From sequence record AY692264.1: a stretch of DNA of 64,000 nucleotides; one strand, written 5' to 3'. The notes beneath the pieces were generated by a model. The model searched no databases, had not been told where the DNA came from, and worked only from the letters and a program-made list of their open reading frames with translations. Positions 1 through 64,000 of this stretch are shown here, piece after piece; within the stretch, counting starts at the first letter, position 1, and every line of letters begins with the position of its first letter. Both the position numbers and the translations under genes were made by a program. The stretch comes from Escherichia phage T5.

Positions 1-123
1 TGTCCACTGCCTCCGGCGAAAATACTTAGTCTGCTAACCGCCACCCCCGTTACTATTACCATGCTAACTGTTTCACCCTGCAACCATTTTAATTGCAGGG
101 TGAAACAATTTCAACTTTAATTA

Positions 124-858
124 TTACGCAACTTTTAATTTCTCAATATATTGTTGCGGGCTGCAACTATATTCTGCGCGTTCTTCTTCGGTCATACCTT
201 CCCAACATAATTGCAGGCGGTCGGCTAGGAACTGATAATCATTATCATCCTCAAGAGATTCATCAATAAAGGTTTCACCTATCAATGTCACGCCGATTGA
301 TAGAATATCATTAACGGCTTGTGCGTCCAGCGTTTTAAATCCGTATGACGCTGCCGCTGATAGCACGCCTTTATGATCATCAATCATTGTAAAATCAGCG
401 TTCGGATATAATTGTTTGAATAGCCCAAAATAGTAACTTTTATAAACTGCGTCTTTGCTGTGGTATATCTCGCTAACTTTATCAGCCTCAAAATATTTGT
501 GTAGTGTATCGCGGGAAAATACACGGATATTACTATCACCACGACCGCGCAACCCTTGTTTACGCAAATAATAATAGTCCGACTTGCTCATTAGTCGAGC
601 GGTGCAAATAATGTTTAAAGTATTTGCGTCATTCATGCACTGGCGCATATATGTAACAAGGGGCAATAGTGTATCTTGCATTATTAAATCATGTTTGCAG
701 GCTTCATTTTTATACTTATTTAAATCTAAATTGCCCTCGCTATCAAAGCAAGGCGCTACACGATGAAACGAATTAATGATAGTGCCGTCCAGATCCCAAA
801 TCATGACGCGGGAAATATGCGGGAAATTACGGGTAATATTCGTTTTAACTTGATTCAT
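124..858 (-). CDS. dmp: HAD-superfamily phosphatase, probable 5'-deoxyribonucleotidase (dmp-like)
   Basis: 244 aa ORF with HAD motif I (WDLDGT) near N-terminus; first gene of pre-early block upstream of A1/A2 as in T5. Confidence 0.6.
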   Translation of the reverse strand: MNQVKTNITRNFPHISRVMIWDLDGTIINSFHRVAPCFDSEGNLDLNKYKNEACKHDLIMQDTLLPLVTYMRQCMNDANTLNIICTARLMSKSDYYYLRKQGLRGRGDSNIRVFSRDTLHKYFEADKVSEIYHSKDAVYKSYYFGLFKQLYPNADFTMIDDHKGVLSAAASYGFKTLDAQAVNDILSIGVTLIGETFIDESLEDDNDYQFLADRLQLCWEGMTEEERAEYSCSPQQYIEKLKVA

Positions 859-938
859 TTTGTTACGTTCTCCATTTGAGGGATTAGATTAATTCAGCAT
901 TACCCGCTATTAAATAGCGGGTAATAATAAATTAACTA

Positions 939-1334
939 TTAAAGGCCATACGCTAGCGCATCAGCGATAAAACTAACATCCTCGCCCGATACGCTGGAAC
1001 GAATGCCAGCGCATGTATACACCTTTGCGCTCATTAGCTGATCATCAAGGCAAGCGGGGCAAGGTGCGACTACTGCGAAAGCTAAACCGGATTTTACCGC
1101 GTCAATAATGATTGTTTCCTGTTTCATAGTGTCAACATAAACACCTTTTGCTTTAATATGGCTTGTTAGTTTGCCCTGCATATATGCAAACGTTGTAACT
1201 TGCATCGCGTCATTGAAATCTAATAGCTCATCAATAACGTGACCGGCCTCGACGTGATAACGCTGACCATTAGAATAAACCAGAACAATAGAAGACTGAG
1301 CGCGATCGAATGGGATACGGTTAGATTTAGCCAT
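939..1334 (-). CDS. hypothetical pre-early protein
   Basis: 131 aa ORF co-oriented with pre-early block. Confidence 0.45.
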   Translation of the reverse strand: MAKSNRIPFDRAQSSIVLVYSNGQRYHVEAGHVIDELLDFNDAMQVTTFAYMQGKLTSHIKAKGVYVDTMKQETIIIDAVKSGLAFAVVAPCPACLDDQLMSAKVYTCAGIRSSVSGEDVSFIADALAYGL

Positions 1335-1370
1335 GTTTATAACTCCAATTAGTTTAATAAGGGATTTAAT

Positions 1371-1649
1371 TTATTTGCTAGCTTCAAGACTTACAACAAA
1401 AGCGAGATTTGTTTCTTTCCATACGTCAGGAATATCATTTTCCTGTAAATGGTCTTTCGCTTCATACTCATTTTCAAAAGAATAAAAATCGCCGGACTCA
1501 ATTATATAAATATGCCCGTTTAGTTCATTTTGATAAATATAACAATTATTATCTTTTAAATTGCGGTATACAGTACCATGCCGTAAAACATCAAGCGACC
1601 ATGTATCAGCGGTGTTTTTCATGCTGGGAAGATTAATTTTAATAGCCAT
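1371..1649 (-). CDS. hypothetical pre-early protein
   Basis: 92 aa ORF, tight spacing with neighbours. Confidence 0.4.
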   Translation of the reverse strand: MAIKINLPSMKNTADTWSLDVLRHGTVYRNLKDNNCYIYQNELNGHIYIIESGDFYSFENEYEAKDHLQENDIPDVWKETNLAFVVSLEASK

Positions 1650-1705
1650 TTAATTTAGCTCCTGTAATAGCGGCTATATCTCAAGCCGCTAGGGGAATAA
1701 TTTAA

Positions 1706-3376
1706 TTACGCAAAGAATTTACCATTCTTAAAGTCAATCAAAGTGCGTTGACCGTTTGCATAGGTAATAATATGCGTTTGAGTCCAGCTAGACGCGCCAA
1801 CGTTGTAACCCATGTCCAGACTACCAGTCACGCCAGCGGTATAAACGCCGCCGTAAATGCTGGCGGTGTGGGTGTGTCCGGTGTTTAATTTGCCCAATTT
1901 CTTAAACTGTTTCGGGTTGCCACGGCTCCCGTTAATGCCGTTGTGACCGTGTACGCCGCATTCAATGCCTGCAATCTTGAAAGATTGGTCAGTGGTCAGG
2001 AAAATGGCGTTAAATTCACAGCCTGCAACCTTGCGCAGCGCATAATCAAGCACGTTAAAAGTATCGTCTTTTTCTGCAATAGCTCCATAAATCGCAGCAT
2101 TCAGGCGGTGATATAGTTCCGCGTTTGCTGGGTCGTCTTTAATGTTAGCATTACGATCATCTAACCAGCGGGATAGCGCCAGATCATGATTAGATTCAAC
2201 AATGATTGTTTGAGAAAAATCACGCTCCATTGATTCCAGTACGCGCCCCGTATCGATAAGATCATCTAATACCTTATCACGTCCGGCGGCATATTGTTTC
2301 GCTAGGAATACGCCAGATGCGCGGTTGTGATGGTTGCGTGATGTAAAATCATGCACGTCGTGTACAAACTGATATTTTGGTTTAAGAATATCAACAAGCC
2401 CGTAGGTGTCACCATGCCCCCAAGACGCAGCGGCGCACTCCTCATCTAATTTTTCAGCGTGAATGTCGCCATATTGTAAACCTAAAACGTGCCCCGTTGT
2501 TTCATAACATCCGGCAGGAGTGGCGCAAGTATTCAAATCATAAAACACGCCGCTCTCGTCCATCGTTTCAAGCTGGCGCACAAAAAACTCACCGTCCTCG
2601 TCAAACTCAACAATAAGCGCACCGAAGTTATGCAGCGCCTCGGCCTTTTGTCCTGCTTTCTGCTGGATGTAATTTTTTAGCGTTGCCGTTCCGGTTGAAT
2701 ACATACGGCGCACAATTTCACCTTTTAAAGCTGGCACGCTTTCGGCGGTGATTTTAGCCGCTCCAATTGCTAGACCTTCAAGATTCAGCGCGGTTGCAGT
2801 TTCAGCGAATCCAGAAAGCGGATAATCTGCGGTGGGTAAAACGTTAATTTCAGCCATGAAAGCAAATCGGCGATTATTTAAAAACACGTTTTTATTGCAG
2901 ATATATTTGTCAAATGCGGAATCGTATCTGATACCGTCGGCGCCCTCGCCATTTTGAAAACCGTTTTTGTTATAGATAAACTTGCTAACCAGCAAATCAG
3001 CGCCGATAAATTGGGCGTATTGTTCAAGTGAGGCTAAAAAGTTTTTATGCGGGAACGTATTATTCTGAATCGATGTAATAATAAAGCGTTTACCTTGTTT
3101 TACTTCCCATTGCTCAACCGTGCTAGAAACAATCCCCGCCGCTTCTGGGCGCTCATCGTTTTTAATGGCTTTTGCTACTTTCGCCGCTTTCGGTTTCGCT
3201 GGTTTATTTGCTTCCAGCCAGTCACAAATTGCGGTAGAGTGTTTTGTTGTATCGTAAACCATTTTTGAAATATCGTCGCAAACTTCCAATTTAGTAGCGC
3301 GCAGACGTTTACCGTAGAAATTAAAGTCAGCGGCCATTTTCAGGATAACGGTTTGTTTTTCTGCGGAAATAACCAT
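1706..3376 (-). CDS. A1: A1 protein, calcineurin-like metallophosphatase-fold nuclease
   Basis: 556 aa, same length as T5 A1; metallophosphatase motifs GDIH, GNHD-like, GHTH; followed by 135 aa A2-like ORF. Confidence 0.7.
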   Translation of the reverse strand: MVISAEKQTVILKMAADFNFYGKRLRATKLEVCDDISKMVYDTTKHSTAICDWLEANKPAKPKAAKVAKAIKNDERPEAAGIVSSTVEQWEVKQGKRFIITSIQNNTFPHKNFLASLEQYAQFIGADLLVSKFIYNKNGFQNGEGADGIRYDSAFDKYICNKNVFLNNRRFAFMAEINVLPTADYPLSGFAETATALNLEGLAIGAAKITAESVPALKGEIVRRMYSTGTATLKNYIQQKAGQKAEALHNFGALIVEFDEDGEFFVRQLETMDESGVFYDLNTCATPAGCYETTGHVLGLQYGDIHAEKLDEECAAASWGHGDTYGLVDILKPKYQFVHDVHDFTSRNHHNRASGVFLAKQYAAGRDKVLDDLIDTGRVLESMERDFSQTIIVESNHDLALSRWLDDRNANIKDDPANAELYHRLNAAIYGAIAEKDDTFNVLDYALRKVAGCEFNAIFLTTDQSFKIAGIECGVHGHNGINGSRGNPKQFKKLGKLNTGHTHTASIYGGVYTAGVTGSLDMGYNVGASSWTQTHIITYANGQRTLIDFKNGKFFA

Positions 3377-3417
3377 AATAATAAAACTCCATTAAAGGGA
3401 TTAAAAAACGTTTGTTA

Positions 3418-3433
3418 TTGGCAATATTGCCAA
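3418..3433. promoter_or_regulatory. perfect 16-bp palindrome TTGGCAATATTGCCAA upstream of A1
   Basis: exact self-complementary 16-mer about 40 bp upstream of the A1 start codon; adjacent hairpin AACGCC-N9-GGCGTT at 3438-3459. Confidence 0.5.
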
Positions 3434-3472
3434 ATATAACGCCTTGAATAATAGGCGTTATAATTTGCAACA

Positions 3473-3670
3473 TTAATTTAAAGGCATAAGGCTAGAACTA
3501 ACACCACAAGCAACGGCGGCAATAAAACAAATCAGACCTAAACGCTTTGCTAACTTAGATTTACGTTTAAAATAATACGAATCTAAATCATTTTGAAAAT
3601 AAGCGAACAATAACGAGGCCGCCATAATAAACAAGCCTAGAATGAGGGATTCAGTAGGGTAAAAGATCAT
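3473..3670 (-). CDS. small membrane protein
   Basis: 65 aa ORF with two hydrophobic segments. Confidence 0.35.
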   Translation of the reverse strand: MIFYPTESLILGLFIMAASLLFAYFQNDLDSYYFKRKSKLAKRLGLICFIAAVACGVSSSLMPLN

Positions 3671-3726
3671 TTTAAAACTCCAGTCAAAGGGAAATTATAG
3701 TGGGGAATATTCCCCACTAATTAAAT

Positions 3727-4134
3727 TTATTCGCCTGCGGCTTGTTTTACTTCATCGGCAACGCCTAACAGTTGCGCCACGGCGTCCAGCGTTTCCAATT
3801 TTGCACTTTCCAGTGATGCCAGATCGTCAGCGTCTTTGATAATACCGGAATCGATGGCATGTTTTGCAATCACACGCACGTAGTGCGCTTTGCGGATAGA
3901 ACTGCCGCCGCCAACCTTGCGAGGTTTATCGCTTTTCTGATACGCTTTCGCGCTGGTCAATTTTGAGCGAACAGACACGGGAGAAGCCGCGCCAACTGCT
4001 TTTGCAATCTCTTTTAAACCGTCGCTATTTGCGAAATCTAAACCGTTTTCATTAATTAACTGCTGGTACATGGAAACAGCTTTCTGAGTGTTTTCTTCAT
4101 TCCAAGCGAATTTTGCGGTTTTAGCGTTAGTCAT
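3727..4134 (-). CDS. A2: A2 protein (DNA-transfer associated, pre-early)
   Basis: 135 aa ORF immediately upstream of A1 in transcription order, matching the T5 A2-A1 arrangement and size. Confidence 0.65.
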   Translation of the reverse strand: MTNAKTAKFAWNEENTQKAVSMYQQLINENGLDFANSDGLKEIAKAVGAASPVSVRSKLTSAKAYQKSDKPRKVGGGSSIRKAHYVRVIAKHAIDSGIIKDADDLASLESAKLETLDAVAQLLGVADEVKQAAGE

Positions 4135-4170
4135 GATGTAACTCCTGTTTATTTAATTTAAGGGATAAGA

Positions 4171-4218
4171 TTAACATAATGTTAATCGTTATATCCCCCG
4201 AACTACTAGGGGATATAA
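4171..4218. promoter_or_regulatory. palindrome TTAACATAATGTTAA plus 10-bp inverted repeat TTATATCCCC/GGGGATATAA
   Basis: seen directly between A2 start and upstream ORF stop; candidate operator or terminator hairpin. Confidence 0.4.
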
Positions 4219-4229
4219 AAGTAACACTA

Positions 4230-4481
4230 TTACGCTACGGCTTCCCATTTTTCGTTACGCTGGGCAACCTTTACAACGTCGCCGGATTTAACCCGAACGT
4301 TGTAAACAGTTTTTCCGTTGTTACTCCGTTCCGTTTCAGCGTATACCGCATCAATTACATCAAACGGCATAAGCGCCGCGCCTTTAATGCGTTCGGTTTT
4401 TCCGGTTACCTCATCCGTTTTAGTAACGAAAGGGATAAAAACGGATTGACCAATTTTTGGCGCAGTAGTAACGTTTTGCAT
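4230..4481 (-). CDS. hypothetical pre-early protein
   Basis: 83 aa ORF. Confidence 0.4.
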   Translation of the reverse strand: MQNVTTAPKIGQSVFIPFVTKTDEVTGKTERIKGAALMPFDVIDAVYAETERSNNGKTVYNVRVKSGDVVKVAQRNEKWEAVA

Positions 4482-4683
4482 AATATAAACTCCAGTTTAT
4501 TAAGGGGGATTGTTCCGCATTACCTGCTGTAAAAGTAGTGGCAGGTAATAAGCAACAATCCGCTCGCCAATATAATCAATTTAAAGAACTCCACTCAGGC
4601 CGCTATATCCCAGTTAGGGGGCGGGACACATTATGGTAAGTGCCGACCGTCATATTTTATCAAGTTATCGCTCTCATCGAACT

Positions 4684-4974
4684 GGGTACATCTTAAAGCC
4701 TATCGGCTAGGGTGTCAAACTATTTTTTGCAGTTTTTTATGATTTTCTTTCAAGTCAATCATAATGTTTCGCCAGATCATTTCCAGACCTTGCTGGCGGC
4801 CTTTCTTGTACTGCCTAAATCGATATTTTACCGATTGCTGGGCTATTGTCAACAATTTTTTAGTAGTACCATCTAATTTTTTAGCTGGTTTACCAGTGAT
4901 CAATAAAGTTTGTTTCATATCGTCGATTCCTTATAATATATAAGTTTACCGCCGATAGACTTTAAGATGTACCC
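4684..4974. repeat. 24-bp inverted repeats (23/24 match) flanking a 243-bp segment
   Basis: GGGTACATCTTAAAGCCTATCGGC at 4684-4707 and its near-exact reverse complement at 4951-4974. Confidence 0.6.
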
Positions 4975-5410
4975 AATTTTTAAAGAGCGTGGCGGTAAAC
5001 TTCCCGCCGTGTAGTTCGTCATTGCCGCCCTACGAGATAAATAATAGGGGATACCCAAAAATGGCGCAACCTTATTTTTGTAAAGAAACGTAAAGAAGGC
5101 AACACGTCCGGCGCTCACCTAAGTTTAAAGGAAACGGGCGCGCGAATACCATAAAACCTAGCAGGTTGGCAAGTAATTTTTTCCTTTATATTTGCCTTGC
5201 CCTAGTTGACAAATCTTAGAAAGCTCGTGGTGACGATAAACGGGTTATCCCCTTATGATGGGATGCCTGAAAAATTTACCGCGTCAGAAAGCGTTTTAGG
5301 CGGCTTATTTTCGATTTAACAAATATTTAACAAAAGCAAAATTGAAAAATAGTTGGAAAAGATATTGACTTTTAAAAATCAAGACTAAACGAGTTATTTT
5401 ATAAAATTAA

Positions 5411-5929
5411 TTAATTGACAATTCCAAATTCAGCTTTTTTAGTTTCTACCCATAATAATAACTCTTGTAAATCATAACCTGATTTACTAACACTTTTGTT
5501 ACTAGTAGGATCTTTAACTATAGCGCGCAAATAGTTTCTTCCGTTATTATCAACTCTAGAACCATTATAATAGATATGCTTAGGCAACTTATTAGCACGC
5601 TTATAATCTTTCTTGTTATTCATATTCTGCTTATGGTCTACTAAGCGAAGATTATTAATGTTATTATTAGCACGGTTACGATCATTATGATCGATTGTTA
5701 GATTGCTATCAATCTCACCATTAAATAATACCCATATTATTCTATGCACTGCGTATTGTTCGCCTGCTAACTTTACTCGATAGTAACCTGTGTTACTATA
5801 ATGCCCTGCAATATCACCCACCTTACTATTACCTTTCTGTACTTTCCATCTTAGAAATGATGGGGATGTTTCATCATAATAAAAGTTATCATTAGCAAGC
5901 GAATAATCTATATCTTTAAATAGACCCAT
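5411..5929 (-). CDS. HNH homing endonuclease
   Basis: 172 aa; HNH-type motif ...DHNDRNRANNNINNLRLVDHKQN... Confidence 0.65.
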   Translation of the reverse strand: MGLFKDIDYSLANDNFYYDETSPSFLRWKVQKGNSKVGDIAGHYSNTGYYRVKLAGEQYAVHRIIWVLFNGEIDSNLTIDHNDRNRANNNINNLRLVDHKQNMNNKKDYKRANKLPKHIYYNGSRVDNNGRNYLRAIVKDPTSNKSVSKSGYDLQELLLWVETKKAEFGIVN

Positions 5930-6186
5930 TGTTATAGTTTCCTTATGTTATTAATTTAATCTCTATTATATTATATCAAAACCATTAGCAAACTACCTAA
6001 TGAGTTTTTCAGGTTTAATTAGCAGACTCATAATCACTTTAAAATCCTATTAGCCAACTAACTATATTTTGTTATATAATAACTGCATAAATTAGTTAGT
6101 GAGAAACACTATCATTTAAGTTATCCACAGCCTTATACATTTTGTAAATTAACTTGACACAATAGGAAGGCTTTATAGCACTTTTA

Positions 6187-6228
6187 CACAGACTTATCCA
6201 CAGGTTATTCCACTGTATAAATATACAG
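6187..6228. repeat. DnaA-box-containing repeat, left copy (inverted relative to 9411-9460)
   Basis: TTATCCACA boxes at 6121-6129 and 6195-6203; 16-mer CTGTATAAATATACAG at 6213-6228 identical to 9411-9426. Confidence 0.6.
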
Positions 6229-6443
6229 GGTAAATGGAAAACATATTATAATGATGCCCAAAATAAGCGGCCTAAAACGCTTTCTAACGAGCAAAACGCT
6301 ATAGGGTAATATTAAAGTAAAGCCTCAACGCGTCGCCCTGGTGGCTTCGCCGTGTTTTGCTCTTTACTATACCGCTGCGCGGTTAGCATAAAACTAGGCG
6401 CTAGGCAAGGAAAATAAAAAGGTAAAATAATATTTGCCTATGC

Positions 6444-6473
6444 TAGAAAATTACCTTTATCATTCACTCACCG
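6444..6473 (+). promoter_or_regulatory. candidate sigma70 promoter for plus-strand module
   Basis: TTGCCT, 18-bp spacer, TATCAT upstream of ORF 6495. Confidence 0.3.
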
Positions 6474-6494
6474 ATTAACGAGGGAGGCCAACAA

Positions 6495-7505
6495 ATGCGG
6501 CTATATAAACCAGATAACGCAACCGTCTTAAAGGGCGCCTTGCGCAACCTGCTGGATGGTAGCAGGACAACCAGCATTAAACATTTTATTAACAAGGCTG
6601 AAACTATTCACCAAAACTTTTTTAATGATTATGATGCCTATGATATGGATAGTTTTCTACCCCTATATAAGCAGGGGGCAACGATTATCTTATATAATCG
6701 TGATTGCCATATCTTTACGGGCAGGGGAGCGGGGCCGGATACTGATTTTATTGTTGCGCAGGGTAATAATATCGTTGCGTATCATAGCAATTCAGGCCGT
6801 CAATCATTTAATATAAATAATTTTGAGCTTGTTGGGCTTGAATTAATAAACGGACTTTCTAGCCTTGAGGGATTTTTAGATGTTATCTGGAAGTATTTAT
6901 CTGCTGGATGGCATAGACCTGATAGTGATGGATCTCAATATACGGCTGTAATGGCTTTTGATGGCGACGGTAATTTTTTATTACCATCGGAATTATATCC
7001 GTATGTATATAATGAGCTAGTACAAGAAGCGGGTTTTATTTTCTGGAAAGATGAGAATCAGATCATTGACAACACGGAAAAACATGCTGTAAATTCTAAC
7101 ACTCAAAGCGTTAACACTCAAATCACTGAAAACAAAGGAAAAAATGCCATGACCAAGATCGCTAATATCGTTGCCGCTAATAAATCCGCCGTTGTAAATG
7201 CTGCAAAACTGGAAGCGGGCAAAATTGCATTAACTCAAATCACGAAAGTAGCGGCTAAAAAAGCACCATTTATGATTAAAGGTTATATTGATACGCCTAT
7301 TGGTCGGGTAGTTATTGCTAACCTGCTGAGCGTAGCGGTTGACCAGTACGCCCCTAGCAACCAAAAGGCGAAAGCGGTAGCGGGTGCAGCTATGGAAGCG
7401 GCTATGCTAGAAATGGTGCAAAGTTTTAACATCGCTGAAATGATTGATGAAATGGTGAAAGGTATTGATATTTCTACTTTTACCGTTAACACCGAAAGCG
7501 AGTAA
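6495..7505 (+). CDS. hypothetical protein
   Basis: 336 aa ORF with GGAGG RBS; C-terminal Ala/Lys-rich region. Confidence 0.55.
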   Translation: MRLYKPDNATVLKGALRNLLDGSRTTSIKHFINKAETIHQNFFNDYDAYDMDSFLPLYKQGATIILYNRDCHIFTGRGAGPDTDFIVAQGNNIVAYHSNSGRQSFNINNFELVGLELINGLSSLEGFLDVIWKYLSAGWHRPDSDGSQYTAVMAFDGDGNFLLPSELYPYVYNELVQEAGFIFWKDENQIIDNTEKHAVNSNTQSVNTQITENKGKNAMTKIANIVAANKSAVVNAAKLEAGKIALTQITKVAAKKAPFMIKGYIDTPIGRVVIANLLSVAVDQYAPSNQKAKAVAGAAMEAAMLEMVQSFNIAEMIDEMVKGIDISTFTVNTESE

Positions 7506-7533
7506 TAATTAACCTAATGTAAAGTTTTGTAAA

Positions 7534-7560
7534 GGTCGCCATAATCGGCGGCCTTTTTTG
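7534..7560 (+). terminator. rho-independent terminator
   Basis: GGTCGCC-N5-GGCGGCC hairpin followed by TTTTTT. Confidence 0.55.
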
Positions 7561-7590
7561 TTATAATGCCTTTACACCGTTTGAGGACGG

Positions 7591-7854
7591 TTGAAAATTT
7601 TCCCAAAATTTTGGAGGCTTAAAATGGTTGCTTATTCTTCTTCTGACGCTCTTTTCACTGGAAAAGGCTGGGTATCAAATCGCTGGATCATTCAAGAAAT
7701 GGTGCAGGAGTTCGGCATTGCTAAAACTTACACTACCATTCAGGCGCTTTATGATAATGATCAAATCGATCAGCAAACGGCGGGCTTTTTGCTGGATACC
7801 CTGAAAGCGGAACACTGTACTAAAAAACAAGCCGCCAAAATTGTTTTAATGTAA
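7591..7854 (+). CDS. hypothetical protein
   Basis: 87 aa ORF. Confidence 0.45.
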   Translation: MKIFPKFWRLKMVAYSSSDALFTGKGWVSNRWIIQEMVQEFGIAKTYTTIQALYDNDQIDQQTAGFLLDTLKAEHCTKKQAAKIVLM

Positions 7855-7903
7855 TTAATAACGGGGCGTTACTTTCGCCCCACTAACTAGGGGAGTATTA
7901 CAA

Positions 7904-8083
7904 ATGGTTATTTTTCGAGCTATTCTGGCAGGTATCTTGGGCGCTATTCTGACCCTTTTTGCTACCGCTTACGGTATTCAAGATTCTTATTGTGGTTTAG
8001 TAAATACTAAACCTATGGTTATTATTGGCGCGGGTATCGCTGTATTTTCTTATCTGCTGGGCTGCATGAATAAAGGAGAATAA
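7904..8083 (+). CDS. small membrane protein (59 aa, below ORF-track cutoff)
   Basis: read manually: GGGGAG RBS then ATG; two predicted TM helices (MVIFRAILAGILGAILTLFATAYG...). Confidence 0.4.
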   Translation: MVIFRAILAGILGAILTLFATAYGIQDSYCGLVNTKPMVIIGAGIAVFSYLLGCMNKGE

Positions 8084-8085
8084 AA

Positions 8086-8298
8086 ATGATCCGCAACGTT
8101 TCTCTTGCTCGTTCAAAGGGTTTTAAGCTGGTGGATGTTAACACATTCGAGCGGGAAGATTGTAAAATCGAATATGTAGCACGTAATAAAAACGCCTTTC
8201 GTGTTACAGAAAAGAAATTTGATAAGCGCGGCAACGTGATAGCTGAAACGGTTAAACATTTTGCCACCTTTTACGCGGCTTTTCGTGGAGTGTTATAA
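8086..8298 (+). CDS. hypothetical protein
   Basis: 70 aa ORF with AAAGGAG RBS. Confidence 0.45.
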   Translation: MIRNVSLARSKGFKLVDVNTFEREDCKIEYVARNKNAFRVTEKKFDKRGNVIAETVKHFATFYAAFRGVL

Positions 8299-8299
8299 A

Positions 8300-8644
8300 A
8301 TGGTAATTTATGAAGGCAATCGCTTTGTTGCTATTTGCCGACCGGGATTATTAGCAAACTACTTAAATCAGGTGTCACCTGAATATAAAGGCGTCATTAA
8401 TATTTATGAGGGCAAGGCGCATTATAAGATTAATGCGGTCGTTGCCCGTGAATTAGCATTTCAATTTTTGACTTTCGCATCTTGTGATATTCAGGTCATG
8501 GGTGAAGCGTTAATTGCAGAAAATGAAGATGATTTTATTAATATCTTCCGCAAGGTATACACCGAGCGCCTGATAATGAAAGGCGCATATATTCAGTCAA
8601 CTGCGGAAAGTATTGAAACAGCTTTCAGAAAGGTGGCGCAATGA
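8300..8644 (+). CDS. hypothetical protein (start adjusted to internal ATG)
   Basis: ORF 8261-8644 in track; ATG at 8300 directly follows upstream stop. Confidence 0.4.
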   Translation: MVIYEGNRFVAICRPGLLANYLNQVSPEYKGVINIYEGKAHYKINAVVARELAFQFLTFASCDIQVMGEALIAENEDDFINIFRKVYTERLIMKGAYIQSTAESIETAFRKVAQ

Positions 8645-8953
8645 AGCTATATATTTTCGTTGGTAATGTTGAGGCTGCGAATGATTCCGCTGGTGGCGAT
8701 AACGTTCGCCACTATTGGCAAAAATATATTTACTAGGGTTATTATGATTACACTGATTTGCGTTAAAGCCGAAGGCGACACGATAGCGCGAGAAGGGCAA
8801 AAATATAAAGCCCAAAAAGATCAATTACTCAAAACAATTGAGCGTTACAAAATACCCGATCTCAAGTATTCCGTAGTAGGACGCGATGGGATTCTAAGGG
8901 CGACACTTGAGAACGCTATCTTTGAGATAGTCAACTAATAACGGGGCGTTATT

Positions 8954-9157
8954 ATGAGCAATAAAATTATTGTGACCAAAACTACCACAATGGTAGACGT
9001 TTTTTATGTGCCCGATACGCCGGAGAATCGGGGAGCGGTCGAGCGGGGCGAGTATGATAGCGTTATTTATGATGCCGATGGTTATTATCAGCATTTGGTC
9101 GATTCCTACGGGGAAGAGGAGAAGATCACGCATCGATTACCCGAGGGGGATTTATGA
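8954..9157 (+). CDS. hypothetical protein
   Basis: 67 aa ORF. Confidence 0.4.
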   Translation: MSNKIIVTKTTTMVDVFYVPDTPENRGAVERGEYDSVIYDADGYYQHLVDSYGEEEKITHRLPEGDL

Positions 9158-9272
9158 AACGATGGTTTAATCACTGGTATAAACGGTTTTTAGTACGGCA
9201 TCGCAAGTCTAGACAGCAAGATGATTGGCGGGAAATGGCAAAGCGTAACAATTGCCCACTTCTCTGATAACC

Positions 9273-9297
9273 GACGGGGATCAGCTCCCCGTTTTTC
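9273..9297 (+). terminator. rho-independent terminator
   Basis: ACGGGGA-loop-TCCCCGT hairpin followed by TTTTTC. Confidence 0.6.
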
Positions 9298-9410
9298 ACG
9301 CCTCCAGTTAAATCCCCCTTTGTTTTAGTATCCCCATCAAAATTAAACGCGTTAGAATGCGATCTAGGACGTTTTAGGCATATATTAGAATTATTCACTG
9401 CGTAGGAATA

Positions 9411-9515
9411 CTGTATAAATATACAGTAGGATAACCTGGGGATAAGTCTGTTGATAACGCTTCAAAATGGCTAGGATTTTGTCAAGGCGAATCGTGCTGT
9501 TGATAAGTCTGTGGA
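9411..9515. repeat. DnaA-box-containing repeats, right copies
   Basis: CTGTATAAATATACAG at 9411-9426; GATAAGTCTGT(T/G)GATAAC at 9441-9458 and 9493-9510; TGTGGATAA DnaA box at 9507-9515. Confidence 0.6.
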
Positions 9516-9547
9516 TAACTTAAATAACAGTGTTTCTCACTTCCGTT

Positions 9548-9730
9548 TTTAAATACGAATCATTATCATTCGTATTCCGCTTTTTAAATGAGAATCATTC
9601 CGCTTTTTAAATGAGAATCATTTCACTTCCTGAATAGTTCTCATTCCCTTTCTTAAATGAGAATCATTATCATTTGCATTTCACTTTTTAAATGAGATTG
9701 ATTCTCATTATCATTCGCATTCAGGCGAGC
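9548..9730. repeat. direct repeats of about 19 bp (TTTTTAAATGAGAATCATT), about 5 copies
   Basis: seen directly; irregular 22-43 bp spacing; no regular spacer structure. Confidence 0.6.
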
Positions 9731-9749
9731 AGGGCAATTGCCCTGCGCT

Positions 9750-10500
9750 TTTGTGCAAATCCGACATTTGCCCCCATGGATTACGCGTGGGCGTGTATGT
9801 GCAAATCCGACAATTTTTGGTAGTGTGCGAATCCGACCCGAAAAATTTTTATAGTGTGCAAATCCGACAATGAATTTTCCCAAAAACTCCAGCAATCACG
9901 AACTGCGTTCGAATCCTGTGGAATTAGCTAGAGTATGTGCAAATCCGACATGTGTTGAGATGTGCGAATCCGACAAGATTTTTGTGACTTCGATGGGAGG
10001 GTGTGTGATTGTATGGGTTTGAGGGGAAGATGAGAGAGCGAGAGAAATTTGGGAGGCTAGAAGGATATGGGCGCAGGATTGGTGCGGAGCACCTGATTTG
10101 CGGGGATTTTGGGGAAGAGTTGAGATAATTTGGGAAGATTTGAGATAGGTGCAGAAAAAGTAAAATTTTATTAGCTAAAGGGGGCAAAATAGCTTGACAA
10201 GTGAAAATTTCTGTGGTTCTAAAAACTCAGGCAATCATGGGCCTTCGGCCCGAAATAATGCTGCTATTTTCAGGAGAGTAAGAGTTCCTAAAAACTTAGG
10301 CGTTTGTGCAAATCCGACCATAAATTTCTAGAAACACAATGTGCAAATCCGACAGTAATTTCTGGAAATGTGTTTTCAAAAAATGTCTTCTAGAAATAAC
10401 CGCCCTCCCTATAACCGCCCTGTATTAAACCGCCTATTGCTGGAGTTTCTAGGAACATGAAAACTGCCCTAGAGTATGTGCAAATCCGATGAATATTTTT
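9750..10500. repeat. array of about 9 copies of 14-bp motif TGTGC(A/G)AATCCGAC, all same orientation
   Basis: copies near 9754, 9795, 9822, 9853, 9938, 9961, 10303, 10331, 10478; extra copy inside ORF at about 12151. Confidence 0.65.
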
Positions 10501-10850
10501 GTGTGATCCCTAGAATTTATACTTATCAATTTCCTAGAAACTCAGGAGTCTAGAAGAAAGTGTTGTGCCATCCTAGCAGATGAGCGGCAACAGGTGTATC
10601 ATCTTGAATGTAAATTATATGGTCAAAAGTTTTACTTTTATTTTAAATATAAGATCCCCCAGGGTTCTCATATAGAGCTTTGCCCCCGCCAGAAGGTCTC
10701 GTGATGTTTCTAGTAATTTATATTAAATTACTTATTAACTTGTCCTATCGCTCCGTATCCTCCGCTACAAGTTAGTAATTTTAAATTACTGAACCACCAC
10801 ACCTTCTGTGTGGCAACTCTAAATGGTTAATTCTATTAACTCATAGAGTT

Positions 10851-10879
10851 ATGATAACATACATTTAGCTATCTGTCAA
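10851..10879 (-). promoter_or_regulatory. sigma70 promoter (TTGACA-17-TATCAT) firing into noncoding repeat region
   Basis: minus-strand read TTGACAGATAGCTAAATGTATGTTATCAT; no ORF over 20 aa downstream for several hundred bp. Confidence 0.5.
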
Positions 10880-10935
10880 CGAAAGTTTGTATTTGAGTCT
10901 CGGTACAGGTATTGTGCACCGAGATATGCAGAGTA

Positions 10936-11820
10936 TTATAATAATTCTTGGTATGCTTTTTGATACGCCTCAGTATCTGTAGGTGTATCTTTTGCTAACG
11001 CAATTAGTTCATCTGTTATCTGAACATTCGTACTATAACGTTGGTGGAACTCTTCTGGGATTTCTAGGTATCTATTTATGAACGCTGCAGCAAGCGGTGT
11101 AACTAACCCAATTTCTAGGGATAACTTAACTTGTTTCTCATAAATTAAATACTGAGAATCAGATGGGATTGGTGGGGTTACATCAACTTTTTCTGGTTCT
11201 TTTTCTGGAAGCAATGGATTGTTATACAATGCTTCATCTGGAAGCACAGATTTACGCTCTTTAAATATATAAGTTTCTAGATCCGATGCTTTAGATCCTG
11301 AGTAAACAGCGAAGATGCTAGCTTTACCTTGTGATGCCCTAACTGGTAAATAGTTAGTTGGGTAACTCCTTAATGCATCATGGAATGGACTTCCTGAGTA
11401 TTTGTATGTATCCCCATAGAGATCATCAATATTCATTCGTTCATCTTCAAAGATATGGAAAGAGCTAAATGATGGGATGGTGAAGTATTCCATCTGTAAC
11501 CCATAAACTAAGAAACGATGTGCATATGCGCTAATCTTTAAGACTGTGAATGCTTTCTCACCTTCTTTATAAGAATTGCCCTTTGAAGTAACTTGATAAC
11601 GCTTACAAAACATCTCTACTAAACGTTTCTCATTAATATTGAGTGAGGAATATAAACGTCCATTTAGCCCTAGAAGGGCATCAAACATAAATGCTAACTT
11701 ATCTTTTTCTTCTTGAGACAGTTCTGGAAATGGTAATACTTTGGCATTAGGAACATTATTGTTCTCTTTAGGTTTTGTTTTACCAGCATTTTGTCTTAGT
11801 TTATCTTTAAAGTTATACAT
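10936..11820 (-). CDS. hypothetical protein
   Basis: 294 aa ORF. Confidence 0.55.
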   Translation of the reverse strand: MYNFKDKLRQNAGKTKPKENNNVPNAKVLPFPELSQEEKDKLAFMFDALLGLNGRLYSSLNINEKRLVEMFCKRYQVTSKGNSYKEGEKAFTVLKISAYAHRFLVYGLQMEYFTIPSFSSFHIFEDERMNIDDLYGDTYKYSGSPFHDALRSYPTNYLPVRASQGKASIFAVYSGSKASDLETYIFKERKSVLPDEALYNNPLLPEKEPEKVDVTPPIPSDSQYLIYEKQVKLSLEIGLVTPLAAAFINRYLEIPEEFHQRYSTNVQITDELIALAKDTPTDTEAYQKAYQELL

Positions 11821-11901
11821 TATTTATCTCTCATTTTTTAAGGTCTGGATGACCTTCTTTTTATTTTAGAGCCTCCGTAGAGGCTCATGTATTAGGAATT
11901 A

Positions 11902-12510
11902 TTAATCCTTTTTATTCTCATTAATAACAGCTCCTAGTGCTTCAAGGATAGTATCATTTATACTCCCAGGCCTAAGATTATTAAAGTGAGTAACATAGAT
12001 GGGACTTTTAAAACCTTCAGTATCCACAGGTGCTACGCTTTTCATGTCAGATTCAAAAGCTTCTTGAGTATGTTTCAATTGTGCAGAAGGTCCATAATCT
12101 TCACCAACTCGATATGAGGAATTATTTTCTATAACGCCACCGCATGGAACATTGTGCAAATCCGACGTTATTTTAGGACTGTTCCACATTGTAATTGGCC
12201 CCGATTGCCACGGATCTCGAATAGTCACAGGAGTACTAGGACGGTTAACCTCAGTCTTCACAAGCTTATAACCAGCATCGATTAGTGTATTAATTAGATT
12301 ATCAGCGGGAATACGAGCCTTGCCAAAAATCTTACGAGCGTTGTTGAGCCTACCTTCAAAATCTTTACATGCTTTAATATTAGTGTGTGCAAAGGTTAGC
12401 TTCATAGATTTGAACTGTACGGTAGCAGTTAAATCTTTAAAAGCATAATCCCACGTATTCAGTTCATGATCTGGTACTACTTGAATAGATTGCTGTGCAT
12501 ATAAAGTCAT
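11902..12510 (-). CDS. hypothetical protein
   Basis: 202 aa ORF; contains one copy of the 14-bp motif. Confidence 0.5.
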   Translation of the reverse strand: MTLYAQQSIQVVPDHELNTWDYAFKDLTATVQFKSMKLTFAHTNIKACKDFEGRLNNARKIFGKARIPADNLINTLIDAGYKLVKTEVNRPSTPVTIRDPWQSGPITMWNSPKITSDLHNVPCGGVIENNSSYRVGEDYGPSAQLKHTQEAFESDMKSVAPVDTEGFKSPIYVTHFNNLRPGSINDTILEALGAVINENKKD

Positions 12511-12695
12511 TATTTATTCTCCAGTTTGTCTAACATCTTATGAGCTGCTAGGTTATATTGTTTAAGTTCACGATTAAGGATTTGGTTCTCACATTTTAGT
12601 TCTAGGTTCTCCTTGTTAAGGAGATGGCAGATTAGTAGAAGTGCTAGTATAACTAGCAGAGAACCTACGAGCATTAAAAGAAAAAGAGTTTCCAT
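12510..12695 (-). CDS. small membrane / coiled-coil protein
   Basis: 61 aa, N-terminal TM helix, overlapping start-stop. Confidence 0.4.
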   Translation of the reverse strand: METLFLLMLVGSLLVILALLLICHLLNKENLELKCENQILNRELKQYNLAAHKMLDKLENK

Positions 12696-12928
12696 TATTT
12701 AATTCCCATGTAACGTTTGAGATACGTGATGAAGTCTTCTGTTGTATGTTCTACGCTACCCTGAACCACAAACAACTTTAAAGCCTCACGCTGTAATTTA
12801 AGAGCAGCTAACTCACCACGTAATTTTATTATATCTTCCGCTAGTTCTCTAGCTCTGCGCATAATAGCAAATGATACAAATGTTACAATAAATAACATAA
12901 CTGCTAAAATAATTACTATGATCTCCAT
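12695..12928 (-). CDS. small membrane / coiled-coil protein
   Basis: 77 aa, N-terminal TM helix then coiled-coil. Confidence 0.4.
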   Translation of the reverse strand: MEIIVIILAVMLFIVTFVSFAIMRRARELAEDIIKLRGELAALKLQREALKLFVVQGSVEHTTEDFITYLKRYMGIK

Positions 12929-13206
12929 ATTAACATCCAGCTCTTATCGTATATTTGGGCATGTTCTACTAATTCATTTATCGATGTAGAATTATCGTAG
13001 ATACCCTCTAGTAAACGTTTTCTGTCAAATTTATCAACCAAATACTCCGCGCCATTTATCACTACCCTATACAGCTCTGGAACTAAAGGATGTTTGTTTG
13101 GTATTGGGCGACTACCTAAGTCTATTTCGTTTTTACCCCACTCTGTTTTAAACAGTCTGTTGCTAAGTGCTGCTAGTGGGTTTGACCATACAATATAGCT
13201 ACTCAC
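12916..13206 (-). CDS. hypothetical protein
   Basis: 96 aa ORF. Confidence 0.4.
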   Translation of the reverse strand: MSSYIVWSNPLAALSNRLFKTEWGKNEIDLGSRPIPNKHPLVPELYRVVINGAEYLVDKFDRKRLLEGIYDNSTSINELVEHAQIYDKSWMLIWRS

Positions 13207-13643
13207 TATTTATCTCCATTCTTAGCTTTGAAAACTTATTATACCAAACTATATGATTATCGTCAATTACAAATTTATGGTAACATGCTGGTACGGTATA
13301 AGTTCCATAATCCGTGACACGCTGCACAACCTTGTGTGCGCACAGTCGACATCCATGACCCTCTAAATGAGATCTAGCAGTTTGCCAGTAATAACCCTCA
13401 TGGTCTGGACAATAAATCTCTACTTGTTGCTGCATTGTTTTATAGTTTACACGCTCATACCCAAAGAAAGCCCCGTGAGCTGCAATAGCTTTCTTGATAA
13501 ATATAAGGTTTAGCGCTTCTTGTTGAAAGTCGGGGTGTAGTTGCTTAATCTTAGTTCTATTAATAGATCCATCCGATTTGATGAACCTATTTATTGGAAA
13601 GTTGTTAGCTTCCTCGATTAATAGTTCATTTACTTTCTCTCTC
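13199..13643 (-). CDS. hypothetical Cys/His-rich protein (start adjusted)
   Basis: track ORF 13199-13747 overlaps upstream ORF; internal Met (MREKVNELL) at 13643 fits; CPDH...H..GCRLCAH motif. Confidence 0.4.
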
Positions 13644-13646
13644 ATA

Positions 13647-13850
13647 TTAGATACTCTCACAGTTAAGGTAGAAACATTCGTAAACATCTCCAGTAAACTC
13701 TTTATCTTGTAGTAAACACTTAGCTTGGTCTTCCGGTACTCCAGCATCTAATAATTGTTGTTTACTTGGCTTTTCAGCGAATACTTTTACAAAATACTCA
13801 CCATCCTGATTATACTCATTTATATCTCTGGTAAGGACATATACTTGCAT
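13647..13850 (-). CDS. hypothetical protein
   Basis: 67 aa ORF. Confidence 0.4.
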   Translation of the reverse strand: MQVYVLTRDINEYNQDGEYFVKVFAEKPSKQQLLDAGVPEDQAKCLLQDKEFTGDVYECFYLNCESI

Positions 13851-13863
13851 TTGAAGTTCCTTG

Positions 13864-13898
13864 AAAACATAAAAGGCCAGAACAATTAAGTCCTGGCC
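13864..13898 (-). terminator. rho-independent terminator (minus strand)
   Basis: GGCCAGG-loop-CTGGCC hairpin followed by T-run on minus strand. Confidence 0.5.
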
Positions 13899-13906
13899 TC
13901 CTAAAA

Positions 13907-14278
13907 TTAATGAAGTTGTTTACCACTTCGTAACATAGTGGCCGTTTCCATAAGACCTAGCGTAGTATCACGCTTATTGATCTGTTTACCAAGTTCATCG
14001 GTACGTTTACCAATGTAAGCGTTAATAGCCATATTCATAGCTGTAGCGAGATCTTCTTTGGTTATCTCTTCATCATCTAAAGCTAATTTAGCCAAAGAAT
14101 CAAATGTGCTAGAGAGTCCTATAAGATCTGAGGTTTCTCCAGCCAAAATAGGATTAATATTATCTACTGTTACTTCTAGCATGGAGTTGACAATATCTTC
14201 ACCATCTATTAGACCAGTTTCAATATTACTCTCCCACTCCTTCATCTGCTCCAATAATGGATTTTTCTTTTCTGTCAT
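13907..14278 (-). CDS. hypothetical acidic protein (start adjusted)
   Basis: track ORF 13907-14344; internal Met reduces overlap with upstream ORF. Confidence 0.4.
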   Translation of the reverse strand: MTEKKNPLLEQMKEWESNIETGLIDGEDIVNSMLEVTVDNINPILAGETSDLIGLSSTFDSLAKLALDDEEITKEDLATAMNMAINAYIGKRTDELGKQINKRDTTLGLMETATMLRSGKQLH

Positions 14279-14687
14279 GGTAGAGGTTTCCTGTGTCAGT
14301 CGGTAAGAAGGATGATTGCGTTTTAGGTGGATGTTGCTTAGCAATCCAGTTAAGAATCAGCACGCGACTAGGAACAATATCGGTGTTATACCAAAAATCG
14401 TGAACCCATTGACGAGCATCTTCAAACTTACCAAATTTATATGCTTTCTTAAACAATTCAAATCCAAAACAATCTGGTGTAAAGTCTACTTCGCGATATT
14501 GAATTACTTTAGAACCAGTTAGGTCTTGGATCGCTGCATTAATTTCTGTATGCGAGAATTTTGTTTCATGAAACTTATTAAAGAATCGGTAGTTGAAGCG
14601 TCCGTTCGTTTCGACAAATAACTGGATGAAGAGATCGTTAAATTGGTTATCAAACCAGTAATTTTGTAGTTGTTGTAGTGCTGTCAT
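14226..14687 (-). CDS. hypothetical protein
   Basis: 153 aa ORF. Confidence 0.45.
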   Translation of the reverse strand: MTALQQLQNYWFDNQFNDLFIQLFVETNGRFNYRFFNKFHETKFSHTEINAAIQDLTGSKVIQYREVDFTPDCFGFELFKKAYKFGKFEDARQWVHDFWYNTDIVPSRVLILNWIAKQHPPKTQSSFLPTDTGNLYHDRKEKSIIGADEGVGE

Positions 14688-14884
14688 TTACGAACCCCGT
14701 TAATTGCCATAATGATGCCTTCGTACATAAAAGGAAGTAACCCAGAAGTATAGAATATATTTTCCGTTATTCCTAGATGCCGAAAAAGTATATTAAACAA
14801 TGCTGTTAGAAATACAATCTGAGGCAGTAATACAAAATACTCAGTTACAATCTTTGGTGCCTGATAAACAAGACGTTTTACCAT
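14684..14884 (-). CDS. small membrane protein
   Basis: 66 aa, hydrophobic. Confidence 0.35.
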   Translation of the reverse strand: MVKRLVYQAPKIVTEYFVLLPQIVFLTALFNILFRHLGITENIFYTSGLLPFMYEGIIMAINGVRK

Positions 14885-14983
14885 TGTTTTTAAGTCTCCT
14901 TATTACTTTGGCCTGCTCCACAATAATGAAAACTGCGAGTACTAATAGTGCTATTAGTCCCGCAGTAATTGGTACTAGATCAA

Positions 14984-15361
14984 TCATGGGAGACGCCATA
15001 CGTAATTAGCTGTCTGTAGGACTTCGGAAACATCATCATGTTGCATCACTACAGACGTTGGAGAGTAACTATTCGCCAGTTCTGTACGAACCATCTCACG
15101 TTCTTCTCCAGTTTCAATATTTTTAACAACCACCTTCATTTTGAGAGGTGTCAGTTCAGAGAGCGGTTTCCAAGAGTCCTCAATTGCAATTCCTACCTTT
15201 TTCTCGATTACCATGAGAACTTCTAGTGTGTCATCTGGAATACTAATATTATTATTTACAAACTGTAACAGCTCATGCAAAGTATTTAATTCGTTAAAAT
15301 TAAGTTTCATCTTTAAGAATATCCTCAACCATATCACAGGACTGTTGTAATTCGTCAGCAA
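14984..15361 (-). CDS. hypothetical protein
   Basis: 125 aa ORF. Confidence 0.45.
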   Translation of the reverse strand: MLTNYNSPVIWLRIFLKMKLNFNELNTLHELLQFVNNNISIPDDTLEVLMVIEKKVGIAIEDSWKPLSELTPLKMKVVVKNIETGEEREMVRTELANSYSPTSVVMQHDDVSEVLQTANYVWRLP

Positions 15362-15545
15362 TGCGCTTAATATCGGTCTTCGTCACTTTACCGATTAACA
15401 TCACCAGTAACATAGAAAGTATAATAAGTGGGACTGGAATAACAAATAATGCTACCTTAGCTATATTCTTTGGTGTCCATGTGTGATACTTAGTAACTAG
15501 AACTCCTACCACGATTAGGTAAAATGCTAGAATAAACATCATCAT
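15300..15545 (-). CDS. small membrane protein
   Basis: 81 aa, two TM segments. Confidence 0.4.
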   Translation of the reverse strand: MMMFILAFYLIVVGVLVTKYHTWTPKNIAKVALFVIPVPLIILSMLLVMLIGKVTKTDIKRIADELQQSCDMVEDILKDET

Positions 15546-15823
15546 TTTTTAATCTCCGTGATTATCTGTGTACGCATTACTTTAGCAGGTAATTTACTAT
15601 TCCCAACTATTGCTTCTATATTATTTAATTTTTCCTTAAGAATATCCGAGCGTCTTTGTGCTAATTCAATATCTTGCTCTTGCTCTAGTAACCGGTGATG
15701 TAGCCCATCATTAGTAATGAGCATACTTTCCATGTTTTTTCGTGCGTTTACAATCCCAATAACTCCACCAATCGCTACTAGCGTAGTAAGAATTAGTAAT
15801 CCAATAAGAATTTCAACCAACAT
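15542..15823 (-). CDS. membrane-anchored coiled-coil protein
   Basis: 93 aa, N-terminal TM helix. Confidence 0.4.
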   Translation of the reverse strand: MLVEILIGLLILTTLVAIGGVIGIVNARKNMESMLITNDGLHHRLLEQEQDIELAQRRSDILKEKLNNIEAIVGNSKLPAKVMRTQIITEIKK

Positions 15824-15986
15824 TAAATATCCTTACATTTTTCATTGTTTGGAACTAGTTTACACATCTCCACATTTAACTCGTGGATAGAATTGTCTAG
15901 TTCTGCTAAACGTGTGTGAAGAGAAACTATACTATATATTAATACCCCTAAAAGGAATGATAGCATAAAAATGGATATTCTTTCCA

Positions 15987-16256
15987 TTATTTCTTACCTT
16001 TCAGTTGCTTAACTTCACGCTCAAAAGATGCTGCACGACGTTCGGCAGTCGCTTGATGCTCTTTAGCAAAACGTGCTTCTTGTTTCGCTAAGTTAAAGGC
16101 CATAGCGTTCTTGTTTAGAGAATCATACATCTTTTTCATTGCCGGAATAGACATCTTCATGAGCTGGCCCTCAAAACCCTGCATGTCGAGGAGAATTGCC
16201 AGAACGTTAGCCATTTCATTTTTAGTCATGTTTTCCATTAGAATTTCCTCTCTCAT
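15987..16256 (-). CDS. hypothetical protein
   Basis: 89 aa ORF downstream of promoter at 16271. Confidence 0.45.
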   Translation of the reverse strand: MREEILMENMTKNEMANVLAILLDMQGFEGQLMKMSIPAMKKMYDSLNKNAMAFNLAKQEARFAKEHQATAERRAASFEREVKQLKGKK

Positions 16257-16270
16257 TAATTTATGAACTT

Positions 16271-16299
16271 ATTATACAGAATTTTAAGGCTTAAAGCAA
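16271..16299 (-). promoter_or_regulatory. T5-type early sigma70 promoter (TTGCTT-17-TATAAT)
   Basis: plus strand shows ATTATA at 16271-16276 and AAGCAA at 16294-16299. Confidence 0.7.
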
Positions 16300-16316
16300 C
16301 TGAATTTTTTAATTAC

Positions 16317-16748
16317 TTACCAATCGTTAACAACACCAGAGAACTCAGAAGCAAAAACTTTCTCAAATTTTTCTGCAATTTCAGGATGATCTTTACAGAT
16401 TAACTCAATACATGCTTCTGGAGTCATTCCTTCGTCTTCAGGATCACCGTAATATTTGTCCCAAAGATCATCAGGGATGATGTGCTCTGCCAAATCTTGG
16501 AAAGAAATTAACTGATAACGTTCTGCCTCCTCGGGGATAAGGATTTCACAAAGATCTTTATCTATATCACTACGGTAATCAGCAATTAGCAAGGCATTGC
16601 AAGCATGGCACTCCCAGACCATCAAGCGTTCAGAAATAGGATTAGACTTATCCTGAACGTAGGACTGAAACAGGGTTCGGAAAGTAGCTTTAACTTGTTC
16701 AAACTTATCTGCTGCTGCGAAAACTAGAGCTTTATCAACTTTGTTCAT
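16317..16748 (-). CDS. hypothetical acidic protein
   Basis: 143 aa ORF. Confidence 0.5.
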   Translation of the reverse strand: MNKVDKALVFAAADKFEQVKATFRTLFQSYVQDKSNPISERLMVWECHACNALLIADYRSDIDKDLCEILIPEEAERYQLISFQDLAEHIIPDDLWDKYYGDPEDEGMTPEACIELICKDHPEIAEKFEKVFASEFSGVVNDW

Positions 16749-16778
16749 TTTGTTTCCTTCTCATCAATTTATAAAGTA

Positions 16779-16807
16779 ATTATACAGAAACTTAAGCATT
16801 TTAGCAA
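16779..16807 (-). promoter_or_regulatory. T5-type early sigma70 promoter (TTGCTA-17-TATAAT)
   Basis: ATTATA 16779-16784 and TAGCAA 16802-16807 on plus strand. Confidence 0.7.
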
Positions 16808-16915
16808 ATAAAACTTTTAATTAAAATACCTAGTCCTGTACCAATAGCAATACAAATGATTATAAGTATTGCTACTGCTTGTATGACTCGTTTAATAATA
16901 GCCTCAGCTATATAC

Positions 16916-17437
16916 TTAGACATTTAACATCCAGCTAGTTTTATCATGAGAAGTATACTTACCACTCATAATGTCTTCCAGTCGTACTGGTGATTTTGCA
17001 TACTCTACACAAACGTTAATATAGCGAGAGTCTCCCATTAACTCAAAATGAGTATGCCCGTGTAAGTTCTTCTTGCCCCTTAACTCTTCTGGATGTACTG
17101 GAGCATGGGAAAGCCAAAAGTTTTTATACTTAACTAGGGATTGTACATTATCTACTACTCCTACTAAGTCTTTGAAAGATAACCTTTCTCGTTCTAAGTC
17201 GTGGTTCCCCAAAACTAACGTAGTTCTAACATTACTAAAGAGTTTTTCGAATTTCTCCAAACCATCCCTAGATACAAATGCATCCCCTAAAATATAGAAT
17301 ACTGTACGCTTATCTTTCATGGATATAATAGTATCCATAATAAATTCATCATGCTCTTCCATAGTAGAGAAGATTGGCCTGAATTTAGTAATATTTGCAT
17401 GCCCTAAGTGGAGATCGCTCCAAAAGCAGACTTTCAT
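16916..17437 (-). CDS. calcineurin-like metallophosphoesterase
   Basis: 173 aa; motifs SDLHLGH, GDAF, GNHD, GHTH. Confidence 0.7.
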   Translation of the reverse strand: MKVCFWSDLHLGHANITKFRPIFSTMEEHDEFIMDTIISMKDKRTVFYILGDAFVSRDGLEKFEKLFSNVRTTLVLGNHDLERERLSFKDLVGVVDNVQSLVKYKNFWLSHAPVHPEELRGKKNLHGHTHFELMGDSRYINVCVEYAKSPVRLEDIMSGKYTSHDKTSWMLNV

Positions 17438-18312
17438 TAAAGAATCCTCTGTATGCCACAGCTATCTTCTCGAAGCGTGGTAAATGTTGTGATTTTCCCA
17501 GTTTCATCATTAACTTGCGCAACCGTCAACTGCCCGTTGAAAACACCGCCAGTATCTAGGTAAACACGATTCTGGTATAAAATAGGGTAAGGTACTCCGG
17601 TATGTCCATGAAATACAAAGTCTACTCCATTAACTGGAGGTACTTCTACCATGTATTTTTCTTTAAACTCAGAATAACGCTGGAAATACGGGTGTTCCTC
17701 ACCATTTTTAGACAAATGGAGGCCTATTTCTTGGATTACATCTCGATCCCATAAGTATGGTTCCACATGGTACCCAGGATGGTCATGTGGGTCTTCCTTA
17801 GCTGCTTCTACTTGTGCAATAAGGTTATCCCATACTGGGGTTTCTACTTCGTTACCACATTCTTTGTACGTAAAAGGTACACCACCATGAACAACACCAT
17901 ACTTCTTGCCACGATGTTTAACAGTTAGGAATACTGGAAGTTTTTCAGCCATGTCTTCGGCAATATTTTTAATGGTATCTGCATCTAGTTCATTCATAGC
18001 CCATATACCACCGTTATACATCCAGTTAGCCCAATCTCCTACAATCATAAACTGGTCATGATTTCCACGAACGCTACAGAAACGTGGATTATATAAGAAT
18101 TTAGCTAGAACTTGTAGATTCTGCGTGCCTCGGTCAATTAAATCCCCTACACATACAACGCAATCTTTCTTACCGTTATAGCCAGCTAATTGTAGAGCAT
18201 CTTCTAGCAAATCGTTGCACCCATGAATATCTCCAACAAAGAATAAGTTAACATCATCAGGTACTACTAGTGTTTTATGTACATTAAATTCTTTTTTCAT
18301 AATTATTCCCAA
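17437..18312 (-). CDS. serine/threonine protein phosphatase (PPP family, lambda-PPase-like)
   Basis: 291 aa; GDIHG, GDLIDRG, RGNHD motifs. Confidence 0.75.
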   Translation of the reverse strand: MGIIMKKEFNVHKTLVVPDDVNLFFVGDIHGCNDLLEDALQLAGYNGKKDCVVCVGDLIDRGTQNLQVLAKFLYNPRFCSVRGNHDQFMIVGDWANWMYNGGIWAMNELDADTIKNIAEDMAEKLPVFLTVKHRGKKYGVVHGGVPFTYKECGNEVETPVWDNLIAQVEAAKEDPHDHPGYHVEPYLWDRDVIQEIGLHLSKNGEEHPYFQRYSEFKEKYMVEVPPVNGVDFVFHGHTGVPYPILYQNRVYLDTGGVFNGQLTVAQVNDETGKITTFTTLREDSCGIQRIL

Positions 18313-18548
18313 ATAACATTTAAAATAGTTGTACCATAATTATTTGATAGTTTTAGAGTATAACCCTCTTTATTGAGGGCTTTTATAGCTTCATAACTAA
18401 TTTCGTCACGATTAAGCTGTACAAAAGAACCTCCAATCTCTACAGAAGATACTATCCTCCGCTTAACCCATCTATACGTTTTCTTTCTGCTCTTGAGAAG
18501 AGCAGCTCTATTAACTCTAGATAAACGTTTTGCTTGCTCTGCTAACAT
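18303..18548 (-). CDS. hypothetical protein
   Basis: 81 aa ORF downstream of promoter 18576. Confidence 0.4.
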   Translation of the reverse strand: MLAEQAKRLSRVNRAALLKSRKKTYRWVKRRIVSSVEIGGSFVQLNRDEISYEAIKALNKEGYTLKLSNNYGTTILNVIWE

Positions 18549-18575
18549 TTAATCCTCCTATCAATCTATACAAAT

Positions 18576-18604
18576 ATTATACCAAAATTTTTAGCTGAAA
18601 GCAA
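18576..18604 (-). promoter_or_regulatory. T5-type early promoter (TTGCTT-17-TATAAT)
   Basis: ATTATA 18576-18581, AAGCAA 18599-18604. Confidence 0.7.
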
Positions 18605-18605
18605 G

Positions 18606-18638
18606 TAAAATAAAAGCCTGATCCGCTAAGATCAGGCT
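18606..18638 (-). terminator. rho-independent terminator (minus)
   Basis: AGCCTGATC-loop-GATCAGGCT hairpin with T-run on minus strand. Confidence 0.55.
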
Positions 18639-18645
18639 TGGTTTA

Positions 18646-18936
18646 TTAATCCTCTGGATTATCATCCAGGAAATTTTTAATGGCTTCGTGCATAGTTTCT
18701 TTACGAAGCTGACGTCCAATCAAAATATGATTAGCTTCTACTCGACCATTAGGTAATCGATCTGCCAGAACTACTACAGGAACTTGGCGTACACCAAATT
18801 TCTGCATTAATTCTGTATTATCAGTCTCTTTATGGATTTCCAAATTATAGTCATTGACTACTTTATCAAATACTGGCTCAAACATTTTGCAAGGATTGCA
18901 AGTGGAACCTTTTAATAGGTATACTAATTTACTCAT
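18646..18936 (-). CDS. thioredoxin/glutaredoxin-like protein
   Basis: 96 aa with CNPC redox-type motif near N-terminus. Confidence 0.45.
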   Translation of the reverse strand: MSKLVYLLKGSTCNPCKMFEPVFDKVVNDYNLEIHKETDNTELMQKFGVRQVPVVVLADRLPNGRVEANHILIGRQLRKETMHEAIKNFLDDNPED

Positions 18937-19360
18937 AGTTATTAATGGCCTCTAAGAAGTTTTTCATAGTTTTTACGGTTGCGGTGCTCAGATCAAGATT
19001 TACACCCAAACACTCGGTTAATGCTTCCTGATAAGGAGCCTTTAATCTGCCTTCTGGGACTTCTACCTTCTTATATTCTTTATTTTTGACCTTTTTAATC
19101 ATAGTCTCTAGTACAAGAAGCGGTAATTTAGCACCTTCAATATCAGTACCCAAAAGTTCAGTTAAAATTTTATTAAGATCAAGACGAGTTAACTTTTTGC
19201 CCTTAGACATAGATGCACCTACCTTTGTATCAATAGATTTTTCCGCTTTCTTTTCGAGCTTTTTGTACTCAGGAGAGTCATGATCACGGAGTGCAATGTT
19301 TAGCTCGTAATGTGGTATACGAAAATGTTCCGCCATTTGAGTGTAGAAACGATCAGACAT
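18929..19360 (-). CDS. hypothetical protein
   Basis: 143 aa ORF downstream of consensus promoter. Confidence 0.5.
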   Translation of the reverse strand: MSDRFYTQMAEHFRIPHYELNIALRDHDSPEYKKLEKKAEKSIDTKVGASMSKGKKLTRLDLNKILTELLGTDIEGAKLPLLVLETMIKKVKNKEYKKVEVPEGRLKAPYQEALTECLGVNLDLSTATVKTMKNFLEAINNYE

Positions 19361-19393
19361 AATATATACCTCTCTTAACTAATTTATGTATAT

Positions 19394-19422
19394 ATTATAT
19401 AATAACTAGGGCTAAAAGTCAA
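19394..19422 (-). promoter_or_regulatory. sigma70 promoter (TTGACT-17-TATAAT)
   Basis: minus-strand read TTGACTTTTAGCCCTAGTTATTATATAAT. Confidence 0.7.
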
Positions 19423-19435
19423 CTACTTTTTTATC

Positions 19436-19852
19436 TTAATCTACTACATGTATAAATCTTTTCCTAACTAGATACATAGTTATTGGATAAATTGAGTACA
19501 TAAGTATCGGGGAGAAAAGGGTGAAATACGCTGTAACTCCCCCAGCTAACATCAAAGGTATTAATGCTAGAGTAAGGGCCATAAGAACCATACCGAATGA
19601 AACAGCCAAAGCTATGGATATAGGATTCTCTAGTTCCATCCATAACCAACAATATTTCGTATCTCTATGGCAATTGCATTTACAAACACCGAATGAACCC
19701 ATAATTATATACTCTAGTACGTGAATAACCTTTATTAATAAGCTATTTCTAGTAGTTAATGCAAGGATAGTAAAGACTATCATTAAAACGAATACCACTA
19801 GACTTATTTTCCAGATACCTAGCAGCATCATAGTGAATAGTTCTGCAAACAT
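19436..19852 (-). CDS. polytopic membrane protein (lysis-associated?)
   Basis: 138 aa with 3-4 hydrophobic helices, adjacent to endolysin. Confidence 0.4.
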   Translation of the reverse strand: MFAELFTMMLLGIWKISLVVFVLMIVFTILALTTRNSLLIKVIHVLEYIIMGSFGVCKCNCHRDTKYCWLWMELENPISIALAVSFGMVLMALTLALIPLMLAGGVTAYFTLFSPILMYSIYPITMYLVRKRFIHVVD

Positions 19853-19893
19853 GGCTTTCTCCTATCTTCAAAAAATTATTAAAGCCCCCTTTG

Positions 19894-19919
19894 CCTAAAA
19901 AGGCGGGAGTACTCCCGCC
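19894..19919 (-). terminator. rho-independent terminator (minus)
   Basis: GGCGGGAGTACTCCCGCC hairpin followed by T-run on minus strand. Confidence 0.6.
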
Positions 19920-19930
19920 TAAGTTATTAA

Positions 19931-20344
19931 TTAAACTAGTTCGACATGACCGCCATCATAGGTACCACGTTTTATTTCATCGTGATAGTCTCCCGAAGCA
20001 TTCCAATCAGCACCAAAACGAAGTTTAATGCCTAGTTCTTTACCAGCTTGTTCAAAAGCCTTTTTAACTGCCCAAAATGCTTCCAAGTCATTCCAATCAA
20101 TTTTGCCATTAATATACGGAGCAAAATCAATAGCATCCCCAGTAATATGTTTGCTTTTACTAGGATCTTTTAGAAATGAAGTGCCATTAGCAATGTTCTG
20201 GGCACTTTGTGCTACTGTACGAATACCTTGCACGATTGTGAAATCATACGGAGATAATTCTAAAGCCCTACGAGCTACTTTTTGTAGTTCGGGCTTAACG
20301 GTGGCTAATTGTTTTTCGCTATTTTTACCAAATTTAAAACTCAT
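19931..20344 (-). CDS. lys: endolysin, zinc L-alanyl-D-glutamate peptidase type
   Basis: 137 aa, same size as T5 endolysin; H..D...H metal-binding pattern (HITGDAIDF ... GGHVEL). Confidence 0.7.
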   Translation of the reverse strand: MSFKFGKNSEKQLATVKPELQKVARRALELSPYDFTIVQGIRTVAQSAQNIANGTSFLKDPSKSKHITGDAIDFAPYINGKIDWNDLEAFWAVKKAFEQAGKELGIKLRFGADWNASGDYHDEIKRGTYDGGHVELV

Positions 20345-21051
20345 ATTGACCTACCTAAAGATCTCTGTTGTGGGGAACAGAGCTTTGTTAAGTATTCCTT
20401 AAATTGTTCTGAATCGGCAATATCTACTGGTTTATCTCTCCAAGCAATACCAATATACCCAGCATAGATATTGTTTAGATTGAAATACGGACACGTGTAA
20501 ATATAATTAAATATTACGTTTTTAAACGAAGGGATATCTTTCCCCATATATTTATTAACCTTTACAGTTAAATCCGAAGCATAGTTAAAGCCTTCTAGGT
20601 GACGTCTGTATAATTCAGACGTTTTATTTACTGCTTTATCGGCCAAGTCAGCCCTATCTAATTGCGCATTGCTTTCCCATGCAATAATGTTAGAGTAATC
20701 ATTAATGGCATCGGGTTTATACTTGACGACAAAAACAGCATCCGCACCCGTTTGAGAAAAGAGTACCATGCTCTTTTCTCTAGCTACATTAGGAAAGTTA
20801 TCTATCCTTTGAGTTTGAACATCCTGTAGAACCGCAGACGTGGAGAAAGTCTTTAAGAATGACATCACCTCACTAGTATTACTAACAAATAAGAAAATAA
20901 TGACAGCAACTAAGATAGTTAGCAGACGTTTAAGAAGCGATGCTGGGTCTTTCGCTTCTTGGAGCAGTACTGTTAATAATTGTAAGAACTTTTCCAATTT
21001 GTAACCTCCTCTAACCAGTACCATTATACTAATTTTGGAGGAAAATTTCAA
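20341..21051 (-). CDS. putative holin / membrane protein upstream of endolysin
   Basis: 236 aa, N-terminal TM segment, start overlaps lys. Confidence 0.4.
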   Translation of the reverse strand: MKFSSKISIMVLVRGGYKLEKFLQLLTVLLQEAKDPASLLKRLLTILVAVIIFLFVSNTSEVMSFLKTFSTSAVLQDVQTQRIDNFPNVAREKSMVLFSQTGADAVFVVKYKPDAINDYSNIIAWESNAQLDRADLADKAVNKTSELYRRHLEGFNYASDLTVKVNKYMGKDIPSFKNVIFNYIYTCPYFNLNNIYAGYIGIAWRDKPVDIADSEQFKEYLTKLCSPQQRSLGRSI

Positions 21052-21153
21052 TGGGTTTTTAAATGTTACACTTGGAGCATAAAATTATGTCGTTGTCAAG
21101 AAGAATTTTAGATAAAAGAAAAGCCAGGGTACTTAACCCTGGCTTAAAATTAC

Positions 21154-21753
21154 TTACTCTTCATTGTGCTCCCCGGATTGAGGTAACTGCGCTTTATTGT
21201 ATTGCTCAGATCGATATTTTGCCAAGATTTCGATACGCTTATGAATTTCCTTGCTATCTAGATAGATATTTTTGTTGTCTTTTACCATCTCGTCGATTTC
21301 ATCTATTGAGAAGAACGGATAGTAGACATCTAGCATCATATCTTCTACGAACTTGTTGTAAGATTCATAGGCTTTCTTGATTTCTTGACCTTTCTCACAG
21401 AACCCGCCAGAGAACGTGTGTCCCATTAACGTAGCATGTGGATGTACTACCCATCCATGACAAGATAGGAAAATTGTGCAGTAAGCAGAAGCACTAGGAC
21501 CAATCAGGTGTCCTATAACTGTTCCACGGCAATTAGCAATTAAGTTAGATAACTGTGCAGCAGTATCAACATAACCACCGGGGCCATTAATCATCAGATT
21601 AATTTCGTCGTCCTCATTTGCCTGCATAAGTACCATTGATAAATCACGGTATTCATCCGGCGGACCAAGTTCTTCATCAAAGAAAAAGGTATACTCATTA
21701 GATTGGCGAATGGAGTGGAACAGGTTAGTCTTTTCTTCTTTTTTATTAGTCAT
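21154..21753 (-). CDS. ClpP-like serine protease
   Basis: 199 aa; INGPGGYV and GPSASAYC motifs resemble the ClpP catalytic core. Confidence 0.6.
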   Translation of the reverse strand: MTNKKEEKTNLFHSIRQSNEYTFFFDEELGPPDEYRDLSMVLMQANEDDEINLMINGPGGYVDTAAQLSNLIANCRGTVIGHLIGPSASAYCTIFLSCHGWVVHPHATLMGHTFSGGFCEKGQEIKKAYESYNKFVEDMMLDVYYPFFSIDEIDEMVKDNKNIYLDSKEIHKRIEILAKYRSEQYNKAQLPQSGEHNEE

Positions 21754-21765
21754 AGCGATCCTTGA

Positions 21766-22518
21766 TTATCCAACTAGTGGTTCTAGCTCTAAGTCACAGA
21801 AGTTATACATTTCTAGTTTAAGGTTATTGATACCATCGAATTTATTAACTAATTCGTGAGTGATATATTTTGCAGGAATACCACTTTCAGATGGATGATC
21901 TGATTTAATAGTGAACTTCTGCTCAGCGGGCACTACATTTACTAGTAAAGAATCCATATCTAAATGGTTCGTCTCTCTGAGTAACTCTCCTTCATTGGGG
22001 AATCTCACATCTGTTATTACGGCGACATCTGGGTCGTCTTTAGCGATGGATTGCTCCAGAATTATGAGCCAAATGCGTTCATGTACCAGCTGCCTTCCTA
22101 GCTCCGTTCCTACGAGCTGTAACATTTTTCTCGGAGAAATAAATAAACTATAAAGTCCGTCTTCTTTATTCTCTGAGATAAGTTGTTGAGGATTAAGATA
22201 TTTTTCCTCAAAAATCGGCCAAACGTACGAGAAGTCTTCAAACTTATCGATACCGTATTTAAACCATACGTCTCTAGCTCGCTCCAATTGAGATTGTGTG
22301 ACCGTAAACCATTGGTCAATCTCTTTCCCCCTGCGCTCTCCTAGAAACTCTGGAGTTACGCCGAGGATTACGGATGCAAGTTCATAAACGGGCTTAGCAA
22401 AACTGTAACGACGGGATAAACACGTTGGATACGTGTCATTACACCAATCGATAATTAATTTTGCAACGGTATCTTTTCCCGAACCAGCTTCACCATGTAA
22501 ACCGACTAATACTGACAT
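21766..22518 (-). CDS. dnk: deoxynucleoside monophosphate kinase
   Basis: 250 aa, Walker A GEAGSGKDT at N-terminus. Confidence 0.6.
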   Translation of the reverse strand: MSVLVGLHGEAGSGKDTVAKLIIDWCNDTYPTCLSRRYSFAKPVYELASVILGVTPEFLGERRGKEIDQWFTVTQSQLERARDVWFKYGIDKFEDFSYVWPIFEEKYLNPQQLISENKEDGLYSLFISPRKMLQLVGTELGRQLVHERIWLIILEQSIAKDDPDVAVITDVRFPNEGELLRETNHLDMDSLLVNVVPAEQKFTIKSDHPSESGIPAKYITHELVNKFDGINNLKLEMYNFCDLELEPLVG

Positions 22519-22871
22519 TAATCTTTCCTATTGTTAATTGGTGGATAATATACTAAACAACGTTTTTCTTGCAAATCTTGGCGGTAGAAGCAAACCATAC
22601 TTGTCAGTCGTGAGATATAAGAATATTCTGCCTCACGGCATTTTGCCAACATATTCCAATCTTTATATGGTACAACAACTACTACGCCATCTTCCCCATT
22701 TGTAGCTAATTTCTTTTCAAACTTAAAGTCAAAGCTACAAGGTTGAAGCCCTTTAGGCCAATCTACGTGAGCTGTTGGTAGCTCATGTGTAGGTTCTGGC
22801 TTTATTTCTTGTGCACAGCCTGTGATTGTGATTGCGGCTGCGAGCAGTATTCCAAGTTTCCAGTTAAACAT
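22518..22871 (-). CDS. lipoprotein, candidate o-spanin
   Basis: 117 aa; signal peptide with lipobox ITGC; overlaps 3' end of upstream TM/coiled-coil ORF. Confidence 0.4.
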   Translation of the reverse strand: MFNWKLGILLAAAITITGCAQEIKPEPTHELPTAHVDWPKGLQPCSFDFKFEKKLATNGEDGVVVVVPYKDWNMLAKCREAEYSYISRLTSMVCFYRQDLQEKRCLVYYPPINNRKD

Positions 22872-23245
22872 GCTAATCTTTCCTCGAACTCCTTACTCTG
22901 CTTTTTAGCAATTAATGTAACCAATCCAGGCTTTGCAGCTATAATATCTTGACGACTAAGTGCCTTATCAAGCTGATTAATTTTCTTGTCTAGATCTGCT
23001 TGCGAAACATTATTCATTGTGAAATACTGATTCATTCGAGTCTCACGAAGTTCACTCTCAGCCCTCACATTATTAAGGGAGGTTTCTAGAGAAGAGATCT
23101 TTTTAGTAGCTACTGCAAGATCGCCTGCTAGAGTCTCAACCTTATTAACTAAGTGATAAGCACCGAATCCTATGCCTATCGCTAGACCTGCTCCCAGGAT
23201 ATACATCTTGTTATTCCAAACTAAGTCTACAAACCATTTCCGCAT
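22802..23245 (-). CDS. TM plus coiled-coil protein, candidate i-spanin
   Basis: 147 aa; N-terminal TM helix then long coiled-coil. Confidence 0.4.
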   Translation of the reverse strand: MRKWFVDLVWNNKMYILGAGLAIGIGFGAYHLVNKVETLAGDLAVATKKISSLETSLNNVRAESELRETRMNQYFTMNNVSQADLDKKINQLDKALSRQDIIAAKPGLVTLIAKKQSKEFEERLACLTGNLEYCSQPQSQSQAVHKK

Positions 23246-23742
23246 TAGCCTGTACTCGCAAACTCACCGTGGAGTTCTTTGAGTTTGGTATCCCGCCATT
23301 TTATAGCCTCTTCCAAACTCTTAAGTGTTTTCGAAACTTGCTTACCATGTTTGGTAATTCTTACTTGGTAAGTCCCATTTGTTTTTCTATGGATATTTTT
23401 AACGCCTAAATGGTTATCGCTTCTTACTTTTTGGTTACAAGCGTTATCAGATCTTGTAGCAGGCCTTAGATTCTCAAATCTATCATTAGTTGAGTCTTTG
23501 TCCTTGTGATCAACTATTTCAGGCCATTCTCCAGTATGCCATGCATAGATTAATCTATGTGCCCCTATAGCTAGGGAACCATTATATAGTTCAACTACTC
23601 TATGCCCTGTACTTTGTCTAGATCCTGCTACTGTTCCGGCGAATATCTTATTAAAATGTTCGTCCCCTTCCCTGGGTTTCCAGATAAGATTACCATCTTC
23701 TTGGTAATCGAACATTCTTCTTAGCTCTTCCTTACTGATCAT
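23245..23742 (-). CDS. HNH homing endonuclease
   Basis: 165 aa; HNH motif (HRLIYAWHTG...VDHKDKDSTNDRFENLR). Confidence 0.65.
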   Translation of the reverse strand: MISKEELRRMFDYQEDGNLIWKPREGDEHFNKIFAGTVAGSRQSTGHRVVELYNGSLAIGAHRLIYAWHTGEWPEIVDHKDKDSTNDRFENLRPATRSDNACNQKVRSDNHLGVKNIHRKTNGTYQVRITKHGKQVSKTLKSLEEAIKWRDTKLKELHGEFASTG

Positions 23743-24437
23743 CTTTTCATATTCCTAAAAGAAGTAACAGTATCAAATCCATGTGCAGCTAAGCGATCCT
23801 TATCGGAAATCGTAATAGTATTTGGTTCACCGGTTCCTAACACGCCCCAGATATATTGCTCGATCATCTGGTGCAAACGGTATAAGTTACTTTCAATTTC
23901 TTGCCACGGAATACCTGACTGATGGAAACGAATGTTAGTCTGAATCACGAAGTTACGAACATCATCGTTATCGTTCTTCTTGATACCTTTCACATACGCA
24001 ATCGGTACACGCAGTTCGGACAAGATACGTTCTGCTTTAGGTTTTGCTTCAACGAGCAAATCACGCATTGTTTCACGAACATCTCCACGACTCTTATCCA
24101 TTAAGTAGGAGCGAGCATGCAACCCCATCTCTTCCATTTTATCGAACATAGTGTCGAGGTCGAACGTTTTGAAGCTAAATGCTGGATGCCAGCAGTACAG
24201 CTCGTGCAGCCAGTAAACTTCACCTGCAACAAACAGTGGGTTTACAAAGTATTCGAAGTCGCCACGGAAAGATAGTGAACCCTCACGAAATACTTGGCGA
24301 GTATGCACAATGTTCTTTTCTGCATCATCAGTTACCTTAACCAGTAACTCTTCAGTTTTACGCTCCCAAACACGATCGGGGTCAAACAAACTGTTCTGCA
24401 AATCATACACATCTGCAAATTTAGAAATGATTCTCAT
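23739..24437 (-). CDS. hypothetical protein
   Basis: 232 aa ORF. Confidence 0.55.
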   Translation of the reverse strand: MRIISKFADVYDLQNSLFDPDRVWERKTEELLVKVTDDAEKNIVHTRQVFREGSLSFRGDFEYFVNPLFVAGEVYWLHELYCWHPAFSFKTFDLDTMFDKMEEMGLHARSYLMDKSRGDVRETMRDLLVEAKPKAERILSELRVPIAYVKGIKKNDNDDVRNFVIQTNIRFHQSGIPWQEIESNLYRLHQMIEQYIWGVLGTGEPNTITISDKDRLAAHGFDTVTSFRNMKR

Positions 24438-24468
24438 ATTTAATCCTCTTGCCTCAATCTATGAATAT

Positions 24469-24497
24469 ATTATACAAAAGTTTGGGCATCTATGCAA
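24469..24497 (-). promoter_or_regulatory. T5-type early promoter (TTGCAT-17-TATAAT)
   Basis: ATTATA 24469-24474, ATGCAA 24492-24497. Confidence 0.65.
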
Positions 24498-24510
24498 CTA
24501 AAATTTTATT

Positions 24511-24548
24511 ACAAAAATAGCCCAGTCGCAAAAGTGCAGGCTGGGCTT
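24511..24548 (-). terminator. rho-independent terminator (minus)
   Basis: AGCCCAG-loop-CTGGGCT hairpin with T-run on minus strand. Confidence 0.55.
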
Positions 24549-24591
24549 TGTCATTATTTGCTTTTGCTAGTAAGTTGACTTAGTGTCAATC

Positions 24592-24972
24592 TTATGTAAT
24601 ATTAGTTTCTCTAGCTTTGCGTAGTACCCCTGCATTTCTCCATAGCTTAATATCGTCCACTGTTTCTTTATAAGGAGCTATGGTAAAACCTAGCGGGCCA
24701 GCACTAAATAATCCTAAGAATCCTATTGCACGCATATAGAATAAACATTCTTCACCTGTCATTTCTTCAACTGCTTTTCTTTGTTTTTCGTTTTCAAACT
24801 CGTGCTCCTTGTTGTCTATACGAAGGTGTTTAATGAACCATTCAGCAGAATATTCATCTAAGTGTCTAAGTATAGCTACTGCATACCCGGCGCCAATTAA
24901 AAACCAAGTGGTAACAAGAATTAGTACTATGGTCATATCATCTCCAGTTAAGGTCAGCGACCAACTCACCAC
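24592..24972 (-). CDS. membrane protein
   Basis: 126 aa, N-terminal TM helices. Confidence 0.45.
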   Translation of the reverse strand: MVSWSLTLTGDDMTIVLILVTTWFLIGAGYAVAILRHLDEYSAEWFIKHLRIDNKEHEFENEKQRKAVEEMTGEECLFYMRAIGFLGLFSAGPLGFTIAPYKETVDDIKLWRNAGVLRKARETNIT

Positions 24973-25046
24973 TTACCGCACTAAGGGGCACGACTCCCTT
25001 ATCCGTAACAGTTGCAGGTGACGCAACTCGGTCCTACGCGAGTTCT

Positions 25047-25331
25047 TTAGTTATTCTGCATTTCTGCTTTAAATTTTTTCATATTACGAGTTTTTCTGTA
25101 ATAGAAAAATACAGATGCTGGTCCTAGCAGAATATCCATAATAAATATTGCAGCTCTAGCACATCTTAGCAGCGTTTTATCGTCAAGAGGTGGCAGGTCT
25201 GATGGACGTGTTTTATGCGCAACATACAAGAGCACATCTTTATTCTTAGAGATGAATAAATCATCTATTAGGCTGTAGATAGCAACTACAGACCCGATAA
25301 CAAACCAAAGAGCAAATGGAGAGATAATCAT
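25047..25331 (-). CDS. membrane protein
   Basis: 94 aa, two TM helices. Confidence 0.4.
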   Translation of the reverse strand: MIISPFALWFVIGSVVAIYSLIDDLFISKNKDVLLYVAHKTRPSDLPPLDDKTLLRCARAAIFIMDILLGPASVFFYYRKTRNMKKFKAEMQNN

Positions 25332-25657
25332 TTCAGATCCTTTTCACTAATTAAAATATTTGTAAATAGTGGAGTATTTCCTAAACTCATGGCTGGTCCA
25401 AATGTATTCATGGCTACCCATAACTGCACGGTTATCATACCGTCTTTAATCGCCGGATCTTTATACTCCTCGATACGTTTCTTGGCAAAAGCAACTATGT
25501 CTGGATTATTTTTATTTTCCTGAATATAGTCATGCCAAAACTGGGTATTCTCACTACGTAGGAATGTTAAAATATCCTTAGTTGCTGGAATCTGCACTGT
25601 GCTGTTGATGTTTAGTCTTTTCACGTTCTTCTCTCTGTTATTCTTTAGGAAACCCAT
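25328..25657 (-). CDS. hypothetical protein
   Basis: 109 aa ORF. Confidence 0.4.
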   Translation of the reverse strand: MGFLKNNREKNVKRLNINSTVQIPATKDILTFLRSENTQFWHDYIQENKNNPDIVAFAKKRIEEYKDPAIKDGMITVQLWVAMNTFGPAMSLGNTPLFTNILISEKDLK

Positions 25658-26150
25658 TAAACTCTTCGATGACTGCTAGAGTTCCGTGCAATTCTAATCG
25701 TAATCCATTAGCTTTGTATACTGCAGATTCTAAGTCTTCATAGTTAAAATAACCACCAAATATATTATTTCCCGTGGAATTTCGCACCATTACTTGCCAT
25801 TTCTGTGCCTTTGTACTCCAAGACACACCTAAGTATCCAGAGTTACTAGTGGATTTACGATTTCTACTATTTTCTTGTCTGTTAGATTCTCTAAGATTAA
25901 CCCATCTGTTATCCGACCTAATCCTATTAATGTGATCAACTTCCTCTGGAAGTTTACCTGTCATATATAGGAAAGCTAGTTGTTGTGCATAATATGCTTT
26001 TTTATCAAGCCTTATTTGGATATACCCATCAGACCTTAACGTGCCTGCAAATGCACCTACCTTTAGTCTACCTCTTAGGATTTTATTAGTAAATTGTCCT
26101 GTCTCAGGATTATATTCTAGCAGTTCTTTTAACCTTTCTTGAGTAATCAT
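25638..26150 (-). CDS. HNH homing endonuclease
   Basis: 170 aa; VDHINRIRSDNRWVNLRESNRQEN motif; paralogous to 41331-41855 and 61574-62107. Confidence 0.65.
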   Translation of the reverse strand: MITQERLKELLEYNPETGQFTNKILRGRLKVGAFAGTLRSDGYIQIRLDKKAYYAQQLAFLYMTGKLPEEVDHINRIRSDNRWVNLRESNRQENSRNRKSTSNSGYLGVSWSTKAQKWQVMVRNSTGNNIFGGYFNYEDLESAVYKANGLRLELHGTLAVIEEFNGFPKE

Positions 26151-26554
26151 TCTTCTACTTCCACATCACAATCATAACGACAAGTAAACGAGTCAGAATT
26201 GTTGGAACGTTGGGTAGTAATATTACCGTTACGCTGAATGGTAATAGCTGGAGTAGAGAAGTTTTTATTGGTCATAATTTCTATATTACCATTACGCTCC
26301 CTTACTAATCTGACTTTACCATATTCAGTAATGATGCCATTTTGTTGGACTTTAACATTACCGTTTTTCATAAAAACTTTGGTAGATGCTAGAGAACCGA
26401 AACTAACTGCCGAAACCATCAGTGCAACAATAAACTTATTCATCATGGTCTTCCTCACTACAGTCACGGCATACATCATAATCGTTGAAGGAATGTTCGT
26501 GAGCTTCACACCACCAAGAACAAGAATCACAGAGGAATATTTCGGTTTTCTCAA
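26147..26554 (-). CDS. secreted or membrane-anchored protein
   Basis: 135 aa with N-terminal signal or TM segment. Confidence 0.4.
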   Translation of the reverse strand: MRKPKYSSVILVLGGVKLTNIPSTIMMYAVTVVRKTMMNKFIVALMVSAVSFGSLASTKVFMKNGNVKVQQNGIITEYGKVRLVRERNGNIEIMTNKNFSTPAITIQRNGNITTQRSNNSDSFTCRYDCDVEVEE

Positions 26555-26717
26555 GTGCTTGGCCTAAAAGATCATCAGCTTCCCCAGCAGTAATCTTCAA
26601 TCCACATACATCTGCCACACGTTCTTTAATTAAGCGACCTGCCCCATGATAAGACATGCAGGTTCCAACAACACTATGCTCGACAACGTGAATGGCACAG
26701 TCTAGACGAGTTTTCAT
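26436..26717 (-). CDS. Cys-rich small protein
   Basis: 93 aa; multiple Cys/His; 3' overlap with downstream ORF so one of the two may be miscalled. Confidence 0.35.
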   Translation of the reverse strand: MKTRLDCAIHVVEHSVVGTCMSYHGAGRLIKERVADVCGLKITAGEADDLLGQALEKTEIFLCDSCSWWCEAHEHSFNDYDVCRDCSEEDHDE

Positions 26718-26747
26718 TTCAAACCTCCCTCATCAATTTATATAAAT

Positions 26748-26776
26748 ATTATAACAAGAAAAGAGAGGTTTAGCAA
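26748..26776 (-). promoter_or_regulatory. T5-type early promoter (TTGCTA-17-TATAAT)
   Basis: ATTATA 26748-26753, TAGCAA 26771-26776; flanks nearly identical to promoters at 28626 and 32030. Confidence 0.7.
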
Positions 26777-26793
26777 ATGAATTATTTCAGAAA

Positions 26794-27141
26794 TTAGTCG
26801 TAGCACCACCATAACCCACGCTTACGCATGTCATGATCGCGATTATAGTCGTAATTTTCTGGATCTTTCATCACGCGGTGGAGTTCTTGACGATTACCTT
26901 GACGAACCATTTTATTAGAATGCCACTTAACACTCTTACTAACAGAACTCCAGCTATAACCATCCTTTTTCTCATTACGAATGGTTGCTTCTTCCATTTC
27001 TTGTTCTACCTTATCCCAGGATTTAGCATAAGTAACACGAATCCAGTAGCCACCCGCTTTGAGGAAAGTATATTCCTGGGTGTAATTAGCTTTAGACTTC
27101 CACCACTGATCACCAGATTGTTTACGATAAGTACGGCTCAT
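26794..27141 (-). CDS. hypothetical protein
   Basis: 115 aa ORF. Confidence 0.45.
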   Translation of the reverse strand: MSRTYRKQSGDQWWKSKANYTQEYTFLKAGGYWIRVTYAKSWDKVEQEMEEATIRNEKKDGYSWSSVSKSVKWHSNKMVRQGNRQELHRVMKDPENYDYNRDHDMRKRGLWWCYD

Positions 27142-27226
27142 ATTACCTCCATTAAGTCTTTTAAATTAACCTAATGTGGATGAATTTTATTATACATAAA
27201 TTATTTACCTATATACAGAAAAACCC

Positions 27227-27261
27227 CAGACTACTTATTCAATAGCTGGGGTTTGTTATTA
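27227..27261 (-). terminator. rho-independent terminator (minus)
   Basis: CCCCAG-loop-CTGGGG hairpin followed by TTTTT on minus strand. Confidence 0.55.
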
Positions 27262-27262
27262 A

Positions 27263-27577
27263 TCACAGATCGGGGTGCTTATCTTCTAAACAGTCCGAGC
27301 TAATATATTCTCCGGATCCTACGAAGCCATCAAATTCATCATTTGAAATATCCGTAATCATTGCTTCCATTTTCCTAATCTCCGAGGTTTTCATCCCTGC
27401 TTTACTATTCTTAAAGTGTTTGCGAGGATTCCCGCACATCCAACAAGAACAGATACAAGGAGTAGTAGTGATAATACCTAACCGTTTAGGGCTTTCTTCA
27501 TGTGGGAAGACTGTCCAGTATTTCTTGCGGTTGTTCTTCACACGTTGCCGGTGATGACGTCTTAATGCTCGATCCAC
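27263..27577 (-). CDS. Cys-rich small protein
   Basis: 104 aa; TPCICSCWMCGNPRKH motif. Confidence 0.4.
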   Translation of the reverse strand: MDRALRRHHRQRVKNNRKKYWTVFPHEESPKRLGIITTTPCICSCWMCGNPRKHFKNSKAGMKTSEIRKMEAMITDISNDEFDGFVGSGEYISSDCLEDKHPDL

Positions 27578-27658
27578 ACATTTCTCCTAAAACTTGGGAG
27601 ATAAATGGAGTTTGCTCGACTACCTTACGTAGTTCGTAGAAACTGTATCCAAGCCCCA

Positions 27659-28027
27659 TTACATCGCCTGAGTAAATGTACGACTAATAACGTCGTTCTG
27701 CTGTTCACGCGTCAGTGCGTTAAAACGCACAGCGTACCCTGAAACACGGATAGTTAATTGAGGGTATTTTTCAGGATGTTTCTGTGCATCCAAAAGCTGA
27801 TCACGACTTAACACATTGACATTTAGGTGTTGACCACCTTCAATTTGAGGGGCGACTTCCACTTTGACTTCACGAAAGGATTCGGGGTCAAAATGAGGTG
27901 TAATACCTTCTAGATCTTCAACTAGAACTTTTTGTTTAAGTTCACCATCTTTAGAATATAATTGAATAATCTGATTATTATGAACAATATTAATTACGCC
28001 AGATTTAAGATTTTGATACGCTTTCAT
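27659..28027 (-). CDS. hypothetical protein (start adjusted; N-terminal 25 codons of track ORF lie inside a tRNA)
   Basis: internal Met MKAYQNL preceded by AGGAG RBS. Confidence 0.45.
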
Positions 28028-28040
28028 TAGATCTCCTGGT

Positions 28041-28116
28041 TGGTAGTTAGTAGTGGATTTGAACCACTGTAGTCGCTCCGTATGAAGGAGGTGCATAACC
28101 ACTCTGCCAACTAACT
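28041..28116 (-). tRNA. tRNA, anticodon CAU (Met or lysidine-Ile)
   Basis: manual cloverleaf: acceptor AGTTAGT/ACTAACT, T-arm AGTGG-TTCAAAT-CCACT, anticodon loop TTCATAC, CCA encoded. Confidence 0.6.
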
Positions 28117-28212
28117 ATTATGTTTTACTAGGCTAAGTAAGTATTCTTTGTACTCCTTAGACCAACTAGCTTTTTTAAACTTTCCTGGACGCATAGTCTT
28201 AATTCCTAGATT

Positions 28213-28289
28213 TGGTACTCCGGGAGGGATTTAAACCCCCGATCTCTCGGTTATCAGCCGAGTGCTTTAGATCGCTAAGCTACCGAAGT
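28213..28289 (-). tRNA. tRNA-Ile (GAU)
   Basis: acceptor pairing ACTTCGG/CCGGAGT, anticodon stem CTCGG/CCGAG with loop CTGATAA; atypical T-loop TTTAAAT. Confidence 0.55.
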
Positions 28290-28304
28290 ATTAAAATATT
28301 TACA

Positions 28305-28595
28305 TCACACACTGTCTAAGTAAGAAGTATAATGGAACTTAGTTTCTCCAGCCTTATCTACTTCTACCTCAGTTCGAGGTACTTGACGAACCACACCATA
28401 AATCATCTTATATCGGATGCCTCTAGCTGGTTCATGATCTTTTGGAAATACTTGTTTGACCGTTACTACTTTATACCCTTCACGCGGTGTTAACACAACT
28501 ACTTGATCACCCTCTTTGATTTTCCAAGAAGATGGAAATTCATAGGTGTATCTTTGGCCACCAGTTTGGAATACTACAGAAAGATAACGTTTCAT
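28305..28595 (-). CDS. hypothetical protein
   Basis: 96 aa ORF downstream of promoter 28626. Confidence 0.45.
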   Translation of the reverse strand: MKRYLSVVFQTGGQRYTYEFPSSWKIKEGDQVVVLTPREGYKVVTVKQVFPKDHEPARGIRYKMIYGVVRQVPRTEVEVDKAGETKFHYTSYLDSV

Positions 28596-28625
28596 TTGGT
28601 TTCCCTCTCATTAACTTATATAAAT

Positions 28626-28654
28626 ATTATAGCAATAAATAAGAGAGAAAGCAA
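28626..28654 (-). promoter_or_regulatory. T5-type early promoter (TTGCTT-17-TATAAT)
   Basis: ATTATA 28626-28631, AAGCAA 28649-28654. Confidence 0.7.
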
Positions 28655-28669
28655 ATGAATTTTTAAGTT

Positions 28670-28744
28670 TGGTGCTCCCACTAGGAATCGAACCCGGTTC
28701 AGATGCTTATAAGGCAACTGCATCACCAACAATGCTTTAGGAGC
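28670..28744 (-). tRNA. tRNA, anticodon UAU as read (Ile-like)
   Basis: acceptor GCTCCTA/TGGGAGC, D-stem GCAT/ATGC, anticodon loop CTTATAA, T-loop TTCGATT, CCA encoded. Confidence 0.5.
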
Positions 28745-28911
28745 GATGATCCCGTTATTTCAACGGGATTTCTTTTTCAAATACAGGGGATTTATCTGAC
28801 ATTACTGTCATTGCCAACTGCTGAAGAAACTCGAAAGTTAGCTTTAAACGTTCTTCGCCTAATTCAATCTCAACGTATTTCTTTTGTTTGTCAACCTTTA
28901 ATTTTAGGTTA

Positions 28912-29163
28912 TCAGCCATTAGAGAGTACAGTACTGGTAGTTGGCAATACTACAGATGAAGCAACAGTGTTTAAATGCTTTCTCCAGTCTAGGTTAAATT
29001 GTTTTCGAAACTCTTCATAAGGTTCTTCTGGATAAAAGCTAAAACCTCCTTTCTCATCATTCAGGATAACAGAGCCGTCAGTTTGTTCATATGCTCGATA
29101 TGTTTCTCCAATAATGATAACTCGCTTATCAGTACTTTTATTACGAAACTCAAAAACGTGCAT
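28912..29163 (-). CDS. hypothetical protein
   Basis: 83 aa ORF. Confidence 0.4.
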   Translation of the reverse strand: MHVFEFRNKSTDKRVIIIGETYRAYEQTDGSVILNDEKGGFSFYPEEPYEEFRKQFNLDWRKHLNTVASSVVLPTTSTVLSNG

Positions 29164-29179
29164 AGTGTTTCCTTAAAGT

Positions 29180-29255
29180 TGGAGCGGCTAGAGGGAATCG
29201 AACCCTACTCAGCGAGGCTTGGAAGGCCTGCGACACAACCCGTGTGCTTAACCGC
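29180..29255 (-). tRNA. tRNA-Gly (UCC)
   Basis: acceptor GCGGTTA/TAGCCGC, anticodon loop CTTCCAA, T-arm GGG-TTCGATT-CCC, CCA encoded. Confidence 0.55.
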
Positions 29256-29262
29256 GATTATT

Positions 29263-29340
29263 TGGCAGGGGATATTGGATTTGAACCAATGATCTCGACT
29301 TCAAAGGCCGAAGCTTTAGGCCAAGCTAAGCTAATCCCCA
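29263..29340 (-). tRNA. tRNA-Gln (UUG)
   Basis: T-arm ATTGG-TTCAAAT-CCAAT, anticodon stem TCGGC/GTCGA with loop CTTTGAA. Confidence 0.5.
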
Positions 29341-29346
29341 ATTGTT

Positions 29347-29422
29347 TGGCAGAAGGTAGTGGGTTCGAACCACGATCAGTGGTTTCAGAGATCCCAGCCT
29401 TAACCGACTTGGCTAACCTTCT
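29347..29422 (-). tRNA. tRNA, anticodon unresolved
   Basis: perfect acceptor pairing AGAAGGT/ACCTTCT, T-loop TTCGAAC, CCA encoded; anticodon arm could not be folded cleanly by hand; 5' end overlaps HNH ORF 3' end. Confidence 0.45.
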
Positions 29423-29981
29423 TCTTAATACTTTTTGGATCTTTACCTGTTAAGGATTTATAACGTTTACGTAGTCCGTTATCAGATAATCCTAACTCTT
29501 TTGATGCTTTAACCCATGAATAGTTTATTACCCAATATTCTATTTGCTCTGCTGTAATATCAGGGCTACTCTTAGGTTTACAATCAAAACAAGTTTTAGA
29601 TGAAGAATTTATTTGTTTATTACAGTAAGGGCATTTATTACCACCTATTGTATGTCCTCTTTCAACTGTAGTTTTTATTCTATGATCTTGCTTGGTCATG
29701 ACTACTAGATTATCTAAGGAAAAATTCAATTTATTCCTATCTTTGTGATCCACTTCTAGCTCAGATTCTAGTGAAGGTAAATCTTTAAATACTCTAGCTA
29801 GTAATCTATGTAATACGATAGAGACATTCTTGCCCTGTTCATAGAATGTTACAAACGGATATCCTGCACTACCTAAATGATGTGTGAGTAATTTATTACT
29901 CTTGGTAGAGTAAACTTCTCCATATGGAGAGATTAAGTATTCGGGATATTCCGGAATTACTTTGAAATTTTCTAATTTCAT
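29400..29981 (-). CDS. HNH homing endonuclease with C-terminal HTH-like domain
   Basis: 193 aa; HNH motif EVDHKDRNKLNFSLDNLVVMTKQDH; paralog of 31025-31609. Confidence 0.65.
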   Translation of the reverse strand: MKLENFKVIPEYPEYLISPYGEVYSTKSNKLLTHHLGSAGYPFVTFYEQGKNVSIVLHRLLARVFKDLPSLESELEVDHKDRNKLNFSLDNLVVMTKQDHRIKTTVERGHTIGGNKCPYCNKQINSSSKTCFDCKPKSSPDITAEQIEYWVINYSWVKASKELGLSDNGLRKRYKSLTGKDPKSIKKKVSQVG

Positions 29982-29982
29982 C

Positions 29983-30183
29983 TTATTCTACAGGAACCGT
30001 GGCGATTGGCTCAGGTTCTTCAAGGCGCTTACCTTCATGATCTACTCGAATGACTCCGCATCCTTCGCAAACCACAACTGCACCATAACCTTCTTTGACT
30101 TCGGCTTCTGTAATCAGACCAGATAAGTCACCAGTATCTCTGCCCCACATATCAATGGAGCATTGTTTGCAGAAATCAGCCAT
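29983..30183 (-). CDS. small zinc-ribbon protein
   Basis: 66 aa with two CxxC pairs (CKQC ... CEGC). Confidence 0.4.
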   Translation of the reverse strand: MADFCKQCSIDMWGRDTGDLSGLITEAEVKEGYGAVVVCEGCGVIRVDHEGKRLEEPEPIATVPVE

Positions 30184-30208
30184 ATTTTATTTCCTATTTA
30201 AGTTAATT

Positions 30209-30285
30209 TGGGGTGGCTAGTGGAATTCGAATCCACATAGGCCTGATTCACAATCAGGATCATTAACCAATTATGATATAGCCAC
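30209..30285 (-). tRNA. tRNA-His (GUG)
   Basis: acceptor GTGGCTA/TAGCCAC, D-stem TCAT/ATGA, anticodon stem CCTGA/TCAGG with loop TTGTGAA, T-arm GTGGA-TTCGAAT-TCCAC, CCA encoded. Confidence 0.75.
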
Positions 30286-30514
30286 AATTGAAAACTCGCA
30301 GGGTTAGCGAAACCATCCTCAATTAGCATGTTCTAGAATACTAATCAAGTTATCTCCTATTGCACGCAGCTCAAGACGAGTACGAATTTTCAATTGTGGC
30401 GGCTCTCAGAAACTCTTCTATTCTAGCCCCAGAAGCTTACCCCCGAACGCATGTCGGGAAAGTCTTTCCAAGCGCATCAAATAGCACCGTTACACTTTGA
30501 GCCATTGATATATC

Positions 30515-30599
30515 AAGGAACAGAAGGAGTTGAACCTTCACGAGATAGACCATTTATCTCAACCGCTTTTAAGGTATATTTCTAGGAGTGGATGTTCCT
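30515..30599 (-). ncRNA. tRNA-like element, long-arm type, fold unresolved
   Basis: T-arm GAAGG-TTCAACT-CCTTC and acceptor pairing AGGAACA/TGTTCCT seen; D and anticodon arms not resolved by hand. Confidence 0.3.
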
Positions 30600-30654
30600 A
30601 GTAAACCTATTCGGCAGTCCCGTCTACCAATTCCGGCATATTCCAAGAATTTTT

Positions 30655-30828
30655 TATAAACCAGCAGAAGCCTCATTTAAAGCATCAACAATAGCTTCAC
30701 GCTGGGTCATTCCATACCCAGTGGAGTCTAGGTGAGGCAAATAGGCTGCCCATCCATTATCTGTTTCATGAAGGCATGCTTTAAATTTTTTACCGTCCTT
30801 CATTGTTACAGTAACTGTTTTGCTCATA
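30655..30828 (-). CDS. small protein (57 aa, below track cutoff)
   Basis: read manually; AAGGA RBS then ATG (MSKTVTVTMKDGKKFKACLHETDNGWAAYLPH...). Confidence 0.35.
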
Positions 30829-30847
30829 AGGATTCCTTATAGTTAAT

Positions 30848-30937
30848 TGGAGGAAGGTAATGGAGTCGAACCATCACCGTATCACTACAGCGGGCTAGTT
30901 TTCAAGACTAGTTGCGTACCACTACGCCCTACCTTCC
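30848..30937 (-). tRNA. tRNA-Ser (UGA), type II
   Basis: 90 nt; acceptor GGAAGGT/ACCTTCC, anticodon stem CTAGT/ACTAG with loop CTTGAAA, long variable arm, T-loop TTCGACT, CCA encoded. Confidence 0.65.
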
Positions 30938-30944
30938 ATTTGTT

Positions 30945-31038
30945 TGGCGGAAAAGATGGGAGTTGAACCCATAAGGCAATATTGCTATTACTCAACCGAT
31001 TTCCAATCGGGTTTAGTCGCCAGTCTATTTGCTTTTCC
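30945..31038 (-). tRNA. tRNA-Ser (GGA)-like, type II
   Basis: acceptor GGAAAAG/CTTTTCC, anticodon loop TTGGAAA, variable-arm hairpin GCAAT/ATTGC, T-arm ATGGG-TTCAACT-CCCAT; unusually long (94 nt); 5' end overlaps HNH ORF. Confidence 0.45.
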
Positions 31039-31609
31039 GTTGTTCTGTTAATACTTTTGGGCTTAATCCAGTTAGTTTAGTATACCTCCTGCGCAAAGTG
31101 GACTCTGATACTTCTAACTCTTTAGCTGCCTTAACCCACCCCATTAATAAAACCTTTTCAGTTATGTCGTCTAAAGACAATTCTGGTTTTATCAACCTTC
31201 CTGTAGGTTTTGGCTTACAATTTGTACATGTTACAGATCTCTGAAGCATTAGACTCCCACATAGGGGGCAAGGTACTCTACTGTCAGACCACCCATTATC
31301 TTTATTAGTTTTCCTCTGATGTTCTATTTTTGATAGGACTTGAAGATTATCTTTAGATAGATTCAGTCTATCTCTATCCTTATGATCTACCTCTAATTCA
31401 GGGTCAAATAGATTATATAAGTCCCCAAATACATGAGAAATAATTCGGTGTATAAGTACAGAGGTTTGTTTACCATTTATCTGTAATTTTACAGCAGGGT
31501 ATCCATCAACTATATATCTTGATAAAACTTTATTAGTAAATGTAGAGAACACATCCCCCGCCTCATTTACTAAATACCCTGGTGCATCTTTTATTGGTAC
31601 AAACTGCAT
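31025..31609 (-). CDS. HNH homing endonuclease with C-terminal HTH-like domain
   Basis: 194 aa; ELEVDHKDRDRLNLSKDNLQVLSKIEH; paralog of 29400-29981. Confidence 0.65.
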   Translation of the reverse strand: MQFVPIKDAPGYLVNEAGDVFSTFTNKVLSRYIVDGYPAVKLQINGKQTSVLIHRIISHVFGDLYNLFDPELEVDHKDRDRLNLSKDNLQVLSKIEHQRKTNKDNGWSDSRVPCPLCGSLMLQRSVTCTNCKPKPTGRLIKPELSLDDITEKVLLMGWVKAAKELEVSESTLRRRYTKLTGLSPKVLTEQRKSK

Positions 31610-31626
31610 ACATAAATCCTATGAGT

Positions 31627-31711
31627 TGGTGGGGCTAGGGAGACTCGAACTCCCACGCATTTAAGCTACGGAATCTAAGGCCGTATTGTCTACCAGTTCC
31701 AGCATAGCCCC
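31627..31711 (-). tRNA. tRNA-Leu (UAG), type II
   Basis: 85 nt; acceptor GGGGCTA/TAGCCCC, anticodon loop CTTAGAT, T-arm GGGAG-TTCGAGT-CTCCC, CCA encoded. Confidence 0.65.
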
Positions 31712-31716
31712 GAATT

Positions 31717-31791
31717 TGGTGGACAAAGAGGGACTCGAACCCTCCCTACCAGATTGCAAGTCTGGTGTGCTCCCGCTGACACTATTCGCCC
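31717..31791 (-). tRNA. tRNA-Ala (UGC)
   Basis: acceptor GGGCGAA/TTTGTCC with G-U pairs, D-stem GTGT/ACAC, anticodon stem CCAGA/TCTGG with loop CTTGCAA, T-arm GAGGG-TTCGAGT-CCCTC. Confidence 0.7.
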
Positions 31792-31990
31792 AAATTATTT
31801 AGTTTACTAAGGCTATTAGCTCGGCGTAACTACAGCACCTTCGCTTCAAGCGGAAGGAACCGCGTCATCTCGCAAACCCAATACACTATTCAGTTGCCGC
31901 TGAATCTAGTGGACTAATCTAGAACTTCTCCCAAATCGTAGGGATCGTGCTTTTTGGCAGCCAGTCCTAGGTCGAGCTAATACCTTAGTG
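31792..31990 (-). ncRNA. unassigned structured segment (candidate stable RNA or tRNA-operon leader)
   Basis: about 200 nt between promoter 32030 and tRNA-Ala with no ORF over 12 aa; hairpins CCTTCGC-TTCAA-GCGGAAGG and CTAG-N9-CTAG. Confidence 0.3.
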
Positions 31991-32029
31991 AACTATGATG
32001 GGGATTTCTCCTCATCAATTTATATAAAT

Positions 32030-32058
32030 ATTATAACAAGAAATTAAGCATTAAGCAA
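32030..32058 (-). promoter_or_regulatory. T5-type early promoter (TTGCTT-17-TATAAT) heading the tRNA operon
   Basis: ATTATA 32030-32035, AAGCAA 32053-32058. Confidence 0.7.
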
Positions 32059-32083
32059 CTGCGTTTTTGAAATTTCTTGGACT

Positions 32084-32157
32084 TGGTACTCGGTGATAGA
32101 ATCGAACTATCACAACCGCCGTGTAAAGGCGGGGTTCTCCCATTATACTAACCGAGC
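32084..32157 (-). tRNA. tRNA-Val (UAC)
   Basis: acceptor GCTCGGT/ACCGAGT, anticodon stem CCGCC/GGCGG with loop TTTACAC, T-arm GATAG-TTCGATT-CTATC, CCA encoded. Confidence 0.7.
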
Positions 32158-32164
32158 AAAAATT

Positions 32165-32242
32165 TGGTGGGTTGCACAGGACTCGAACCTGTAACCTATG
32201 GTTTAAAAGACCAGTGCTCTAAACCAGTTGAGCTAGCAACCC
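32165..32242 (-). tRNA. tRNA-Lys (UUU)
   Basis: acceptor GGGTTGC/GCAACCC, D-stem GCTC/GAGC, anticodon loop CTTTTAA, T-arm ACAGG-TTCGAGT-CCTGT, CCA encoded. Confidence 0.7.
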
Positions 32243-32410
32243 TTAGTAACCATTATATACTTCTTTAATAGTATGGACTTTCAAATAAAGGTGATTAGTA
32301 CTAAACTCCGCCATTACTTCTTTTTCATTTTTTCCATAATGTGCAAGTAAGGATTTTGATGTATTCTTACCTAAACGTTTGTCACTTACTACTAATCGAA
32401 ATACTTTCAT
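32243..32410 (-). CDS. small protein (55 aa, below track cutoff)
   Basis: read manually; GAGGA RBS then ATG (MKVFRLVVSDKRLGKNTSKSLLAHYGKNEKEVMAEF...). Confidence 0.35.
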   Translation of the reverse strand: MKVFRLVVSDKRLGKNTSKSLLAHYGKNEKEVMAEFSTNHLYLKVHTIKEVYNGY

Positions 32411-32430
32411 TTCGAAATCCTCTATTAAAA

Positions 32431-32508
32431 TGGAAGCGGGTGCAGGAATCGAACCTACCTCTTTCTAGCTTATGAGACTAGCGATCTCTACCAGAGATCT
32501 AACCCGCA
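32431..32508 (-). tRNA. tRNA-Met (CAU)
   Basis: D-stem GATC/GATC, anticodon stem CTAGT/GCTAG with loop CTCATAA, T-loop TTCGATT, CCA encoded. Confidence 0.65.
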
Positions 32509-32514
32509 ATTGTT

Positions 32515-32591
32515 TGGTCTCCAATGAAGGACTCGAACCTTCAACCCCACCGCCCCAAACGGTGTACTCTAGCCAATTGAGCTAATCGGAG
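32515..32591 (-). tRNA. tRNA-Pro (UGG)
   Basis: acceptor CTCCGAT/ATTGGAG, D-stem GCTC/GAGT, anticodon stem CACCG/CGGTG with loop TTTGGGG, T-arm GAAGG-TTCGAGT-CCTTC. Confidence 0.7.
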
Positions 32592-32595
32592 AAAA

Positions 32596-32754
32596 TTATT
32601 TCTTCAGCCACAACATGCTTAATCCTAGCATTGTAAAGCCTGTACTTAATCCTATTACCTTTTCTATCATAGAAAAGTTATCTATGTTAAATCCTACTAT
32701 TACTATAGGGATAACCCAAGTACACATGAATACTGATGCAATTTTATACTTCAC
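32596..32754 (-). CDS. small hydrophobic peptide (about 43-52 aa)
   Basis: read manually; GAGAAGGAAAG RBS, GTG or downstream ATG start; TM-like sequence (WVIPIVIVGF...). Confidence 0.3.
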   Translation of the reverse strand: MKYKIASVFMCTWVIPIVIVGFNIDNFSMIEKVIGLSTGFTMLGLSMLWLKK

Positions 32755-32787
32755 TTAGCTTTCCTTCTCTTCACTTTATAAGATATA

Positions 32788-32815
32788 TTATACAGAGAAT
32801 TAAGCATAATAGCAA
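32788..32815 (-). promoter_or_regulatory. T5-type early promoter (TTGCTA-16-TATAAT)
   Basis: ATTATA 32788-32793, TAGCAA 32810-32815. Confidence 0.6.
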
Positions 32816-32959
32816 CTACATTTTTCATAAATTTACTTATTGTGTAGGCCACCTGGAGGCTACCAACCCCACGGCTGACAAAGAAGTTTGCGAGACTTCT
32901 CTTAAAAGCCAGAATAGACCCGCCGATCTATCGGAACCTACATAATAAGTAAACTTTAT

Positions 32960-33110
32960 AGTGTCATCCTAGACAGGATTCGAACCTGCTATCACTTGTG
33001 CGGACTTACGAGAACCATTCTTTCACTCGAATCGAACGAGCTTCTGCCCTCGCCAAGTTGGTTTCCCCATCAACCACGCTAGAATGTTAGATTGTTTTCA
33101 GTGCAAGAGT
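32960..33110 (-). ncRNA. two T-arm-like motifs without resolvable cloverleaf (degenerate tRNA or structured RNA)
   Basis: GCAGG-TTCGAAT-CCTGT and GCTCG-TTCGATT-CGAGT equivalents on minus strand; no matching acceptor stems found by hand. Confidence 0.25.
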
Positions 33111-33207
33111 CCGAGTCTTGGACACGACCGCTTCGCAAGTACATAGGCAGCTTATCATGAGTCAGCACTTCCGAATTGCTAGCTCCGTGTTCTGCACTGA
33201 AATTTTA

Positions 33208-33555
33208 TTAGTTTAACCGTAAAGTATTATCTACTTCACCATTAATTGTTCGGCACTCCTCTGGGATTGCCGGAGTGGCCTTGTATTCCCACCACTCAGC
33301 ACCATCATATTCCCCACGTTCTAGCCAAGTTCCGTCGGCAAACCATACATTACCATAAAGTAATTGTCCACCGTATCCAGAATCATATTCAAAGTCTAGG
33401 TTATCAAGAAAATCCTCAATATCTTCTTCTGTATAACCTAAAGGTAATACCCAAACTTTTTTATCCCCATAATACCCGAATTCTATTTTAATACACTTAA
33501 CTTCAGAATTAGTATTTTTTAAGGCAAGTAACAGCTCTTCTTTGGCATTACGCAT
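33208..33555 (-). CDS. hypothetical protein (start adjusted; track ORF start runs into tRNA-Asp)
   Basis: internal Met MRNAKEELL at 33555. Confidence 0.45.
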   Translation of the reverse strand: MRNAKEELLLALKNTNSEVKCIKIEFGYYGDKKVWVLPLGYTEEDIEDFLDNLDFEYDSGYGGQLLYGNVWFADGTWLERGEYDGAEWWEYKATPAIPEECRTINGEVDNTLRLN

Positions 33556-33580
33556 AGTATATTCCCATACTGAATTAATT

Positions 33581-33657
33581 TGGCGCGACCGATGGGATTT
33601 GAACCCACATTCTCTCCCGTGACAGGGGAGTACCATTACCAAGCCAGCCCCGGTCGC
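33581..33657 (-). tRNA. tRNA-Asp (GUC)
   Basis: acceptor GCGACCG/CGGTCGC, anticodon stem CTCCC/GGGAG with loop CTGTCAC, T-arm GTGGG-TTCAAAT-CCCAT, CCA encoded. Confidence 0.7.
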
Positions 33658-33666
33658 ATAATTTAT

Positions 33667-33846
33667 TTACTCAGCTTTGAGTTGTGATTTCAACCAGTTA
33701 GTAAACCCCAGCTCAGTTACGCAATCTTTATCAATACGTTGCAGGTCTCCTAGAACCGTACTTAGATGCTTAACTGATACAGCGTCACCACTTTTGCGAG
33801 CAGCTTCAATCAACTCTCGCAGTACATAAAGCATATTCATGCCCAT
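33667..33846 (-). CDS. small protein (59 aa)
   Basis: read manually; start overlaps upstream stop (TAATG). Confidence 0.35.
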   Translation of the reverse strand: MGMNMLYVLRELIEAARKSGDAVSVKHLSTVLGDLQRIDKDCVTELGFTNWLKSQLKAE

Positions 33847-34016
33847 TATTTCATCCCCAATGCTTGGTTAAAAGATTGTTCTGTCATAACTGCTGAAACT
33901 TTGGCGAAATCAAACTTTTTAGGGTTCGTAGTGATCTCAGCAACGTTGGAAGTTTTAACAGTTTTCGTAGTACGAATACCGCGAGTGTTAACACCAATGA
34001 CGATCAAGTTTTTCAT
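33846..34016 (-). CDS. small protein (56 aa)
   Basis: read manually; GAGGAAG RBS, downstream of promoter 34048. Confidence 0.35.
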   Translation of the reverse strand: MKNLIVIGVNTRGIRTTKTVKTSNVAEITTNPKKFDFAKVSAVMTEQSFNQALGMK

Positions 34017-34047
34017 ATTTCGCTTCCTCTCATTAATTTATGAAAGT

Positions 34048-34076
34048 ATTATACAGAAGTTTAAGTATTTAAGCAA
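34048..34076 (-). promoter_or_regulatory. T5-type early promoter (TTGCTT-17-TATAAT)
   Basis: ATTATA 34048-34053, AAGCAA 34071-34076. Confidence 0.7.
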
Positions 34077-34084
34077 ATAAATTT

Positions 34085-34552
34085 TTAAGTTTTAGTGACA
34101 GCAGGCTTATAAAATGTATGTCCCTTAATCTTAGTTGTTTTCTTAAACTTCTTTGTCCAGTATGGTTTATCTTTACCACTATGGAAGTATAAAGCTCCAT
34201 GTGTAGGATCTTGTGGTAAATCAACGTAGTATATCACTCTAGCTAAATTCTTGGCGGTTTGCCAAGCCTCATCGGTTTTATCGACTTTTGGTCTCTTAGA
34301 TACCCAAGAGAACTGGTTAGACTGATATACTACTTTACAGTAGGAATCTGGAAATTTGCCGGAGTTTACACGGTTTTTAGTAACCTGTGCAACCGCCATC
34401 ATTCCCTTTATGCCCTCACCACGACTCTCGAAATAGATATTTTTAGCAATGCAATCTATTTCTTTTGCATCGTGCGATGCTTGACTACTAAAGCTGAAGG
34501 TAAGGGCAGCTACTAAAAGCAAAGCTGCCTTCATTCTTTTTACTCCTGCCAA
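34085..34552 (-). CDS. secreted SleB-like cell-wall hydrolase
   Basis: 155 aa; N-terminal signal peptide; NIYFESRGEG ... QVTKNRV ... YQSNQFSW resembles SleB/Hydrolase_2 signature. Confidence 0.55.
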   Translation of the reverse strand: MAGVKRMKAALLLVAALTFSFSSQASHDAKEIDCIAKNIYFESRGEGIKGMMAVAQVTKNRVNSGKFPDSYCKVVYQSNQFSWVSKRPKVDKTDEAWQTAKNLARVIYYVDLPQDPTHGALYFHSGKDKPYWTKKFKKTTKIKGHTFYKPAVTKT

Positions 34553-34857
34553 TCGTATTCAATACGATTGGGGTTTTCTTTGTATCCCAAGTCAAGCAAA
34601 TCATTACGCATAGTTTGCTTAGCTACGGGATTCGAGGTTACTAGTACCACTTTCTTTGGTCTCTGCCCAAATTCTAAAAGTAAACGAAGAATTTGATAAC
34701 CTTCCATACCATCTACAGCCAAATCGTTATCGAAATAAACAAAATGGCCAGTGGTATCAGTTTTATTCAGAAACTCGATAGCGGCTTCTGGGGTTCGAAT
34801 GATAATGTCCATTCCGTGAAGATTACGCACATCATCAATCAAAATATGAAAAGTCAT
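34540..34857 (-). CDS. hypothetical protein (possible receiver-like fold)
   Basis: 105 aa ORF; weak resemblance only. Confidence 0.35.
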   Translation of the reverse strand: MTFHILIDDVRNLHGMDIIIRTPEAAIEFLNKTDTTGHFVYFDNDLAVDGMEGYQILRLLLEFGQRPKKVVLVTSNPVAKQTMRNDLLDLGYKENPNRIEYDWQE

Positions 34858-34887
34858 AATAGCCTCGTTTCATCAATTTAAAAATAT

Positions 34888-34916
34888 ATTATACAGAAAA
34901 CTTAATAAATTAGCAA
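34888..34916 (-). promoter_or_regulatory. T5-type early promoter (TTGCTA-17-TATAAT)
   Basis: ATTATA 34888-34893, TAGCAA 34911-34916. Confidence 0.7.
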
Positions 34917-35299
34917 ATACATTTTTAAATTGTGAAACTAGTAAACCGATAAACAGCCTAGAGGCGCCACAGGCCATATCTTACGAGCCATGTACCTTTG
35001 ATCTAGGGTTTGAATCATCAACGAATACTTTGCATCTTTTAGCTTTAGAAGTTTAGAAGTTTGAGTTCTTTAAACTTTTCAGCTTTCATACTTAAATGTT
35101 GATCTTTGAAGTTGTGTCGGTAATATCAACGACTTTTTGTTTTTACGTGTCAGATTAAATGTCTGATGTAATAAACATAATCTCCAATAGATTATACTTT
35201 ATAGTATGGTCAGCGGTCTTATTTAACCTCGTATTTCAACCGCTGCTGCGAGGTAAGATGCTTGGGCTTTCGTCTACCGATTTACTAGCTTTTAAATTA

Positions 35300-35938
35300 T
35301 TACTCTACTTCAATGAAGGTAGAGGCATTAGACTCGGACAGAACAAAGTCAACATTTGTTGCAAAGTCCTGGTATTCCTCGTCATGCTGTTTAATCAGCT
35401 TCTCCAGTCCCAGCGGATCAATCAAGAATGGAGTATTCTTGAGTTCCAACAGGTTGAGCTGCATTTTAACTTCATCTTCGGAAGTTTTCTTATCGCGGGT
35501 AGCCATGCTATCCTGCAAACGCTCATATTTAGCATCAAACTGTGCTTTCTGCGTATTAAACTTAACCGTAGCGGCATGGAACTGCTTACGCATATTAGCC
35601 AGCAACTGAGCTTTAAGCTCCATAGAACGCTTAGCTTCAATTGCTTCTGCAACAGTCATTTTACGAGAACCGATCTCAACGATCGTTTCTGCGTTGCTCT
35701 TAATCAGAGCAGCTTTGATACGATCACGCTGGGACATCATATCCAGCAGAGACTGGAAATCAGTCTTAATACGAGTAGACAGGGCATCTACTTCGATTGC
35801 GGCGCCAACTACAACCTGGTTTTTATCCTTACCTTCACCAACAGCGATCAGAAGCTGTTGTTCAGTAGCTTTACGGATTTTAGCTTCCAGAGATTTGATG
35901 GTTGCCAGAGCACGAGTTTTAGAAATACGAGTGGTCAT
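35300..35938 (-). CDS. coiled-coil protein
   Basis: 212 aa; chosen over antisense plus-strand ORFs on operon direction and residue composition. Confidence 0.5.
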   Translation of the reverse strand: MTTRISKTRALATIKSLEAKIRKATEQQLLIAVGEGKDKNQVVVGAAIEVDALSTRIKTDFQSLLDMMSQRDRIKAALIKSNAETIVEIGSRKMTVAEAIEAKRSMELKAQLLANMRKQFHAATVKFNTQKAQFDAKYERLQDSMATRDKKTSEDEVKMQLNLLELKNTPFLIDPLGLEKLIKQHDEEYQDFATNVDFVLSESNASTFIEVE

Positions 35939-35990
35939 TGTTTCTTCCTTATATGAAGTTTAAGATTTGAATTTGTTTAAAGTTGGTCTA

Positions 35991-36173
35991 TTACAGACCA
36001 ATTGCCAGTAGGGTACGCAGAACAGTATCTTTACTGTTATCAATTTTAGGATTAGCACGATTTAGCAGATCAAAGATTTTCTGGACACCTGATTGACGTT
36101 CAGCCATACGACGGATACCCAGATTACGAGTAGCTTTCTTACCATTTTTACGAACATTTTTAGATACTGGCAT
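35991..36173 (-). CDS. small basic protein
   Basis: 60 aa, Lys/Arg-rich; downstream of promoter 36214. Confidence 0.4.
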   Translation of the reverse strand: MPVSKNVRKNGKKATRNLGIRRMAERQSGVQKIFDLLNRANPKIDNSKDTVLRTLLAIGL

Positions 36174-36213
36174 ATTTGTTTTCCTTTTGTTGTTTTCTCA
36201 AATTTATGAATAT

Positions 36214-36242
36214 ATTATACAGAATTTTGAAGCTGGAAGCAA
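36214..36242 (-). promoter_or_regulatory. T5-type early promoter (TTGCTT-17-TATAAT)
   Basis: ATTATA 36214-36219, AAGCAA 36237-36242. Confidence 0.7.
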
Positions 36243-36243
36243 A

Positions 36244-36945
36244 TCAAATTTTGATTTTTTCGACCATAGCTGCAACACAATAGCTCTCAACTAAGGCATC
36301 GAATGCTGGGTCATGTTTAACTGGGTAGATTCCATAACGAATGGTGTCCATCTTCTCCATCTTAGCTTTTGCCCAGCTAATCCCCTCTGCTTCTAGGTCT
36401 TTGTAGCTATAACCAGCCTGCATCCAGAGATTGCGGAGAGATCGAACATTGCCCAAGTTCCAGAATTTCCACGGAACTATTTCTTCATTGGTTCCAGCAT
36501 GAAACGTATTTGCAGAATAGATAGTCATATCAAATTCTGGGCCGTTGCCATAATACAAAGCATTCTCACCTAGAGCCAACTCCATAATATTTTGGGCCAT
36601 AGAGTAAGCAGCATAGTTAGAGCCGAGTTTATTAGTACAACGATGTTTACCATTTTGGAATGCAATCAGCTTTGGATTACGATCGTTCATAGCTTCCATA
36701 ATATGGAGAGCTGATGGACTATTTTTAGCTTGATCCATCCAGAATGCTAGAGTAGATGCCGTAACTTTAGCTCCAGAATTAAGCTGATCTTGTACATCCA
36801 AAGTAACAAACACTAGATCGGGGTCTTTATCAATTCCATGCATAGCCACAAAAGCGAAAGAAGGCATTGCGATATGAGTAGTACCGCAATCTCCTGGAGT
36901 TCCTAGAGATTCAATATCTAGCATACCAAATGGTTTTACTTTCAT
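36244..36945 (-). CDS. hypothetical protein, possible DEDD-type exonuclease
   Basis: 233 aa; N-terminal FGMLDIESLG resembles exonuclease motif I; weak. Confidence 0.35.
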   Translation of the reverse strand: MKVKPFGMLDIESLGTPGDCGTTHIAMPSFAFVAMHGIDKDPDLVFVTLDVQDQLNSGAKVTASTLAFWMDQAKNSPSALHIMEAMNDRNPKLIAFQNGKHRCTNKLGSNYAAYSMAQNIMELALGENALYYGNGPEFDMTIYSANTFHAGTNEEIVPWKFWNLGNVRSLRNLWMQAGYSYKDLEAEGISWAKAKMEKMDTIRYGIYPVKHDPAFDALVESYCVAAMVEKIKI

Positions 36946-36973
36946 AACTTATCTTTTATTGCGTAGAAAACTA

Positions 36974-37210
36974 TTAAAGAGCTGTCTCTTTAATAGACTC
37001 CCACTTCTTGAGGTCTTTAGAACCAGGAAGCATATCCTCACTGACATCCCAGTTCTCTTCCATAGAGAAGTCAGGCCATTCATTCCAGCTACCTTCCAGC
37101 TCTTCATAACAGGTATTCATTACCTCATGACTAGAAAGTCGTGTATAATCTCTAGCGGATTTATGGGTGCTAGCACGGTTAAAATCATTCTTTGCTACAA
37201 AATTACGCAT
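36974..37210 (-). CDS. hypothetical acidic protein
   Basis: 78 aa ORF. Confidence 0.4.
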   Translation of the reverse strand: MRNFVAKNDFNRASTHKSARDYTRLSSHEVMNTCYEELEGSWNEWPDFSMEENWDVSEDMLPGSKDLKKWESIKETAL

Positions 37211-37252
37211 AGTTTCTCCAAAATATGAGGGGCTTTCGCCCCTATTTATCTA

Positions 37253-37768
37253 TTACTTCGCTTTACGCTTGCGAGCTGGTTTAGCAGATTTACGAGCAGA
37301 ATCGCCCGTGAATTTAATCCCTACACCGTAGCACAGAGCACGAACGTTATCTTTGCTATACTCTACACCGAAGATATTTGGCTTAACAGAACCAAACTGT
37401 CCACGAGCATCACGCAGTACATCTGCCGTTGGTTTACGCTTCTGGTTAACTGCTTTCTCATAATCTTTCATGGCCATGCCATTACGAGAGAACAATTCAG
37501 CTCCAGCATTGAAACTCAGTGTTACTGGAACAGATTTGTGACCATAACCCTGTACATAGGTCACAAGGCGGGCTACAGAACGAGTAGCATTCTTAGCCTT
37601 CGGCTTTTGACGAATCGGAGCCGGACGATTCAGTGCCTGTGCAGCTTGAGCATCAGTAGGATGCTTGCGCAGGTGGCGTTCCAGACGAGCTTTGCGGTTA
37701 GCCTCAGTCTGCGGGAAAGTTTTAACTGTAGTAGCTGCTTGAGTTTTTGCGTTTTTCTGCTTAGCCAT
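37253..37768 (-). CDS. basic, probably nucleic-acid-binding protein
   Basis: 171 aa, strongly Lys/Arg-rich at both termini. Confidence 0.5.
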   Translation of the reverse strand: MAKQKNAKTQAATTVKTFPQTEANRKARLERHLRKHPTDAQAAQALNRPAPIRQKPKAKNATRSVARLVTYVQGYGHKSVPVTLSFNAGAELFSRNGMAMKDYEKAVNQKRKPTADVLRDARGQFGSVKPNIFGVEYSKDNVRALCYGVGIKFTGDSARKSAKPARKRKAK

Positions 37769-37806
37769 TATTTGTTTTCCTTTTTGTTTATCAATTTATG
37801 AAGTAT

Positions 37807-37835
37807 ATTATACGAGAATTTGAAGCGTTTAGCAA
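37807..37835 (-). promoter_or_regulatory. T5-type early promoter (TTGCTA-17-TATAAT)
   Basis: ATTATA 37807-37812, TAGCAA 37830-37835. Confidence 0.7.
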
Positions 37836-37851
37836 ATGAATTTTTTAAAAA

Positions 37852-38130
37852 TTATCTGCCGACCATCTTAGCTTGTTCTTCATCAGAAACGTATTGATAT
37901 GCACCCTTGTTATACGCCGGAGCAGTGCACATCTTCTTACGCTCAATTTCTTCTTGAGCTTTACGTTCACGTTCTGCCAATTCCTCATCCAGATAAACTA
38001 AACGTTGTTCTGGAGGAGGTGGAAGACGTGTTTCTGGCTCACCAATATTAGCCTTTCTTATTTGACGAGGTGATTGTGCACGTTTTCTCAACGGTTTAAA
38101 TCCTAATGAATTTGAGTTATAAATTCGCAT
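37852..38130 (-). CDS. hypothetical protein
   Basis: 92 aa ORF. Confidence 0.4.
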   Translation of the reverse strand: MRIYNSNSLGFKPLRKRAQSPRQIRKANIGEPETRLPPPPEQRLVYLDEELAERERKAQEEIERKKMCTAPAYNKGAYQYVSDEEQAKMVGR

Positions 38131-38157
38131 AAAGCCCTCCTCACTTTCAATACGAAT

Positions 38158-38186
38158 ATTATACTAAATTAGAGGGCTTTAAGCAA
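38158..38186 (-). promoter_or_regulatory. T5-type early promoter (TTGCTT-17-TATAAT)
   Basis: ATTATA 38158-38163, AAGCAA 38181-38186. Confidence 0.7.
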
Positions 38187-38206
38187 GAAGATTTTTAATT
38201 TATTTA

Positions 38207-38695
38207 TCACATCTCGGCCATTTCAGCTTCAGTAATAACTGTGTTACACAATGCATCTACAGCTTCATTACCACTAATACCAGAATGTCCTTTAACCTTA
38301 ATAAAGGTAGGATTAGTATTGTGGAAGTTAATGTATTGCTGGGTTAATTTAAATGCTTCTTGCCAAAGTTCTAGATTAAGAGGAACTTCACCATCTGCTT
38401 TCTTCCAGCCTTTCCTTTGCCAAGAGAACATCCAGCTTTCCATACCATTTTTGCAATAAGCAGAATCAGTATAGATAACAATTGGTCTATTATCTTTTTT
38501 AACTGACCAACGTAGAGCTTCTACAATAGCTGTGAGTTCCATCTCATTATTTGTAGTTTTAGGACTATAACCAGATTTAGAGCCTAAACGATCGTCGTTA
38601 TCATCATAGACAATAAAACCCCAAGCACCCGGGCCAGGGTTGGACTTACAAGCGCCATCTGTATAAACATGGAAAACTGACATTATTTGCTCCAA
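38207..38695 (-). CDS. rnh: ribonuclease H
   Basis: 162 aa; RNase H1 signature (YTDGAC ... ELTAIVEAL ... YTDSAY ... GHSGISGNEAVDAL). Confidence 0.85.
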   Translation of the reverse strand: MEQIMSVFHVYTDGACKSNPGPGAWGFIVYDDNDDRLGSKSGYSPKTTNNEMELTAIVEALRWSVKKDNRPIVIYTDSAYCKNGMESWMFSWQRKGWKKADGEVPLNLELWQEAFKLTQQYINFHNTNPTFIKVKGHSGISGNEAVDALCNTVITEAEMAEM

Positions 38696-38744
38696 TTAAT
38701 AGTTACCCAATAGCCTTCACGCTAATTATGATCAAGTAAAATAT

Positions 38745-38774
38745 ATTATATTTGAAATTATACCTAATAAGCAA
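38745..38774 (-). promoter_or_regulatory. T5-type early promoter (TTGCTT-18-TATAAT)
   Basis: ATTATA 38745-38750, AAGCAA 38769-38774; GCCC-loop-GGGC hairpin at 38791-38810 between thyA stop and promoter. Confidence 0.6.
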
Positions 38775-38816
38775 GTACAATTTCAAATATAATAGCCCCC
38801 GAAAGGGCTATTTGAG

Positions 38817-39656
38817 TTAAGAAGACATCTTAGCTTTAAGAGCTGGGTGAGGATCGTACCCCTCTAAATGGAATGACCAAGCTGCCGTATTATTTTCTAG
38901 TAAGTCGTAAAGATCTACAAATTCTGGCATTACTAGAGTCGGTAGAGGGCGTGGCTTGCGTTTTACCTGTTCTTCTACCTGTTCCATGTGGTCATTATAG
39001 ATATGAGTATCACCGCCACTAAAGATAAGATAACGAGGTTTTAATCCTGTCAGTTTTGCTAATATATGCGTTAGCAAAGCATAGCTAGCAATATTGAAAG
39101 GTAAACCGAGGAAACAATCCACAGAGCGTTGTGTCCATTTAAGATCTAGGTATCCATCGTTACTTACATAGCACTGGAAGCCGTAGTGGCAAGGGGGTAA
39201 TGCCATTTTATCAAGTTCAGCTACGTTCCATGCAGAAACTAGATGTCTGCGGCCATGAGGATTATTCTTGAGTCCTTCAATAAGTTCTAGAATCTGATCT
39301 CGCCCACCAAAGTTACGCCACTGTTTACCATATACTGGTCCTAGATTACCCTTATCATACCCCATACTTATAGCTTGGTCTTCATAATTTGGAGTCCAGA
39401 TGGTCCACTGTCCTTCGTCACGACCAAATGTGAATACACGTAGATCATGAAGATTTGTGGAACCAGACAAGAACCATAAAAGTTCTCCTACTACTGATTT
39501 CCAGGCTAGGCGTTTAGTAGTTACAGCCGGGAACCCTTCACGTAGGTCAAACTTAGCATAGGAATCAAAAATTGAAACTGTGCCCGTTCCTGTACGGTCA
39601 TTACGGGGTTCACCTAGTAAAATTACATCTGTCAAAATTTTTAAGTATTGTTGCAT
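38817..39656 (-). CDS. thyA: thymidylate synthase
   Basis: 279 aa; conserved ThyA blocks including PPCH active-site region. Confidence 0.9.
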   Translation of the reverse strand: MQQYLKILTDVILLGEPRNDRTGTGTVSIFDSYAKFDLREGFPAVTTKRLAWKSVVGELLWFLSGSTNLHDLRVFTFGRDEGQWTIWTPNYEDQAISMGYDKGNLGPVYGKQWRNFGGRDQILELIEGLKNNPHGRRHLVSAWNVAELDKMALPPCHYGFQCYVSNDGYLDLKWTQRSVDCFLGLPFNIASYALLTHILAKLTGLKPRYLIFSGGDTHIYNDHMEQVEEQVKRKPRPLPTLVMPEFVDLYDLLENNTAAWSFHLEGYDPHPALKAKMSS

Positions 39657-40189
39657 TAATAAGTAACCAATTCCTGTACAAATCGCAGGCTGTTATCACT
39701 GTTTGCGCCAACTGCATAGACTAATCGAGTGGATTCATAGTTATAATCCAGTATCATACTATCTAGGTGTGTATCTGCTTCTAGTTTCTGCTCGCTAAAG
39801 ATTGTAGATACAAAAGCACTTTCAATATGCCCATGTTGGTACATTTCTAGAAGAAGATTAGCTCCACCTAGAACTACTGTTTGCTGATCTTTTAGAAAAG
39901 TAGGTAATGTATCACCTATCATTGATATGGGAGTGTAAATATCGTGTGTAATATCATCTGGCAGTGGACGATCAGCACGAATAAATAGGTCAGAAGCCCC
40001 AATCATACGTTCCCTAACGGCATATGGAAGAGCTAAATAAGTACCTGCCCCAATAATAATATTATCAGGATTTAGTACATCTAATTGTGAATAAAAAGCA
40101 TCTAGTTCTTCTTTAAAAGAACCCCAGGGAAGCTTACCTCGGAGGCCGAACTCCCCATTCGGCCCAACTGCATACATTGCTGTAATCAT
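39656..40189 (-). CDS. frd: dihydrofolate reductase
   Basis: 177 aa; N-terminal MI-A-AV-G...LPW motif; follows thyA as in T5. Confidence 0.65.
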   Translation of the reverse strand: MITAMYAVGPNGEFGLRGKLPWGSFKEELDAFYSQLDVLNPDNIIIGAGTYLALPYAVRERMIGASDLFIRADRPLPDDITHDIYTPISMIGDTLPTFLKDQQTVVLGGANLLLEMYQHGHIESAFVSTIFSEQKLEADTHLDSMILDYNYESTRLVYAVGANSDNSLRFVQELVTY

Positions 40190-41331
40190 AGGAAATCTCC
40201 AAATTCATTGCCCAGATCTTTCAGAGTATCAGTAGAGGTCTCAGTTACCTGACCTACACGGTAGGCTGCACCAATCTGGATTTCTTGTGGAGCAGGCTGT
40301 AGAGAAGTAGTATCCAACCAGTTCATGATCCACGGAATAGGGTTTTTAGTGATTACTGGTAAGTGACTAGGCCATTCTACACCAATGTGCATAAATGCAT
40401 TACGCCCCACAAAGTACAAGTATTCTTCTAGAAGTTCTGCATTCAAACCAATCAGACTACGACCTTTGAAGATGAAATGACCCCATTCAATTTCAGTTTT
40501 CAGAGTTTTCAGGAGCTGTGCTGGTGCTTTAGCCACTGCTTCGTCTACCAGATCTTTGTCAAACTGCTGGAACATAATCTGGATGATTGCTTTAGACATC
40601 TGGGTGTGCAGAGCCTCATCTTTAGCAATTAATTGCAGATTTTTAGCAATACCTTGCAGAATATCGTTCTCTGCTAGAGCAAAAGTACATGCAAAGGATG
40701 CGTAGAACTGCATTGCTTCCAGACCGTAGATTGCAAAATAAGCGTCTAATAACTTAGCCTGAGTTTCACGTTTAACTTCAGGGAACTCAGTTTCTGGATA
40801 TGTATTGTCACCACGATGATCACGTACTGCGATGAAATACTGACCTAATTGGTACAGTTCATCGAACAGTTCAACAGAATCTGCGATACGTGCAAATGCT
40901 TCTTGGTTTTTAGTTACAGAATCAATAAATTCTGCTGGATCAGTCAGCACATTACGAATAATATTACTATAAGCACGACTATGCAGGTCTTCAAAATAGC
41001 TCCACTGCTTGAGCATACCTTCCAATTCTGGACGGCTTACAAGCGGCATAATAGCTGCTTCAGGCGCGCGACTAATGAAAGAATCTGTTTGAGTCTGCCA
41101 TGCTAAGTTCAGGAGTGTGATTTCCTGGATTTCACGTGGGAGATTGGGCCATTGTTTCTTATCTGCTTCCAGACTGATTTCAGTTTCAGTCCAAAATTGA
41201 GAGCGAGCTAATAACGCCAGCCTTTCTAGCTCTGGATGGGCTACTCGTACATAATCTGCAATACCAAGAGAATCACCGAGAAATAGATCTTTATTGGTAT
41301 GATCCCAGTTTAAGTTAAGTAAAGTTGTCAT
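40186..41331 (-). CDS. nrdB: ribonucleotide reductase small subunit
   Basis: 381 aa, ferritin-like RNR R2 profile, adjacent to nrdA. Confidence 0.8.
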   Translation of the reverse strand: MTTLLNLNWDHTNKDLFLGDSLGIADYVRVAHPELERLALLARSQFWTETEISLEADKKQWPNLPREIQEITLLNLAWQTQTDSFISRAPEAAIMPLVSRPELEGMLKQWSYFEDLHSRAYSNIIRNVLTDPAEFIDSVTKNQEAFARIADSVELFDELYQLGQYFIAVRDHRGDNTYPETEFPEVKRETQAKLLDAYFAIYGLEAMQFYASFACTFALAENDILQGIAKNLQLIAKDEALHTQMSKAIIQIMFQQFDKDLVDEAVAKAPAQLLKTLKTEIEWGHFIFKGRSLIGLNAELLEEYLYFVGRNAFMHIGVEWPSHLPVITKNPIPWIMNWLDTTSLQPAPQEIQIGAAYRVGQVTETSTDTLKDLGNEFGDFL

Positions 41332-41855
41332 TAGTTCTCCTGTTTATCTGTGTTTCTAAGTAGTGTTGGGTCTTTGGTTATAGAGAGAATTAAAGAATCT
41401 CGATACTCTATCGCCTCTTCTAGAGTTGGGAGAGTTTTCACATATTCTTTTCCGTTAATGGATTTTCTAACTTGAAATCCAGACCCTTTCTTCCGAATAT
41501 TCTTAGTACCCAATATATTGTTTTTACTGGTTTTTCTATTTTGACTATTTAACTGCCAGTCCGCTTCTCTTAGATTAGTCCACTTATAGTTTAGTGAATC
41601 TCCATCTATATGGTCAACCATAACTTTAGGTAAGTTTCCTGTCATGTACAGGAAAGCAATATTTTGTGCGGGATACTTCTTACCCTTGATTTGTATTACT
41701 AAGTCTTTTCGGTTAGGATCTACTGAGTGGGGTTTTAAACAGCCAGCAGGTAGTCCTCTTACTTTATTGTGTACTTCCTGGTTATTTAACCAAGTAAATG
41801 TTCCTTCATCTGGATTATACTCCAGAATCCTTTTTAATTCATCTTGTGTTATCAA
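41331..41855 (-). CDS. HNH homing endonuclease inserted between nrdA and nrdB
   Basis: 174 aa; paralog of 25638-26150 and 61574-62107 (shared MITQE(E/D)LKR N-terminus). Confidence 0.7.
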   Translation of the reverse strand: MITQDELKRILEYNPDEGTFTWLNNQEVHNKVRGLPAGCLKPHSVDPNRKDLVIQIKGKKYPAQNIAFLYMTGNLPKVMVDHIDGDSLNYKWTNLREADWQLNSQNRKTSKNNILGTKNIRKKGSGFQVRKSINGKEYVKTLPTLEEAIEYRDSLILSITKDPTLLRNTDKQEN

Positions 41856-41957
41856 AACTAATCTCCTTAACTAATGGAGATATTATAGCAAATCAGGTAG
41901 CGATTAGCAAGTAAAATTTCAAAGAAAAAGGAGACCCGAAGATCTCCTTGTTTTTTA

Positions 41958-44289
41958 TTATAACTGGCAACCACCAGAAGCACAACCCGCTGCTTCTTCA
42001 CCAGCTCCTCCACCATTCGCAGTGTTGAAGTTTGCGTAGTACCAAGTCTTCCAACCATATTTAACAGCAGTCATGAAATCACGAACTACTACCGGGCCAG
42101 GAATGATTTCATTCTCAAACTTGGTGTAGTCATAGTACATATTAGTACTGATAGACTGGCTGAAGAATTTCTGCATAGTTGCTACCCATTTGATCCATTC
42201 AATACGATCTACATCATAAGCCAGTTTATAGCTCATTAACGTTTCCCAGTCGGTTGCACCTGGAGCAATTGCAATTACTTTATTCACTGCACTACCCTTG
42301 ATAGATACAATCTTACGGGGTGGTTCAATAGAGTTAGTAACCCCTAACAGAACGGAAGAACTTTCTCCCGGCATCTGCGCAGTCAGAACAGAATTACGCA
42401 TACCGTACTTCAGAATGTCTGCACGCAGAGATTCCCAATCCATTTCTAGACCTACGGATACCAACTCATCAACAGTTTTCTTATACGTGTCGATTACCAG
42501 GATTCCTTTGGATGGTTTAGTACGATTAAACCATTCACATGCACCTTGCTCTTTGGCTAGACGTACAGAGGCTTTATGCAGGAAGTAGGACAATTTTTCA
42601 GCTTCACGATGAATCCAGTTACGAGCCTCAATACCTTCATAAGCCAGACCTTCTGCTGCCATTGCACCTGCTGCGTTCATAAGGCCAATACCAACGTTAC
42701 GACGTTTCTTAGCTGTATATTCCATGGTCGGGAACGGATAGTCCTGAATTTCAATAATTGTATCAACGAATTTCAGGAGGATGTAGCAAGTTTTTTCCCA
42801 CTCAGCCAGAGATTCCATGCGTCCAAGTACAACACCACCTAAGTTACACAGAGATACTTCACCAATATCCTCCGGCTTCATTTGATCAAGTTGTTCTTTT
42901 GTTTTATACAGTTCCGTGATATGATGGAACGGGCGTGTAGGTTGAGTAATTTCAACACAAAGGTTTGTCATACGGATCGGATCAAGGAAGTTACCGTGAC
43001 GATTAGATTCCCCGATGTGGTGAGCATACATACGTCCTGTTTCCATTCGGATACGTAGCCAAGTATCTAGGATTTCTTTTGCAGAGACTTTAGGAGCTGT
43101 TGGAACTGTTTTTCCTTCGTGGTCGATCTTTGTAAGAGATGCCACACGTTTCTCCGCTGCCACATAGATTTCTTCAAATTTAGCCTCGTCATCACTATAA
43201 AACGCTTCATGAACTTCTGGAGCATAGAAGTATGACATTAGCGTAATATCTTCATTTTTCAGATAACGTTTTAACAAAAGATTGTTGAAGCTCAGGGAAT
43301 AATCCATCTTATCGATTTTATTCTCATCTGTAGCACGTTGTTGCTTAACCTGCATCAATTGAATGATTTCAGGGTCAAAGTATGGATAAGATACTGTAGC
43401 AGAACCACCACGAGTTTGCTGAGTATTAGCCTTTACTGATCGGTCAATGTGTCGATAATATGGCAGTTTTCCGGAATGCGGGAATGCCCCATTTCGCACC
43501 GGATCAGCAATTGATCGGCTTTCAAGATGATACCCGATTCCCGCTCTGGCTGCGACCATTTTGAAAACGATGTGCTCGGCTGTGTCGATTGAATCCAATG
43601 TGTCAGTGGAATCCACGAGGCAGCAACTAGCAAATCCACGGTCACTAGAGCGCAAGCCAACCAATGGCGGCGTAGGAACGTTGATTTTGTGGAGCGACAT
43701 TGCATTGTAGAGATCGATTGCATCTAGAATTGTCCAGTTGGGTTGAGATAACATCGCCATTGCCATACCCATATAGGCAAATTGCGGAGTTTCGTAAATT
43801 TCGCCAGTTGCGATATTACGACGGGAATACTTATCAAAGAATTGTTTCAATCCTCCGCTAGTGAAAAGACGGTCACGATCATGGTCAATAACCTGATTCA
43901 AAGCCTCAAACTGCTCATCGGTAATCCATGCACTCATGTCTTCCCATGCACCTACACTAACCATATGATCGTGGAAGAAGCGTAGAGAAGGTGGTTCGAA
44001 GGAATCATAAAGACGTTTACGCATCTGCGCAAGACGTAATTCCTTTGCTGGCACGTCGTATGCTGGATTATCTTTAATAAGACTTTCAGCAGCCTTAATT
44101 AAAGCATCCATCAGAGTATCGGAATCTACAACCCCTTTAGGCAGAGTTTTTTGAGCAGCCATAGTAATGGCAGACCAACTTACATCAACTGTTTTACAAC
44201 CATACTCTGCCCAACCATTGAGTTTTTCAGGAGCAAAGTCTTCTACAGTACCGTCACGTTTAATTACTTTTTCAATGCGATGGCTCATT
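41958..44289 (-). CDS. nrdA: ribonucleotide reductase large subunit (class I)
   Basis: ATP-cone start VIKRDGTVEDF; start set to MSHRIEKV with AGGA RBS (track ORF extends 34 codons further upstream). Confidence 0.85.
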
Positions 44290-44631
44290 TGGTTTTCCTT
44301 TTTATAGTTATCAAGATTTAGGAAATAGTTTACTTTATTCTCAGTCATTTGGCAAATAAAATTTTCTGATAGAAAAGGCCCGAGTATTTTCATACCCAGG
44401 CCTTCTGTGTTGTCAGTCTAGTTTTTGGCCACTTAAGTTCTCAGCAGAATATCTATTGAGGTACTTAGTTCATTATAATTGAAGGGCCGATTTGGATTTG
44501 AGGTTACAATTTTCCACGCTAGGGTAGTCTTAGGACTTTCTTCCCCTTCCTTACGTGTAATCATATTAGCAGCACTCAATGAGGTACGGTGAATTTTAGT
44601 TTTTCGGTGTAGATGTACAACGTTTCCCATA

Positions 44632-45393
44632 TTACACCTTCCCCATGTCTTTAAAAATATCGTAGAATGCTTTAGACTCAGCAGAACGAACGTTATCAAT
44701 TAATTCGATCATTGAGAATGGAGCATTTTCATATTTCTCATAAACTTCCATAAGAAGTGCTAGACCTGAGTCACCTTTAATGTCTTTCTGAGCTATATCT
44801 CCGCAGATAATTAAACGGCAGTCTTGTCCTACACGAGTTAGTAGACAAACCATTGCCTCAACGGAAATATTCTGAGCTTCATCGACAATTACATAGGAGT
44901 TGTTGAAAGTTCTGCCACGAGCATGTTCTATAGCCAAAAATTTAATTTTCTGACGTTCGACATATCCCTTATAGGCATGATCACCGATGGCCCATTTCAT
45001 ACCATCAGCTATTGGCTCCAACCAAGGCTCTAGCTTTTCTGCTAGATCACCAGGAAGCATACCAAGAGACTTACCTAGAGGTTCATTAGGACGTACGAGA
45101 ATCACTTGCTCAATATCTGAGTGAATGTCTACGAGTTCCTGAGCTGCAAGAACAGACGGGATAAAGGTTTTACCAGTACCCGGCTCACCAATACCCACAG
45201 TCACTGTATTGTTCTTGATCATATTGATATATGATTTTTGCTCTCGGTTTTTACCTACTAGGGATTTAGCAACTGGATTAGCGTAATCATTAGAAAAATC
45301 AGCCTGAATTACGTTATTCTCATATTTGTTGCCACGCTTTCTTGAACCATTACGGTTCTCTCTTTTTTGACGTGCTTTTCCCATAAATAACAC
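44632..45393 (-). CDS. phoH: PhoH-like ATPase
   Basis: 253 aa, Walker A GIGEPGTGKT. Confidence 0.8.
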   Translation of the reverse strand: MLFMGKARQKRENRNGSRKRGNKYENNVIQADFSNDYANPVAKSLVGKNREQKSYINMIKNNTVTVGIGEPGTGKTFIPSVLAAQELVDIHSDIEQVILVRPNEPLGKSLGMLPGDLAEKLEPWLEPIADGMKWAIGDHAYKGYVERQKIKFLAIEHARGRTFNNSYVIVDEAQNISVEAMVCLLTRVGQDCRLIICGDIAQKDIKGDSGLALLMEVYEKYENAPFSMIELIDNVRSAESKAFYDIFKDMGKV

Positions 45394-45457
45394 TCCTATA
45401 GTGTACTTCGCTAACAGAGGATCAACAAAAAGATCTTGTTTATCAACTTACAAATAT

Positions 45458-45486
45458 ATTATACCAATATATACAGTAAAAAGCAA
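45458..45486 (-). promoter_or_regulatory. T5-type early promoter (TTGCTT-17-TATAAT) for phoH operon
   Basis: ATTATA 45458-45463, AAGCAA 45481-45486. Confidence 0.7.
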
Positions 45487-45696
45487 CTACAATTTTAAAT
45501 AAGCCTATGATATTGCATTTAAATAAAAAATTTGCTTGCTTTTAATGGGAAATGTGTGGTATTAGATAATCATTTTATACCGCGTACATAGGCGCAGGAT
45601 TATACTATTTTAAGTACAAAATAGCAAATAAATTTTTTAACAATTTGCTAACCTTTTAGCACAGATCAAAATACAACATCTAAGAGAAAAATTATA

Positions 45697-45725
45697 TTGA
45701 CATCTGCCCTTGAATAAGCTATAAT
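45697..45725 (+). promoter_or_regulatory. consensus sigma70 promoter (TTGACA-17-TATAAT) for nrdD
   Basis: exact consensus hexamers; divergent from the phoH promoter, marking the strand switch. Confidence 0.8.
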
Positions 45726-45754
45726 AGTAGTCTTAGTTAGAGAAGGAGGGTATA

Positions 45755-47629
45755 ATGAATCGCAATGATGAACTAAAATACAAGGAAATGCAGTCCTTGA
45801 TTAGAAACTGCAAAGAAATTATTGAGGGTTCTGCTGATGAAGAGCTTCTCTTTAATAATGCGAATAAACCCTCTGAGCGTTTCCCTACACAAAGGGATAT
45901 GCTTGCAGGGGAATTGAGTAAATATCTGATTCTAGAAGAAATGCCAGTTCAGATTCGAAATGCTCATATGATTGGAGATATTCATTTCCATGATGCTGAC
46001 TACGCTGCATTAGGCATGACTAACTGTTGCCTAGTAGCTCTAGAAGATATGTTGAAAAATGGTATGAAAGTTGGTAATGCTGAAATTAGTACACCAAATT
46101 CTATTACTACTGCGGCGGCTATTACAGCTCAAATTATCACACAGGTTAGCTCCCATCAGTATGGTGGTACTTCTGTAGACCGATTAGATGAAGTATTGGC
46201 CCCTTATGTTCGTAAGTCTTATGATAAGAATCATGCGTTTGCAAAACGTTGGACTAAGGATGAAGCCAAAGCATCAGTAATGGCTACGGAGATGACTGAA
46301 AAAGAAGTCTATGATGCTTGTCAGGGTCTAGAGTATGAGATCAATACGATGTTCAACTCTAATGGTCAGAGTCCATTTATTACTTTTGGTTTTGGTCTAG
46401 GAACTTCTTGGGAAGCACGTCTAATACAGAAAGCAATACTGAAAGTACGTATGGATGGCTTAGGCATCAATAAACGTACAGCTATCTTTCCGAAACTGGT
46501 GTTTGTTCTGCGTGATGGCGTAAATATGAAGCCTGGAGATGTTAATTATGACATCAAGAAGTTAGCTATGAAATGTACTGCTGAACGTATGTATCCAGAC
46601 TATATCAGCTATGATAAGGTTGTGGAAGTTACTGGTGACTATAAAGTTTCTATGGGCTGCCGTTCATTCTTAGCTGCTACAGAAGATGGTGAAACTGCCG
46701 GTCGTAATAACTTGGGTGTTGTTTCTGTAAACTTGCCTAGAATTGCTATCGAAGCTGAAGGGAATATTGATCTATTCTTTGATTTGCTTGAGCTACGTGT
46801 GGATACAGCGTTAAAAGCATTGGAGTGGAGAGTTGATCGCTTAAAATACATTCAAGCTAAAGCCGCACCCATCCTCTATATGTCAGGGGCCTTTGGATTA
46901 CGCTTAGGGCCTGATGAATATGTATTCGATCATTTCTATAACCGTGCTTCTGTATCTCTGGGGTATATTGGTTGCCATGAAATGCTACAGTTCATGTTTG
47001 GCAAAGATGTAGATACAATGTCTGAGACCTGCATCAAGTTTGTTCAGCGTGTATTGCAGTACATGCGGGATAGGGTCGATCAGAAGAAGGAAGAGACTAA
47101 GTTAGGTTATAGCCTGTATGCTACACCATCAGAGTCCCTATGTGATCGCTTCTGTCGTCTAGACCGTGAATATTTTCCGGAGCATGAAGATATTCTGTCC
47201 AAAGGATACTACACTAACTCTCACCACCTTGATGTGGAACGTAAAGTTGCTCCTAACGTGAAATTTGATTACGAATCTAACTTTACTCCGATTGCTTCTG
47301 GTGGGTGTATCTCTTATGTAGAACTACCAGATATGAAACGATTCCCAGATGCACTGGAATGGGTTATTAATTATGCTGCTAGTAAGGTTCATTACTTCGG
47401 TATTAATACTCCAGTGGATTCCTGTGGTAAATGTGGATTCTTAGGTGAAACAGTAGCATCCGAAGATGGATTTAAGTGCCCTATCTGTGGTAATCATGAC
47501 CCTGAAACTCTTGAAGTAACTCGTCGAGTTTGTGGGTATCTTGGAAATCCAGGTGCTCGTCCGTTTAACCCAGGAAAACAACATGAGGTTATGGGCAGGG
47601 TGAAACATCAGGATATTCGAGCTAAATAA
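45755..47629 (+). CDS. nrdD: anaerobic ribonucleoside-triphosphate reductase (class III)
   Basis: 624 aa; C-terminal glycyl-radical motif RVCGYLG and Cys-rich zinc site. Confidence 0.9.
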   Translation: MNRNDELKYKEMQSLIRNCKEIIEGSADEELLFNNANKPSERFPTQRDMLAGELSKYLILEEMPVQIRNAHMIGDIHFHDADYAALGMTNCCLVALEDMLKNGMKVGNAEISTPNSITTAAAITAQIITQVSSHQYGGTSVDRLDEVLAPYVRKSYDKNHAFAKRWTKDEAKASVMATEMTEKEVYDACQGLEYEINTMFNSNGQSPFITFGFGLGTSWEARLIQKAILKVRMDGLGINKRTAIFPKLVFVLRDGVNMKPGDVNYDIKKLAMKCTAERMYPDYISYDKVVEVTGDYKVSMGCRSFLAATEDGETAGRNNLGVVSVNLPRIAIEAEGNIDLFFDLLELRVDTALKALEWRVDRLKYIQAKAAPILYMSGAFGLRLGPDEYVFDHFYNRASVSLGYIGCHEMLQFMFGKDVDTMSETCIKFVQRVLQYMRDRVDQKKEETKLGYSLYATPSESLCDRFCRLDREYFPEHEDILSKGYYTNSHHLDVERKVAPNVKFDYESNFTPIASGGCISYVELPDMKRFPDALEWVINYAASKVHYFGINTPVDSCGKCGFLGETVASEDGFKCPICGNHDPETLEVTRRVCGYLGNPGARPFNPGKQHEVMGRVKHQDIRAK

Positions 47630-47637
47630 GCTAATCA

Positions 47638-47670
47638 GCCAGGTTGCTAGTCGACCTGGCTTTTATTTTA
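47638..47670 (+). terminator. rho-independent terminator
   Basis: GCCAGGT-loop-ACCTGGC hairpin followed by TTTTATTTTATTT. Confidence 0.65.
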
Positions 47671-47671
47671 T

Positions 47672-47700
47672 TTGCTTTCAGCTAAAAATATATGTATAAT
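47672..47700 (+). promoter_or_regulatory. T5-type promoter (TTGCTT-17-TATAAT)
   Basis: TTGCTT 47672-47677, TATAAT 47695-47700, then GAGGAGG RBS. Confidence 0.75.
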
Positions 47701-47729
47701 AGATTTATAAATTTGAGGAGGTAGGAATT

Positions 47730-48110
47730 ATGACTTTAAAACCGTATATAGTGGAGTCTACGTGTGGTGGTTTCCACCTGGGTGTGGATGATATTGCTGA
47801 GGCTGTCTTTGCTGCCACAGGTGATTACTCTCATATAGAGGGTGCTGGATACCCCACCGTTATTGGTGATTGGGTGGAAACAAATCTAGATGTATCGCCT
47901 TATAACCCGTATTGCTTGTTTGATGAAGATAGAGATGAGGTAAAGTGTAATCTTGAATTTGTGTATAATAGAGTATTAAAAGTATACCAACGTAGTCCCG
48001 ATGGGTACGAAGATATTACTTGTAGTATTAAACAGTATCTTAAAGATGTATACTCTAGTTTTTCTGACGAAGACCTAGAAACAGTTGCAGTGGAGTTTAA
48101 TAATGACTAA
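47730..48110 (+). CDS. hypothetical protein
   Basis: 126 aa ORF; no radical-SAM CxxxCxxC motif, so not an NrdG activase. Confidence 0.5.
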   Translation: MTLKPYIVESTCGGFHLGVDDIAEAVFAATGDYSHIEGAGYPTVIGDWVETNLDVSPYNPYCLFDEDRDEVKCNLEFVYNRVLKVYQRSPDGYEDITCSIKQYLKDVYSSFSDEDLETVAVEFNND

Positions 48111-48336
48111 GAATGTGAAACACCTTAAATATCGCTTAATCTATAACGGACGTATGGAAACGGAAGAGCTAGCTCAATTAGCTATTAATTCTAATGAGGT
48201 TATGGTGCGTGCGCTAGCAATTGAAAAGTTGCGGGCTTCTTATGAAAGTCGTATTATGGAATTAGAGGAGAAACTTTATGGACTTCTTGAATCAGAAGCT
48301 AAAAGTAGTCCAGAGGGCGAGACTTCTAATCAGTAG
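48085..48336 (+). CDS. hypothetical protein
   Basis: 83 aa ORF. Confidence 0.4.
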   Translation: MQWSLIMTKNVKHLKYRLIYNGRMETEELAQLAINSNEVMVRALAIEKLRASYESRIMELEEKLYGLLESEAKSSPEGETSNQ

Positions 48337-48390
48337 TGGAGTAATTTTACTCCAAAATATTATCTAGGGGTTCAAGAGAGGAATCATATA

Positions 48391-49209
48391 ATGCGTAGGC
48401 TAATTATTATTAGTGGTGCAGGTTTGAGTGTTGAAAGTGGTGTACGAGCCTTCCGTACGGATACTGCTAGTGGTAAAGCATTGTGGGATGATTATGATCT
48501 AGAAGAGGTATGTAATATTCATGCCTTTCGTGGTAACTTTTATCATAAAACCCATATGTTTTACAACAAGCGACGTGAAGAGCTAAAAACTGTTGAACCT
48601 AATCTTGCGCATCTTCGTATTGGTGAATGGTATAAGAAATATCCGGGTCAAGTAGTAAATTTGACTACTAACGTTGATGACCTTATTGAGCGTGCTGGTG
48701 TTCCGCATAGTGACATTCTGCATATTCATGGGTATTTAAAAGAGGTTGTTGTAGCTGACAGCTACAATAGTAGCAATAAACGAGTTATTGATGTAGGGTA
48801 CAATTCTATTGACCCAGATGATTATAAATGGGTTAAACCTAATGTAATCTTCTTTGGTGAGCATGCTCCAGCGTACACAGAAATGTATAATATTTTTGAT
48901 GGTATTACCAGTCAAGATATGATCGTTGTAGTTGGTTGCTCTAACCAAGTAATTAACTTCTACTGGGAATTATTCCCTATTCTTAACCGTACTGCTGCGA
49001 AACTTATGGTAGTTAACTACTATGATAGTGCCCTAGCATCGAAACCAGGCTATCAAGGTATGACTCGTAGTGATATGTACCAACTGGAAGATCGTGGTAT
49101 TCCTTACTGGAGTAAAGGTGCGGTAGATGCTTTCAGTGATCCTGGTTTTATTGCTCGTGTAGAAGCTCATCTAGAGGGTAGACCTTATGTGTCAGGAAGT
49201 AAGAAATAA
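48391..49209 (+). CDS. Sir2-like (sirtuin family) NAD-dependent protein
   Basis: 272 aa; GAGLSVESGVRAFR (Rossmann NAD motif), TTNVDDL, HIHGYL blocks in sirtuin order. Confidence 0.55.
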   Translation: MRRLIIISGAGLSVESGVRAFRTDTASGKALWDDYDLEEVCNIHAFRGNFYHKTHMFYNKRREELKTVEPNLAHLRIGEWYKKYPGQVVNLTTNVDDLIERAGVPHSDILHIHGYLKEVVVADSYNSSNKRVIDVGYNSIDPDDYKWVKPNVIFFGEHAPAYTEMYNIFDGITSQDMIVVVGCSNQVINFYWELFPILNRTAAKLMVVNYYDSALASKPGYQGMTRSDMYQLEDRGIPYWSKGAVDAFSDPGFIARVEAHLEGRPYVSGSKK

Positions 49210-49372
49210 TGAATGGGATATTTTCATAACTGAGTCTGGCACTTGGTGCTATAGATTTGCCTATAGGTTTCCTAGTGTAAGAAAACGGCTGGGATACACA
49301 TATAAAATTATCTACACTACAGATAATATATGGTTATCCTCTGGAGATGAGGGGAAACAGATATGTCCATAG
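49187..49372 (+). CDS. small protein, paralog of next ORF
   Basis: 61 aa; shares G(T/S)WCYR core with 49363-49545. Confidence 0.35.
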   Translation: MCQEVRNNEWDIFITESGTWCYRFAYRFPSVRKRLGYTYKIIYTTDNIWLSSGDEGKQICP

Positions 49373-49545
49373 TTAAATCTGTGTATACACATCCCGATGA
49401 TATATTTGTATGGGCGGATGGTAGTTGGTGCTATCGATGTGAGCTATGGGAAATGGACTATAAATCCGATGACTATGGTGTCATATATGTTGATACAGTT
49501 GAGTATGATACGTTCTTAGAAAGGGACAAAAATGGAAATAAGTAA
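49363..49545 (+). CDS. small protein, paralog of previous ORF
   Basis: 60 aa. Confidence 0.35.
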   Translation: MSIVKSVYTHPDDIFVWADGSWCYRCELWEMDYKSDDYGVIYVDTVEYDTFLERDKNGNK

Positions 49546-50038
49546 TACTCCAATTATTTTTCTAGACATTGATGGGGTGCTCAATTCGAGCATCTCCCAC
49601 CATCATGCACCTGATGATGAAAAGATTTTCTTTGGAAGTGACTGGGTTTTTAAACCGCTTCTCAAGGCTTTTCAGGACTTTATTCGTCCTTCTCCAATAA
49701 TGATTGTTGGGGTATCTTCATGGTTCTCTGTCAGGAATGAGATGGAGAACGTTCAGATTATGACCGGGTTAGGTCTTATAGACCGTTTTCTTGGTACAAC
49801 GGATTTTACTGGTGGTGGGCTATCTAGGGGTAATTCTGTTCTTCGCTTCGTTGAAAAGCATAAGCTCAAACATTGGTGTGTGCTGGATGATGCTGGTGCT
49901 ATGATGTATCAGTATCCAACGGTTATAGTCAATGGTAGAACTGGAATAAATCTTCAAGATTTAAGAGCTGTTAGCTATATGTTAGAATTTAGTCCAGATC
50001 TTGAAATGTGTAAAGCCCTACAACAATTTAAGGTGTAA
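49532..50038 (+). CDS. HAD-like hydrolase
   Basis: 168 aa; HAD motif I FLDIDGVLN at N-terminus. Confidence 0.5.
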   Translation: MEISNTPIIFLDIDGVLNSSISHHHAPDDEKIFFGSDWVFKPLLKAFQDFIRPSPIMIVGVSSWFSVRNEMENVQIMTGLGLIDRFLGTTDFTGGGLSRGNSVLRFVEKHKLKHWCVLDDAGAMMYQYPTVIVNGRTGINLQDLRAVSYMLEFSPDLEMCKALQQFKV

Positions 50039-50040
50039 AT

Positions 50041-50469
50041 ATGTTTAATAATGTATTCTCTAAAGAAGCTAATCCAATATTGGTTAATTTTTGGCGTACT
50101 CTTCCAGCCAACCTGTACAATGAGGCTATTAATGCTCTAAAAATATGGTGTGAGAATAATGAAATCTCCTTTGCTTTTAAAGGCGAGATTGAAGAAGCTC
50201 CCTGTATTGGTTTAATTGTGCAGGTAGAGGATGGTCTTGAAGAGATTGTCGGCTGGAAAGAGTTAGATGAAATGGGCTTGGTTTTTGCATTAAACTATAA
50301 GCTGTTTATGCCTAATAAACACCGTATTGTTGTTAACTATAAAACCAGTGAATCTCCTGGCTTTCAAGTTAATGAACATTACGGTTGGTCTTACTCACCG
50401 GAAGAAGTAAATGATGGTATCCAAAAACTTCGTCGTTTTGGTTATCAAATTCCGGGTTTAACTGCCTAA
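50041..50469 (+). CDS. hypothetical protein, tandem paralog A
   Basis: 142 aa; shares PCIG ... MGL(V/I)(F/V)ALN(Y/F)(K/S)LF ... PGL with next ORF. Confidence 0.45.
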   Translation: MFNNVFSKEANPILVNFWRTLPANLYNEAINALKIWCENNEISFAFKGEIEEAPCIGLIVQVEDGLEEIVGWKELDEMGLVFALNYKLFMPNKHRIVVNYKTSESPGFQVNEHYGWSYSPEEVNDGIQKLRRFGYQIPGLTA

Positions 50470-50478
50470 GGAGGCACA

Positions 50479-50871
50479 ATGGAACAAATATATTGGCGTC
50501 AGATTGATCCTAGTTTGGTGAAGTGTGCAGAGAAGCTGCTACAACGTTGGTTGGGGGTAAGACAAGCCTCCTTCACTTTTCCGGAGCAGCAAATAGACGA
50601 TCCCTGTATTGGTGTTTTCCTATCAGGCTACGCTGGGGAATGGGAATTGGATTGGAATGAATTGTCTGCTATGGGTTTAATTGTTGCACTAAATTTCTCT
50701 TTGTTCCATCCACGTGGTTTGGCTATATGTCGTGTGCCTGATGATGGTTGTTCGCCCCATCTTTTACGGGTGGAAGATGATATTTGGGAGTACACTCCAG
50801 ATACTCTCAAAGAAGCTAAAGAACAGTTAAACCGTGTTGGGATCTATGTTCCAGGCCTGAATGATGAATGA
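50479..50871 (+). CDS. hypothetical protein, tandem paralog B
   Basis: 130 aa. Confidence 0.45.
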   Translation: MEQIYWRQIDPSLVKCAEKLLQRWLGVRQASFTFPEQQIDDPCIGVFLSGYAGEWELDWNELSAMGLIVALNFSLFHPRGLAICRVPDDGCSPHLLRVEDDIWEYTPDTLKEAKEQLNRVGIYVPGLNDE

Positions 50872-50895
50872 TTTTTATTAGCTGAACTCTGATTA

Positions 50896-50922
50896 CCGAG
50901 TCATTTTGGCTCGGTTTTCTCT
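50896..50922 (+). terminator. rho-independent terminator
   Basis: CCGAG-loop-CTCGG hairpin followed by TTTTCT. Confidence 0.55.
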
Positions 50923-50962
50923 GTACTCAAAGACACTGATAGCACCATCCGGAAAATTTTAC

Positions 50963-50991
50963 TTGCAGGATGCCCAAAATCTTGATATAAT
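50963..50991 (+). promoter_or_regulatory. sigma70 promoter (TTGCAG-17-TATAAT)
   Basis: TTGCAG 50963-50968, TATAAT 50986-50991; about 500 bp without ORF follows. Confidence 0.65.
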
Positions 50992-51488
50992 ATTTATATT
51001 GAATTGAGAGACATTAGTAAAAATTGATTTTGCTAATTTTTCTTGTTTACAATCCGCGATACGGAACAGTTAGGCTGCCCCATTAAGGGTTGTTTTAACT
51101 GTTACTAGTGTTTATATTGCATTAGTTAATATTCAATTAAGTGATCTGTGTACCCTGAATTCGGAAAGGTAAATCCAAACCGTGCATATTTAGCTCGTTA
51201 TATAGGCAGAGTTTTATATGGGGGTGCGAACGAAAAGAGCAGCGAATGGCGGCACGTACAGTAGTCACCTACCAATAGGATAGTGAGGACAAATAGAATC
51301 GGCTTAGCGGCCAATGACCTAGGTTCTATTCTGTATATGAGCGAAGAGAGCACAGCACTGAGATATGATAACTTATTCATATTGTTTGATGATAATTGAT
51401 GTTTACGTAAATAGTAGTAATAGTTGTTCTATTCTTTCTGAATAGTCCTAAAGAAAAGATTTCGATTAACCAACACAGGAGTATTGTT
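50992..51488 (+). other. ORF-free segment of about 500 bp (candidate replication origin or ncRNA)
   Basis: promoter-proximal, no ORF of 60 aa or more; inverted repeat AACAGTTA...TAACTGTT; immediately upstream of helicase-like gene. Confidence 0.3.
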
Positions 51489-54275
51489 GTGTTTTCTATC
51501 CTCCAAGGTCACGCCGGATTTTCTCGTGATTTAGCAACAGGTATTTGGCGAGAAATCAAAGCGGAAGATTATACCTTTGCCAAGCGATTCTCGAAAGAGC
51601 ATCCAGAAGGTAAACCAGCTTCTATGCCCTTCAAATTTGATGTAATAGAAGAGCACGACCCACAAAGCCTTGCCGAAATGTTACCCCTCATGAGACGTTT
51701 AACGTCTGACCCTCATATCGTTGCGGTGCGAGGTCGATGTCTCGCACCTAAAAATAATGTGCGACGTAAGAAAGGTAACTTTAATGTATCTAATCCTAGT
51801 AATATTATTGCTATGGACGTGGATGGTATCCTAGATACCGGTGGGTATGACAAATTTAATCTTGTTGGTATGGCCCGCCACATTATTAAGATGTTGAATA
51901 GTATTAGTGAGGATATGTTTCCTCTTGATGCAGGGTTTATTGCTCATGCATCGTCTTCGGCTGGGCTAAAACCAGGTATCCGAATGCACTTAATGCTAGA
52001 ATCTAACGTCAAGGTAACTCAGGGTCAGCTAAAGTTCTTATTTACATCTATCAACGATAGTAGTAAGCAAAAATTTGGTTTTGATATTGCCGACCTAGCT
52101 TATTATTCATCTGTCCAGCTCCACTATTTTGCCGACCCCTTATTTAGCGATGGTATTGTTGATCCGTTTAAAGCGGAGAGTAAGCCACGTCTGGTGTATG
52201 TTAAAGGTTCGAAAGTAAATTTGCCCAATAATCTGGTTGACTATGAAACAACTAGAGGGGAGTTTAAGGAAGGGTTTTATTCTTTACTTGATCAAATTAA
52301 AGGCAAAAAGATTGCTTCTGATAAAGTAGAAGAAACCATCAGCGAGTTAGAAGAGGCTGATGATGGAGTGTATTTGCGTATTATCCCCAAACTATACCAT
52401 AGAGCATTAGAGGATGGTGTTGATTTTGCATGGCTAGAACGTGAGATTAAACCAGCTTTATCTGAATATATTGCAACTAAAGATAACAGTCGTAATATTC
52501 AAGATTACTTTAATAACGGTCGTAAGCAGGCTCTCAAAGCGTTTGTTAATAATTCTAAACGTGAGATTCCATTAAATCTGAAAGGTGTTCCACTTAAGAA
52601 ATTAGAAGTGGATTCTCCACCAGAAGTTCCATACCTGAAGATTAACATTGTGCCCCCAAAAGGCCATATAACATTTGTTAAGGCAAGTCTTGGTACTGGT
52701 AAAACTACGGCAGTAACTAAATGGCTGGACGCAGGTGTTCTTCCAGGCAACTTTTTAGCAGTTACAAATACTAGAGCACTGGTATCTTCAAATGCCAAGA
52801 AATTTAGTGCAGGACAATACGATAAGTCTGTAGATATGCTCAACTTTAAACGTGGAGCTATCGATCGTATGTCCACAACTATTCACTCTTTGCATAAGTT
52901 CAAAAGTTTTATTGGGCAAATAGACACCATTTTTATTGATGAATGTGACGCTGTAATGAATGACCTATTATTCGCCCCTGTTGTTAAACAACGTCGCGAG
53001 TGTATTCAAGTTCTACGTGACATCCTTATGACAGCTAAGACTGTAATCTTATCCGATGGTGATATTAGTGCTGAGACGATTGAAGCATATGGTTCTCTAA
53101 TTGATTTTGATAAACCAGTAGCATTTTATAATCATCACCGTAAAATGCTGTCAAAAGCACACGCTTATGAGTTTCCTGATGAATCCAGTATTTGGGTTGC
53201 ACTTCAGACTTCTCTAGAGATGGGTGAGAAATCTATTCTAGTATCTGATTGTGGCCCGGATGAGCTGAATGAGAAGGGTATGGCACTGCGTCGTAATACG
53301 GGTGCGTTAGTTAAGGAAATCCATTCAAACTCCACCTCAGATGTGGATATTCGACGTATTCTGGATTATACAACTAATGAGCTAATTGATCAACAAATTG
53401 ATTGCTTATTATGTAGTCCATCCGTAACGAGTGGCGTTGACTTTAACTATTTCGATAATGTGTTTGTTATTACTAGAACCAGTAATCAAGCGCCAAACAT
53501 GCGTTTCCAAGCAATCAGGCGCGACCGTGGTGCCCAGAACATCTATTATTTTATTGATAAATCTACGAGTGGATTCTCTGCAGGTTCTGAGCAATATAAT
53601 ATTGATGAAGGTTGGCTGGAGTTAGCACAGCAATTATACGCACGTCGTAGAGAGCTGGAATCTAGAAACTATACTAGTACCTTACGTTATTATTTGCTTG
53701 ATCAGGGTGCAACTATTGATATTTTCAGCGAAAGCTGGGGAACTATTGAAGGTGCTGGTAAAGAATATACAGAAGAGCGAATCAAAGCTATTCTGCATTC
53801 AACTCCAGATTATTGTGCCCCACGTCATGCAGATGCATATGAAGCTAAACTACTTCTTGTTCGCTATTATCATCTTGAGTCTATTAAAGATGTAACAGTT
53901 GAGCATGTCGAACAATATATCAAAGATAAACCGAATGATCGAGCTGCATTCTTCCATAAGATGCACGAGATGTTCTGGGAAGATATTAAGAAGTGTTCAA
54001 ATGTGACCATTAAACCATTCATAGAGGCTCTGAAAGGTAAGAAGAAAGACTTCTTCCTTAAAACAGGTCAGAGTGCCAACCCAAAATATGCTAGAATGTA
54101 TCTTGGTATGATGGGTATTGGTAAGGATATGAACACTGAAAATATTGTAGACTGGTACAGAACCTATTGTAAAATCGAGTGTATGCCAATTCCTTTCAAA
54201 TTCATGACAGAGGAAGAGAGGGCTATGGCAGAAGAAGTAATGTCCGAACTTGGAGCAACTAATGAAGATGCATAA
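51489..54275 (+). CDS. large Walker A/B NTPase, probable SF2 helicase or origin-binding protein
   Basis: 928 aa; GTG start with AGGAG RBS; Walker A SLGTGKTTAV and Walker B IFIDECD. Confidence 0.6.
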   Translation: MFSILQGHAGFSRDLATGIWREIKAEDYTFAKRFSKEHPEGKPASMPFKFDVIEEHDPQSLAEMLPLMRRLTSDPHIVAVRGRCLAPKNNVRRKKGNFNVSNPSNIIAMDVDGILDTGGYDKFNLVGMARHIIKMLNSISEDMFPLDAGFIAHASSSAGLKPGIRMHLMLESNVKVTQGQLKFLFTSINDSSKQKFGFDIADLAYYSSVQLHYFADPLFSDGIVDPFKAESKPRLVYVKGSKVNLPNNLVDYETTRGEFKEGFYSLLDQIKGKKIASDKVEETISELEEADDGVYLRIIPKLYHRALEDGVDFAWLEREIKPALSEYIATKDNSRNIQDYFNNGRKQALKAFVNNSKREIPLNLKGVPLKKLEVDSPPEVPYLKINIVPPKGHITFVKASLGTGKTTAVTKWLDAGVLPGNFLAVTNTRALVSSNAKKFSAGQYDKSVDMLNFKRGAIDRMSTTIHSLHKFKSFIGQIDTIFIDECDAVMNDLLFAPVVKQRRECIQVLRDILMTAKTVILSDGDISAETIEAYGSLIDFDKPVAFYNHHRKMLSKAHAYEFPDESSIWVALQTSLEMGEKSILVSDCGPDELNEKGMALRRNTGALVKEIHSNSTSDVDIRRILDYTTNELIDQQIDCLLCSPSVTSGVDFNYFDNVFVITRTSNQAPNMRFQAIRRDRGAQNIYYFIDKSTSGFSAGSEQYNIDEGWLELAQQLYARRRELESRNYTSTLRYYLLDQGATIDIFSESWGTIEGAGKEYTEERIKAILHSTPDYCAPRHADAYEAKLLLVRYYHLESIKDVTVEHVEQYIKDKPNDRAAFFHKMHEMFWEDIKKCSNVTIKPFIEALKGKKKDFFLKTGQSANPKYARMYLGMMGIGKDMNTENIVDWYRTYCKIECMPIPFKFMTEEERAMAEEVMSELGATNEDA

Positions 54276-54780
54276 ACCAATGCCTCCTATGGCATTTATC
54301 CTAGAAAAGCTTAGGTATGACGAAAGTACCGGGGACTTAATTTGGTTATCTGGCCCAAGGAAGGGAAAGGTGGCGGGCTCCAAAATGAAAACTGGAAGAC
54401 AGTTAGAGTTTACGATAAATGGGGAGCGGACAGCTTACTTAGCCCATAGAATAATCTGGTTTATAAAGACAGGCGAAGATCCTGGGGATAAAACTATCGA
54501 CCACAAAGACGGTGATAGTTTAAACAACTTGTGGGATAATTTACGTAAGGCTACCTATTCCGAAAATGGAAAGAATAAGAAGTGTTCTACTAATTCTACC
54601 GGATTCACTGGAGTTGTAAAACGAGGTAATAGATATATGGCCTACGCTTACTGCGAGGGAAAGCAGCATATTTTTGGTAGACGAGATACCCCGGAAGAAG
54701 CCCATCAGCTATACCTTAGGGGAGTTAAAGAACTGTTTGGTGAATTTAATCCCTCGGAGAGATATGACAGTGAAGAATAA
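54250..54780 (+). CDS. HNH homing endonuclease
   Basis: 176 aa; HRIIWFIKTG...IDHKDGDSLNNLWDNLR. Confidence 0.65.
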   Translation: MEQLMKMHKPMPPMAFILEKLRYDESTGDLIWLSGPRKGKVAGSKMKTGRQLEFTINGERTAYLAHRIIWFIKTGEDPGDKTIDHKDGDSLNNLWDNLRKATYSENGKNKKCSTNSTGFTGVVKRGNRYMAYAYCEGKQHIFGRRDTPEEAHQLYLRGVKELFGEFNPSERYDSEE

Positions 54781-54997
54781 AAAATGGGAAACAAGGAAGT
54801 TTCCAGTAAAAGAACGTAAAGTTCCTGTTTATGATACTTCGGAGAAGCTATGTAGGGTGGTACCGCACAGATTAGCTGGCATCCCTAACATATCCGAATG
54901 GTTACTTAAACAACGGAGGACTAGCGTATCCCTTCGCATAGGGTTTGAGTTAGATAAAGTATATGCTGAACTTTCTTCTTTGCTCAAAGAATCATAA
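54764..54997 (+). CDS. hypothetical basic protein (start adjusted)
   Basis: track ORF 54674-54997 overlaps HNH gene; internal ATG at 54764. Confidence 0.35.
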   Translation: MTVKNKKWETRKFPVKERKVPVYDTSEKLCRVVPHRLAGIPNISEWLLKQRRTSVSLRIGFELDKVYAELSSLLKES

Positions 54998-55006
54998 AAA
55001 ATTTAT

Positions 55007-55035
55007 TTGCTTTCAGGAAAATTTTTCTGTATAAT
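55007..55035 (+). promoter_or_regulatory. T5-type promoter (TTGCTT-17-TATAAT)
   Basis: TTGCTT 55007-55012, TATAAT 55030-55035, then GAGAGGAG RBS. Confidence 0.75.
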
Positions 55036-55066
55036 AGATTCATAAATTTGAGAGAGGAGTTTAAAT

Positions 55067-55771
55067 ATGGCTGGTTCTCGCAGAAAGAAACATATCCATG
55101 AAATCCCGGATGAAGTCTTTAAAAAAGTTATAGAGCATCTGGAAAACGGTGGTACTAAGAAAGCAGCATGTGAAATGCTCGGCGTATCATCCAATCCAAC
55201 TATGGAAAGGATGATTGAAGAGTGGCAAGACCGCCAGATTCAAGTTGCCGAAATGAAGAAAAAGAAACGTGGTACACTCATTGAAGGTATTGAGTTGGCC
55301 AACGTTATTGAACAGTATCTATCTGGCGATTCTTTCGAAGAGATTGCCGATCGTAATTACCGCTCTGTAGCAATGGTTAAATCTGTTCTGGAACGCTATG
55401 GTGCTCTGCTTCGTTTGAACGATATTGTAGATCCATTGAATCCACCAATTATTCCTGATGATGCTGTAGCAGAAGAATTTGAGGTAGGTGAGCTTGTTTG
55501 GGTTCCTGGATACCAGTGTATTGGTGAAATCAAAAAAGCAATGGATAACCCTGTTGGTTGTTACCGTGTTTGGCTTCTATCAGAAGGCAAACAACAGAAC
55601 GTTCATTATATGAATTATGAGCTGGCCTCTGTTAAACACCTGGAAAAGTTAGGGGTTGATGTAAAATCTCTGGGGTATAAATGGACTCGGGAAGAAGTCA
55701 TTACGTTGATTAACGAAGCTGTTAAGGCCGCCTTGAAACTTGATAAAGAAAAAGGAAAACGCCGTGAGTAG
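55067..55771 (+). CDS. hypothetical protein, possible HTH regulator
   Basis: 234 aa; N-terminal region resembles an HTH (TKKAACEMLGVSSNPTMERM). Confidence 0.45.
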   Translation: MAGSRRKKHIHEIPDEVFKKVIEHLENGGTKKAACEMLGVSSNPTMERMIEEWQDRQIQVAEMKKKKRGTLIEGIELANVIEQYLSGDSFEEIADRNYRSVAMVKSVLERYGALLRLNDIVDPLNPPIIPDDAVAEEFEVGELVWVPGYQCIGEIKKAMDNPVGCYRVWLLSEGKQQNVHYMNYELASVKHLEKLGVDVKSLGYKWTREEVITLINEAVKAALKLDKEKGKRRE

Positions 55772-56015
55772 ACTAACTGATTTACTTAAAGATGGGGAAG
55801 TAAAAACACTATATCGTAGAAGCTGGGATAACGATAATAACGGCTTAGTGTTACTAACTTTAGATGCTGACTCGGATGTAGCTACTCAGCATACCTGGGT
55901 AGCCGGTAATTATCCATATAGCGAGGTTGTTTCATTAACAGTATGCGAAGCTATTGCAGACGATTGGGAGGTTGCCAGCATTGAGGGTATGCTCGCTGTT
56001 GGCCTGGTGGAGTAA
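55740..56015 (+). CDS. hypothetical protein
   Basis: 91 aa ORF. Confidence 0.4.
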   Translation: MIKKKENAVSRLTDLLKDGEVKTLYRRSWDNDNNGLVLLTLDADSDVATQHTWVAGNYPYSEVVSLTVCEAIADDWEVASIEGMLAVGLVE

Positions 56016-56032
56016 CTACTTAAAAATTTCAG

Positions 56033-56061
56033 TTGCTTAATCCTACAATTCTTGATATAAT
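56033..56061 (+). promoter_or_regulatory. T5-type promoter (TTGCTT-17-TATAAT)
   Basis: TTGCTT 56033-56038, TATAAT 56056-56061. Confidence 0.75.
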
Positions 56062-56118
56062 ATTCTCATAGTTTGAAAGAACTATTCTGTTTAATTCTTA
56101 ATTAAGGAAATATAAAAT

Positions 56119-56529
56119 ATGACTACTCCAACTCAGTGGACTGATGAACTGTTCGAAAAAATGTCTTCCGAATACGTTGCTCGTATGGAGCAATTCCCAG
56201 AGGATGAACGTCCGGGTGTTAGCATGGAAATTGTTAGCGAAATTGCCCAGGAAAATGGTGTAACTCCGAACGGTTTTCGTATGAAGCTGACTAAAGCAGG
56301 TTTGTATATTAAGAAAGCTGCTGGTTCTACTTCTAAATCTAGCGCATCTACTGGAGAAAAAGCTTCCGGTGGTTCTCGTACCTCCAAAGCTCAAGCCCAC
56401 GCCGACCTTCGCGCAGCATTCTCTGATGCTGGCTTAGCACCAGATTTTCTGGATGATGCAATTATCGACAAACTGACCGGTAAAGCGGCTGCTCATCTGG
56501 CAGAAGCAATCCGAGCTATCACTAAGTAA
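56119..56529 (+). CDS. hypothetical protein
   Basis: 136 aa; Ser/Ala/Lys-rich C-terminal half. Confidence 0.5.
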   Translation: MTTPTQWTDELFEKMSSEYVARMEQFPEDERPGVSMEIVSEIAQENGVTPNGFRMKLTKAGLYIKKAAGSTSKSSASTGEKASGGSRTSKAQAHADLRAAFSDAGLAPDFLDDAIIDKLTGKAAAHLAEAIRAITK

Positions 56530-56565
56530 TTTTAGATAAATCCACCAACAAAAGGAACTATAGCT

Positions 56566-56862
56566 ATGACTAAAGCTGAAATTATTGCACAGTGCGAAAA
56601 ATTTGGTGAGTTTTATCTTCATTACGAGAAACTTCGTCAGAAAGGAACCACGTACCTTCAGGGTACAATGGAATTTGATCCGGCCCAAGATAAATATCTG
56701 GCTGAGCGTATTAAACGCGAACGTATTCGTAAAGCGAAAGATGATGAAATCCTTGTCTTCTCTCGTACTAATGATAGCTTCCGTTTTATTCCTGTCGAGA
56801 AAGTCCGTCGTGTGACTAGCCTCCAATCAGAGTTAGATCGTGCTTCTCCAGTAGGCCGATAA
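56566..56862 (+). CDS. hypothetical protein
   Basis: 98 aa ORF. Confidence 0.45.
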   Translation: MTKAEIIAQCEKFGEFYLHYEKLRQKGTTYLQGTMEFDPAQDKYLAERIKRERIRKAKDDEILVFSRTNDSFRFIPVEKVRRVTSLQSELDRASPVGR

Positions 56863-56872
56863 GAAAACAATT

Positions 56873-56895
56873 AGCCCCTATATGGGGCTTTTTGT
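56873..56895 (+). terminator. rho-independent terminator
   Basis: AGCCCC-TATAT-GGGGCT hairpin followed by TTTTTG. Confidence 0.65.
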
Positions 56896-56912
56896 GTATT
56901 TGGGATATGTAA

Positions 56913-57221
56913 ATGAGCGAACAGGTAAATCAAAACTATGAAGGACACGTTGATGACCAGTCCATCATACTTTGGGAGAAGGAGGGGGAACAAGTAAGAT
57001 TAACAGTATCTGAATTTCGTGGGAATCTATACATGGGTATTCGTTACTGGCTTCTTGATATTAATGATGAATGGTTTCCAACGAAATCTGGCTTCTCTTT
57101 TCCTTACACCCTAGAAACAACATCACAGCTTTTCTATGCGTTTACACAGATTCTTAGCGAATCTGAGGTTTTACATGAAGTACAGAAACGAGCTGAAGAA
57201 CTCAAAGCCAAGAATGCCTAG
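56913..57221 (+). CDS. hypothetical protein
   Basis: 102 aa ORF. Confidence 0.45.
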   Translation: MSEQVNQNYEGHVDDQSIILWEKEGEQVRLTVSEFRGNLYMGIRYWLLDINDEWFPTKSGFSFPYTLETTSQLFYAFTQILSESEVLHEVQKRAEELKAKNA

Positions 57222-57235
57222 TTCTTGGCTTTTTC
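57207..57235 (+). terminator. rho-independent terminator
   Basis: GCCAAGAA-loop-TTCTTGGC hairpin followed by TTTTTC. Confidence 0.55.
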
Positions 57236-57248
57236 TTTATAAATGTAT

Positions 57249-57277
57249 TTGCTTTCAACTCAGTTTTGTTATATAAT
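57249..57277 (+). promoter_or_regulatory. T5-type promoter (TTGCTT-17-TATAAT)
   Basis: TTGCTT 57249-57254, TATAAT 57272-57277. Confidence 0.75.
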
Positions 57278-57308
57278 ATTTATATAAATTAATGAGAGAT
57301 ATAAATAA

Positions 57309-58280
57309 ATGACTAATGTAAAAGAATTTATTAAACGCTGTCAAGAAGCATATTATCAAGGCATGTCTTTAATCTCTGATGAAGAATATGATCGCCTGGT
57401 AAAACGCTTCCCGTTAGAGGAAGAGATCGGGCCTAAGGGTGATATTCCACATCTATATCGTATGTATTCTTTACAGAAAGTTTACTATAACCGTGGTGAT
57501 AAACCACCATTCAATCCTTTAGGTCAGGTGGAAACCGATAAGTTAGATGGTTGTGCAATTTCTCTGCTATATATTAACGGCGAATTTGTTCAAGCATTAA
57601 CCCGCGGTAATGGTATTCTGGGGAATGATGTCACAAGCAACGTAAGATTGCTGAACATTCCTAAAAAGATTTCCCAAAAAGTACCTACTCAAATCACTGG
57701 TGAAGTTCTAATTACAAAAGAAGTAGAAAATAAACGTAACTTTGCCTCTGGTGCTATTAACCTCAAAGATAGCGATGATTTCGTACAACGTATCGGGGAA
57801 GGTGGTTTAATCTTCGTTGCATACGGTATCCAGTGTTCTGCTGAATCTGTAGGTATTACAGAAGCATATTTAAAAGATATGCTTTGGCTAGAGAATGAGA
57901 ACTTCTTAACAGTTGTTAATGTGCGTTCCTTCTTTAAATGGATTCCGACGGACGGTAAAGTTGTTCGTATTAATGACAACAACAAATTCTTCCGTGAAGG
58001 CTGGACTAATAAATTCCCTCGTGGAGCATTCGCTATTAAAGAGGATGAAGAAGGCGAGATTACAACTCTTACTAAAGTTGAATGGCAGGTAGGGGCTTCG
58101 GGTAAAGTAACTCCAGTTGGTTATTTTGAACCGGTAATTATTGATGATGCTACAATTGTTAAAGCAACTCTTAATAACGTTGATTATATTAACTCTCTCG
58201 ATCTAGAGATCGGTTGCCAGATTCGAGTGATTCGTGCTGGTGGTGTAATCCCGTGCATAGTAGAGCGAGTATACGATTAA
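57309..58280 (+). CDS. ligA: NAD-dependent DNA ligase, N-terminal (adenylation/OB) subunit
   Basis: 323 aa; KxDG adenylation motif (KLDGCAIS); ORF ends before the zinc-finger/HhH/BRCT part, which is a separate downstream ORF. Confidence 0.8.
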   Translation: MTNVKEFIKRCQEAYYQGMSLISDEEYDRLVKRFPLEEEIGPKGDIPHLYRMYSLQKVYYNRGDKPPFNPLGQVETDKLDGCAISLLYINGEFVQALTRGNGILGNDVTSNVRLLNIPKKISQKVPTQITGEVLITKEVENKRNFASGAINLKDSDDFVQRIGEGGLIFVAYGIQCSAESVGITEAYLKDMLWLENENFLTVVNVRSFFKWIPTDGKVVRINDNNKFFREGWTNKFPRGAFAIKEDEEGEITTLTKVEWQVGASGKVTPVGYFEPVIIDDATIVKATLNNVDYINSLDLEIGCQIRVIRAGGVIPCIVERVYD

Positions 58281-58423
58281 TACATAACCCTTTGCTACCC
58301 ATCTACCATATCGGAATTATAAAGTGGTTATTGACATTTTCGCCGCTTAGGTATATACTATTATCATTCAGTTGAGGGATAGAAAGTTATGGCGAGGGTA
58401 AGCAAAGTTAGTTAAAATTGTAG

Positions 58424-58452
58424 TTGCTAAATGCTTAAATACTTGCTATAAT
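58424..58452 (+). promoter_or_regulatory. T5-type promoter (TTGCTA-17-TATAAT) between the ligase halves
   Basis: TTGCTA 58424-58429, TATAAT 58447-58452. Confidence 0.75.
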
Positions 58453-58479
58453 ATTTATATAAATTGATAAGGAAGAAAT

Positions 58480-59262
58480 TTGATGAAAATCGAAATTCCA
58501 ACACAATGTCCCTCTTGTGGTTCTAAGCTAGATCTTGTCAACGGACAATTATTCTGTCGTAATAAGTCCAACTGTCCAGCGCAATCAAGTAAGTTAATTG
58601 AGAACTTCTGTACAAAAATGAAGTTAAAGGGCTTTGGCCCGAAAACTATTGAGAAGCTGGAGCTGACGAAGATTTCAGAACTATTTTACCTAACCGAAGA
58701 AGATTTGGTTAGAGCCGTGGGTAGCAAGGTTGCCGCTAAGTTAATTAGCGAATTAAATACTAAAGTTCGCGGAGACATTGACTTTGGTTCAGTTCTCGGT
58801 TCTTTAGGAATCCCTCTAATTGGAGAGGTTGCAGCAAAGAAATTATCCCAAAATTGCACTAGCTTTCAAGATGTGAAGGCTGACGGCAAGGCTGGAGAAA
58901 ACTATAAAGCCTGGCTAAATTCCCCACAAGGCAAGGATGTAATCGAATTACCGTGGAAATTCTCAAAGGGTATTAAGGGTGCTAAAGCTGAGGTCATCAT
59001 CACTGATGGTCTAGTAGCCCAGCCAAATGGAATCACGGTGTGTATTACCGGATCTTTGCAAGATTTTGCAAATCGAACGGATGCAACAAACTATTTAGAA
59101 GGTCTAGGATATACGGTTAAGAAATCCGTTACCAAAGACGTCAAATACCTAATCTGTGAGGATGAATCGAAGCGTTCTTCCTCATCTTATAAGAAAGCCG
59201 AAACGAATGGGATAGAAATCCTGTCGATTAAAGAACTATTGGAGAAAAATAATAATGTCTAA
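58480..59262 (+). CDS. ligB: NAD-dependent DNA ligase, C-terminal (zinc-finger/HhH/BRCT) subunit
   Basis: 260 aa; four-Cys zinc finger CPSCGS...CRNKSNCPAQ, HhH-like and C-terminal BRCT-like region. Confidence 0.75.
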   Translation: MMKIEIPTQCPSCGSKLDLVNGQLFCRNKSNCPAQSSKLIENFCTKMKLKGFGPKTIEKLELTKISELFYLTEEDLVRAVGSKVAAKLISELNTKVRGDIDFGSVLGSLGIPLIGEVAAKKLSQNCTSFQDVKADGKAGENYKAWLNSPQGKDVIELPWKFSKGIKGAKAEVIITDGLVAQPNGITVCITGSLQDFANRTDATNYLEGLGYTVKKSVTKDVKYLICEDESKRSSSSYKKAETNGIEILSIKELLEKNNNV

Positions 59263-60022
59263 ACTGAACTGGAACGTAGAAGGTGTAACCGAGTCTCTGA
59301 AAGCAAAAGCCACTGCTCTGGGTGTTGATGTAATCTCTCAAGAACAAGTAGCTGCTATCGCTGCTGAACTGGCTGCTGAAACTGGCAAAGACGTTACCGC
59401 TCGCTCTGTTGGCTCTAAGCTGCGTAAAGAAGGTTTCGAAGTACAGAAAGCTAACGAAGTACAGAAATCCCCGTGGACTCCTGAGCAGGAAGCTGAACTG
59501 GTTGATTTCCTGAACGCTCATGCTGGTCAGTATACTTATGCTGAAATCGCTGCTGCTGTAGCTGGTGGTCAATTTGGTGCTAAGCAGGTACAGGGTAAGA
59601 TCCTGAGTCTGGAAATGACAGCATCTGTTAAGCCGACCGAAAAAGCTGCCGCTGTTCGTTCCTTCACTCCGGATGAAGAAACTGACTTTGTTAATCAGGT
59701 TGTTGCTGGTGCTACTATTGAAGCTATCGCTGCTCACTTCGGTCGCAATATTAAGCAGATCCGTGGTAAAGCTCTGAGTCTGCTTCGTGAAGGTCGTATC
59801 GCGGCTATGCCGGTACAGGAAACTTCAAGTGCTAAAACTCGTGAAGATCTGCTAGAAGGTCTGGATCTGGTTAACATGACCGTTGCTGAGATCGCTGAGA
59901 AAACTGGTAAGTCTGAGCGTGGTGTTAAATCTATGCTGTCTCGTCGTGGTCTGGTTGCTAAGGACTATGATGGTGCCGCTAAGCGTGCTAAACTGGATGC
60001 AAAAGCTGCGGCTGCTGAATAA
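59255..60022 (+). CDS. abundant-type DNA-binding protein (D5-like) with internal repeats
   Basis: 255 aa; strongly biased codon usage (ctg/gct/ggt/aaa); about four ~50-aa repeats. Confidence 0.45.
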   Translation: MSKLNWNVEGVTESLKAKATALGVDVISQEQVAAIAAELAAETGKDVTARSVGSKLRKEGFEVQKANEVQKSPWTPEQEAELVDFLNAHAGQYTYAEIAAAVAGGQFGAKQVQGKILSLEMTASVKPTEKAAAVRSFTPDEETDFVNQVVAGATIEAIAAHFGRNIKQIRGKALSLLREGRIAAMPVQETSSAKTREDLLEGLDLVNMTVAEIAEKTGKSERGVKSMLSRRGLVAKDYDGAAKRAKLDAKAAAAE

Positions 60023-60040
60023 TCTGGTAAATTAAACCTA

Positions 60041-60072
60041 AGGGGAGGGGGCTATGCTCCTTCCCCTTTTTG
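60041..60072 (+). terminator. rho-independent terminator
   Basis: AGGGGAGGGGG-loop-CTCCTTCCCCT hairpin followed by TTTTT. Confidence 0.7.
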
Positions 60073-60105
60073 CATTTAGAAGGCACGAAAGCGTGCAAAG
60101 GAGAA

Positions 60106-61577
60106 TGACCTTGTTTAACGTGCAAGCTGTAGTGTTGAAGATGCTTCTAGCTTCCGAACAGAAGCAAATAGCATTGGAAACATTCTCAAAACTGCATAAA
60201 GATCATTTTAATGACGCTTTCTCCTCAATTTACCAAGCCGTCCAGAATTATTATAAAAAATATAACACAATGCCGTCCATTGACGCACTGATGCTTGAGG
60301 CTAATAGGAACGCCCGCCTTTCTCAAGCTCTAGTCGTTTTAGCTAACACTCAAATTCCAGAAGTTAGCATGGAACAGGCACTTGAAGTCCTAGAGGCCGA
60401 GTATACACAGGATTTATTCCTGAAGCTTCTAGAAACAGACGTGCTTCAAGATTTAACAATGCTGGATCAGGGAGAAATTCTTAACCGAGTTGCCTCCCTT
60501 CACTTAAAATTAGAAGAGAAAGTAACGAATACTGGAAAAGTATTCAACGCAGATAACATGCGTATTTTCCAGAGAGAAGAAGATACCAAACTGAACTTAA
60601 TCGCTCTTGGTATTTGTAATGAGTTCGACGCTCAAATTGGTTTAGCTCGCACAGAAACGTTACTGCTTGGTGGTTGGCGTGGTACTGGTAAATCCATTAT
60701 CTGTTCAAACATACAGGTTCAGCAATATTTGAATGGAGATATTGCTCCATACTTCTCAATTGAGATGAAAGAACATGAAGTATTTAGACGTAATCTAGCC
60801 ATGTTAGCTGGTGTATCAGCACTAGCAATGCGAAATAATACTCTAGAAGGTGCAGCTCTGTTGAGATTAGCCAGAACTAGAGCTAGAATGTTTAACGGTG
60901 GTGAAGAGCTTTTCGATAACTTCGTTAAACAATACACAATGGCTAAGATGAGTGATTTCTACGATATGGAAAGTAAGCTAATAGAAGGATATGAGCTACA
61001 TACTCCTATGATTATTGTTTATGATCCTGAGCTGTCTATTACAACAGTTGACGTAGAATTAAATAAATTAGTTGCTAGATATGGGGATAAAGTTACAGTA
61101 GCTTTACTTGACTATATTAACCAAACCCGACTTCCAGATTCTAAAACCATTGATATGTATGACTGGAAAGAACAGATGGTTGTTAGCTCGTCTTTCAAAT
61201 CCATCTGCCAGAAACATAACGTGGCTGGTGTAGCTCCTTACCAGATTGATCAAGATGGTAGAACACGTATGTCAAAAGGGATTCTTGATTCCGCAGACAT
61301 GGCTGCTAATCTTAATGCTGCAAAAGCTGATAATGGTCAAGGTGCTATTATGTTTGACTTCGTTAAGACCCGTTCTTCTGATAGCGTGAAGTTTATGCCT
61401 AAAATGAACTGGGAAACCCTGCGGATGGATAACACTACCAACCTAGCAATGGAAGATATATCTCAAATGGAAGCTGAGTTCGTTATCCCTATTGAGAAGG
61501 ATAAGCCGGCTCAATCTAAACGTGCTAAGAAAGACAAAGCTGAAAATTCAACAGGTGAACAGGCCAGCGATATATGA
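60106..61577 (+). CDS. replicative DNA helicase (DnaB/RecA-fold)
   Basis: Walker A GGWRGTGKS; start set to MTLFNVQ with AAGGAG RBS (track ORF starts inside the terminator). Confidence 0.7.
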
Positions 61578-62107
61578 TAACACAGGAAAGGCTAAAAGAG
61601 TTATTTGATTACTCCCCAGGAACTGGGGAGTTTACTAGAAAAGTATCTAGAGGTAATCAGAAAGCTGGTAGTATAGTAACCAGAAAAGACTCTAACGGTT
61701 ATATAATTATTGGTATAGATGGCAAGGATTACAAAGCCCATCGGATGGCTTTTCTATTTATGGAAAATACATTACCGGAAAAAGTAGACCATGTAAATAG
61801 AATACCCTTTGATAATAGGTGGTGTAATCTAAGAGATGCCACAGCCCAGGAAAATAGTAGAAATAAAACCGCATGTAGTAAGTCTGGATACTTGGGAGTT
61901 GCTTGGGATATCGAAAAACAAAGATGGAGAGTTCAGGTAAGAGACTCTAATAGCACTCTTAAAAATGGTGGCAGATTTAAGTATGAGGAGCTAGAGCTAG
62001 CTGTAAATTCAGCAAATATACTAAGGACTAAGTTACATGGAGAACGTGCTGTTATAGAAATTTTTGATACATCTAATTATCCTTCACTGGAGGAGTTAAA
62101 TTCATGA
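61574..62107 (+). CDS. HNH homing endonuclease between helicase and primase
   Basis: 177 aa; paralog of 25638-26150 and 41331-41855. Confidence 0.7.
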   Translation: MITQERLKELFDYSPGTGEFTRKVSRGNQKAGSIVTRKDSNGYIIIGIDGKDYKAHRMAFLFMENTLPEKVDHVNRIPFDNRWCNLRDATAQENSRNKTACSKSGYLGVAWDIEKQRWRVQVRDSNSTLKNGGRFKYEELELAVNSANILRTKLHGERAVIEIFDTSNYPSLEELNS

Positions 62108-62994
62108 GTCGAATAACAGAATTACTTGATCTTAAGGGAATTGAGTATAAAGATACTGGTGGAGATATTTTAATCTGTTGTCTCAATCCAGATCATGACG
62201 ATAAACACCCAAGTTTGCGTATTGACCCTGAAACAGGTATTATGCACTGCTTGAGTTGTGGCTTCGGTAAAGGTATACCGAGCATTTACCATTATTTTAA
62301 TGAGACTCAGTACCGACAGTCCCCAAGGCTATCGCAAGTACGTAAAAAGATTTCAGAGATTAGGAATGGATCAACGAATCTTGCAATTCCTGAATCTGCT
62401 TACCTTTTCGAAGGTGATTTCCGAGGTATAAGTTCTAAGACCTTGAAGAAATATTTTGCTTTCCAACACCAAGCAGACTGGGAAGGCAGAATTGTATTCC
62501 CAATCACAGATGCTGTTGGACGCAATATCCTATTTTTGGGTCGTTCTATAAACAGTTCTGCCCCTCCTAAATACTTAGTAAAACCAAAACAAGTTTCACC
62601 ACCAATTTTTCCTGTACGATATAATACTCCGGTTCTTATTCTAGTTGAAGGCATCTTTGATATGCTGAACCTAGAGGATAATGGTATAGACTATGCTTCT
62701 TGCTGCTTTGGTACACATCAGTTTACTTCGGATAACATTGCAGATAAGTTCAGTCCTTATATTATTGCCGGTGTAAAAATTGTTGTTATCTTACTAGATA
62801 ATGATGCTTCTGGTAATAAAGCTGCACAAGCATTGGCCAAGCTAATTCGTACAAAAACGCGTTTAACACCTGTAGTTGCTAACTTTCTTCTGCCTGAAGG
62901 TAAAGACCCGGGTGACTTAAATAAAGAAGAGATTGATACGTTAGCAAAACGTATTGAAATTTTAGTTGCTGAATCGCTTAAAGATTTGGTATAA
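62104..62994 (+). CDS. DNA primase (zinc finger plus Toprim)
   Basis: 296 aa; N-terminal Cys/His zinc-binding region, Toprim-like acidic motifs (LVEGIFDM, LDNDASG). Confidence 0.75.
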   Translation: MSRITELLDLKGIEYKDTGGDILICCLNPDHDDKHPSLRIDPETGIMHCLSCGFGKGIPSIYHYFNETQYRQSPRLSQVRKKISEIRNGSTNLAIPESAYLFEGDFRGISSKTLKKYFAFQHQADWEGRIVFPITDAVGRNILFLGRSINSSAPPKYLVKPKQVSPPIFPVRYNTPVLILVEGIFDMLNLEDNGIDYASCCFGTHQFTSDNIADKFSPYIIAGVKIVVILLDNDASGNKAAQALAKLIRTKTRLTPVVANFLLPEGKDPGDLNKEEIDTLAKRIEILVAESLKDLV

Positions 62995-63056
62995 TATATT
63001 GGTAAGTTAGAGAAGAAACACTGAAGTTATACTTACTTACCAAGAGGAGATTAAAT

Positions 63057-64000
63057 TTGAAAATCGCAGTAGTTGATAAAGCTCTAAACAACACTCGTTA
63101 TGATAAACATTTCCAGCTATACGGCGAGGAAGTTGATGTATTCCATATGTGTAACGAGAAGTTGTCCGGTCGTTTGCTCAAAAAGCATATTACTATCGGA
63201 ACTCCGGAAAACCCATTTGACCCGAATGATTATGATTTTGTTATACTGGTAGGTGCCGAACCTTTCCTGTACTTTGCAGGTAAGAAAGGTATTGGTGATT
63301 ATACCGGTAAACGTGTAGAGTATAATGGATATGCTAACTGGATTGCGAGTATCAGCCCAGCCCAGTTACACTTTAAACCTGAAATGAAACCAGTTTTTGA
63401 TGCAACAGTAGAGAATATCCACGATATTATCAATGGTCGTGAGAAGATTGCAAAAGCTGGTGATTACCGTCCTATTACTGACCCTGATGAGGCTGAAGAA
63501 TATATCAAGATGGTGTATAATATGGTTATCGGACCCGTCGCATTCGACTCCGAAACCTCAGCACTATACTGTCGAGATGGTTATCTGCTTGGTGTTTCTA
63601 TTTCTCACCAAGAGTATCAGGGTGTATATATCGATTCTGATTGTCTCACAGAGGTTGCAGTATATTATCTCCAGAAAATTCTGGATAGTGAAAACCACAC
63701 TATTGTTTTTCACAACTTGAAGTTTGATATGCACTTTTATAAGTACCATCTGGGACTTACTTTTGATAAAGCACATAAAGAACGCAGGCTCCATGATACC
63801 ATGTTGCAGCACTATGTTTTAGATGAACGTCGTGGTACTCATGGCTTGAAATCTCTAGCAATGAAGTATACCGATATGGGTGACTATGACTTCGAACTAG
63901 ATAAGTTCAAAGATGATTACTGTAAAGCACATAAAATCAAGAAAGAAGATTTCACCTATGATTTAATTCCGTTTGATATTATGTGGCCATATGCTGCGAA
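63057..64000 (+). CDS. DNA polymerase (family A), N-terminal part with 3'-5' exonuclease domain; truncated by window end
   Basis: open frame to window end from TTG at 63057 after AGGAGA RBS; Exo I motif FDSETSAL; not in ORF track because no stop in window. Confidence 0.7.
   Translation, partial: MKIAVVDKALNNTRYDKHFQLYGEEVDVFHMCNEKLSGRLLKKHITIGTPENPFDPNDYDFVILVGAEPFLYFAGKKGIGDYTGKRVEYNGYANWIASISPAQLHFKPEMKPVFDATVENIHDIINGREKIAKAGDYRPITDPDEAEEYIKMVYNMVIGPVAFDSETSALYCRDGYLLGVSISHQEYQGVYIDSDCLTEVAVYYLQKILDSENHTIVFHNLKFDMHFYKYHLGLTFDKAHKERRLHDTMLQHYVLDERRGTHGLKSLAMKYTDMGDYDFELDKFKDDYCKAHKIKKEDFTYDLIPFDIMWPYAA

Follow-up and report, generated by a model that had tools for sequence, protein, structure and literature searches.

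The segment at 28041-33657 of the window (the whole 64,000-nt stretch of DNA that was analysed) very probably represents the left portion of bacteriophage T5's early tRNA gene region, carried here by a derivative with an 8.2-kb deletion, and within it two RNAs, RNA1 and RNA2, are by covariation-based modelling true tRNA mimics, with an acceptor stem, a D arm and a T arm (plus a long variable arm in RNA1), in which a conserved extended module replaces the 7-nt anticodon loop. The replacement of the loop goes beyond existing annotation; the locus itself is the already known and well-studied T5 tRNA cluster and is not new. In alignments of the window, 2 of 8,456 aligned bases differed from AY587007, and 2 mismatches plus one 3-nt gap separated it from NC_005859. 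Moreover, gene order is colinear with the T5 reference genomes, and the T5 annotation carries the same tRNAs, hegC and hegD genes, promoters and misc_RNAs as the window. The T5/BF23 records of the tRNA region (AY543070, the same as NC_005859; AY587007; AJ604530) represent the same locus, with near-identical sequence, promoters P11, P13a and P13b, and misc_RNAs; the window departs from them in the anticodon of tRNA-Thr (UAU instead of UGU), whereas a conserved 121-nt stretch at 33087-33207 is annotated in neither the T5 nor the BF23 records.

RNA1 (30504-30647, minus strand) is a class-II (Leu-type) tRNA-like RNA according to the T5 annotation, the Rfam tRNA model and covariation. Its alignment to the tRNA model RF00005 is full-length. 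Features in common with class II tRNA-Leu are an acceptor stem of 6 bp, a D stem of 3 bp whose loop reads GAAUUGGUAGA, the long variable arm and the T arm. However, RNA1 scores 24 bits, under the 29-bit gathering cut-off, and so does not count as a canonical tRNA; in the model alignment a 47-nt module stands where the anticodon loop would be, and U33, a conserved anticodon and an encoded CCA are absent. The 8-nt loop ACAUCCAC of RNA1 is conserved in 28 of 29 variants. The D-region sequence presumably resembles that of E. coli tRNA-Leu. E. coli LeuRS requires an A73 discriminator; aminoacylation of RNA1, which has U at this position and lacks an encoded CCA end, is therefore improbable.

RNA2 (32962-33086, minus strand), known from the T5/BF23 annotation and backed by covariation and a covariance model, is likewise tRNA-like; where the anticodon loop would be, it has a conserved, branched module, which includes the invariant strand UGAAAGAAUGGUUCNCGUAA and a further hairpin resembling a T arm. 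It gave no Rfam match at E<=10 and, like RNA1, no ARAGORN call, and is thus not a canonical tRNA either. The folds of both RNAs are strongly supported by covariation: in RNA1, 99.6% of cells were paired and 13 of 34 pairs showed changes on both sides (1-2 in slid controls), and in RNA2 the figures were 97.3% and 21 of 32 pairs (2-5 in slid controls), so that acceptor, D and T helices are backed by compensatory substitutions. Furthermore, a metagenomic homolog left out when the RNA2 covariance model was built scored 77.5 bits with it, against 20-35 bits for ordinary tRNAs. The RNA2 core is also found in T4-like Acinetobacter phages, an occurrence that existing annotation does not include; in one of them, phage 133, it again lies within a tRNA cluster.

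Together with RNAIII, RNAI, RNA2H and RNAIV, both RNAs carry the label "stable RNA with unknown functions" in NC_005859 and AJ604530, and all six are taken as stable RNAs on the strength of that annotation. A previous sequence-only reading had set apart the segments 30286-30514, 31792-31990 and 32880-33200 and proposed that they "may be stable non-tRNA RNAs or degenerate tRNAs", which agrees with the curated T5/BF23 records, where RNA1 and RNA2 are annotated as "tRNA-like". As that reading had held, the three segments contain no standard tRNA call (ARAGORN, Rfam) and no long minus-strand ORF. By T5/BF23 annotation the first corresponds to RNAIII plus RNAI and the second to RNA2H; the third comprises part of RNAIV, the whole of RNA2 and the unannotated conserved stretch. 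When folded, all six stable RNAs are closed by a terminal stem. All annotated in T5/BF23 and on the minus strand, RNAIII (30287-30392; 106 nt) has a 12-bp terminal stem and three hairpins (fold z -2.85; 99.4% conserved), RNA2H (31811-31982; 172 nt) a 10-bp terminal stem and three arms (z -3.0; 97.4% conserved), and RNAIV (32841-32943; 103 nt) a cloverleaf-like four-way junction backed by pair counts (z -2.85). RNAI (30397-30503, minus strand; 107 nt) shows an acceptor-like stem, GGCUC/GAGCC, followed by GCCA, and its minimum-energy fold is no better than that of shuffled sequence (z -0.68). The non-coding 121-nt stretch (33087-33207, minus strand) is 98.7% conserved, has a closing stem of 10-11 bp, and holds no same-strand ORF longer than 29 aa. 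Because RNAIII, RNA2H and this stretch are near-invariant, covariation is neutral, neither for nor against their predicted folds. Judging from sequence comparison, the stable RNAs are under selection, with identities across 13 relatives of 91-99.4% versus 71-94% in neighbouring CDSs.

Conservation and the pattern of substitution bear on two other explanations. RNA1 and RNA2 are clearly of tRNA architecture, and one T5 tRNA, Gln(CUG), bears a pseudogene flag, as would suit decaying tRNA pseudogenes, that is, neutral remnants of duplicated tRNA genes. Yet the segments are conserved like functional tRNAs and above most adjacent protein genes, substitutions in RNA1 and RNA2 are overwhelmingly compensatory, and conservation peaks in the inserted modules, beyond the tRNA scaffold; decay, already disfavoured, is therefore very improbable. 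A coding role, with small proteins made from the segments as some related-phage annotations imply, is hardly credible: short ORFs do fit these regions and are annotated in several GenBank records, which place "hypothetical protein" CDSs on RNAI/RNAIII (Salmonella phage Sw2) and on RNA1 (some Klebsiella phages), but the T5 minus-strand ORFs that touch the segments are at most 43 aa, with GTG/TTG starts or tRNA overlap, variation in RNA1 and RNA2 tracks base-pairing rather than codon periodicity, and the curated T5 and BF23 records place RNAs, not CDSs, here.

We tentatively suggest, as a possibility below even chances, that the stable RNAs undergo tRNA-like maturation and then act in trans, imitating tRNAs or serving as decoys towards host factors that bind tRNA, for example defence nucleases that target it; function would then reside in the surface of the replaced anticodon arm. 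Unlikely, in our judgement, is an action exclusively in cis, by which the non-tRNA segments would serve as structured spacers, punctuating the polycistronic transcript, offering entry sites for RNase P/RNase E and protecting upstream mRNAs at their 3' ends, with no function after release. Each segment indeed has tRNAs or ORFs on either side and a terminal stem that closes it; the 33087-33207 stretch, directly after the T5.067 stop codon and before RNA2, could remain as a 3' stem-loop on the mRNA after RNase P cleavage; and viable T5 mutants with deletions in the tRNA region (e.g., 29191-32442) lack RNAIII, RNAI, RNA1 and RNA2H (PMC11464382). However, the near-invariant single-stranded loops of RNA1 and RNA2 exceed what a spacer needs, T4-like phages, though unrelated, retain the RNA2 core next to other neighbours, and the term stable RNAs in the records implies accumulation. 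The laboratory dispensability of the stable RNAs fits an accessory or counter-defence role.

With respect to the decoy proposal, phage tRNAs are a known form of counter-defence, as with T5 tRNA-Lys against PARIS and T5 tRNA-Tyr against retron Eco7/Ec78. In the former case it was shown experimentally that tRNA-Lys neutralises PARIS, resisting the nuclease AriB and rescuing infection (PMC11464382), and the gene at 32165-32242 is this PARIS-neutralising gene. The cluster as a whole fits such a role, although counter-defence has been demonstrated for individual tRNAs alone. A bolder version, to which we give little credence, is that RNA1 and RNA2 may found phage-specific tRNA-mimic families, RNA2 being common to T5-like siphoviruses and T4-like Acinetobacter myoviruses, that possibly act in trans on host enzymes directed at tRNA, inhibiting them or serving as their decoys; the RNA1 module may then be a ACAUCCAC-tipped arm exchanged for the anticodon loop. 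If true, this would constitute RNA-based counter-defence, for instance against anticodon nucleases, complementing the nuclease-resistant tRNAs of the phage.

A parallel is offered by rnaC (species 1; 139 nt) and rnaD (species 2; 119 nt) of phage T4, likewise small stable RNAs of unknown function; they are encoded within the T4 tRNA cluster, adjoining a homing endonuclease gene, segB, and rnaC has a tRNA-type T arm. The T4 endonuclease is of the GIY-YIG type, whereas those of T5 are HNH enzymes. In blastn and nhmmer comparisons of rnaC/rnaD with the T5 stable RNAs there was no significant sequence similarity, short T-arm matches alone being returned. Membership of the T4 RNAs in the same family was rejected, as the RNA2 covariance model gave rnaC 19.2 bits, no better than ordinary tRNAs.

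The cluster contains 16 tRNA genes, all on the minus strand, namely the 15 that ARAGORN found in the whole 64-kb window, each of them minus-strand and inside 28041-33657, and the annotated tRNA-Gly(UCC). The 17 or more claimed earlier were too many, a 17th being reached solely if the tRNA-like RNA1 is counted. All 15 anticodons listed at that time (CAU twice, GAU, UAU, UCC, UUG, GUG, UGA, GGA, UAG, UGC, UAC, UUU, UGG and GUC) are present, and the gene then left without an anticodon is most likely Gln(CUG). With the Rfam tRNA model (RF00005), 14 of the 16 were above the gathering score, and ARAGORN and the Rfam covariance models located tRNAs at the positions previously called and no standard tRNA in the unassigned segments. 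ARAGORN, Rfam and the T5 annotation agree on tRNA-Ile (GAU; 28213-28289), tRNA-Gln (UUG; 29263-29340), tRNA-Gln (CUG; 29347-29422; flagged as a pseudogene in the T5 record), tRNA-His (GUG; 30209-30286), tRNA-Ser (UGA; 30848-30937), tRNA-Leu (UAG; 31627-31711), tRNA-Ala (UGC; 31717-31791), tRNA-Val (UAC; 32084-32157), tRNA-Lys (UUU), the initiator tRNA-fMet (CAU; 32431-32508), tRNA-Pro (UGG; 32515-32591) and tRNA-Asp (GUC; 33581-33657). The elongator tRNA-Met (CAU; 28041-28116; T5t01) is an ARAGORN call with an Rfam score of 51.5 bits. tRNA-Ser (GGA; 30945-31038), called by ARAGORN and annotated in T5, matches solely the tRNA-Sec model (39 bits, below the cut-off) and folds as a cloverleaf. tRNA-Gly (UCC; 29180-29255) is missed by ARAGORN and has a tRNA-Sec match of 26.7 bits, also below the cut-off; it has a cloverleaf fold, is annotated in T5 (T5t04) and shows 100% identity in 9 relatives. 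The atypical T-loops noted before are seen in the sequence, TTTAAAT (UUUAAAU in the RNA) in tRNA-Ile(GAU), and TTCAACT (UUCAACU) in tRNA-Ser(GGA) and RNA1. As for the anticodon UAU at 28670-28744, it is present here and called by ARAGORN, but it is peculiar to this sequence and arises through a G-to-A change in the body of a tRNA-Thr; the T5 references have UGU, as does every one of the 28 homologous tRNA-Thr copies that were examined at related loci. The T5 record gives amber-suppressor test notes for each tRNA. The 16 tRNAs would supplement, or replace, host tRNAs.

Two HNH homing endonuclease genes interrupt the cluster on the minus strand, hegD (F-TflII; 29400-29981), an annotated ORF with Pfam HNH_3 (38.3 bits, above the cut-off) and NUMOD4 (27.8 bits) matches, and hegC (F-TflI; 31025-31609), likewise annotated, with HNH_3 at 26.6 bits, above the cut-off. 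The names F-TflI and F-TflII reportedly go back to Akulenko et al. in 2004. Of 13 related loci, two have hegD and none has hegC, the flanking genes being present, and BF23 has neither; this patchy distribution is that of mobile insertions, as expected of homing endonucleases. Both would be selfish homing elements with putative site-specific cleavage. The overlap of two tRNA 5' ends with HNH genes, claimed from the letters alone, was borne out in the stop regions of hegD (29400-29422, with tRNA-Gln(CUG)) and hegC (31025-31038, with tRNA-Ser(GGA)). Since the HNH 3' ends overlap a tRNA, tRNA maturation would cut the HNH mRNA and keep expression low, in line with the literature, which places F-TflI and F-TflII in the T5 tRNA cluster and proposes control of their expression via transcript processing (PMC2330249).

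The earlier description, in which promoters drive a tRNA operon and HNH endonuclease genes are interspersed in it, accords with the curated T5 and BF23 records. Three minus-strand elements coincide with the annotated early promoters P11 (28600-28674; TTGCTT-17-TATAAT), P13b (32004-32078) and P13a (32760-32834; TTGCTA-17-TATAAT), and their alignment revealed a common AAAAA/TTGCT/17 nt/TATAAT arrangement, in which each copy has the sigma-70 pattern TTGCT(T/A)-17-TATAAT preceded by an A-tract. A generic promoter scan recovered P13a alone among them and yielded 16 promoter-like sites versus 15.3 in shuffles, with no excess; because this total matches the shuffles, it is the conserved repeat, together with the annotation, that supports the promoters, and not the scan. 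Host sigma-70 RNA polymerase would transcribe the region leftward from the strong early promoters P13a, P13b and P11, and from others upstream, into polycistronic transcripts predicted to carry tRNAs, small ORFs, the two HNH genes and the non-tRNA RNAs. Host tRNA-processing enzymes would then release every element with an acceptor-like end stem, RNase P generating the 5' ends, followed at the 3' ends by endo- and exonucleases and the CCA-adding enzyme.

Compared with wild-type T5, 8,208 bp on the right-hand side of tRNA-Asp are missing from the window, a deletion that takes away the right part of the tRNA cluster and has its junction (GCTTTGAGTT) at 33674-33683. The tRNA-Tyr and Rad genes fall within the deleted part.

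The tRNA cluster that the sequence-only reading had called at 28041-33657 is an already known feature; the observation was real and its interpretation is supported. In a megablast search of GenBank phages, the Escherichia phage T5 records AY587007, AY543070 and NC_005859 matched window 28000-33700 over its full length at 100.0% (rounded) identity. Base-by-base comparison of window 25228-33683 revealed two mismatches in 8,456 bases against AY587007, and two mismatches plus one 3-nt gap against NC_005859, whose coordinate plus 3 gives the window coordinate up to window 33683. Based on this near-identity, the locus is the early tRNA gene region of T5, the very region studied in T5 and its sister phage BF23, with detailed curation in NC_005859 (T5) and AJ604530 (BF23). 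This is a textbook locus, previously mapped and sequenced, for which counter-defence tRNAs have recently been shown.

Over the full 64 kb of the window, ARAGORN identified 15 tRNAs, each of them encoded by the minus strand within 28041-33657; 14 tRNAs scored above the gathering score of the Rfam tRNA model, and tRNA-Ser(GGA) was detected as tRNA-Sec (39 bits). A sixteenth gene, tRNA-Gly(UCC) (T5t04; 29180-29255, minus strand), was missed by ARAGORN and reached only 26.7 bits; it is predicted to fold as a cloverleaf, is 100% identical in nine relatives, and carries an annotation note of amber suppressor activity once its anticodon is altered. At least 17 tRNAs had been proposed from the sequence; the cluster itself stands, with a corrected count of 16 genes that rises to 17 only when the tRNA-like RNA1 is included. 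Every anticodon listed was confirmed, the one tRNA left without an anticodon presumably being Gln(CUG) at 29347-29422, and the atypical T-loops can be seen directly in the sequence. Moreover, a G-to-A change at window 28710 (anticodon position 35 of the tRNA at 28670-28744) converts the UGU of a tRNA-Thr to UAU, and ARAGORN therefore assigns Ile. All 28 homologous tRNA-Thr copies checked in related loci have UGU, as do BF23 and the two T5 references; the change reflects either a mutation in the stock or an error in sequencing.

Most tRNAs were 93-100% identical to the genes of related phages, with tRNA-Lys(UUU) (32165-32242) and tRNA-Pro(UGG) (32515-32591) at 73-80%. The T5 tRNA-Lys is resistant to the PARIS nuclease AriB and restores infection (PMC11464382), and since it is this PARIS-resistant tRNA, both genes may be alleles exchanged under defence pressure.

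Two HNH genes had been read as overlapping tRNA 5' ends, which open reading frames, Pfam HNH_3 domains and coordinates bear out. On the minus strand, hegD (29400-29981; F-TflII in the AY543070 label) overlaps the 5' end of tRNA-Gln(CUG) by 23 nt, and hegC (31025-31609; TflI in the same label) overlaps that of tRNA-Ser(GGA) by 14 nt. Among 13 related loci, hegD was present in two and hegC in none, a patchy distribution as expected for mobile homing genes. For the HNH ORFs sitting in the tRNA cluster, it has been proposed that transcript processing restrains their expression (PMC2330249). Three promoter copies of ~75 bp, which are the annotated P11, P13b and P13a, align well (A-tract, TTGCT(T/A), 17 nt, TATAAT). 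A generic promoter and terminator scan did not rise above shuffles (16 promoter sites vs 15.3 expected) and recovered only P13a among the three, because the T5 -35 hexamer TTGCTT fails the 4-of-6 rule.

Three segments (30286-30514, 31792-31990 and 32880-33200) had been suspected of encoding stable non-tRNA RNAs or degenerate tRNAs, which is in fact the accepted annotation, since the T5 and BF23 records describe them as misc_RNA, 'stable RNA with unknown functions'. All on the minus strand, the annotated misc_RNAs, with their mean identities to 13 related IMG/VR genomes, are RNAIII (30287-30392, 106 nt, 99.4%), RNAI (30397-30503, 107 nt, 94.5%), the 'tRNA-like' RNA1 (30504-30647, 144 nt, 91.0%), RNA2H (31811-31982, 172 nt, 97.4%), RNAIV (32841-32943, 103 nt, 96.5%) and the 'tRNA-like' RNA2 (32962-33086, 125 nt, 96.0%). 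An unannotated 121-nt stretch of the same strand, from the T5.067 stop codon to RNA2 (33087-33207), had a mean identity of 98.7%. The interspersed CDSs were only 71-94% identical in the same 13 relatives, and RNAIII was 100% identical even in those loci with just 59% identity in the neighbouring 57-aa protein. ARAGORN and Rfam found no standard tRNA in the three segments, which also hold no substantial minus-strand ORF. Rfam searches at the gathering threshold and at E<=10, over the whole region and each gap, gave as the only match there a sub-threshold tRNA for RNA1; miRNA, plastid and lncRNA matches in the region were judged to be due to chance. Rfam 15 holds a family for none of the six RNAs, and a full-text literature search retrieved no functional work on the T5 stable RNAs. 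Six or seven small RNAs conserved above most neighbouring protein genes have stood in databases as of 'unknown function' for decades. Automated annotation of T5-like genomes often places small ORFs on top of them: several GenBank records have small hypothetical-protein CDSs in the RNAI/RNAIII, RNA1 or RNA2 regions, as in Salmonella phage Sw2 (L066 4161-4322 and 4354-4467, both annotated 'hypothetical protein'); these are probably spurious calls on non-coding RNAs.

The RNA1 alignment drew on Tequintavirus, Epseptimavirus and Klebsiella Sugarlandvirus phages, which gave 29 distinct variants. Its acceptor stem has 6 bp and its D stem 3 bp, with GAAUUGGUAGA as the D loop; the fold further comprises an anticodon-stem equivalent, two more helices capped by the 8-nt loop ACAUCCAC, a 6-bp variable arm and a T arm. 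By likeness to E. coli tRNA-Leu, we take the D loop to be of the class-II, tRNA-Leu type. Pairing was kept in 99.6% of cases, with 13 of the 34 pairs changed on both sides vs 1-2 with slid partners, values that none of 500 shuffles reached. All variants but the NC_005859 copy (28 of 29) share the 8-nt loop: at window 30589, inside this loop, NC_005859 and AY543070 have G, and the window and AY587007 have A. The G may be a reference error or a strain polymorphism. Against the Rfam tRNA model, RNA1 scored 24 bits, below the 29-bit cut-off, with a 47-nt insertion replacing the anticodon loop. With a variable nucleotide (G/C/U) at the U33 position and no conserved anticodon, RNA1 is not a decoding tRNA. 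Nor is it an intron-containing tRNA, a reading ruled out by the same variable position and by the lack of a restorable 7-nt loop.

Across 17 sequences, RNA2 combines an acceptor stem of 8 bp with D and T arms. Its anticodon loop is replaced by a module in which a 5-bp outer helix and a GGGY/RUCC helix accompany the invariant strand UGAAAGAAUGGUUCNCGUAA and an internal hairpin that resembles a T arm (CUCG-UUCGAUU-CGAG); GAAAGAAUGGUUC is a loop sequence of RNA2. Here, 97.3% of positions were paired as predicted, and 21 of 32 pairs were changed on both sides vs 2-5 in slid controls. Furthermore, the RNA2 covariance model gave 77.5 bits to a metagenome homolog left out of its building, and 20-35 bits to ordinary tRNAs. 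Both RNA1 and RNA2 thus fall outside the canonical tRNAs and within the 'tRNA-like' class, and covariation shows them to be tRNA mimics in which the anticodon arm has been exchanged.

Outside the T5 group, a distant blastn search detected the RNA2 core in Pantoea phage AAS21 and in the T4-like Acinetobacter phage 133 (Acj133), where it is flanked by tRNA-Gly and tRNA-Cys. Exact-pattern scans of IMG/VR, 185,579 reference genomes and JGI metagenomes added three carriers, namely a 164-kb IMG/VR contig, a 167-kb metagenome-bin contig and a 10-kb metagenome contig. Beyond T5-likes, only four divergent matches were found in these scans (Acj133 and the contigs L052, L064 and L076). The single match in the reference genomes was the 167-kb metagenome-bin contig, apparently T4-like rather than bacterial, and no host counterpart of the core was found there by exact pattern. 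Homologs outside Tequintavirus and Epseptimavirus, with T4-like myoviruses among the carriers, lie at 2465-2575 of the Acinetobacter phage 133 locus (L049), L052 3708-3831, L064 6934-7052, L076 7257-7384 and L050 2487-2610 (a further compared locus); the surrounding helices covary, with no variation in the core strand GAAAGAAUGGUUCNCGUAANUCCG. For Acj133, L050 and L064, the loci whose tRNAs could be checked, the homolog lies inside a tRNA cluster; ARAGORN found no tRNA anywhere in L052. RNA2 crosses phage families, and the structure and distribution of RNA1 and RNA2 are new data. The RNA2 model also gave 16-21 bits, a tRNA-level score, to elements of 76-132 nt at L065 7870-7945 (the T5 RNAX, absent from the window), L052 8966-9232 and L076 10126-10335; phage tRNA clusters may harbour further tRNA-like RNAs that lack annotation.

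Elsewhere, the nearest counterpart is the rnaC/rnaD pair of stable RNAs in T4, which the tRNA cluster of that phage encodes next to the homing endonuclease segB and which has no known function. Homology was suggested by a 15-nt match (UCGAUUCGAG...) and a common CGUAAGNCCG motif, and was rejected because blastn, nhmmer and the RNA2 covariance model (19 bits) cannot separate rnaC from ordinary tRNAs. These three methods found no sequence or profile homology of the T5 stable RNAs to rnaC or rnaD, and the likeness is therefore one of analogy, not of family membership.

A terminal stem around three arms, that is, a cloverleaf-like four-way junction, is predicted for all the RNAs. RNAI ends in a tRNA-like 3' GAGCC-G-CCA; its 5' and 3' modules are invariant and its middle is variable, with a central hairpin that covaries when the Tequintavirus form (107 nt) is compared with that of Epseptimavirus (100 nt). 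For RNAIV, the 36 predicted pairs showed three kept double changes, many one-sided G-U transitions and three broken cells, substitutions that are weakly compatible with the predicted fold. RNAIII, RNA2H and 33087-33207 are nearly invariant, leaving too few substitutions for covariation. The last has a closing stem of 10-11 bp and is 98.7% identical across 12 relatives, above the flanking CDS; it could represent a seventh stable RNA or else stabilise the 3' end of the mRNA upstream of it.

Selection is shown to act on both the sequence and the structure of these RNAs. Conservation, covariation and the missing ORFs speak against reading them as neutral pseudogenes or as small-protein genes. We propose that host tRNA-processing enzymes would cut the polycistronic early transcripts at every acceptor-like stem, and that such cutting would free tRNAs and stable RNAs alike. 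RNA1, RNA2 and perhaps other RNAs would then act in trans as tRNA mimics, with the swapped anticodon arm as the functional surface. Most plausibly they would titrate or block tRNA-directed host factors, a role that is suggested tentatively. The covariation-supported structures of RNA1 and RNA2, and the spread of RNA2 across phage families, make the two mimics concrete, testable candidates for RNA-based interference with such factors. Action only in cis, as spacers or stabilisers, seems unlikely for the RNAs as a set, and is the likelier model for 33087-33207. T5 mutants without 29191-32442, which lose RNAIII, RNAI, RNA1 and RNA2H, are viable (PMC11464382).

At the edge of the cluster, the window lacks 8,208 bp of wild-type T5; this deletion lies between direct repeats of 10 bp, and its junction is at window 33674-33683 (GCTTTGAGTT). 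The deletion takes out RNA3, hegA, T5.076 (the retron inhibitor Rad), the 719-nt RNAX and nine tRNAs (Asn, Cys, Phe, Trp, Glu, Tyr, Ile2, Ser3 and Arg), and creates a fusion ORF (33667-33846) in which the T5.081 N-terminal part is joined to the final codons of T5.068. The pattern is reminiscent of heat-stable laboratory strains of T5 with deletions, such as T5st(0). Directly downstream of the cluster, 27659-28027 encodes a protein of 122 aa in which Pfam finds a glycyl-radical domain (Gly_radical, 66.5 bits); it is a putative phage-encoded GrcA-like spare part for pyruvate formate-lyase.

Follow-up and report, generated by a model that had tools for sequence, protein, structure and literature searches.

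The T5.083 gene and its surroundings

The stretch of DNA analysed here (the window) comprises 64,000 nucleotides of Escherichia phage T5 (AY692264.1) and represents T5 with an 8,208-bp deletion (~8.2 kb). Gene T5.083 lies on the minus strand at 34085..34534, an open reading frame of 149 codons plus stop that is annotated in both T5 records, where its position at 42290..42739 corresponds to these window coordinates. An earlier note on this DNA had drawn the reading frame at 34085-34552; a minus-strand frame is indeed present, but the true ATG is 18 nt downstream of the start proposed there. The TTG at 34552 is a mechanical ORF start lying inside the upstream gene T5.084 and was rejected, whereas the ATG at 34534-34532 agrees with both T5 records and is preceded, eight bases upstream, by the Shine-Dalgarno sequence AGGAG (34543..34547, minus strand), which is read directly from the sequence and adjoins the T5.084 stop codon (34540-34542). 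Overlapping open reading frames at 34259-34516 on the plus strand and 34069-34224 on the minus strand are annotated in neither T5 record.

T5.083 follows T5.084 (34540..34857, minus strand) in a transcription unit of two genes. A consensus scan places a sigma70-type early promoter, TTGCTA-17-TATAAT (10/12 matches), at 34888..34916 on the minus strand, coinciding with the promoter annotated at 43067..43141 in NC_005859. Host RNA polymerase would transcribe both genes from this promoter, and T5.083 is predicted to be translated from its own AGGAG and ATG. The T5.084 product contains a cREC_REC domain (Pfam PF20274, E 3.4e-15), matches PHROG 1479 (unknown function) and lacks a signal peptide; the CRISPRi-ART T5 screen classed the gene as 'Fit' (bioRxiv 10.1101/2023.09.18.558157 supplement). 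At the 3' end of T5.084, directly 5' of the T5.083 ribosome binding site, an inverted repeat forms a hairpin with a perfect 10-bp stem, CCAATCGTAT-TGA-ATACGATTGG (34549..34571, minus strand), and the RNA fold of 34505-34600 on the minus strand has a predicted energy of -26.1 kcal/mol (z = -2.77).

The surroundings of T5.083 encode, together with the cREC_REC protein, a DUF7616 protein and an Rv2179c-like exoribonuclease. No inhibitor or holin was found beside the gene, as T5.084, T5.082 and the other neighbours have neither a signal peptide nor a membrane segment, and PADLOC defence-system models gave no match for T5.083, T5.084 or T5.082. The idea that T5.084 is a conserved partner was also rejected: an unrelated gene lies upstream in distant T5-like contigs (BLASTP E 8.8), and Sugarlandvirus carries an exonuclease gene upstream of its homologue instead.

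The T5 lysis genes are grouped elsewhere on the minus strand. They consist of EndoT5, an M15 L-alanyl-D-glutamate peptidase without a signal peptide (19931..20344; PDB 2MXZ/8P3A, E 6.6e-91, residues 1-137; PHROG 465), the holin (20341..21051; PHROG 860 'holin', E 2.5e-77), and an overlapping spanin pair (22518..23245; PHROG 812 and 739, 'Rz-like spanin'). T5.083 had been described in the earlier note as separate from the lysis cassette, 14 kb from the endolysin, and as sitting among early genes, and these descriptions are correct. The distance from the cassette (19931-23245) is 13.7 kb in the window and 21.9 kb in wild-type T5, the shorter value arising because this strain carries the 8,208-bp deletion. 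The T5 lysis genes also belong to the early region (PMC3326045), so that an early location cannot set T5.083 apart from them. T5.083 thus has no physical linkage to the holin/spanin cassette, the linkage by which an endolysin in the strict sense is recognised.

Family, fold and conservation of the T5.083 product

The T5.083 product matches the Pfam Hydrolase_2 profile (PF07486) along its entire length (profile positions 1-100 of 100; E 1.5e-26) with a score of 93.3 bits against a curated cut-off of 27 bits, the match spanning residues 45-148 in the 155-aa translation of the longer reading frame. Further matches are to PHROG 938 'endolysin' (E 1.2e-30) and, in a sequence search, to the catalytic domains of Bacillus SleB in the PDB (E 1e-8). 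An AF2 model (pLDDT 93.7) has the SleB fold, and Foldseek gives significant PDB matches only to catalytic domains of SleB (4FET and 4F55; prob 1.0), with TM scores of 0.71-0.78 (target-normalised), rmsd of 2.4-3.0 A and 29-31% identity. The earlier description of the product as SleB-like is therefore upheld by both profile and model, and its identity as a SleB/CwlJ-type Hydrolase_2 cell wall hydrolase is well supported. It is nonetheless a family relative and not a SleB orthologue, because its score against the SleB equivalog NCBIfam TIGR02869 (52.7 bits, profile positions 79-201 only) falls below the 236.5-bit cut-off. PDB searches found no structure for any Hydrolase_2 enzyme from a phage.

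The predicted catalytic residue is Glu36 (GAG, 34427..34429, minus strand), which lies in the motif Y-F-E-S-R-G-E and aligns with the first Glu of Y-G-E-S-R-G-E in SleB. Glu36 is invariant in 31 diverse homologues and present in 149 of the 150 rows of the nearest 50%-cluster representatives, the other row having a gap; across the same two sets Glu36, Arg55, Gln74, His139 and Phe141 are all invariant or nearly so. The catalytic Glu is essential in SleB (PMC12331253), and the toxicity of a SleB-fold T6SS effector in E. coli requires the equivalent residue (PMC11148199). By homology, T5.083 is most likely a lytic transglycosylase acting on the MurNAc-GlcNAc glycan bond.

That T5.083 is a cell wall hydrolase or endolysin is already known in the sense that it is so annotated in RefSeq, in many T5-like records and in two papers. 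Its counterpart in AKFV33, ORF81, was described in 2012 (PMC3326045), and 'endolysins far from holin' in Salmonella T5-like phages were reported in 2024; literature searches with the identifiers T5.083, YP_006911 and AAS77129 returned nothing relevant. The RefSeq label 'endolysin' invites confusion with EndoT5, the endolysin of T5 that has been characterised.

Copies of T5.083 at >=60% identity (that is, at least 60%) are present in ~521 phage records, compared with 526 for EndoT5. Cellular relatives with 34-45% identity reside in Alpha- and Betaproteobacterial chromosomes and belong to the same exported, cysteine-pair subfamily (see below), and a search for a host origin found no DNA-level match for T5.083 in 5,426 complete E. 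coli genomes. Klebsiella (Sugarlandvirus) homologues that appear truncated by tblastn are not so; the protein is full-length with a signal peptide, and the appearance reflects C-terminal divergence.

The invariance of the catalytic motif and fold core, the occurrence of the gene in T5-like records at a frequency close to that of the endolysin, and the lack of a match to any defence-system model together make it highly improbable that T5.083 is something other than a working wall hydrolase, such as a decaying remnant, a wall-binding protein (for example in superinfection exclusion) or a virion-borne enzyme. T4 offers a precedent for the second of these, a periplasmic superinfection-exclusion protein aimed at lysozyme. 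A frameshifted T5.083 allele is present in one isolate, the Klebsiella T5-like phage P0032, and in the CRISPRi-ART T5 screen T5.083 appears neither among the 17 Fit genes nor among the Semi-Fit genes listed; both points favour a dispensable or inactive product, although the silence of the screen is weak evidence because it misses many essential T5 genes. For the virion-borne variant, a cleavable signal peptide would divert the protein from the cytoplasm, the site of virion assembly, and the AKFV33 virion analysis is uninformative because only four major proteins were found.

Predicted export and the mature domain

Codons 1-19 (34478..34534, minus strand) encode MKAALLLVAALTFSFSSQA, predicted to be a Sec signal peptide that signal peptidase I would cut after Ala19 (SQA↓SH). 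Rule-based analysis resolves the N-terminus into three parts: a short n-region, MK, with its charge at K2; a hydrophobic core of 13 residues, AALLLVAALTFSF, rich in Leu, Val and Phe; and a polar c-region ending in a small-x-small site (SQA↓S). The predicted cleavage site is 8 residues ahead of Cys28, and this position is fixed in orthologues in which the signal sequence has drifted and the sites themselves read SHA↓T, AYA↓T, SYA↓S, VQA↓Q, AIA↓S and AQA↓K. In the orthologue P0019, for example, the signal peptide is 37% identical to that of T5.083 and the mature part 93% identical. An N-terminal hydrophobic segment is present in 142 of the 149 nearest cluster representatives. Judged by these rules and by conservation, the signal peptide proposed in the earlier note stands, and T5.083 has what is by sequence a classical Sec signal peptide, predicted to be cleaved. 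A lipoprotein was considered and rejected, there being no lipobox ([LVI][ASTVI][GAS]C) and the sole N-terminal Cys, Cys28, being preceded by E-I-D.

An uncleaved N-terminus would have different consequences, acting as a signal anchor or SAR tether that holds an inactive enzyme at the inner membrane until the holin depolarises it, as for P1 Lyz and R21. The uncharged stretch of T5.083 is 19 residues long with an end rich in Ala, Ser and Thr, the AlphaFold model shows the N-terminus as one helix running into helix 1, and the N-termini of more distant homologues (such as PAK_P3 gp151 and a 159-aa group) resemble anchors and show no clear AxA site; Phobius-type predictors, moreover, fail to tell signal peptides from SAR domains (PMC8223927). 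We nevertheless regard this arrangement as very unlikely, since the features that divide signal-peptide from SAR endolysins are the length and composition of the core and the cleavage site (PMC7692668). In T5.083 the core is short, strongly hydrophobic, not rich in Gly or Ala and followed by a polar c-region, and an AxA-type site, which SAR domains do not need, keeps its position despite the drift around it. A SAR endolysin was rejected on these grounds.

The mature domain, residues 20-149 plus stop (34085..34477, minus strand), has a computed mass of ~15 kDa and pI of ~9.7, and ends in a Lys-rich C-terminal tail. Small size, a strongly basic character and a Lys-rich tail are traits sought in enzymes for killing Gram-negative bacteria from outside. 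The domain contains a conserved pair of cysteines, Cys28 (34451..34453, minus strand) and Cys66 (34337..34339, minus strand), which occur together in 148 of the 150 rows of nearest 50%-cluster representatives; in one of the exceptions both are replaced (Ala/Arg), and the other is gapped at position 28. The corresponding residues in Bacillus SleB are Leu and Ser. The pattern suggests that Cys28 and Cys66 may form a disulfide in the periplasm.

Proposed role and comparison with known systems

We think it somewhat better than an even bet (roughly 0.55) that T5.083 is exported by Sec to the periplasm and serves there as a lytic transglycosylase, an accessory muralytic enzyme with no need of the holin. 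The 19-residue signal peptide would take the product to the Sec translocon, signal peptidase I would cut after Ala19, and the basic domain of 130 residues would fold in the periplasm and acquire its Cys28-Cys66 disulfide. The SleB/CwlJ-fold domain, with Glu36 as its single catalytic Glu, would then cut the MurNAc-GlcNAc bond as a lytic transglycosylase. Having reached the sacculus without a holin, T5.083 would be able to act before and independently of EndoT5, which stays in the cytoplasm until the holin fires and attacks a different bond (L-Ala-D-Glu). T5.083 may thus thin or loosen the wall during infection and aid its dismantling by EndoT5 at lysis, and is probably dispensable for laboratory plaque formation. 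Two relatives lend support to attack on an E. coli-type wall from the periplasm, the SleB-fold effector T6EC3 (PMC11148199) and the signal-peptide homologue CB7_83 (PMC7344957); Kayvirus Tgl (PMC7150955) is a precedent for a secreted lytic transglycosylase, transcribed early, that accompanies a main endolysin. The earlier note had suggested periplasmic action at a stage different from that of the endolysin, and this agrees with the evidence and with hypotheses put forward for PAK_P3 gp151 and for Kayvirus Tgl.

Homologues in several unrelated lineages of virulent phages lie amid early or nucleotide-metabolism genes. In T5-like metagenomic contigs the neighbours are Metallophos, dGTP_diPhyd_N, Thy1, RNase H and UvdE; marine T4-like contigs have the homologue near RNase H and gp32; the gene is between ligase/dCMP deaminase and (p)ppGpp hydrolase in Pakpunavirus EM, is flanked by ligase and DprA/helicase in PAK_P3 (gp151), and in Nankokuvirus is among DNA/RNA-metabolism genes, not lysis genes. 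Such a setting in the T5-like, Pakpunavirus, Nankokuvirus and marine T4-like genomes would suit a non-lysis role equally well. T5.083 could accordingly be an auxiliary metabolic gene, an early periplasmic enzyme of wall remodelling or turnover that conditions or recycles the wall in the eclipse phase and has a negligible part in lysis. This same role has been proposed for PAK_P3 gp151, as degradation of the wall in infection that would explain the accumulation of cell-wall precursors (Chevallereau et al., PMC4933390); the phages concerned already own a separate canonical endolysin, and SleB of Zymomonas, a cellular relative, works in housekeeping, with effects on growth, shape and cross-linking. 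We hold this to be unlikely. The benefit is hard to see for a phage whose host is destroyed in an hour or less, gene position says little where the T5 lysis genes are themselves early, and Certrevirus homologues are linked to lysis, with CR3_087 implicated in lysis (PMC7344957) and a holin candidate overlapping the gene in CB7.

More broadly, exported SleB-type enzymes in the early/DNA-metabolism modules of many unrelated virulent phages might constitute a separate functional class, either as early periplasmic remodellers or as latent glycan finishers, a suggestion that we make tentatively and consider doubtful. If true, the host sacculus would be conditioned or recycled in the eclipse phase, or its glycan finished after the endolysin strips the peptides. 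The phages covered by such a class are the T5-likes, Vequintavirinae (where the gene overlaps rIIA/rIIB), Pakpunavirus, Nankokuvirus and the marine T4-likes; in Vequintavirus the homologue gene overlaps rIIA and the second Cys of the pair is Arg.

An active glycan-cleaving enzyme exported early should carry a risk of premature lysis, which counts against the accessory-enzyme reading, no inhibitor or partner being visible beside the gene. Tolerance of early export would be accounted for if T5.083 is a latent second-step enzyme waiting in the periplasm. Intact E. coli glycan bearing its peptides would be a poor substrate for such an enzyme, which would become active once holin-released EndoT5 strips the stem peptides at L-Ala-D-Glu and would then depolymerise the nearly naked glycan strands. 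Bacillus SleB is reported to recognise and need muramic-delta-lactam, a mark of glycan stripped of peptide. The Pectobacterium phages CB7 and phiTE, which are unrelated to T5, likewise combine a signal-peptide SleB-like enzyme with an M15 peptidase resembling EndoT5, and the T5.083 and EndoT5 genes are both near-universal among T5-likes. The scheme is wholly inferential, however, and we judge it distinctly unlikely. The signal-peptide homologue CB7_83 is toxic by itself on expression in E. coli (PMC7344957), and T6EC3, a SleB-fold T6SS effector, alone causes glutamate-dependent rounding and bursting of E. coli (PMC11148199), so that such enzymes are able to attack an intact wall. Many phages, such as Phapecoctavirus, pair Hydrolase_2 with a lysozyme and not with a peptidase, and genus counts for the Hydrolase_2 protein and EndoT5 diverge outside the T5-likes.

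T5 is a model phage in which lysis is usually described as the work of the holin, EndoT5 and the spanins. With T5.083 as an accessory enzyme this picture would be incomplete, because virtually all T5-like genomes retain a second wall-cleaving enzyme, predicted to be exported and holin-independent. Whether its role is that of a lysis helper, an early remodelling enzyme or another can be addressed directly with existing T5 genetics.

T5.083 shares family, fold and the E-S-R-G-E motif with the Bacillus SleB/CwlJ enzymes (4F55, 4FET; PF07486). It differs from SleB in being phage-encoded, in lacking the N-terminal PG_binding domain and in having the Cys pair, and the T5 host has neither spores nor muramic-delta-lactam. 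Periplasmic lytic transglycosylases of the SleB family in Proteobacteria, for example Zymomonas mobilis SleB, and the effector T6EC3 act on a Gram-negative wall, but in housekeeping or interbacterial-toxin roles.

Parallels in architecture are seen in other virulent phages of Enterobacterales, the Certrevirus/Vequintavirinae group (CB7 gp83, phiTE SleB and CR3 gp087), whose members likewise encode a single-domain Hydrolase_2 protein with a signal peptide; phiTE SleB is 48% identical to T5.083 over residues 32-150. CB7, like T5, also carries an EndoT5-like peptidase, but its Hydrolase_2 gene is adjoined by an overlapping holin candidate with two TMDs and is treated as encoding a lysis enzyme, whereas T5.083 has no membrane-protein neighbour and is 13.7-21.9 kb distant from the holin. 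PAK_P3 gp151 and its Pakpunavirus relatives (35-36% identity to T5.083 over the core) similarly place Hydrolase_2 among DNA-metabolism genes and apart from the endolysin, but are 187 aa long with an anchor-like N-terminus.

Outside the family, fOg44 Lys44 and Campylobacter Fletchervirus F352 Lys have a tripartite cleavable signal peptide like that of T5.083 and are exported by Sec; signal-peptide endolysins are active only once the holin dissipates the membrane potential (PMC7692668). Both belong to other catalytic families, and each is its phage's only endolysin, while T5 encodes a characterised cytoplasmic one apart from T5.083. Kayvirus Tgl, a lytic transglycosylase secreted by a Staphylococcus phage, resembles T5.083 in combining a Sec signal peptide and an early-type host promoter in an extra muralytic enzyme beside the main endolysin, with which it is proposed to work jointly (PMC7150955). 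It differs in belonging to the IsaA/SceD-type family, in having a Gram-positive host, in lying a few genes from lysK and in having been tested experimentally.

The T5.083 gene, its neighbors and the lysis cassette

The open reading frame at 34085-34552 (minus strand), which the earlier note described as a secreted SleB-like cell wall hydrolase, is gene T5.083. The frame itself stands and only its end coordinate does not: the TTG at 34552 lies within the upstream gene T5.084 and was rejected as a start, and the functional start is instead an ATG (34534) with AGGAG eight bases upstream, the start used in both T5 records (GenBank and RefSeq), giving a 149-residue product. GenBank names this a 'conserved hypothetical protein' and RefSeq an 'endolysin'; the RefSeq label (34085-34534, minus strand) looks unreliable, as the characterized endolysin is T5.040 (EndoT5).

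A promoter (TTGCTA-17-TATAAT; 34916-34888, minus strand) coinciding with one annotated in the T5 record precedes T5.084 (34540-34857, minus strand), whose product has a cREC_REC (cyclic-phosphate processing receiver) domain and whose stop codon adjoins the T5.083 Shine-Dalgarno sequence. A hairpin with a perfect 10-bp stem (34549-34571; z = -2.77 against shuffles) is located at the end of T5.084, just 5' of the T5.083 ribosome-binding site; having no T-run, it is not a coding-strand terminator, and it might couple or limit T5.083 translation. Downstream are T5.082 (DUF7616) and then T5.081, which is truncated in this deletion strain. In a CRISPRi-ART screen of T5, T5.084 is among 17 Fit genes while T5.083 is named in neither the Fit nor the Semi-Fit group, and the authors caution that many essential T5 genes were missed (bioRxiv 10.1101/2023.09.18.558157). 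Only six genes of unknown function were scored Fit, T5.084 among them, and the screen took no account of polar or coupling effects on T5.083. Two other RefSeq names nearby look unreliable: 'tail fiber protein' for T5.085 (35300-35938, minus strand), which lies among early genes and has no Pfam match, and 'exonuclease' for T5.087 (36244-36945, minus strand; GenBank 'metallopeptidase'), which matches an Rv2179c-like 3'-5' exoribonuclease domain.

The window is bacteriophage T5 DNA: positions 24000-33683 are 99.9% identical to T5 24000-33680, positions 33674-40000 are 100% identical to T5 41879-48205, and the two blocks meet at the 10-bp repeat GCTTTGAGTT (33674-33683); 8,208 bp of the tRNA/RNAX region are therefore missing from this strain. 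The deletion (T5 coordinates 33671-41878, between two copies of the repeat) removes part of T5.068 through part of T5.081, including several tRNAs, RNAX and the T5.080 lipoprotein, and leaves a 59-residue T5.081 stump (33667-33846, minus strand); its right edge is only ~400 bp from the T5.083 stop codon. It presumably resembles a heat-stable 'st' deletion mutant.

The lysis cassette (19931-23245, minus strand) encodes EndoT5, a holin (PHROG 860) and two spanins (PHROG 812 and 739). EndoT5, with a full-length match to PDB 2MXZ/8P3A (E 6.6e-91), is an L-alanyl-D-glutamate peptidase without a signal peptide. T5.083 is 13.7 kb from the cassette in the window, in agreement with the 14 kb first estimated, and 21.9 kb from it in wild-type T5; as proposed, it is among early genes, and the lysis genes also belong to the T5 early region (PMC3326045).

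Enzyme family and predicted export

T5.083 matches the whole Pfam Hydrolase_2 profile (E 1.5e-26, 93.3 bits, cut-off 27) and PHROG 938 'endolysin' (E 1.2e-30), and a PDB sequence search gave no relatives except the SleB catalytic domains from Bacillus cereus and B. anthracis. These matches are far beyond chance, so the SleB-like hydrolase assignment, for which a profile search had been suggested, is confirmed. An AlphaFold2 model built from 31 diverse homologues (pLDDT 93.7, pTM 0.84) has significant matches among solved structures only to 4FET and 4F55 (probability 1.0, target-normalised TM 0.71-0.78); in BFVD, a library of viral structures, it matches dozens of proteins labelled SleB or cell wall hydrolase. 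Its motif Y-F-E-S-R-G-E aligns with Y-G-E-S-R-G-E of SleB, a lytic transglycosylase whose catalytic glutamate is essential (PMC12331253). Across the 31-sequence alignment there is little or no variation at Glu36, Arg55, Gln74, His139 and Phe141, and likewise across the 150 best representatives of 15,163 family clusters at E <= 1e-3. A non-enzymatic or vestigial role fits these sequence features poorly, and we consider it very improbable. T5.083 was rejected as a SleB orthologue, scoring 52.7 bits against an equivalog threshold of 236.5; Bacillus SleB has an N-terminal wall-binding domain that T5.083 lacks, and has no equivalent of the T5.083 residues Cys28 and Cys66 in the sequence alignment.

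The N-terminus (MK-AALLLVAALTFSF-SSQA/SH, the slash marking the predicted cut) combines a single basic residue with a 13-residue core rich in Leu, Val and Phe, followed by polar residues and then a small-x-small site; it contains no lipobox. Diverged orthologues keep a site of the same type exactly eight residues before Cys28 (SHA/T, AYA/T, SYA/S, VQA/Q, AIA/S, AQA/K), and 142 of the 149 closest cluster representatives have an N-terminal hydrophobic segment. Drift is faster in the signal region than in the enzyme: in P0019, residues 1-19 of the orthologue are 37% identical to T5.083 and the mature part 93%. Both Cys28 and Cys66 occur in 148 of the 150 rows, and the single sequence in which they are substituted has lost the pair. 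We read drift around a fixed site, together with the paired cysteines, as the mark of selection for a Sec signal that can be cleaved and for a disulfide formed in the periplasm; from these features we infer export, cleavage and disulfide formation, and the signal-peptide proposal is supported by the tripartite rules and the conserved site position. An uncleaved anchor is a poor fit to the same features and seems distinctly unlikely. The mature protein is computed to be ~15 kDa and Lys-rich at its tail, with a pI of ~9.7. Enzyme identity and export, taken jointly, are highly probable.

Homologues and their genomic settings

About 521 records in the phage collection carry a T5.083 copy at 60% identity or more, versus 526 for EndoT5 (compared by record counts, not genome by genome), so T5.083 is nearly universal among T5-like phages. 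In the T5-like Klebsiella phage vB_Kpn_3, whose genome is 112 kb, a frameshift following residue 78 costs the orthologue its C-terminal third, with His139 and Phe141; it reflects either a loss of function that arose naturally or an error in sequencing. A DNA-level search of 5,426 complete E. coli genomes found no copy. Chromosomes of Alpha- and Betaproteobacteria carry cellular relatives at 34-45% identity.

Relatives at 43-48% identity in T5-like metagenomic contigs (85-95 kb) adjoin phosphoesterase, dGTPase-like, Thy1, RNase H and UvdE genes, marine T4-like contigs have a 200-residue form in the vicinity of RNase H and gp32, and in Pakpunavirus EM and PAK_P3 the gene is between ligase, dCMP deaminase and recombination genes. 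This repeated placement among DNA-metabolism genes favors the main alternative, an early wall-remodelling role unrelated to lysis, which we regard as possible although improbable. In Vequintavirus genomes the homologue overlaps rIIA.

The marine form (L006:6001-6603, L007:5220-5822) is a signal-peptide Hydrolase_2 protein with a ~45-residue linker, encoded between RNase H and the gp32 region and adjoining Fe-S assembly (NifU/IscA-like) and S-AdoMet lyase genes. In Escherichia phage MaxTheCat (L092:2402-4881) a signal-peptide Hydrolase_2 gene shares 4 nt with the start of rIIA, with rIIB following, physically linking an exported wall hydrolase to 'membrane integrity protector' genes; the Vequintavirus lineage has Arg in place of the second conserved Cys. 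The Pseudomonas phage genes of PAK_P3 (gp151, L095:11294-11857) and EM (L094:2321-2881) are flanked by ligase/dCMP deaminase and recombination or (p)ppGpp-hydrolase genes, and their products have a longer N-terminus with embedded acidic residues, anchor-like rather than resembling a cleavable signal.

Proposed role and comparison with known systems

We favor a model in which T5.083 would be made from the early host-type promoter, exported by Sec, cleaved after Ala19 and oxidised, and would then cleave glycan in the periplasm without need of the holin. It would most likely be an accessory muralytic enzyme, loosening the wall and helping EndoT5, which cuts a different bond. We put the probability of this whole statement at roughly 0.55, its role being much less certain than enzyme identity and export; that role poses a question that is modest but can be tested directly.

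The feature is real and its first description correct. Literature searches by the T5.083 identifiers found no paper on it, and the family of its domain is already recognized as a frequent one in lysins from phages with Gram-negative hosts (PMC8223927). The 2012 paper on AKFV33 names 'cell wall hydrolase SleB (ORF81)' with lysozyme and holin in the early region (PMC3326045), and Guzel et al. (2024) describe Salmonella T5-like phages in which an M15 endolysin adjoins the holin and a SleB-domain 'endolysin' is encoded at a distance from it, raising the question of which is used. Being annotated in a model phage, noted in two T5-like papers and part of a common lysin family, the observation is therefore already known.

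SleB-like gp83 of Pectobacterium phage CB7 has a signal peptide, is toxic on expression in E. coli, and coexists with an EndoT5-like peptidase; its homologue CR3_087 is implicated in lysis (PMC7344957). The gp83 gene overlaps a holin candidate, whereas no signal peptide or membrane segment was found in the T5.083 neighbors. A latent two-step scheme for T5.083 has appeal in that it would account for the tolerance of early export, but is contradicted by the toxicity of homologues expressed alone, and we think it unlikely. Other published work bears indirectly on T5.083: a SleB-fold T6SS effector acts from the periplasm, rounding and bursting E. coli in a glutamate-dependent manner (PMC11148199); growth and wall cross-linking in Zymomonas depend importantly on its SleB, a soluble enzyme; PAK_P3 gp151 is proposed to degrade the wall during infection (PMC4933390); and in Kayvirus a secreted lytic transglycosylase, Tgl, is transcribed early as an additional enzyme and is proposed to work alongside the main endolysin (PMC7150955).

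Follow-up and report, generated by a model that had tools for sequence, protein, structure and literature searches.

The neighbourhood formed by a phage sirtuin gene and a HAD gene was already described in 2022, when a comparative genomic study put forward the hypothesis that such sirtuins act in RNA repair and presented a neighbourhood of the SP15 type, i.e., from a T5-like phage (Iyer et al., 2022; PMC9503650, section 3.7.3). "Swiss-army-knife" HAD proteins have been described as RNA-end phosphatases (PMC7824862), and the same activity is a prediction in the relevant part of PMC9503650. The T5 Sir2 gene itself is also already known and has stood in T5 genome records since 2004–2005. The finding of a sirtuin in T5.102 therefore repeats a twenty-year-old annotation and the neighbourhood description of 2022, and our literature search found no published experiment or enzyme assay for T5.102 or its phage homologues.

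The window analysed here, i.e., the whole stretch of DNA under study, comprises 64,000 nucleotides of Escherichia phage T5 (AY692264.1), and its region 47600–51500 is 100% identical to the phage T5 records AY543070/NC_005859. Eight tightly packed genes, T5.100–T5.107, form a single unit at 47637–50915 with a terminator at each end; the "early" status of this unit is taken from the annotation of the T5 record. The ORFs of the cluster singled out in the original prediction correspond to T5.102–T5.107. The features of the unit are as follows:

47637–47661, + strand: intrinsic terminator of nrdD, upstream boundary of the unit (10-pair stem and T run; annotated in NC_005859)
47652–47726, + strand: promoter of the unit, "putative early promoter T5P31" in AY587007 (record annotation only)
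47730–48110, + strand: T5.100, 126 aa (ORF; phrog_11748, PHROG 2e-75)
48103–48336, + strand: T5.101, 77 aa, helical/coiled-coil-like (ORF; phrog_5236)
48391–49209, + strand: T5.102, predicted sirtuin, 272 aa (Pfam SIR2, CobB match, AF2/Foldseek, alignment motifs)
48727–48729, + strand: codon of His113 (HIHGY), predicted to be catalytic (CobB alignment; 24 homologues)
49187–49372, + strand: T5.103, 61 aa, degenerate WxDGxWCYR small domain (phrog_5116, 6.7e-24)
49363–49545, + strand: T5.104, 60 aa, WPDGTWCYR...SDDY domain (phrog_5116, 1.9e-29)
49532–50038, + strand: T5.105, predicted cap-less HAD phosphatase (PF18143 HAD_SAK_2, 4e-20)
50041–50469, + strand: T5.106, 142 aa, two DUF7415 domains (PF24187, 3e-33)
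50479–50871, + strand: T5.107, 130 aa, two DUF7415 domains (PF24187)
50895–50915, + strand: intrinsic terminator that closes the unit downstream (9-pair stem and T run; both T5 records)

The sirtuin gene had been placed immediately after nrdD, but the terminator, the annotated promoter, T5.100 and T5.101 lie in between. The consensus promoter scan listed no site at 47652–47726, no RNA gene was matched in the region by Rfam, and the repeats in the 617-bp spacer upstream of T5.108 were short matches at chance level only. T5.103 and the 3' end of the Sir2 ORF have 23 nt in common. A homologue of T5.100 lies between the HAD and Sir2 genes in Erwinia phage KEY (tblastn, 1e-9), and T5.101 is kept in KookSpook and bastian.

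Profile and structural comparisons identify T5.102 as a true sirtuin, predicted to belong to a phage-specific, CobB-like clade that lacks zinc-binding residues. The protein matched Pfam PF02146 (SIR2) over profile positions 1–178 of 180 (E = 1.1e-24; 87.8 bits, cut-off 24) and matched CobB (1s5p) at 1e-17, or at 1e-30 with a clade profile. The AF2 model had a pLDDT of 89.3 and a pTM of 0.88, and its top Foldseek matches were CobB, Sir2Af1, and SIRT5 (best E = 8e-18, TM up to 0.85), with approximately 24% identity to CobB in the structural alignment. Both the profile searches and the structure prediction thus placed the ORF in the sirtuin fold, and the original prediction of sirtuin-type NAD-binding blocks at 48391–49209 was borne out. 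In an alignment of 24 phage homologues with 49–94% identity, the segments GAGxSxxSGxxxFR, FYxxRR, TNVDD, H113-G114, KPNVxFFxE, and GxS and the residue N209 were invariant; the NAD residues among them are G9-A10-G11-x-S13, R22, N94, D96, H113, G182-x-S184, and N209. A catalytic histidine had been anticipated in the "HIHGYL" block (residues 111–116), and His113, which aligns with the catalytic histidine of CobB, occupies this position in T5.102 and in all 24 homologues. All the residues predicted to serve NAD+ binding and catalysis are intact and strongly conserved.

Other positions bear on the probable substrate. T5.102 Y58/R61 align with CobB Y92/R95, i.e., the class III Tyr-x-x-Arg pair that recognises succinyl- and malonyl-lysine, and both residues are invariant in the 24 homologues. 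The acyl-pocket residues of CobB (A76, Y92, I131, V162, V187) correspond to C41, Y58, V95, V132, and V152 in T5.102 and are thereby conservatively kept; these equivalences were taken from matches to engineered CobB variants. Several motifs depart from those of protein deacylases. CobB has four zinc-binding cysteines, whereas T5.102 has none in residues 115–148 and all 24 homologues have 0–1, a loss likewise reported for Vibrio phage sirtuins (PMC5107563). The Gln of the QNID motif is replaced by Thr93 (TNVD), and this Thr is invariant; the peptide-binding (beta-staple) motif VYP has become VIN or VID in the clade; and the Gly of FGE is replaced by H, E, R, or C in four clade members. T5.102 also did not reach the CobB equivalog cut-offs (101.6 vs. 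243 bits for NF001753 and 91.8 vs. 320 bits for prot_deacyl_CobB). A tblastn search with T5.102 matched 999 records in the phage collection; relatives with at least 48% identity occur in T5-like, rV5-like, Mydovirus-like, and phi92-like phages, and more distant ones (34–41%) in KVP40-like and jumbo phages.

The HAD motifs noted originally in T5.105 reflect a predicted cap-less HAD phosphatase of the "Swiss-army-knife" family of phage RNA-repair proteins, with an intact catalytic apparatus. It matched PF18143 (HAD_SAK_2) with 73 bits (threshold 27.5), and none of the four motifs (D12-x-D14, S62/S63, R99, and D119-D120) varies across six homologues, the most distant of which has 32% identity. 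T5.105 is too short for a cap domain, like those HADs that act on macromolecular ends, and had no sequence match to any solved structure. The HAD homologue loci in the T4-like phages Proteus PM2 and Aeromonas Aes012 lie within variable regions and gave no informative context.

The two proteins of about 60 aa had been regarded as paralogs with a common core. By BLASTP, the part common to T5.103 and T5.104 is only a 13-residue core with 62% identity (pairwise E = 2e-5), but both match phrog_5116, so we consider them real paralogs. T5.103 is a degenerate copy with 24% identity to T5.104 and no SDDY motif, and of the T5-like loci compared, just those of T5 and the closely related KookSpook carry it. 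T5.104 is a typical member of a widespread, unnamed domain of about 45 aa (219 clusters at E ≤ 1e-3), and a homologue lies directly 3' of Sir2 in Tequinta-, Epseptima-, and Sugarlandvirus. This WxDGxWC domain had no match in Pfam, the PDB, or the literature. T5.104 and the DUF7415 core have a short "DDG-W-Y" motif in common, at a weak level (E = 0.003, eight sequences).

T5.106 and T5.107, the two paralogs of about 135 aa described as ending in PGL, have 32% identity (E = 2e-20) and end in IPGLTA and VPGLNDE, in agreement with that description. They match DUF7415 with 114 and 105 bits (cut-off 27), and each half of either protein matches it by itself with 53–65 bits. A comparison of half against half with hhalign gave a probability of only 0.6%, for which the crude column split is probably to blame; the internal duplication was accepted because Pfam matches the halves separately. 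Each protein is accordingly predicted to consist of two DUF7415 repeats, which have no known fold, and the two proteins apparently function separately from the sirtuin and the HAD.

The neighbours of the sirtuin gene were compared across phages. In three separate lineages, represented by Raoultella phage Ro1, a 133-kb Logan contig, and Erwinia phage pEa_SNUABM_55, it is tightly clustered with genes for Metallophos, RNA_lig_T4_1 (Rnl1), and an AAA_33 kinase, and two of the three also have cREC. The gene order is rearranged among these lineages, and the kinase and Metallophos genes of the Logan contig are on the opposite strand. A 161-aa neighbour in pEa_SNUABM_55 was provisionally taken for NADAR and was dropped, having no Pfam match. 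T5-like phages carry the sirtuin and HAD_SAK_2 together, as does Erwinia phage KEY in rearranged form; in the jumbo phage G17, the sirtuin gene overlaps a Nudix gene; and in Aeromonas phage PX29, a HAD homologue and a single-domain DUF7415 gene stand on either side of rnlA, within 2.5 kb. The Phapecoctavirus and KVP40-like sirtuin loci had no recognisable RNA-repair neighbour. The description of the cluster as accessory is consistent with its content, which varies among T5-like genera: Sugarlandvirus keeps Sir2 but has no HAD, KEY has no DUF7415, and T5.103 is restricted as noted above. In two natural T5-like phages, SelmaRatti (Bas34) and DT57C, the Sir2 and HAD segment is deleted as one. Phages without the sirtuin gene grow normally on K-12, and the BASEL paper gives no phenotype particular to the Sir2-defective SelmaRatti.

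In line with the comparative genomic proposal of Iyer et al. (2022), we tentatively suggest, at somewhat less than an even chance, that T5.102 and T5.105 cooperate on phosphorylated RNA ends. Judged by the genes that accompany the sirtuin in other phages, repair of RNA ends is indicated no less than protein deacylation, and the Rnl1, kinase, and phosphoesterase neighbours in three lineages support the published idea of a KptA-like enzyme that removes RNA 2'-phosphates. A host nuclease would cut tRNA or another RNA and leave a 2',3'-cyclic or 2'-phosphate end; the sirtuin, using NAD+, would then carry the phosphate off as ADP-ribose 1''-2'' cyclic phosphate by Tpt1/KptA chemistry, with His113 driving the second step and, as a speculation of our own, the Tyr58/Arg61 anion pocket holding the phosphate. 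The HAD would strip the remaining terminal phosphate or dephosphorylate the ADP-ribose phosphate by-product, and sealing would be left to a host enzyme because T5 lacks an RNA ligase: the annotation of the T5 record, in the portions examined, lists no RNA ligase or kinase gene, and tblastn of Rnl1 (Ro1, PX29) and of the Ro1 cREC and kinase against T5 sequences gave nothing better than E = 0.03. The combination of an intact active site with zinc, VYP, and FGE positions that depart from those of protein deacylases, and with scores far under the CobB cut-offs, favours this reading, as do the intact motifs and capless form of the HAD and the joint loss of Sir2 and HAD in SelmaRatti and DT57C. The absence of HAD from Sugarlandvirus and of RNA-repair neighbours from Phapecoctavirus and KVP40-like loci tells against it, and early-region adjacency in phages is only suggestive as functional evidence. 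Furthermore, if a 3'-phosphatase acts without a kinase and ligase, as would be the case in T5, the repair path is incomplete. The host ligase RtcB requires a 3'-phosphate, so such a phosphatase would work against it. It is unlikely, in our estimation, that the clade represents the first RNA-substrate sirtuins, i.e., a Rossmann-fold analogue of Tpt1/KptA that would use NAD+ and the Tyr/Arg pocket to remove 2'-phosphates from nuclease-damaged tRNA or mRNA, with the HAD as partner and the WxDGxWC and DUF7415 proteins as new accessories against RNA-cleaving immunity.

Nearly as probable, and likewise at somewhat less than an even chance, is that T5.102 is an ordinary NAD+-dependent lysine deacylase (deacetylase or desuccinylase), probably derived from CobB, which would deacylate host or phage proteins early in infection, with the HAD and small proteins unrelated to it. 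Targets could include acetyl-CoA synthetase, or else proteins of the transcription and translation machinery, the aim being a cell tuned for phage growth. The relatives closest in sequence and structure (CobB, Sir2Af1, and SIRT5) are all protein lysine deacylases, and this fact, together with the conservatively kept acyl pocket, speaks for deacylation and against an RNA substrate; the invariant class III pair likewise speaks for deacylation. To our knowledge, deacylases make up nearly all of the PF02146 members that have been characterised. Deacylation is also the standing T5 annotation, and the same view was taken of the Vibrio phage sirtuins (PMC5107563). However, the zinc cysteines are gone, VYP is altered, the FGE Gly is variable, and the scores are well under the CobB equivalog cut-offs; in addition, the host has its own CobB, and deacylation does not account for the recurrent association, in unrelated phages, with genes for an RNA ligase, kinase, phosphoesterase, "Swiss-army-knife" HAD, or Nudix protein.

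ADP-ribose transfer is known for some sirtuins. We regard it as very unlikely that T5.102 ADP-ribosylates host proteins or DNA during takeover, in the manner of T4 Alt/ModA/ModB or SirTM: the unit is annotated as early and the altered peptide-binding motifs would permit another acceptor, but Pfam found no macrodomain in the seven neighbours of T5.102, the operon has no other partner that removes ADP-ribose, the class III acyl/anion pocket is kept rather than remodelled, and known ADP-ribosylating sirtuin systems were unmatched in the Pfam, NCBIfam, and PADLOC searches. Such transfer by some sirtuins is covered in section 3.3.2 of PMC9503650. More improbable still is that T5.102 targets the NAD+ pool as an NADase, or degrades immune signals made from NAD, and so counters Thoeris-, CBASS-, or SIR2-type defences or starves the host: the motifs predict NAD+ as a certain co-substrate, Ro1-like phages carry the NAD salvage genes for NAPRTase and PRPP synthetase, as well as NADAR, within ~6 kb of the sirtuin, and a Phapecoctavirus-type phage has an Acb2/Tad1-type gene ~4 kb upstream of it, but no defence SIR2 NADase model in PADLOC matched any of the eight unit proteins, depletion would harm T5, whose own DNA ligase is NAD+-dependent, and the catalytic histidine and acyl pocket are conserved as in a transferase, unlike in SIR2_2-type hydrolases. 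The normal growth of sirtuin-less phages on K-12 is neutral in this respect. Of the functions proposed in the original prediction, host-protein deacylation or ADP-ribosylation and effects on NAD+ pools or NAD-depleting defences found no support in our analysis; the protein lacks PADLOC similarity to defence SIR2 NADases, the T5 ligase requires NAD+, and the neighbourhoods in other phages point to RNA-end processing.

If RNA 2'-phosphates are the substrate, sirtuin chemistry would be wider than thought and phages would have an added repair arm against tRNA-cleaving immunity; should T5.102 instead prove a deacylase, it would exemplify the resetting of host protein acylation by a virus. As a model, T5 is tractable, and the natural deletion variants SelmaRatti/Bas34 and DT57C are available for comparison.

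Compared with known systems, T5.102 resembles the defence proteins ThsA, DSR1/2, SIR2-HerA, and SIR2-pAgo only in the SIR2 name and the use of NAD+. Defence SIR2 NADases typically belong to Pfam SIR2_2; T5.102 differs from them in its lack of a PADLOC match, in the absence of HerA, TIR, pAgo, or any other defence partner among the unit proteins (Pfam), and in being encoded by the phage rather than the host. Unlike a phage healing-and-sealing module, the T5 unit has no RNA ligase or 5'-kinase. T5.105 has the DxD, S, R/K, and DD motifs seen in HAD polynucleotide phosphatases without a cap, among them the phosphatase domain of T4 Pnkp, and is similarly small and capless, but it has no fused or nearby kinase, and no solved structure matched it. 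The proposed likeness to Tpt1/KptA would lie in NAD+-dependent removal of an RNA 2'-phosphate, whose two-step chemistry would parallel the sirtuin mechanism; Tpt1/KptA belongs to the ADP-ribosyltransferase superfamily, however, of which the Rossmann-fold sirtuin T5.102 is not a member. With CobB and the class III sirtuins SIRT5 and Sir2Af1, T5.102 has in common the Pfam family, fold, NAD motifs, catalytic histidine, Tyr-x-x-Arg pair, and, in conservatively kept form, the acyl pocket; it differs in lacking the zinc cysteines, in having Thr for the QNID Gln and VIN/VID for VYP, in scoring under half of the NCBIfam CobB cut-offs, and in being encoded by a lytic phage beside a phosphatase gene. 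The account of Iyer, Burroughs, Anantharaman, and Aravind (2022) is, in the section concerned, silent on the WxDGxWC proteins, the DUF7415 pair, T5.100, and the absence of RNA ligase from T5-like phages, and its mechanism is given there as a prediction only. The T5 locus has the sirtuin and "Swiss-army-knife" HAD neighbourhood of their type 3, whose prototype, the T5-like Escherichia phage SP15, carries the same locus (94.7% identity over 87% of the query).

The sirtuin gene T5.102 belongs to a set of eight genes, T5.100–T5.107, separated by overlaps of 8–23 nt or gaps of 2–54 nt; given this tight packing, they form one transcription unit, which is bounded by two terminators:

47637–47661 (+), strong terminator upstream of the sirtuin unit
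Between nrdD and the sirtuin gene (+), early promoter annotated in the record
47730–48110 (+), T5.100, which with T5.101 makes up the two ORFs preceding the sirtuin gene
48391–49209 (+), T5.102, sirtuin, 272 aa
49187–49372 (+), T5.103, small paralog, 61 aa
49363–49545 (+), T5.104, small paralog, 60 aa
49532–50038 (+), T5.105, HAD protein
50041–50469 (+), T5.106, DUF7415 protein
50479–50871 (+), T5.107, DUF7415 protein
50895–50915 (+), second terminator, 3′ of T5.107

The ORFs under study correspond to T5.102–T5.107, and T5.102 is annotated in AY543070 and AY587007 as “putative Sir2-like protein” and “cobB, putative transferase.” The gene content given in the original prediction was confirmed. 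The Sir2-like ORF matched Pfam SIR2 over its full length (E = 1.1e-24), and the HAD-motif hydrolase matched PF18143, HAD_SAK_2 (4e-20). The two paralogs of about 60 aa were both assigned to phrog_5116, with a BLASTP shared core of just 13 residues; the two paralogs of about 135 aa, both DUF7415 proteins, were 32% identical (E = 2e-20) and ended in PGL-TA and PGL-NDE, in agreement with the predicted PGL endings. The placement immediately after nrdD was inexact, because the terminator, the early promoter, T5.100, and T5.101 come before the sirtuin gene.

Window 47600–51500 matched Escherichia phage T5 (AY543070, NC_005859) at 100% identity, and the ATCC 11303-B5 T5 record at 99.7%. T5 genome position 1 is the window start, and at the T5.102–T5.107 locus the window coordinate equals the record coordinate minus 8056. 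The tRNA/stable-RNA region carries an 8.2-kb deletion relative to the reference (NC_005859 33681–41878 missing, junction at window ∼33680), so the window comes from either a T5 strain with a deletion or a different isolate of T5. Within nrdD (45755–47629), ∼143–150 bases at window 46933–47075 have no counterpart in NC_005859/AY543070, and the nrdD ORF is 624 aa in the window and in AY587007 vs. 574 aa in NC_005859.

From its sequence, T5.102 is predicted to derive from CobB-like sirtuins, as a phage-specific, zinc-less form that is still enzymatically intact. Its nearest solved relatives by sequence were E. coli CobB (1e-17), followed by the Archaeoglobus Sir2Af proteins and SIRT5; a phage-clade profile raised the CobB match to 1e-30, and the AlphaFold2 model (pLDDT 89.3) had a TM of 0.85 to CobB. 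Motif conservation was read across 24 diverse clade members, in all of which GAGxSxxSGxxxFR, FYxxRR (the class III Tyr58/Arg61 pair), TTNVDD, His113-Gly114, KPNVxFFxE, GxS, and Asn209 were invariant. The SIR2 profile, the CobB-like model, and the invariant His113 thus agree with the predicted sirtuin fold and catalytic residues. In contrast, the phage clade has 0–1 Cys in the stretch that holds four zinc-binding cysteines in CobB, and an invariant Thr takes the place of Gln in the cellular QNID motif. The VYP strand, which helps to clamp the peptide substrate in cellular sirtuins, reads VIN or VID, and four members have another residue in place of the FGE Gly. T5.102 scored less than half of the cut-offs of the NCBIfam CobB models, and it matched none of the defence-type SIR2 models. 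Homologs with at least 49% identity were almost all on phage-sized contigs, and tblastn with the sirtuin found matches in 999 phage records, including T5-like, rV5-like, Mydovirus-like, Phapecoctavirus, KVP40-like, and jumbo phages.

T5.105, which shares the terminator-bounded unit with the sirtuin and three kinds of uncharacterized small proteins, is an intact, cap-less putative HAD phosphatase. Its motifs I–IV (D12-x-D14, S62/S63, R99, and D119-D120) were invariant in six homologs, down to 32% identity, and at 168 aa it is too small to accommodate a cap domain. A missing cap accompanies macromolecular substrates, such as nucleic-acid ends, in other HADs. The family has been described as a phage stand-alone RNA-end phosphatase (PMC7824862). 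RefSeq and many newer phage records label T5.105 and its homologs “Sir2 (NAD-dependent deacetylase),” apparently an error propagated from the PHROG 18062 label, and the names given to DUF7415 proteins include “tail tube protein” and “exonuclease”; the profile searches supported none of these labels.

The Sir2–HAD locus has been deleted independently, in part, in two natural T5-like phages. In SelmaRatti (Bas34), a phage grown on E. coli K-12, window 48701–49890 is missing, which fuses Sir2 residues 1–103 to the last ∼48 residues of the HAD, and DT57C lacks 48385–48883 and 49027–49898. In each phage, the sirtuin is without its catalytic half, neither small ORF remains, and every HAD motif is gone; T5.106 and T5.107 are retained in both (∼94% nucleotide identity). 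Therefore, the Sir2–HAD segment is dispensable on laboratory hosts and was lost as a block, and the DUF7415 pair, kept where Sir2–HAD was lost, probably acts independently. The fused remnants lie at 3501–3950 of the SelmaRatti locus and 3480–3752 of the DT57C locus; the SelmaRatti junction is at the common “AG” of “…ERAG” and “…DDAG.”

T5.106 and T5.107 contain two DUF7415 repeats each, i.e., four tandem copies, and T4-like phages have single-domain versions of ∼75 aa. In phage Lw1, such a gene is located near nudE; in Aeromonas phage PX29, it directly follows rnlA. In Klebsiella phage KP17 (Jiaodavirus, T4-like; locus positions 4980–5213), it overlaps the nrdD end and is followed by a 156-aa ORF; DUF7415 is therefore found near downstream of nrdD in two unrelated groups, T5-like and T4-like.

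T5.104 typifies a large unnamed family (219 clusters at 50% identity) with a ∼45-residue domain of consensus P-D-D-I-x-x-W-P-D-G-T-W-C-Y-R…S-D-D-Y, for which Pfam, PDB, and literature searches gave no match. A T5.104-type gene lies directly 3′ of the sirtuin gene in Tequintavirus, Epseptimavirus, and Sugarlandvirus, and at or overlapping the sirtuin stop codon in T5-like records. T5.103 is a degenerate additional copy (24% identity); in the comparison of T5-like loci, it turned up only in T5 and the closely related KookSpook. In Klebsiella phage IME260 (Sugarlandvirus), an unannotated homolog of T5.104 (45% identity; locus positions 3943–4074) occupies an apparent gap 3′ of the sirtuin gene. 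Among relatives of T5.104, the domain is fused in some proteins to a DNA-binding domain of Xre-type HTH (P0199) or AbrB/MazE type (P0249), and sometimes occurs twice in one protein (P0198). Through a common hairpin-like motif, “DDG-W-(C/E)-Y,” a profile of single-domain DUF7415 proteins matched T5.104 weakly (E = 0.003 among eight sequences), not strongly enough for homology to be called.

The sirtuin is part of a tight cluster in Raoultella phage Ro1, a 133-kb Logan contig, and Erwinia phage pEa_SNUABM_55: all three place it, in differing gene order, with genes for an AAA_33 kinase, an Rnl1-type RNA ligase, and a calcineurin-like phosphoesterase. Ro1 and the Logan contig also have a cREC protein there, and an ATP-dependent DNA ligase lies 0–4 genes downstream in all three. 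A few kb 5′ of the RNA ligase–kinase–sirtuin cluster, Ro1 and pEa_SNUABM_55 have a PRPP synthetase and pEa_SNUABM_55 an NAPRTase-family gene, and a NADAR gene lies ∼6 kb 3′ of the cluster in Ro1 (NAD salvage and NADAR genes: Ro1 locus, 1–209 and 12608–12777; pEa_SNUABM_55 locus, 1–1416). In jumbo phage G17, a Nudix gene overlaps the sirtuin gene, and in PX29, rnlA is flanked by a HAD homolog and the DUF7415 protein within 2.5 kb. The T5-like Erwinia phage KEY, which lacks nrdD, has the order HAD, T5.100 homolog (locus positions 5619–6008), Sir2; T5.100 and Sir2–HAD may belong to the same module. The Phapecoctavirus and KVP40-like sirtuin loci contained no recognizable partner gene.

The substrate of T5.102 can only be inferred, and we tentatively favor a role in which it processes phosphorylated RNA ends or the ADP-ribose phosphate by-products arising from them. 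Iyer et al. (2022; PMC9503650) propose that the sirtuin strips RNA 2′-phosphates as KptA does. However, no Rnl1, cREC, or polynucleotide kinase homolog was found in the T5 sequences searched, and the only ligase annotated in the parts of the T5 record examined is a NAD-dependent DNA ligase, so sealing would fall to the host. Moreover, a 3′-phosphatase would remove the end that RtcB requires, and Sugarlandvirus has no HAD. The nearest relatives of T5.102 are also protein deacylases, and the acyl pocket is kept: the engineered CobB residues A76, Y92, I131, V162, and V187 align with C41, Y58, V95, V132, and V152, and the character of the pocket beside the nicotinamide ribose is therefore preserved. 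T5.102 might be an ordinary protein lysine deacylase, which we regard as nearly as likely. ADP-ribosylation of host targets is improbable, and manipulation of NAD+ or NAD-derived signals slightly more so.

The gene, its annotation, and the sirtuin–HAD neighborhood were known beforehand from public records and the literature, in which we found no experimental study on any member of the clade. The finding itself is thus existing annotation, and our additions are modest: the clade-wide map of conserved and altered sirtuin motifs, the observation that HAD and DUF7415 are linked with rnlA in PX29, the identification of a small domain beside the sirtuin that is widespread and has no name, and the natural joint Sir2 and HAD deletions. 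The neighborhoods reproduce and slightly extend the three types described by Iyer et al. (2022; PMC9503650), for whom the T5-like phage SP15 is the prototype of the sirtuin and SAK-HAD type.
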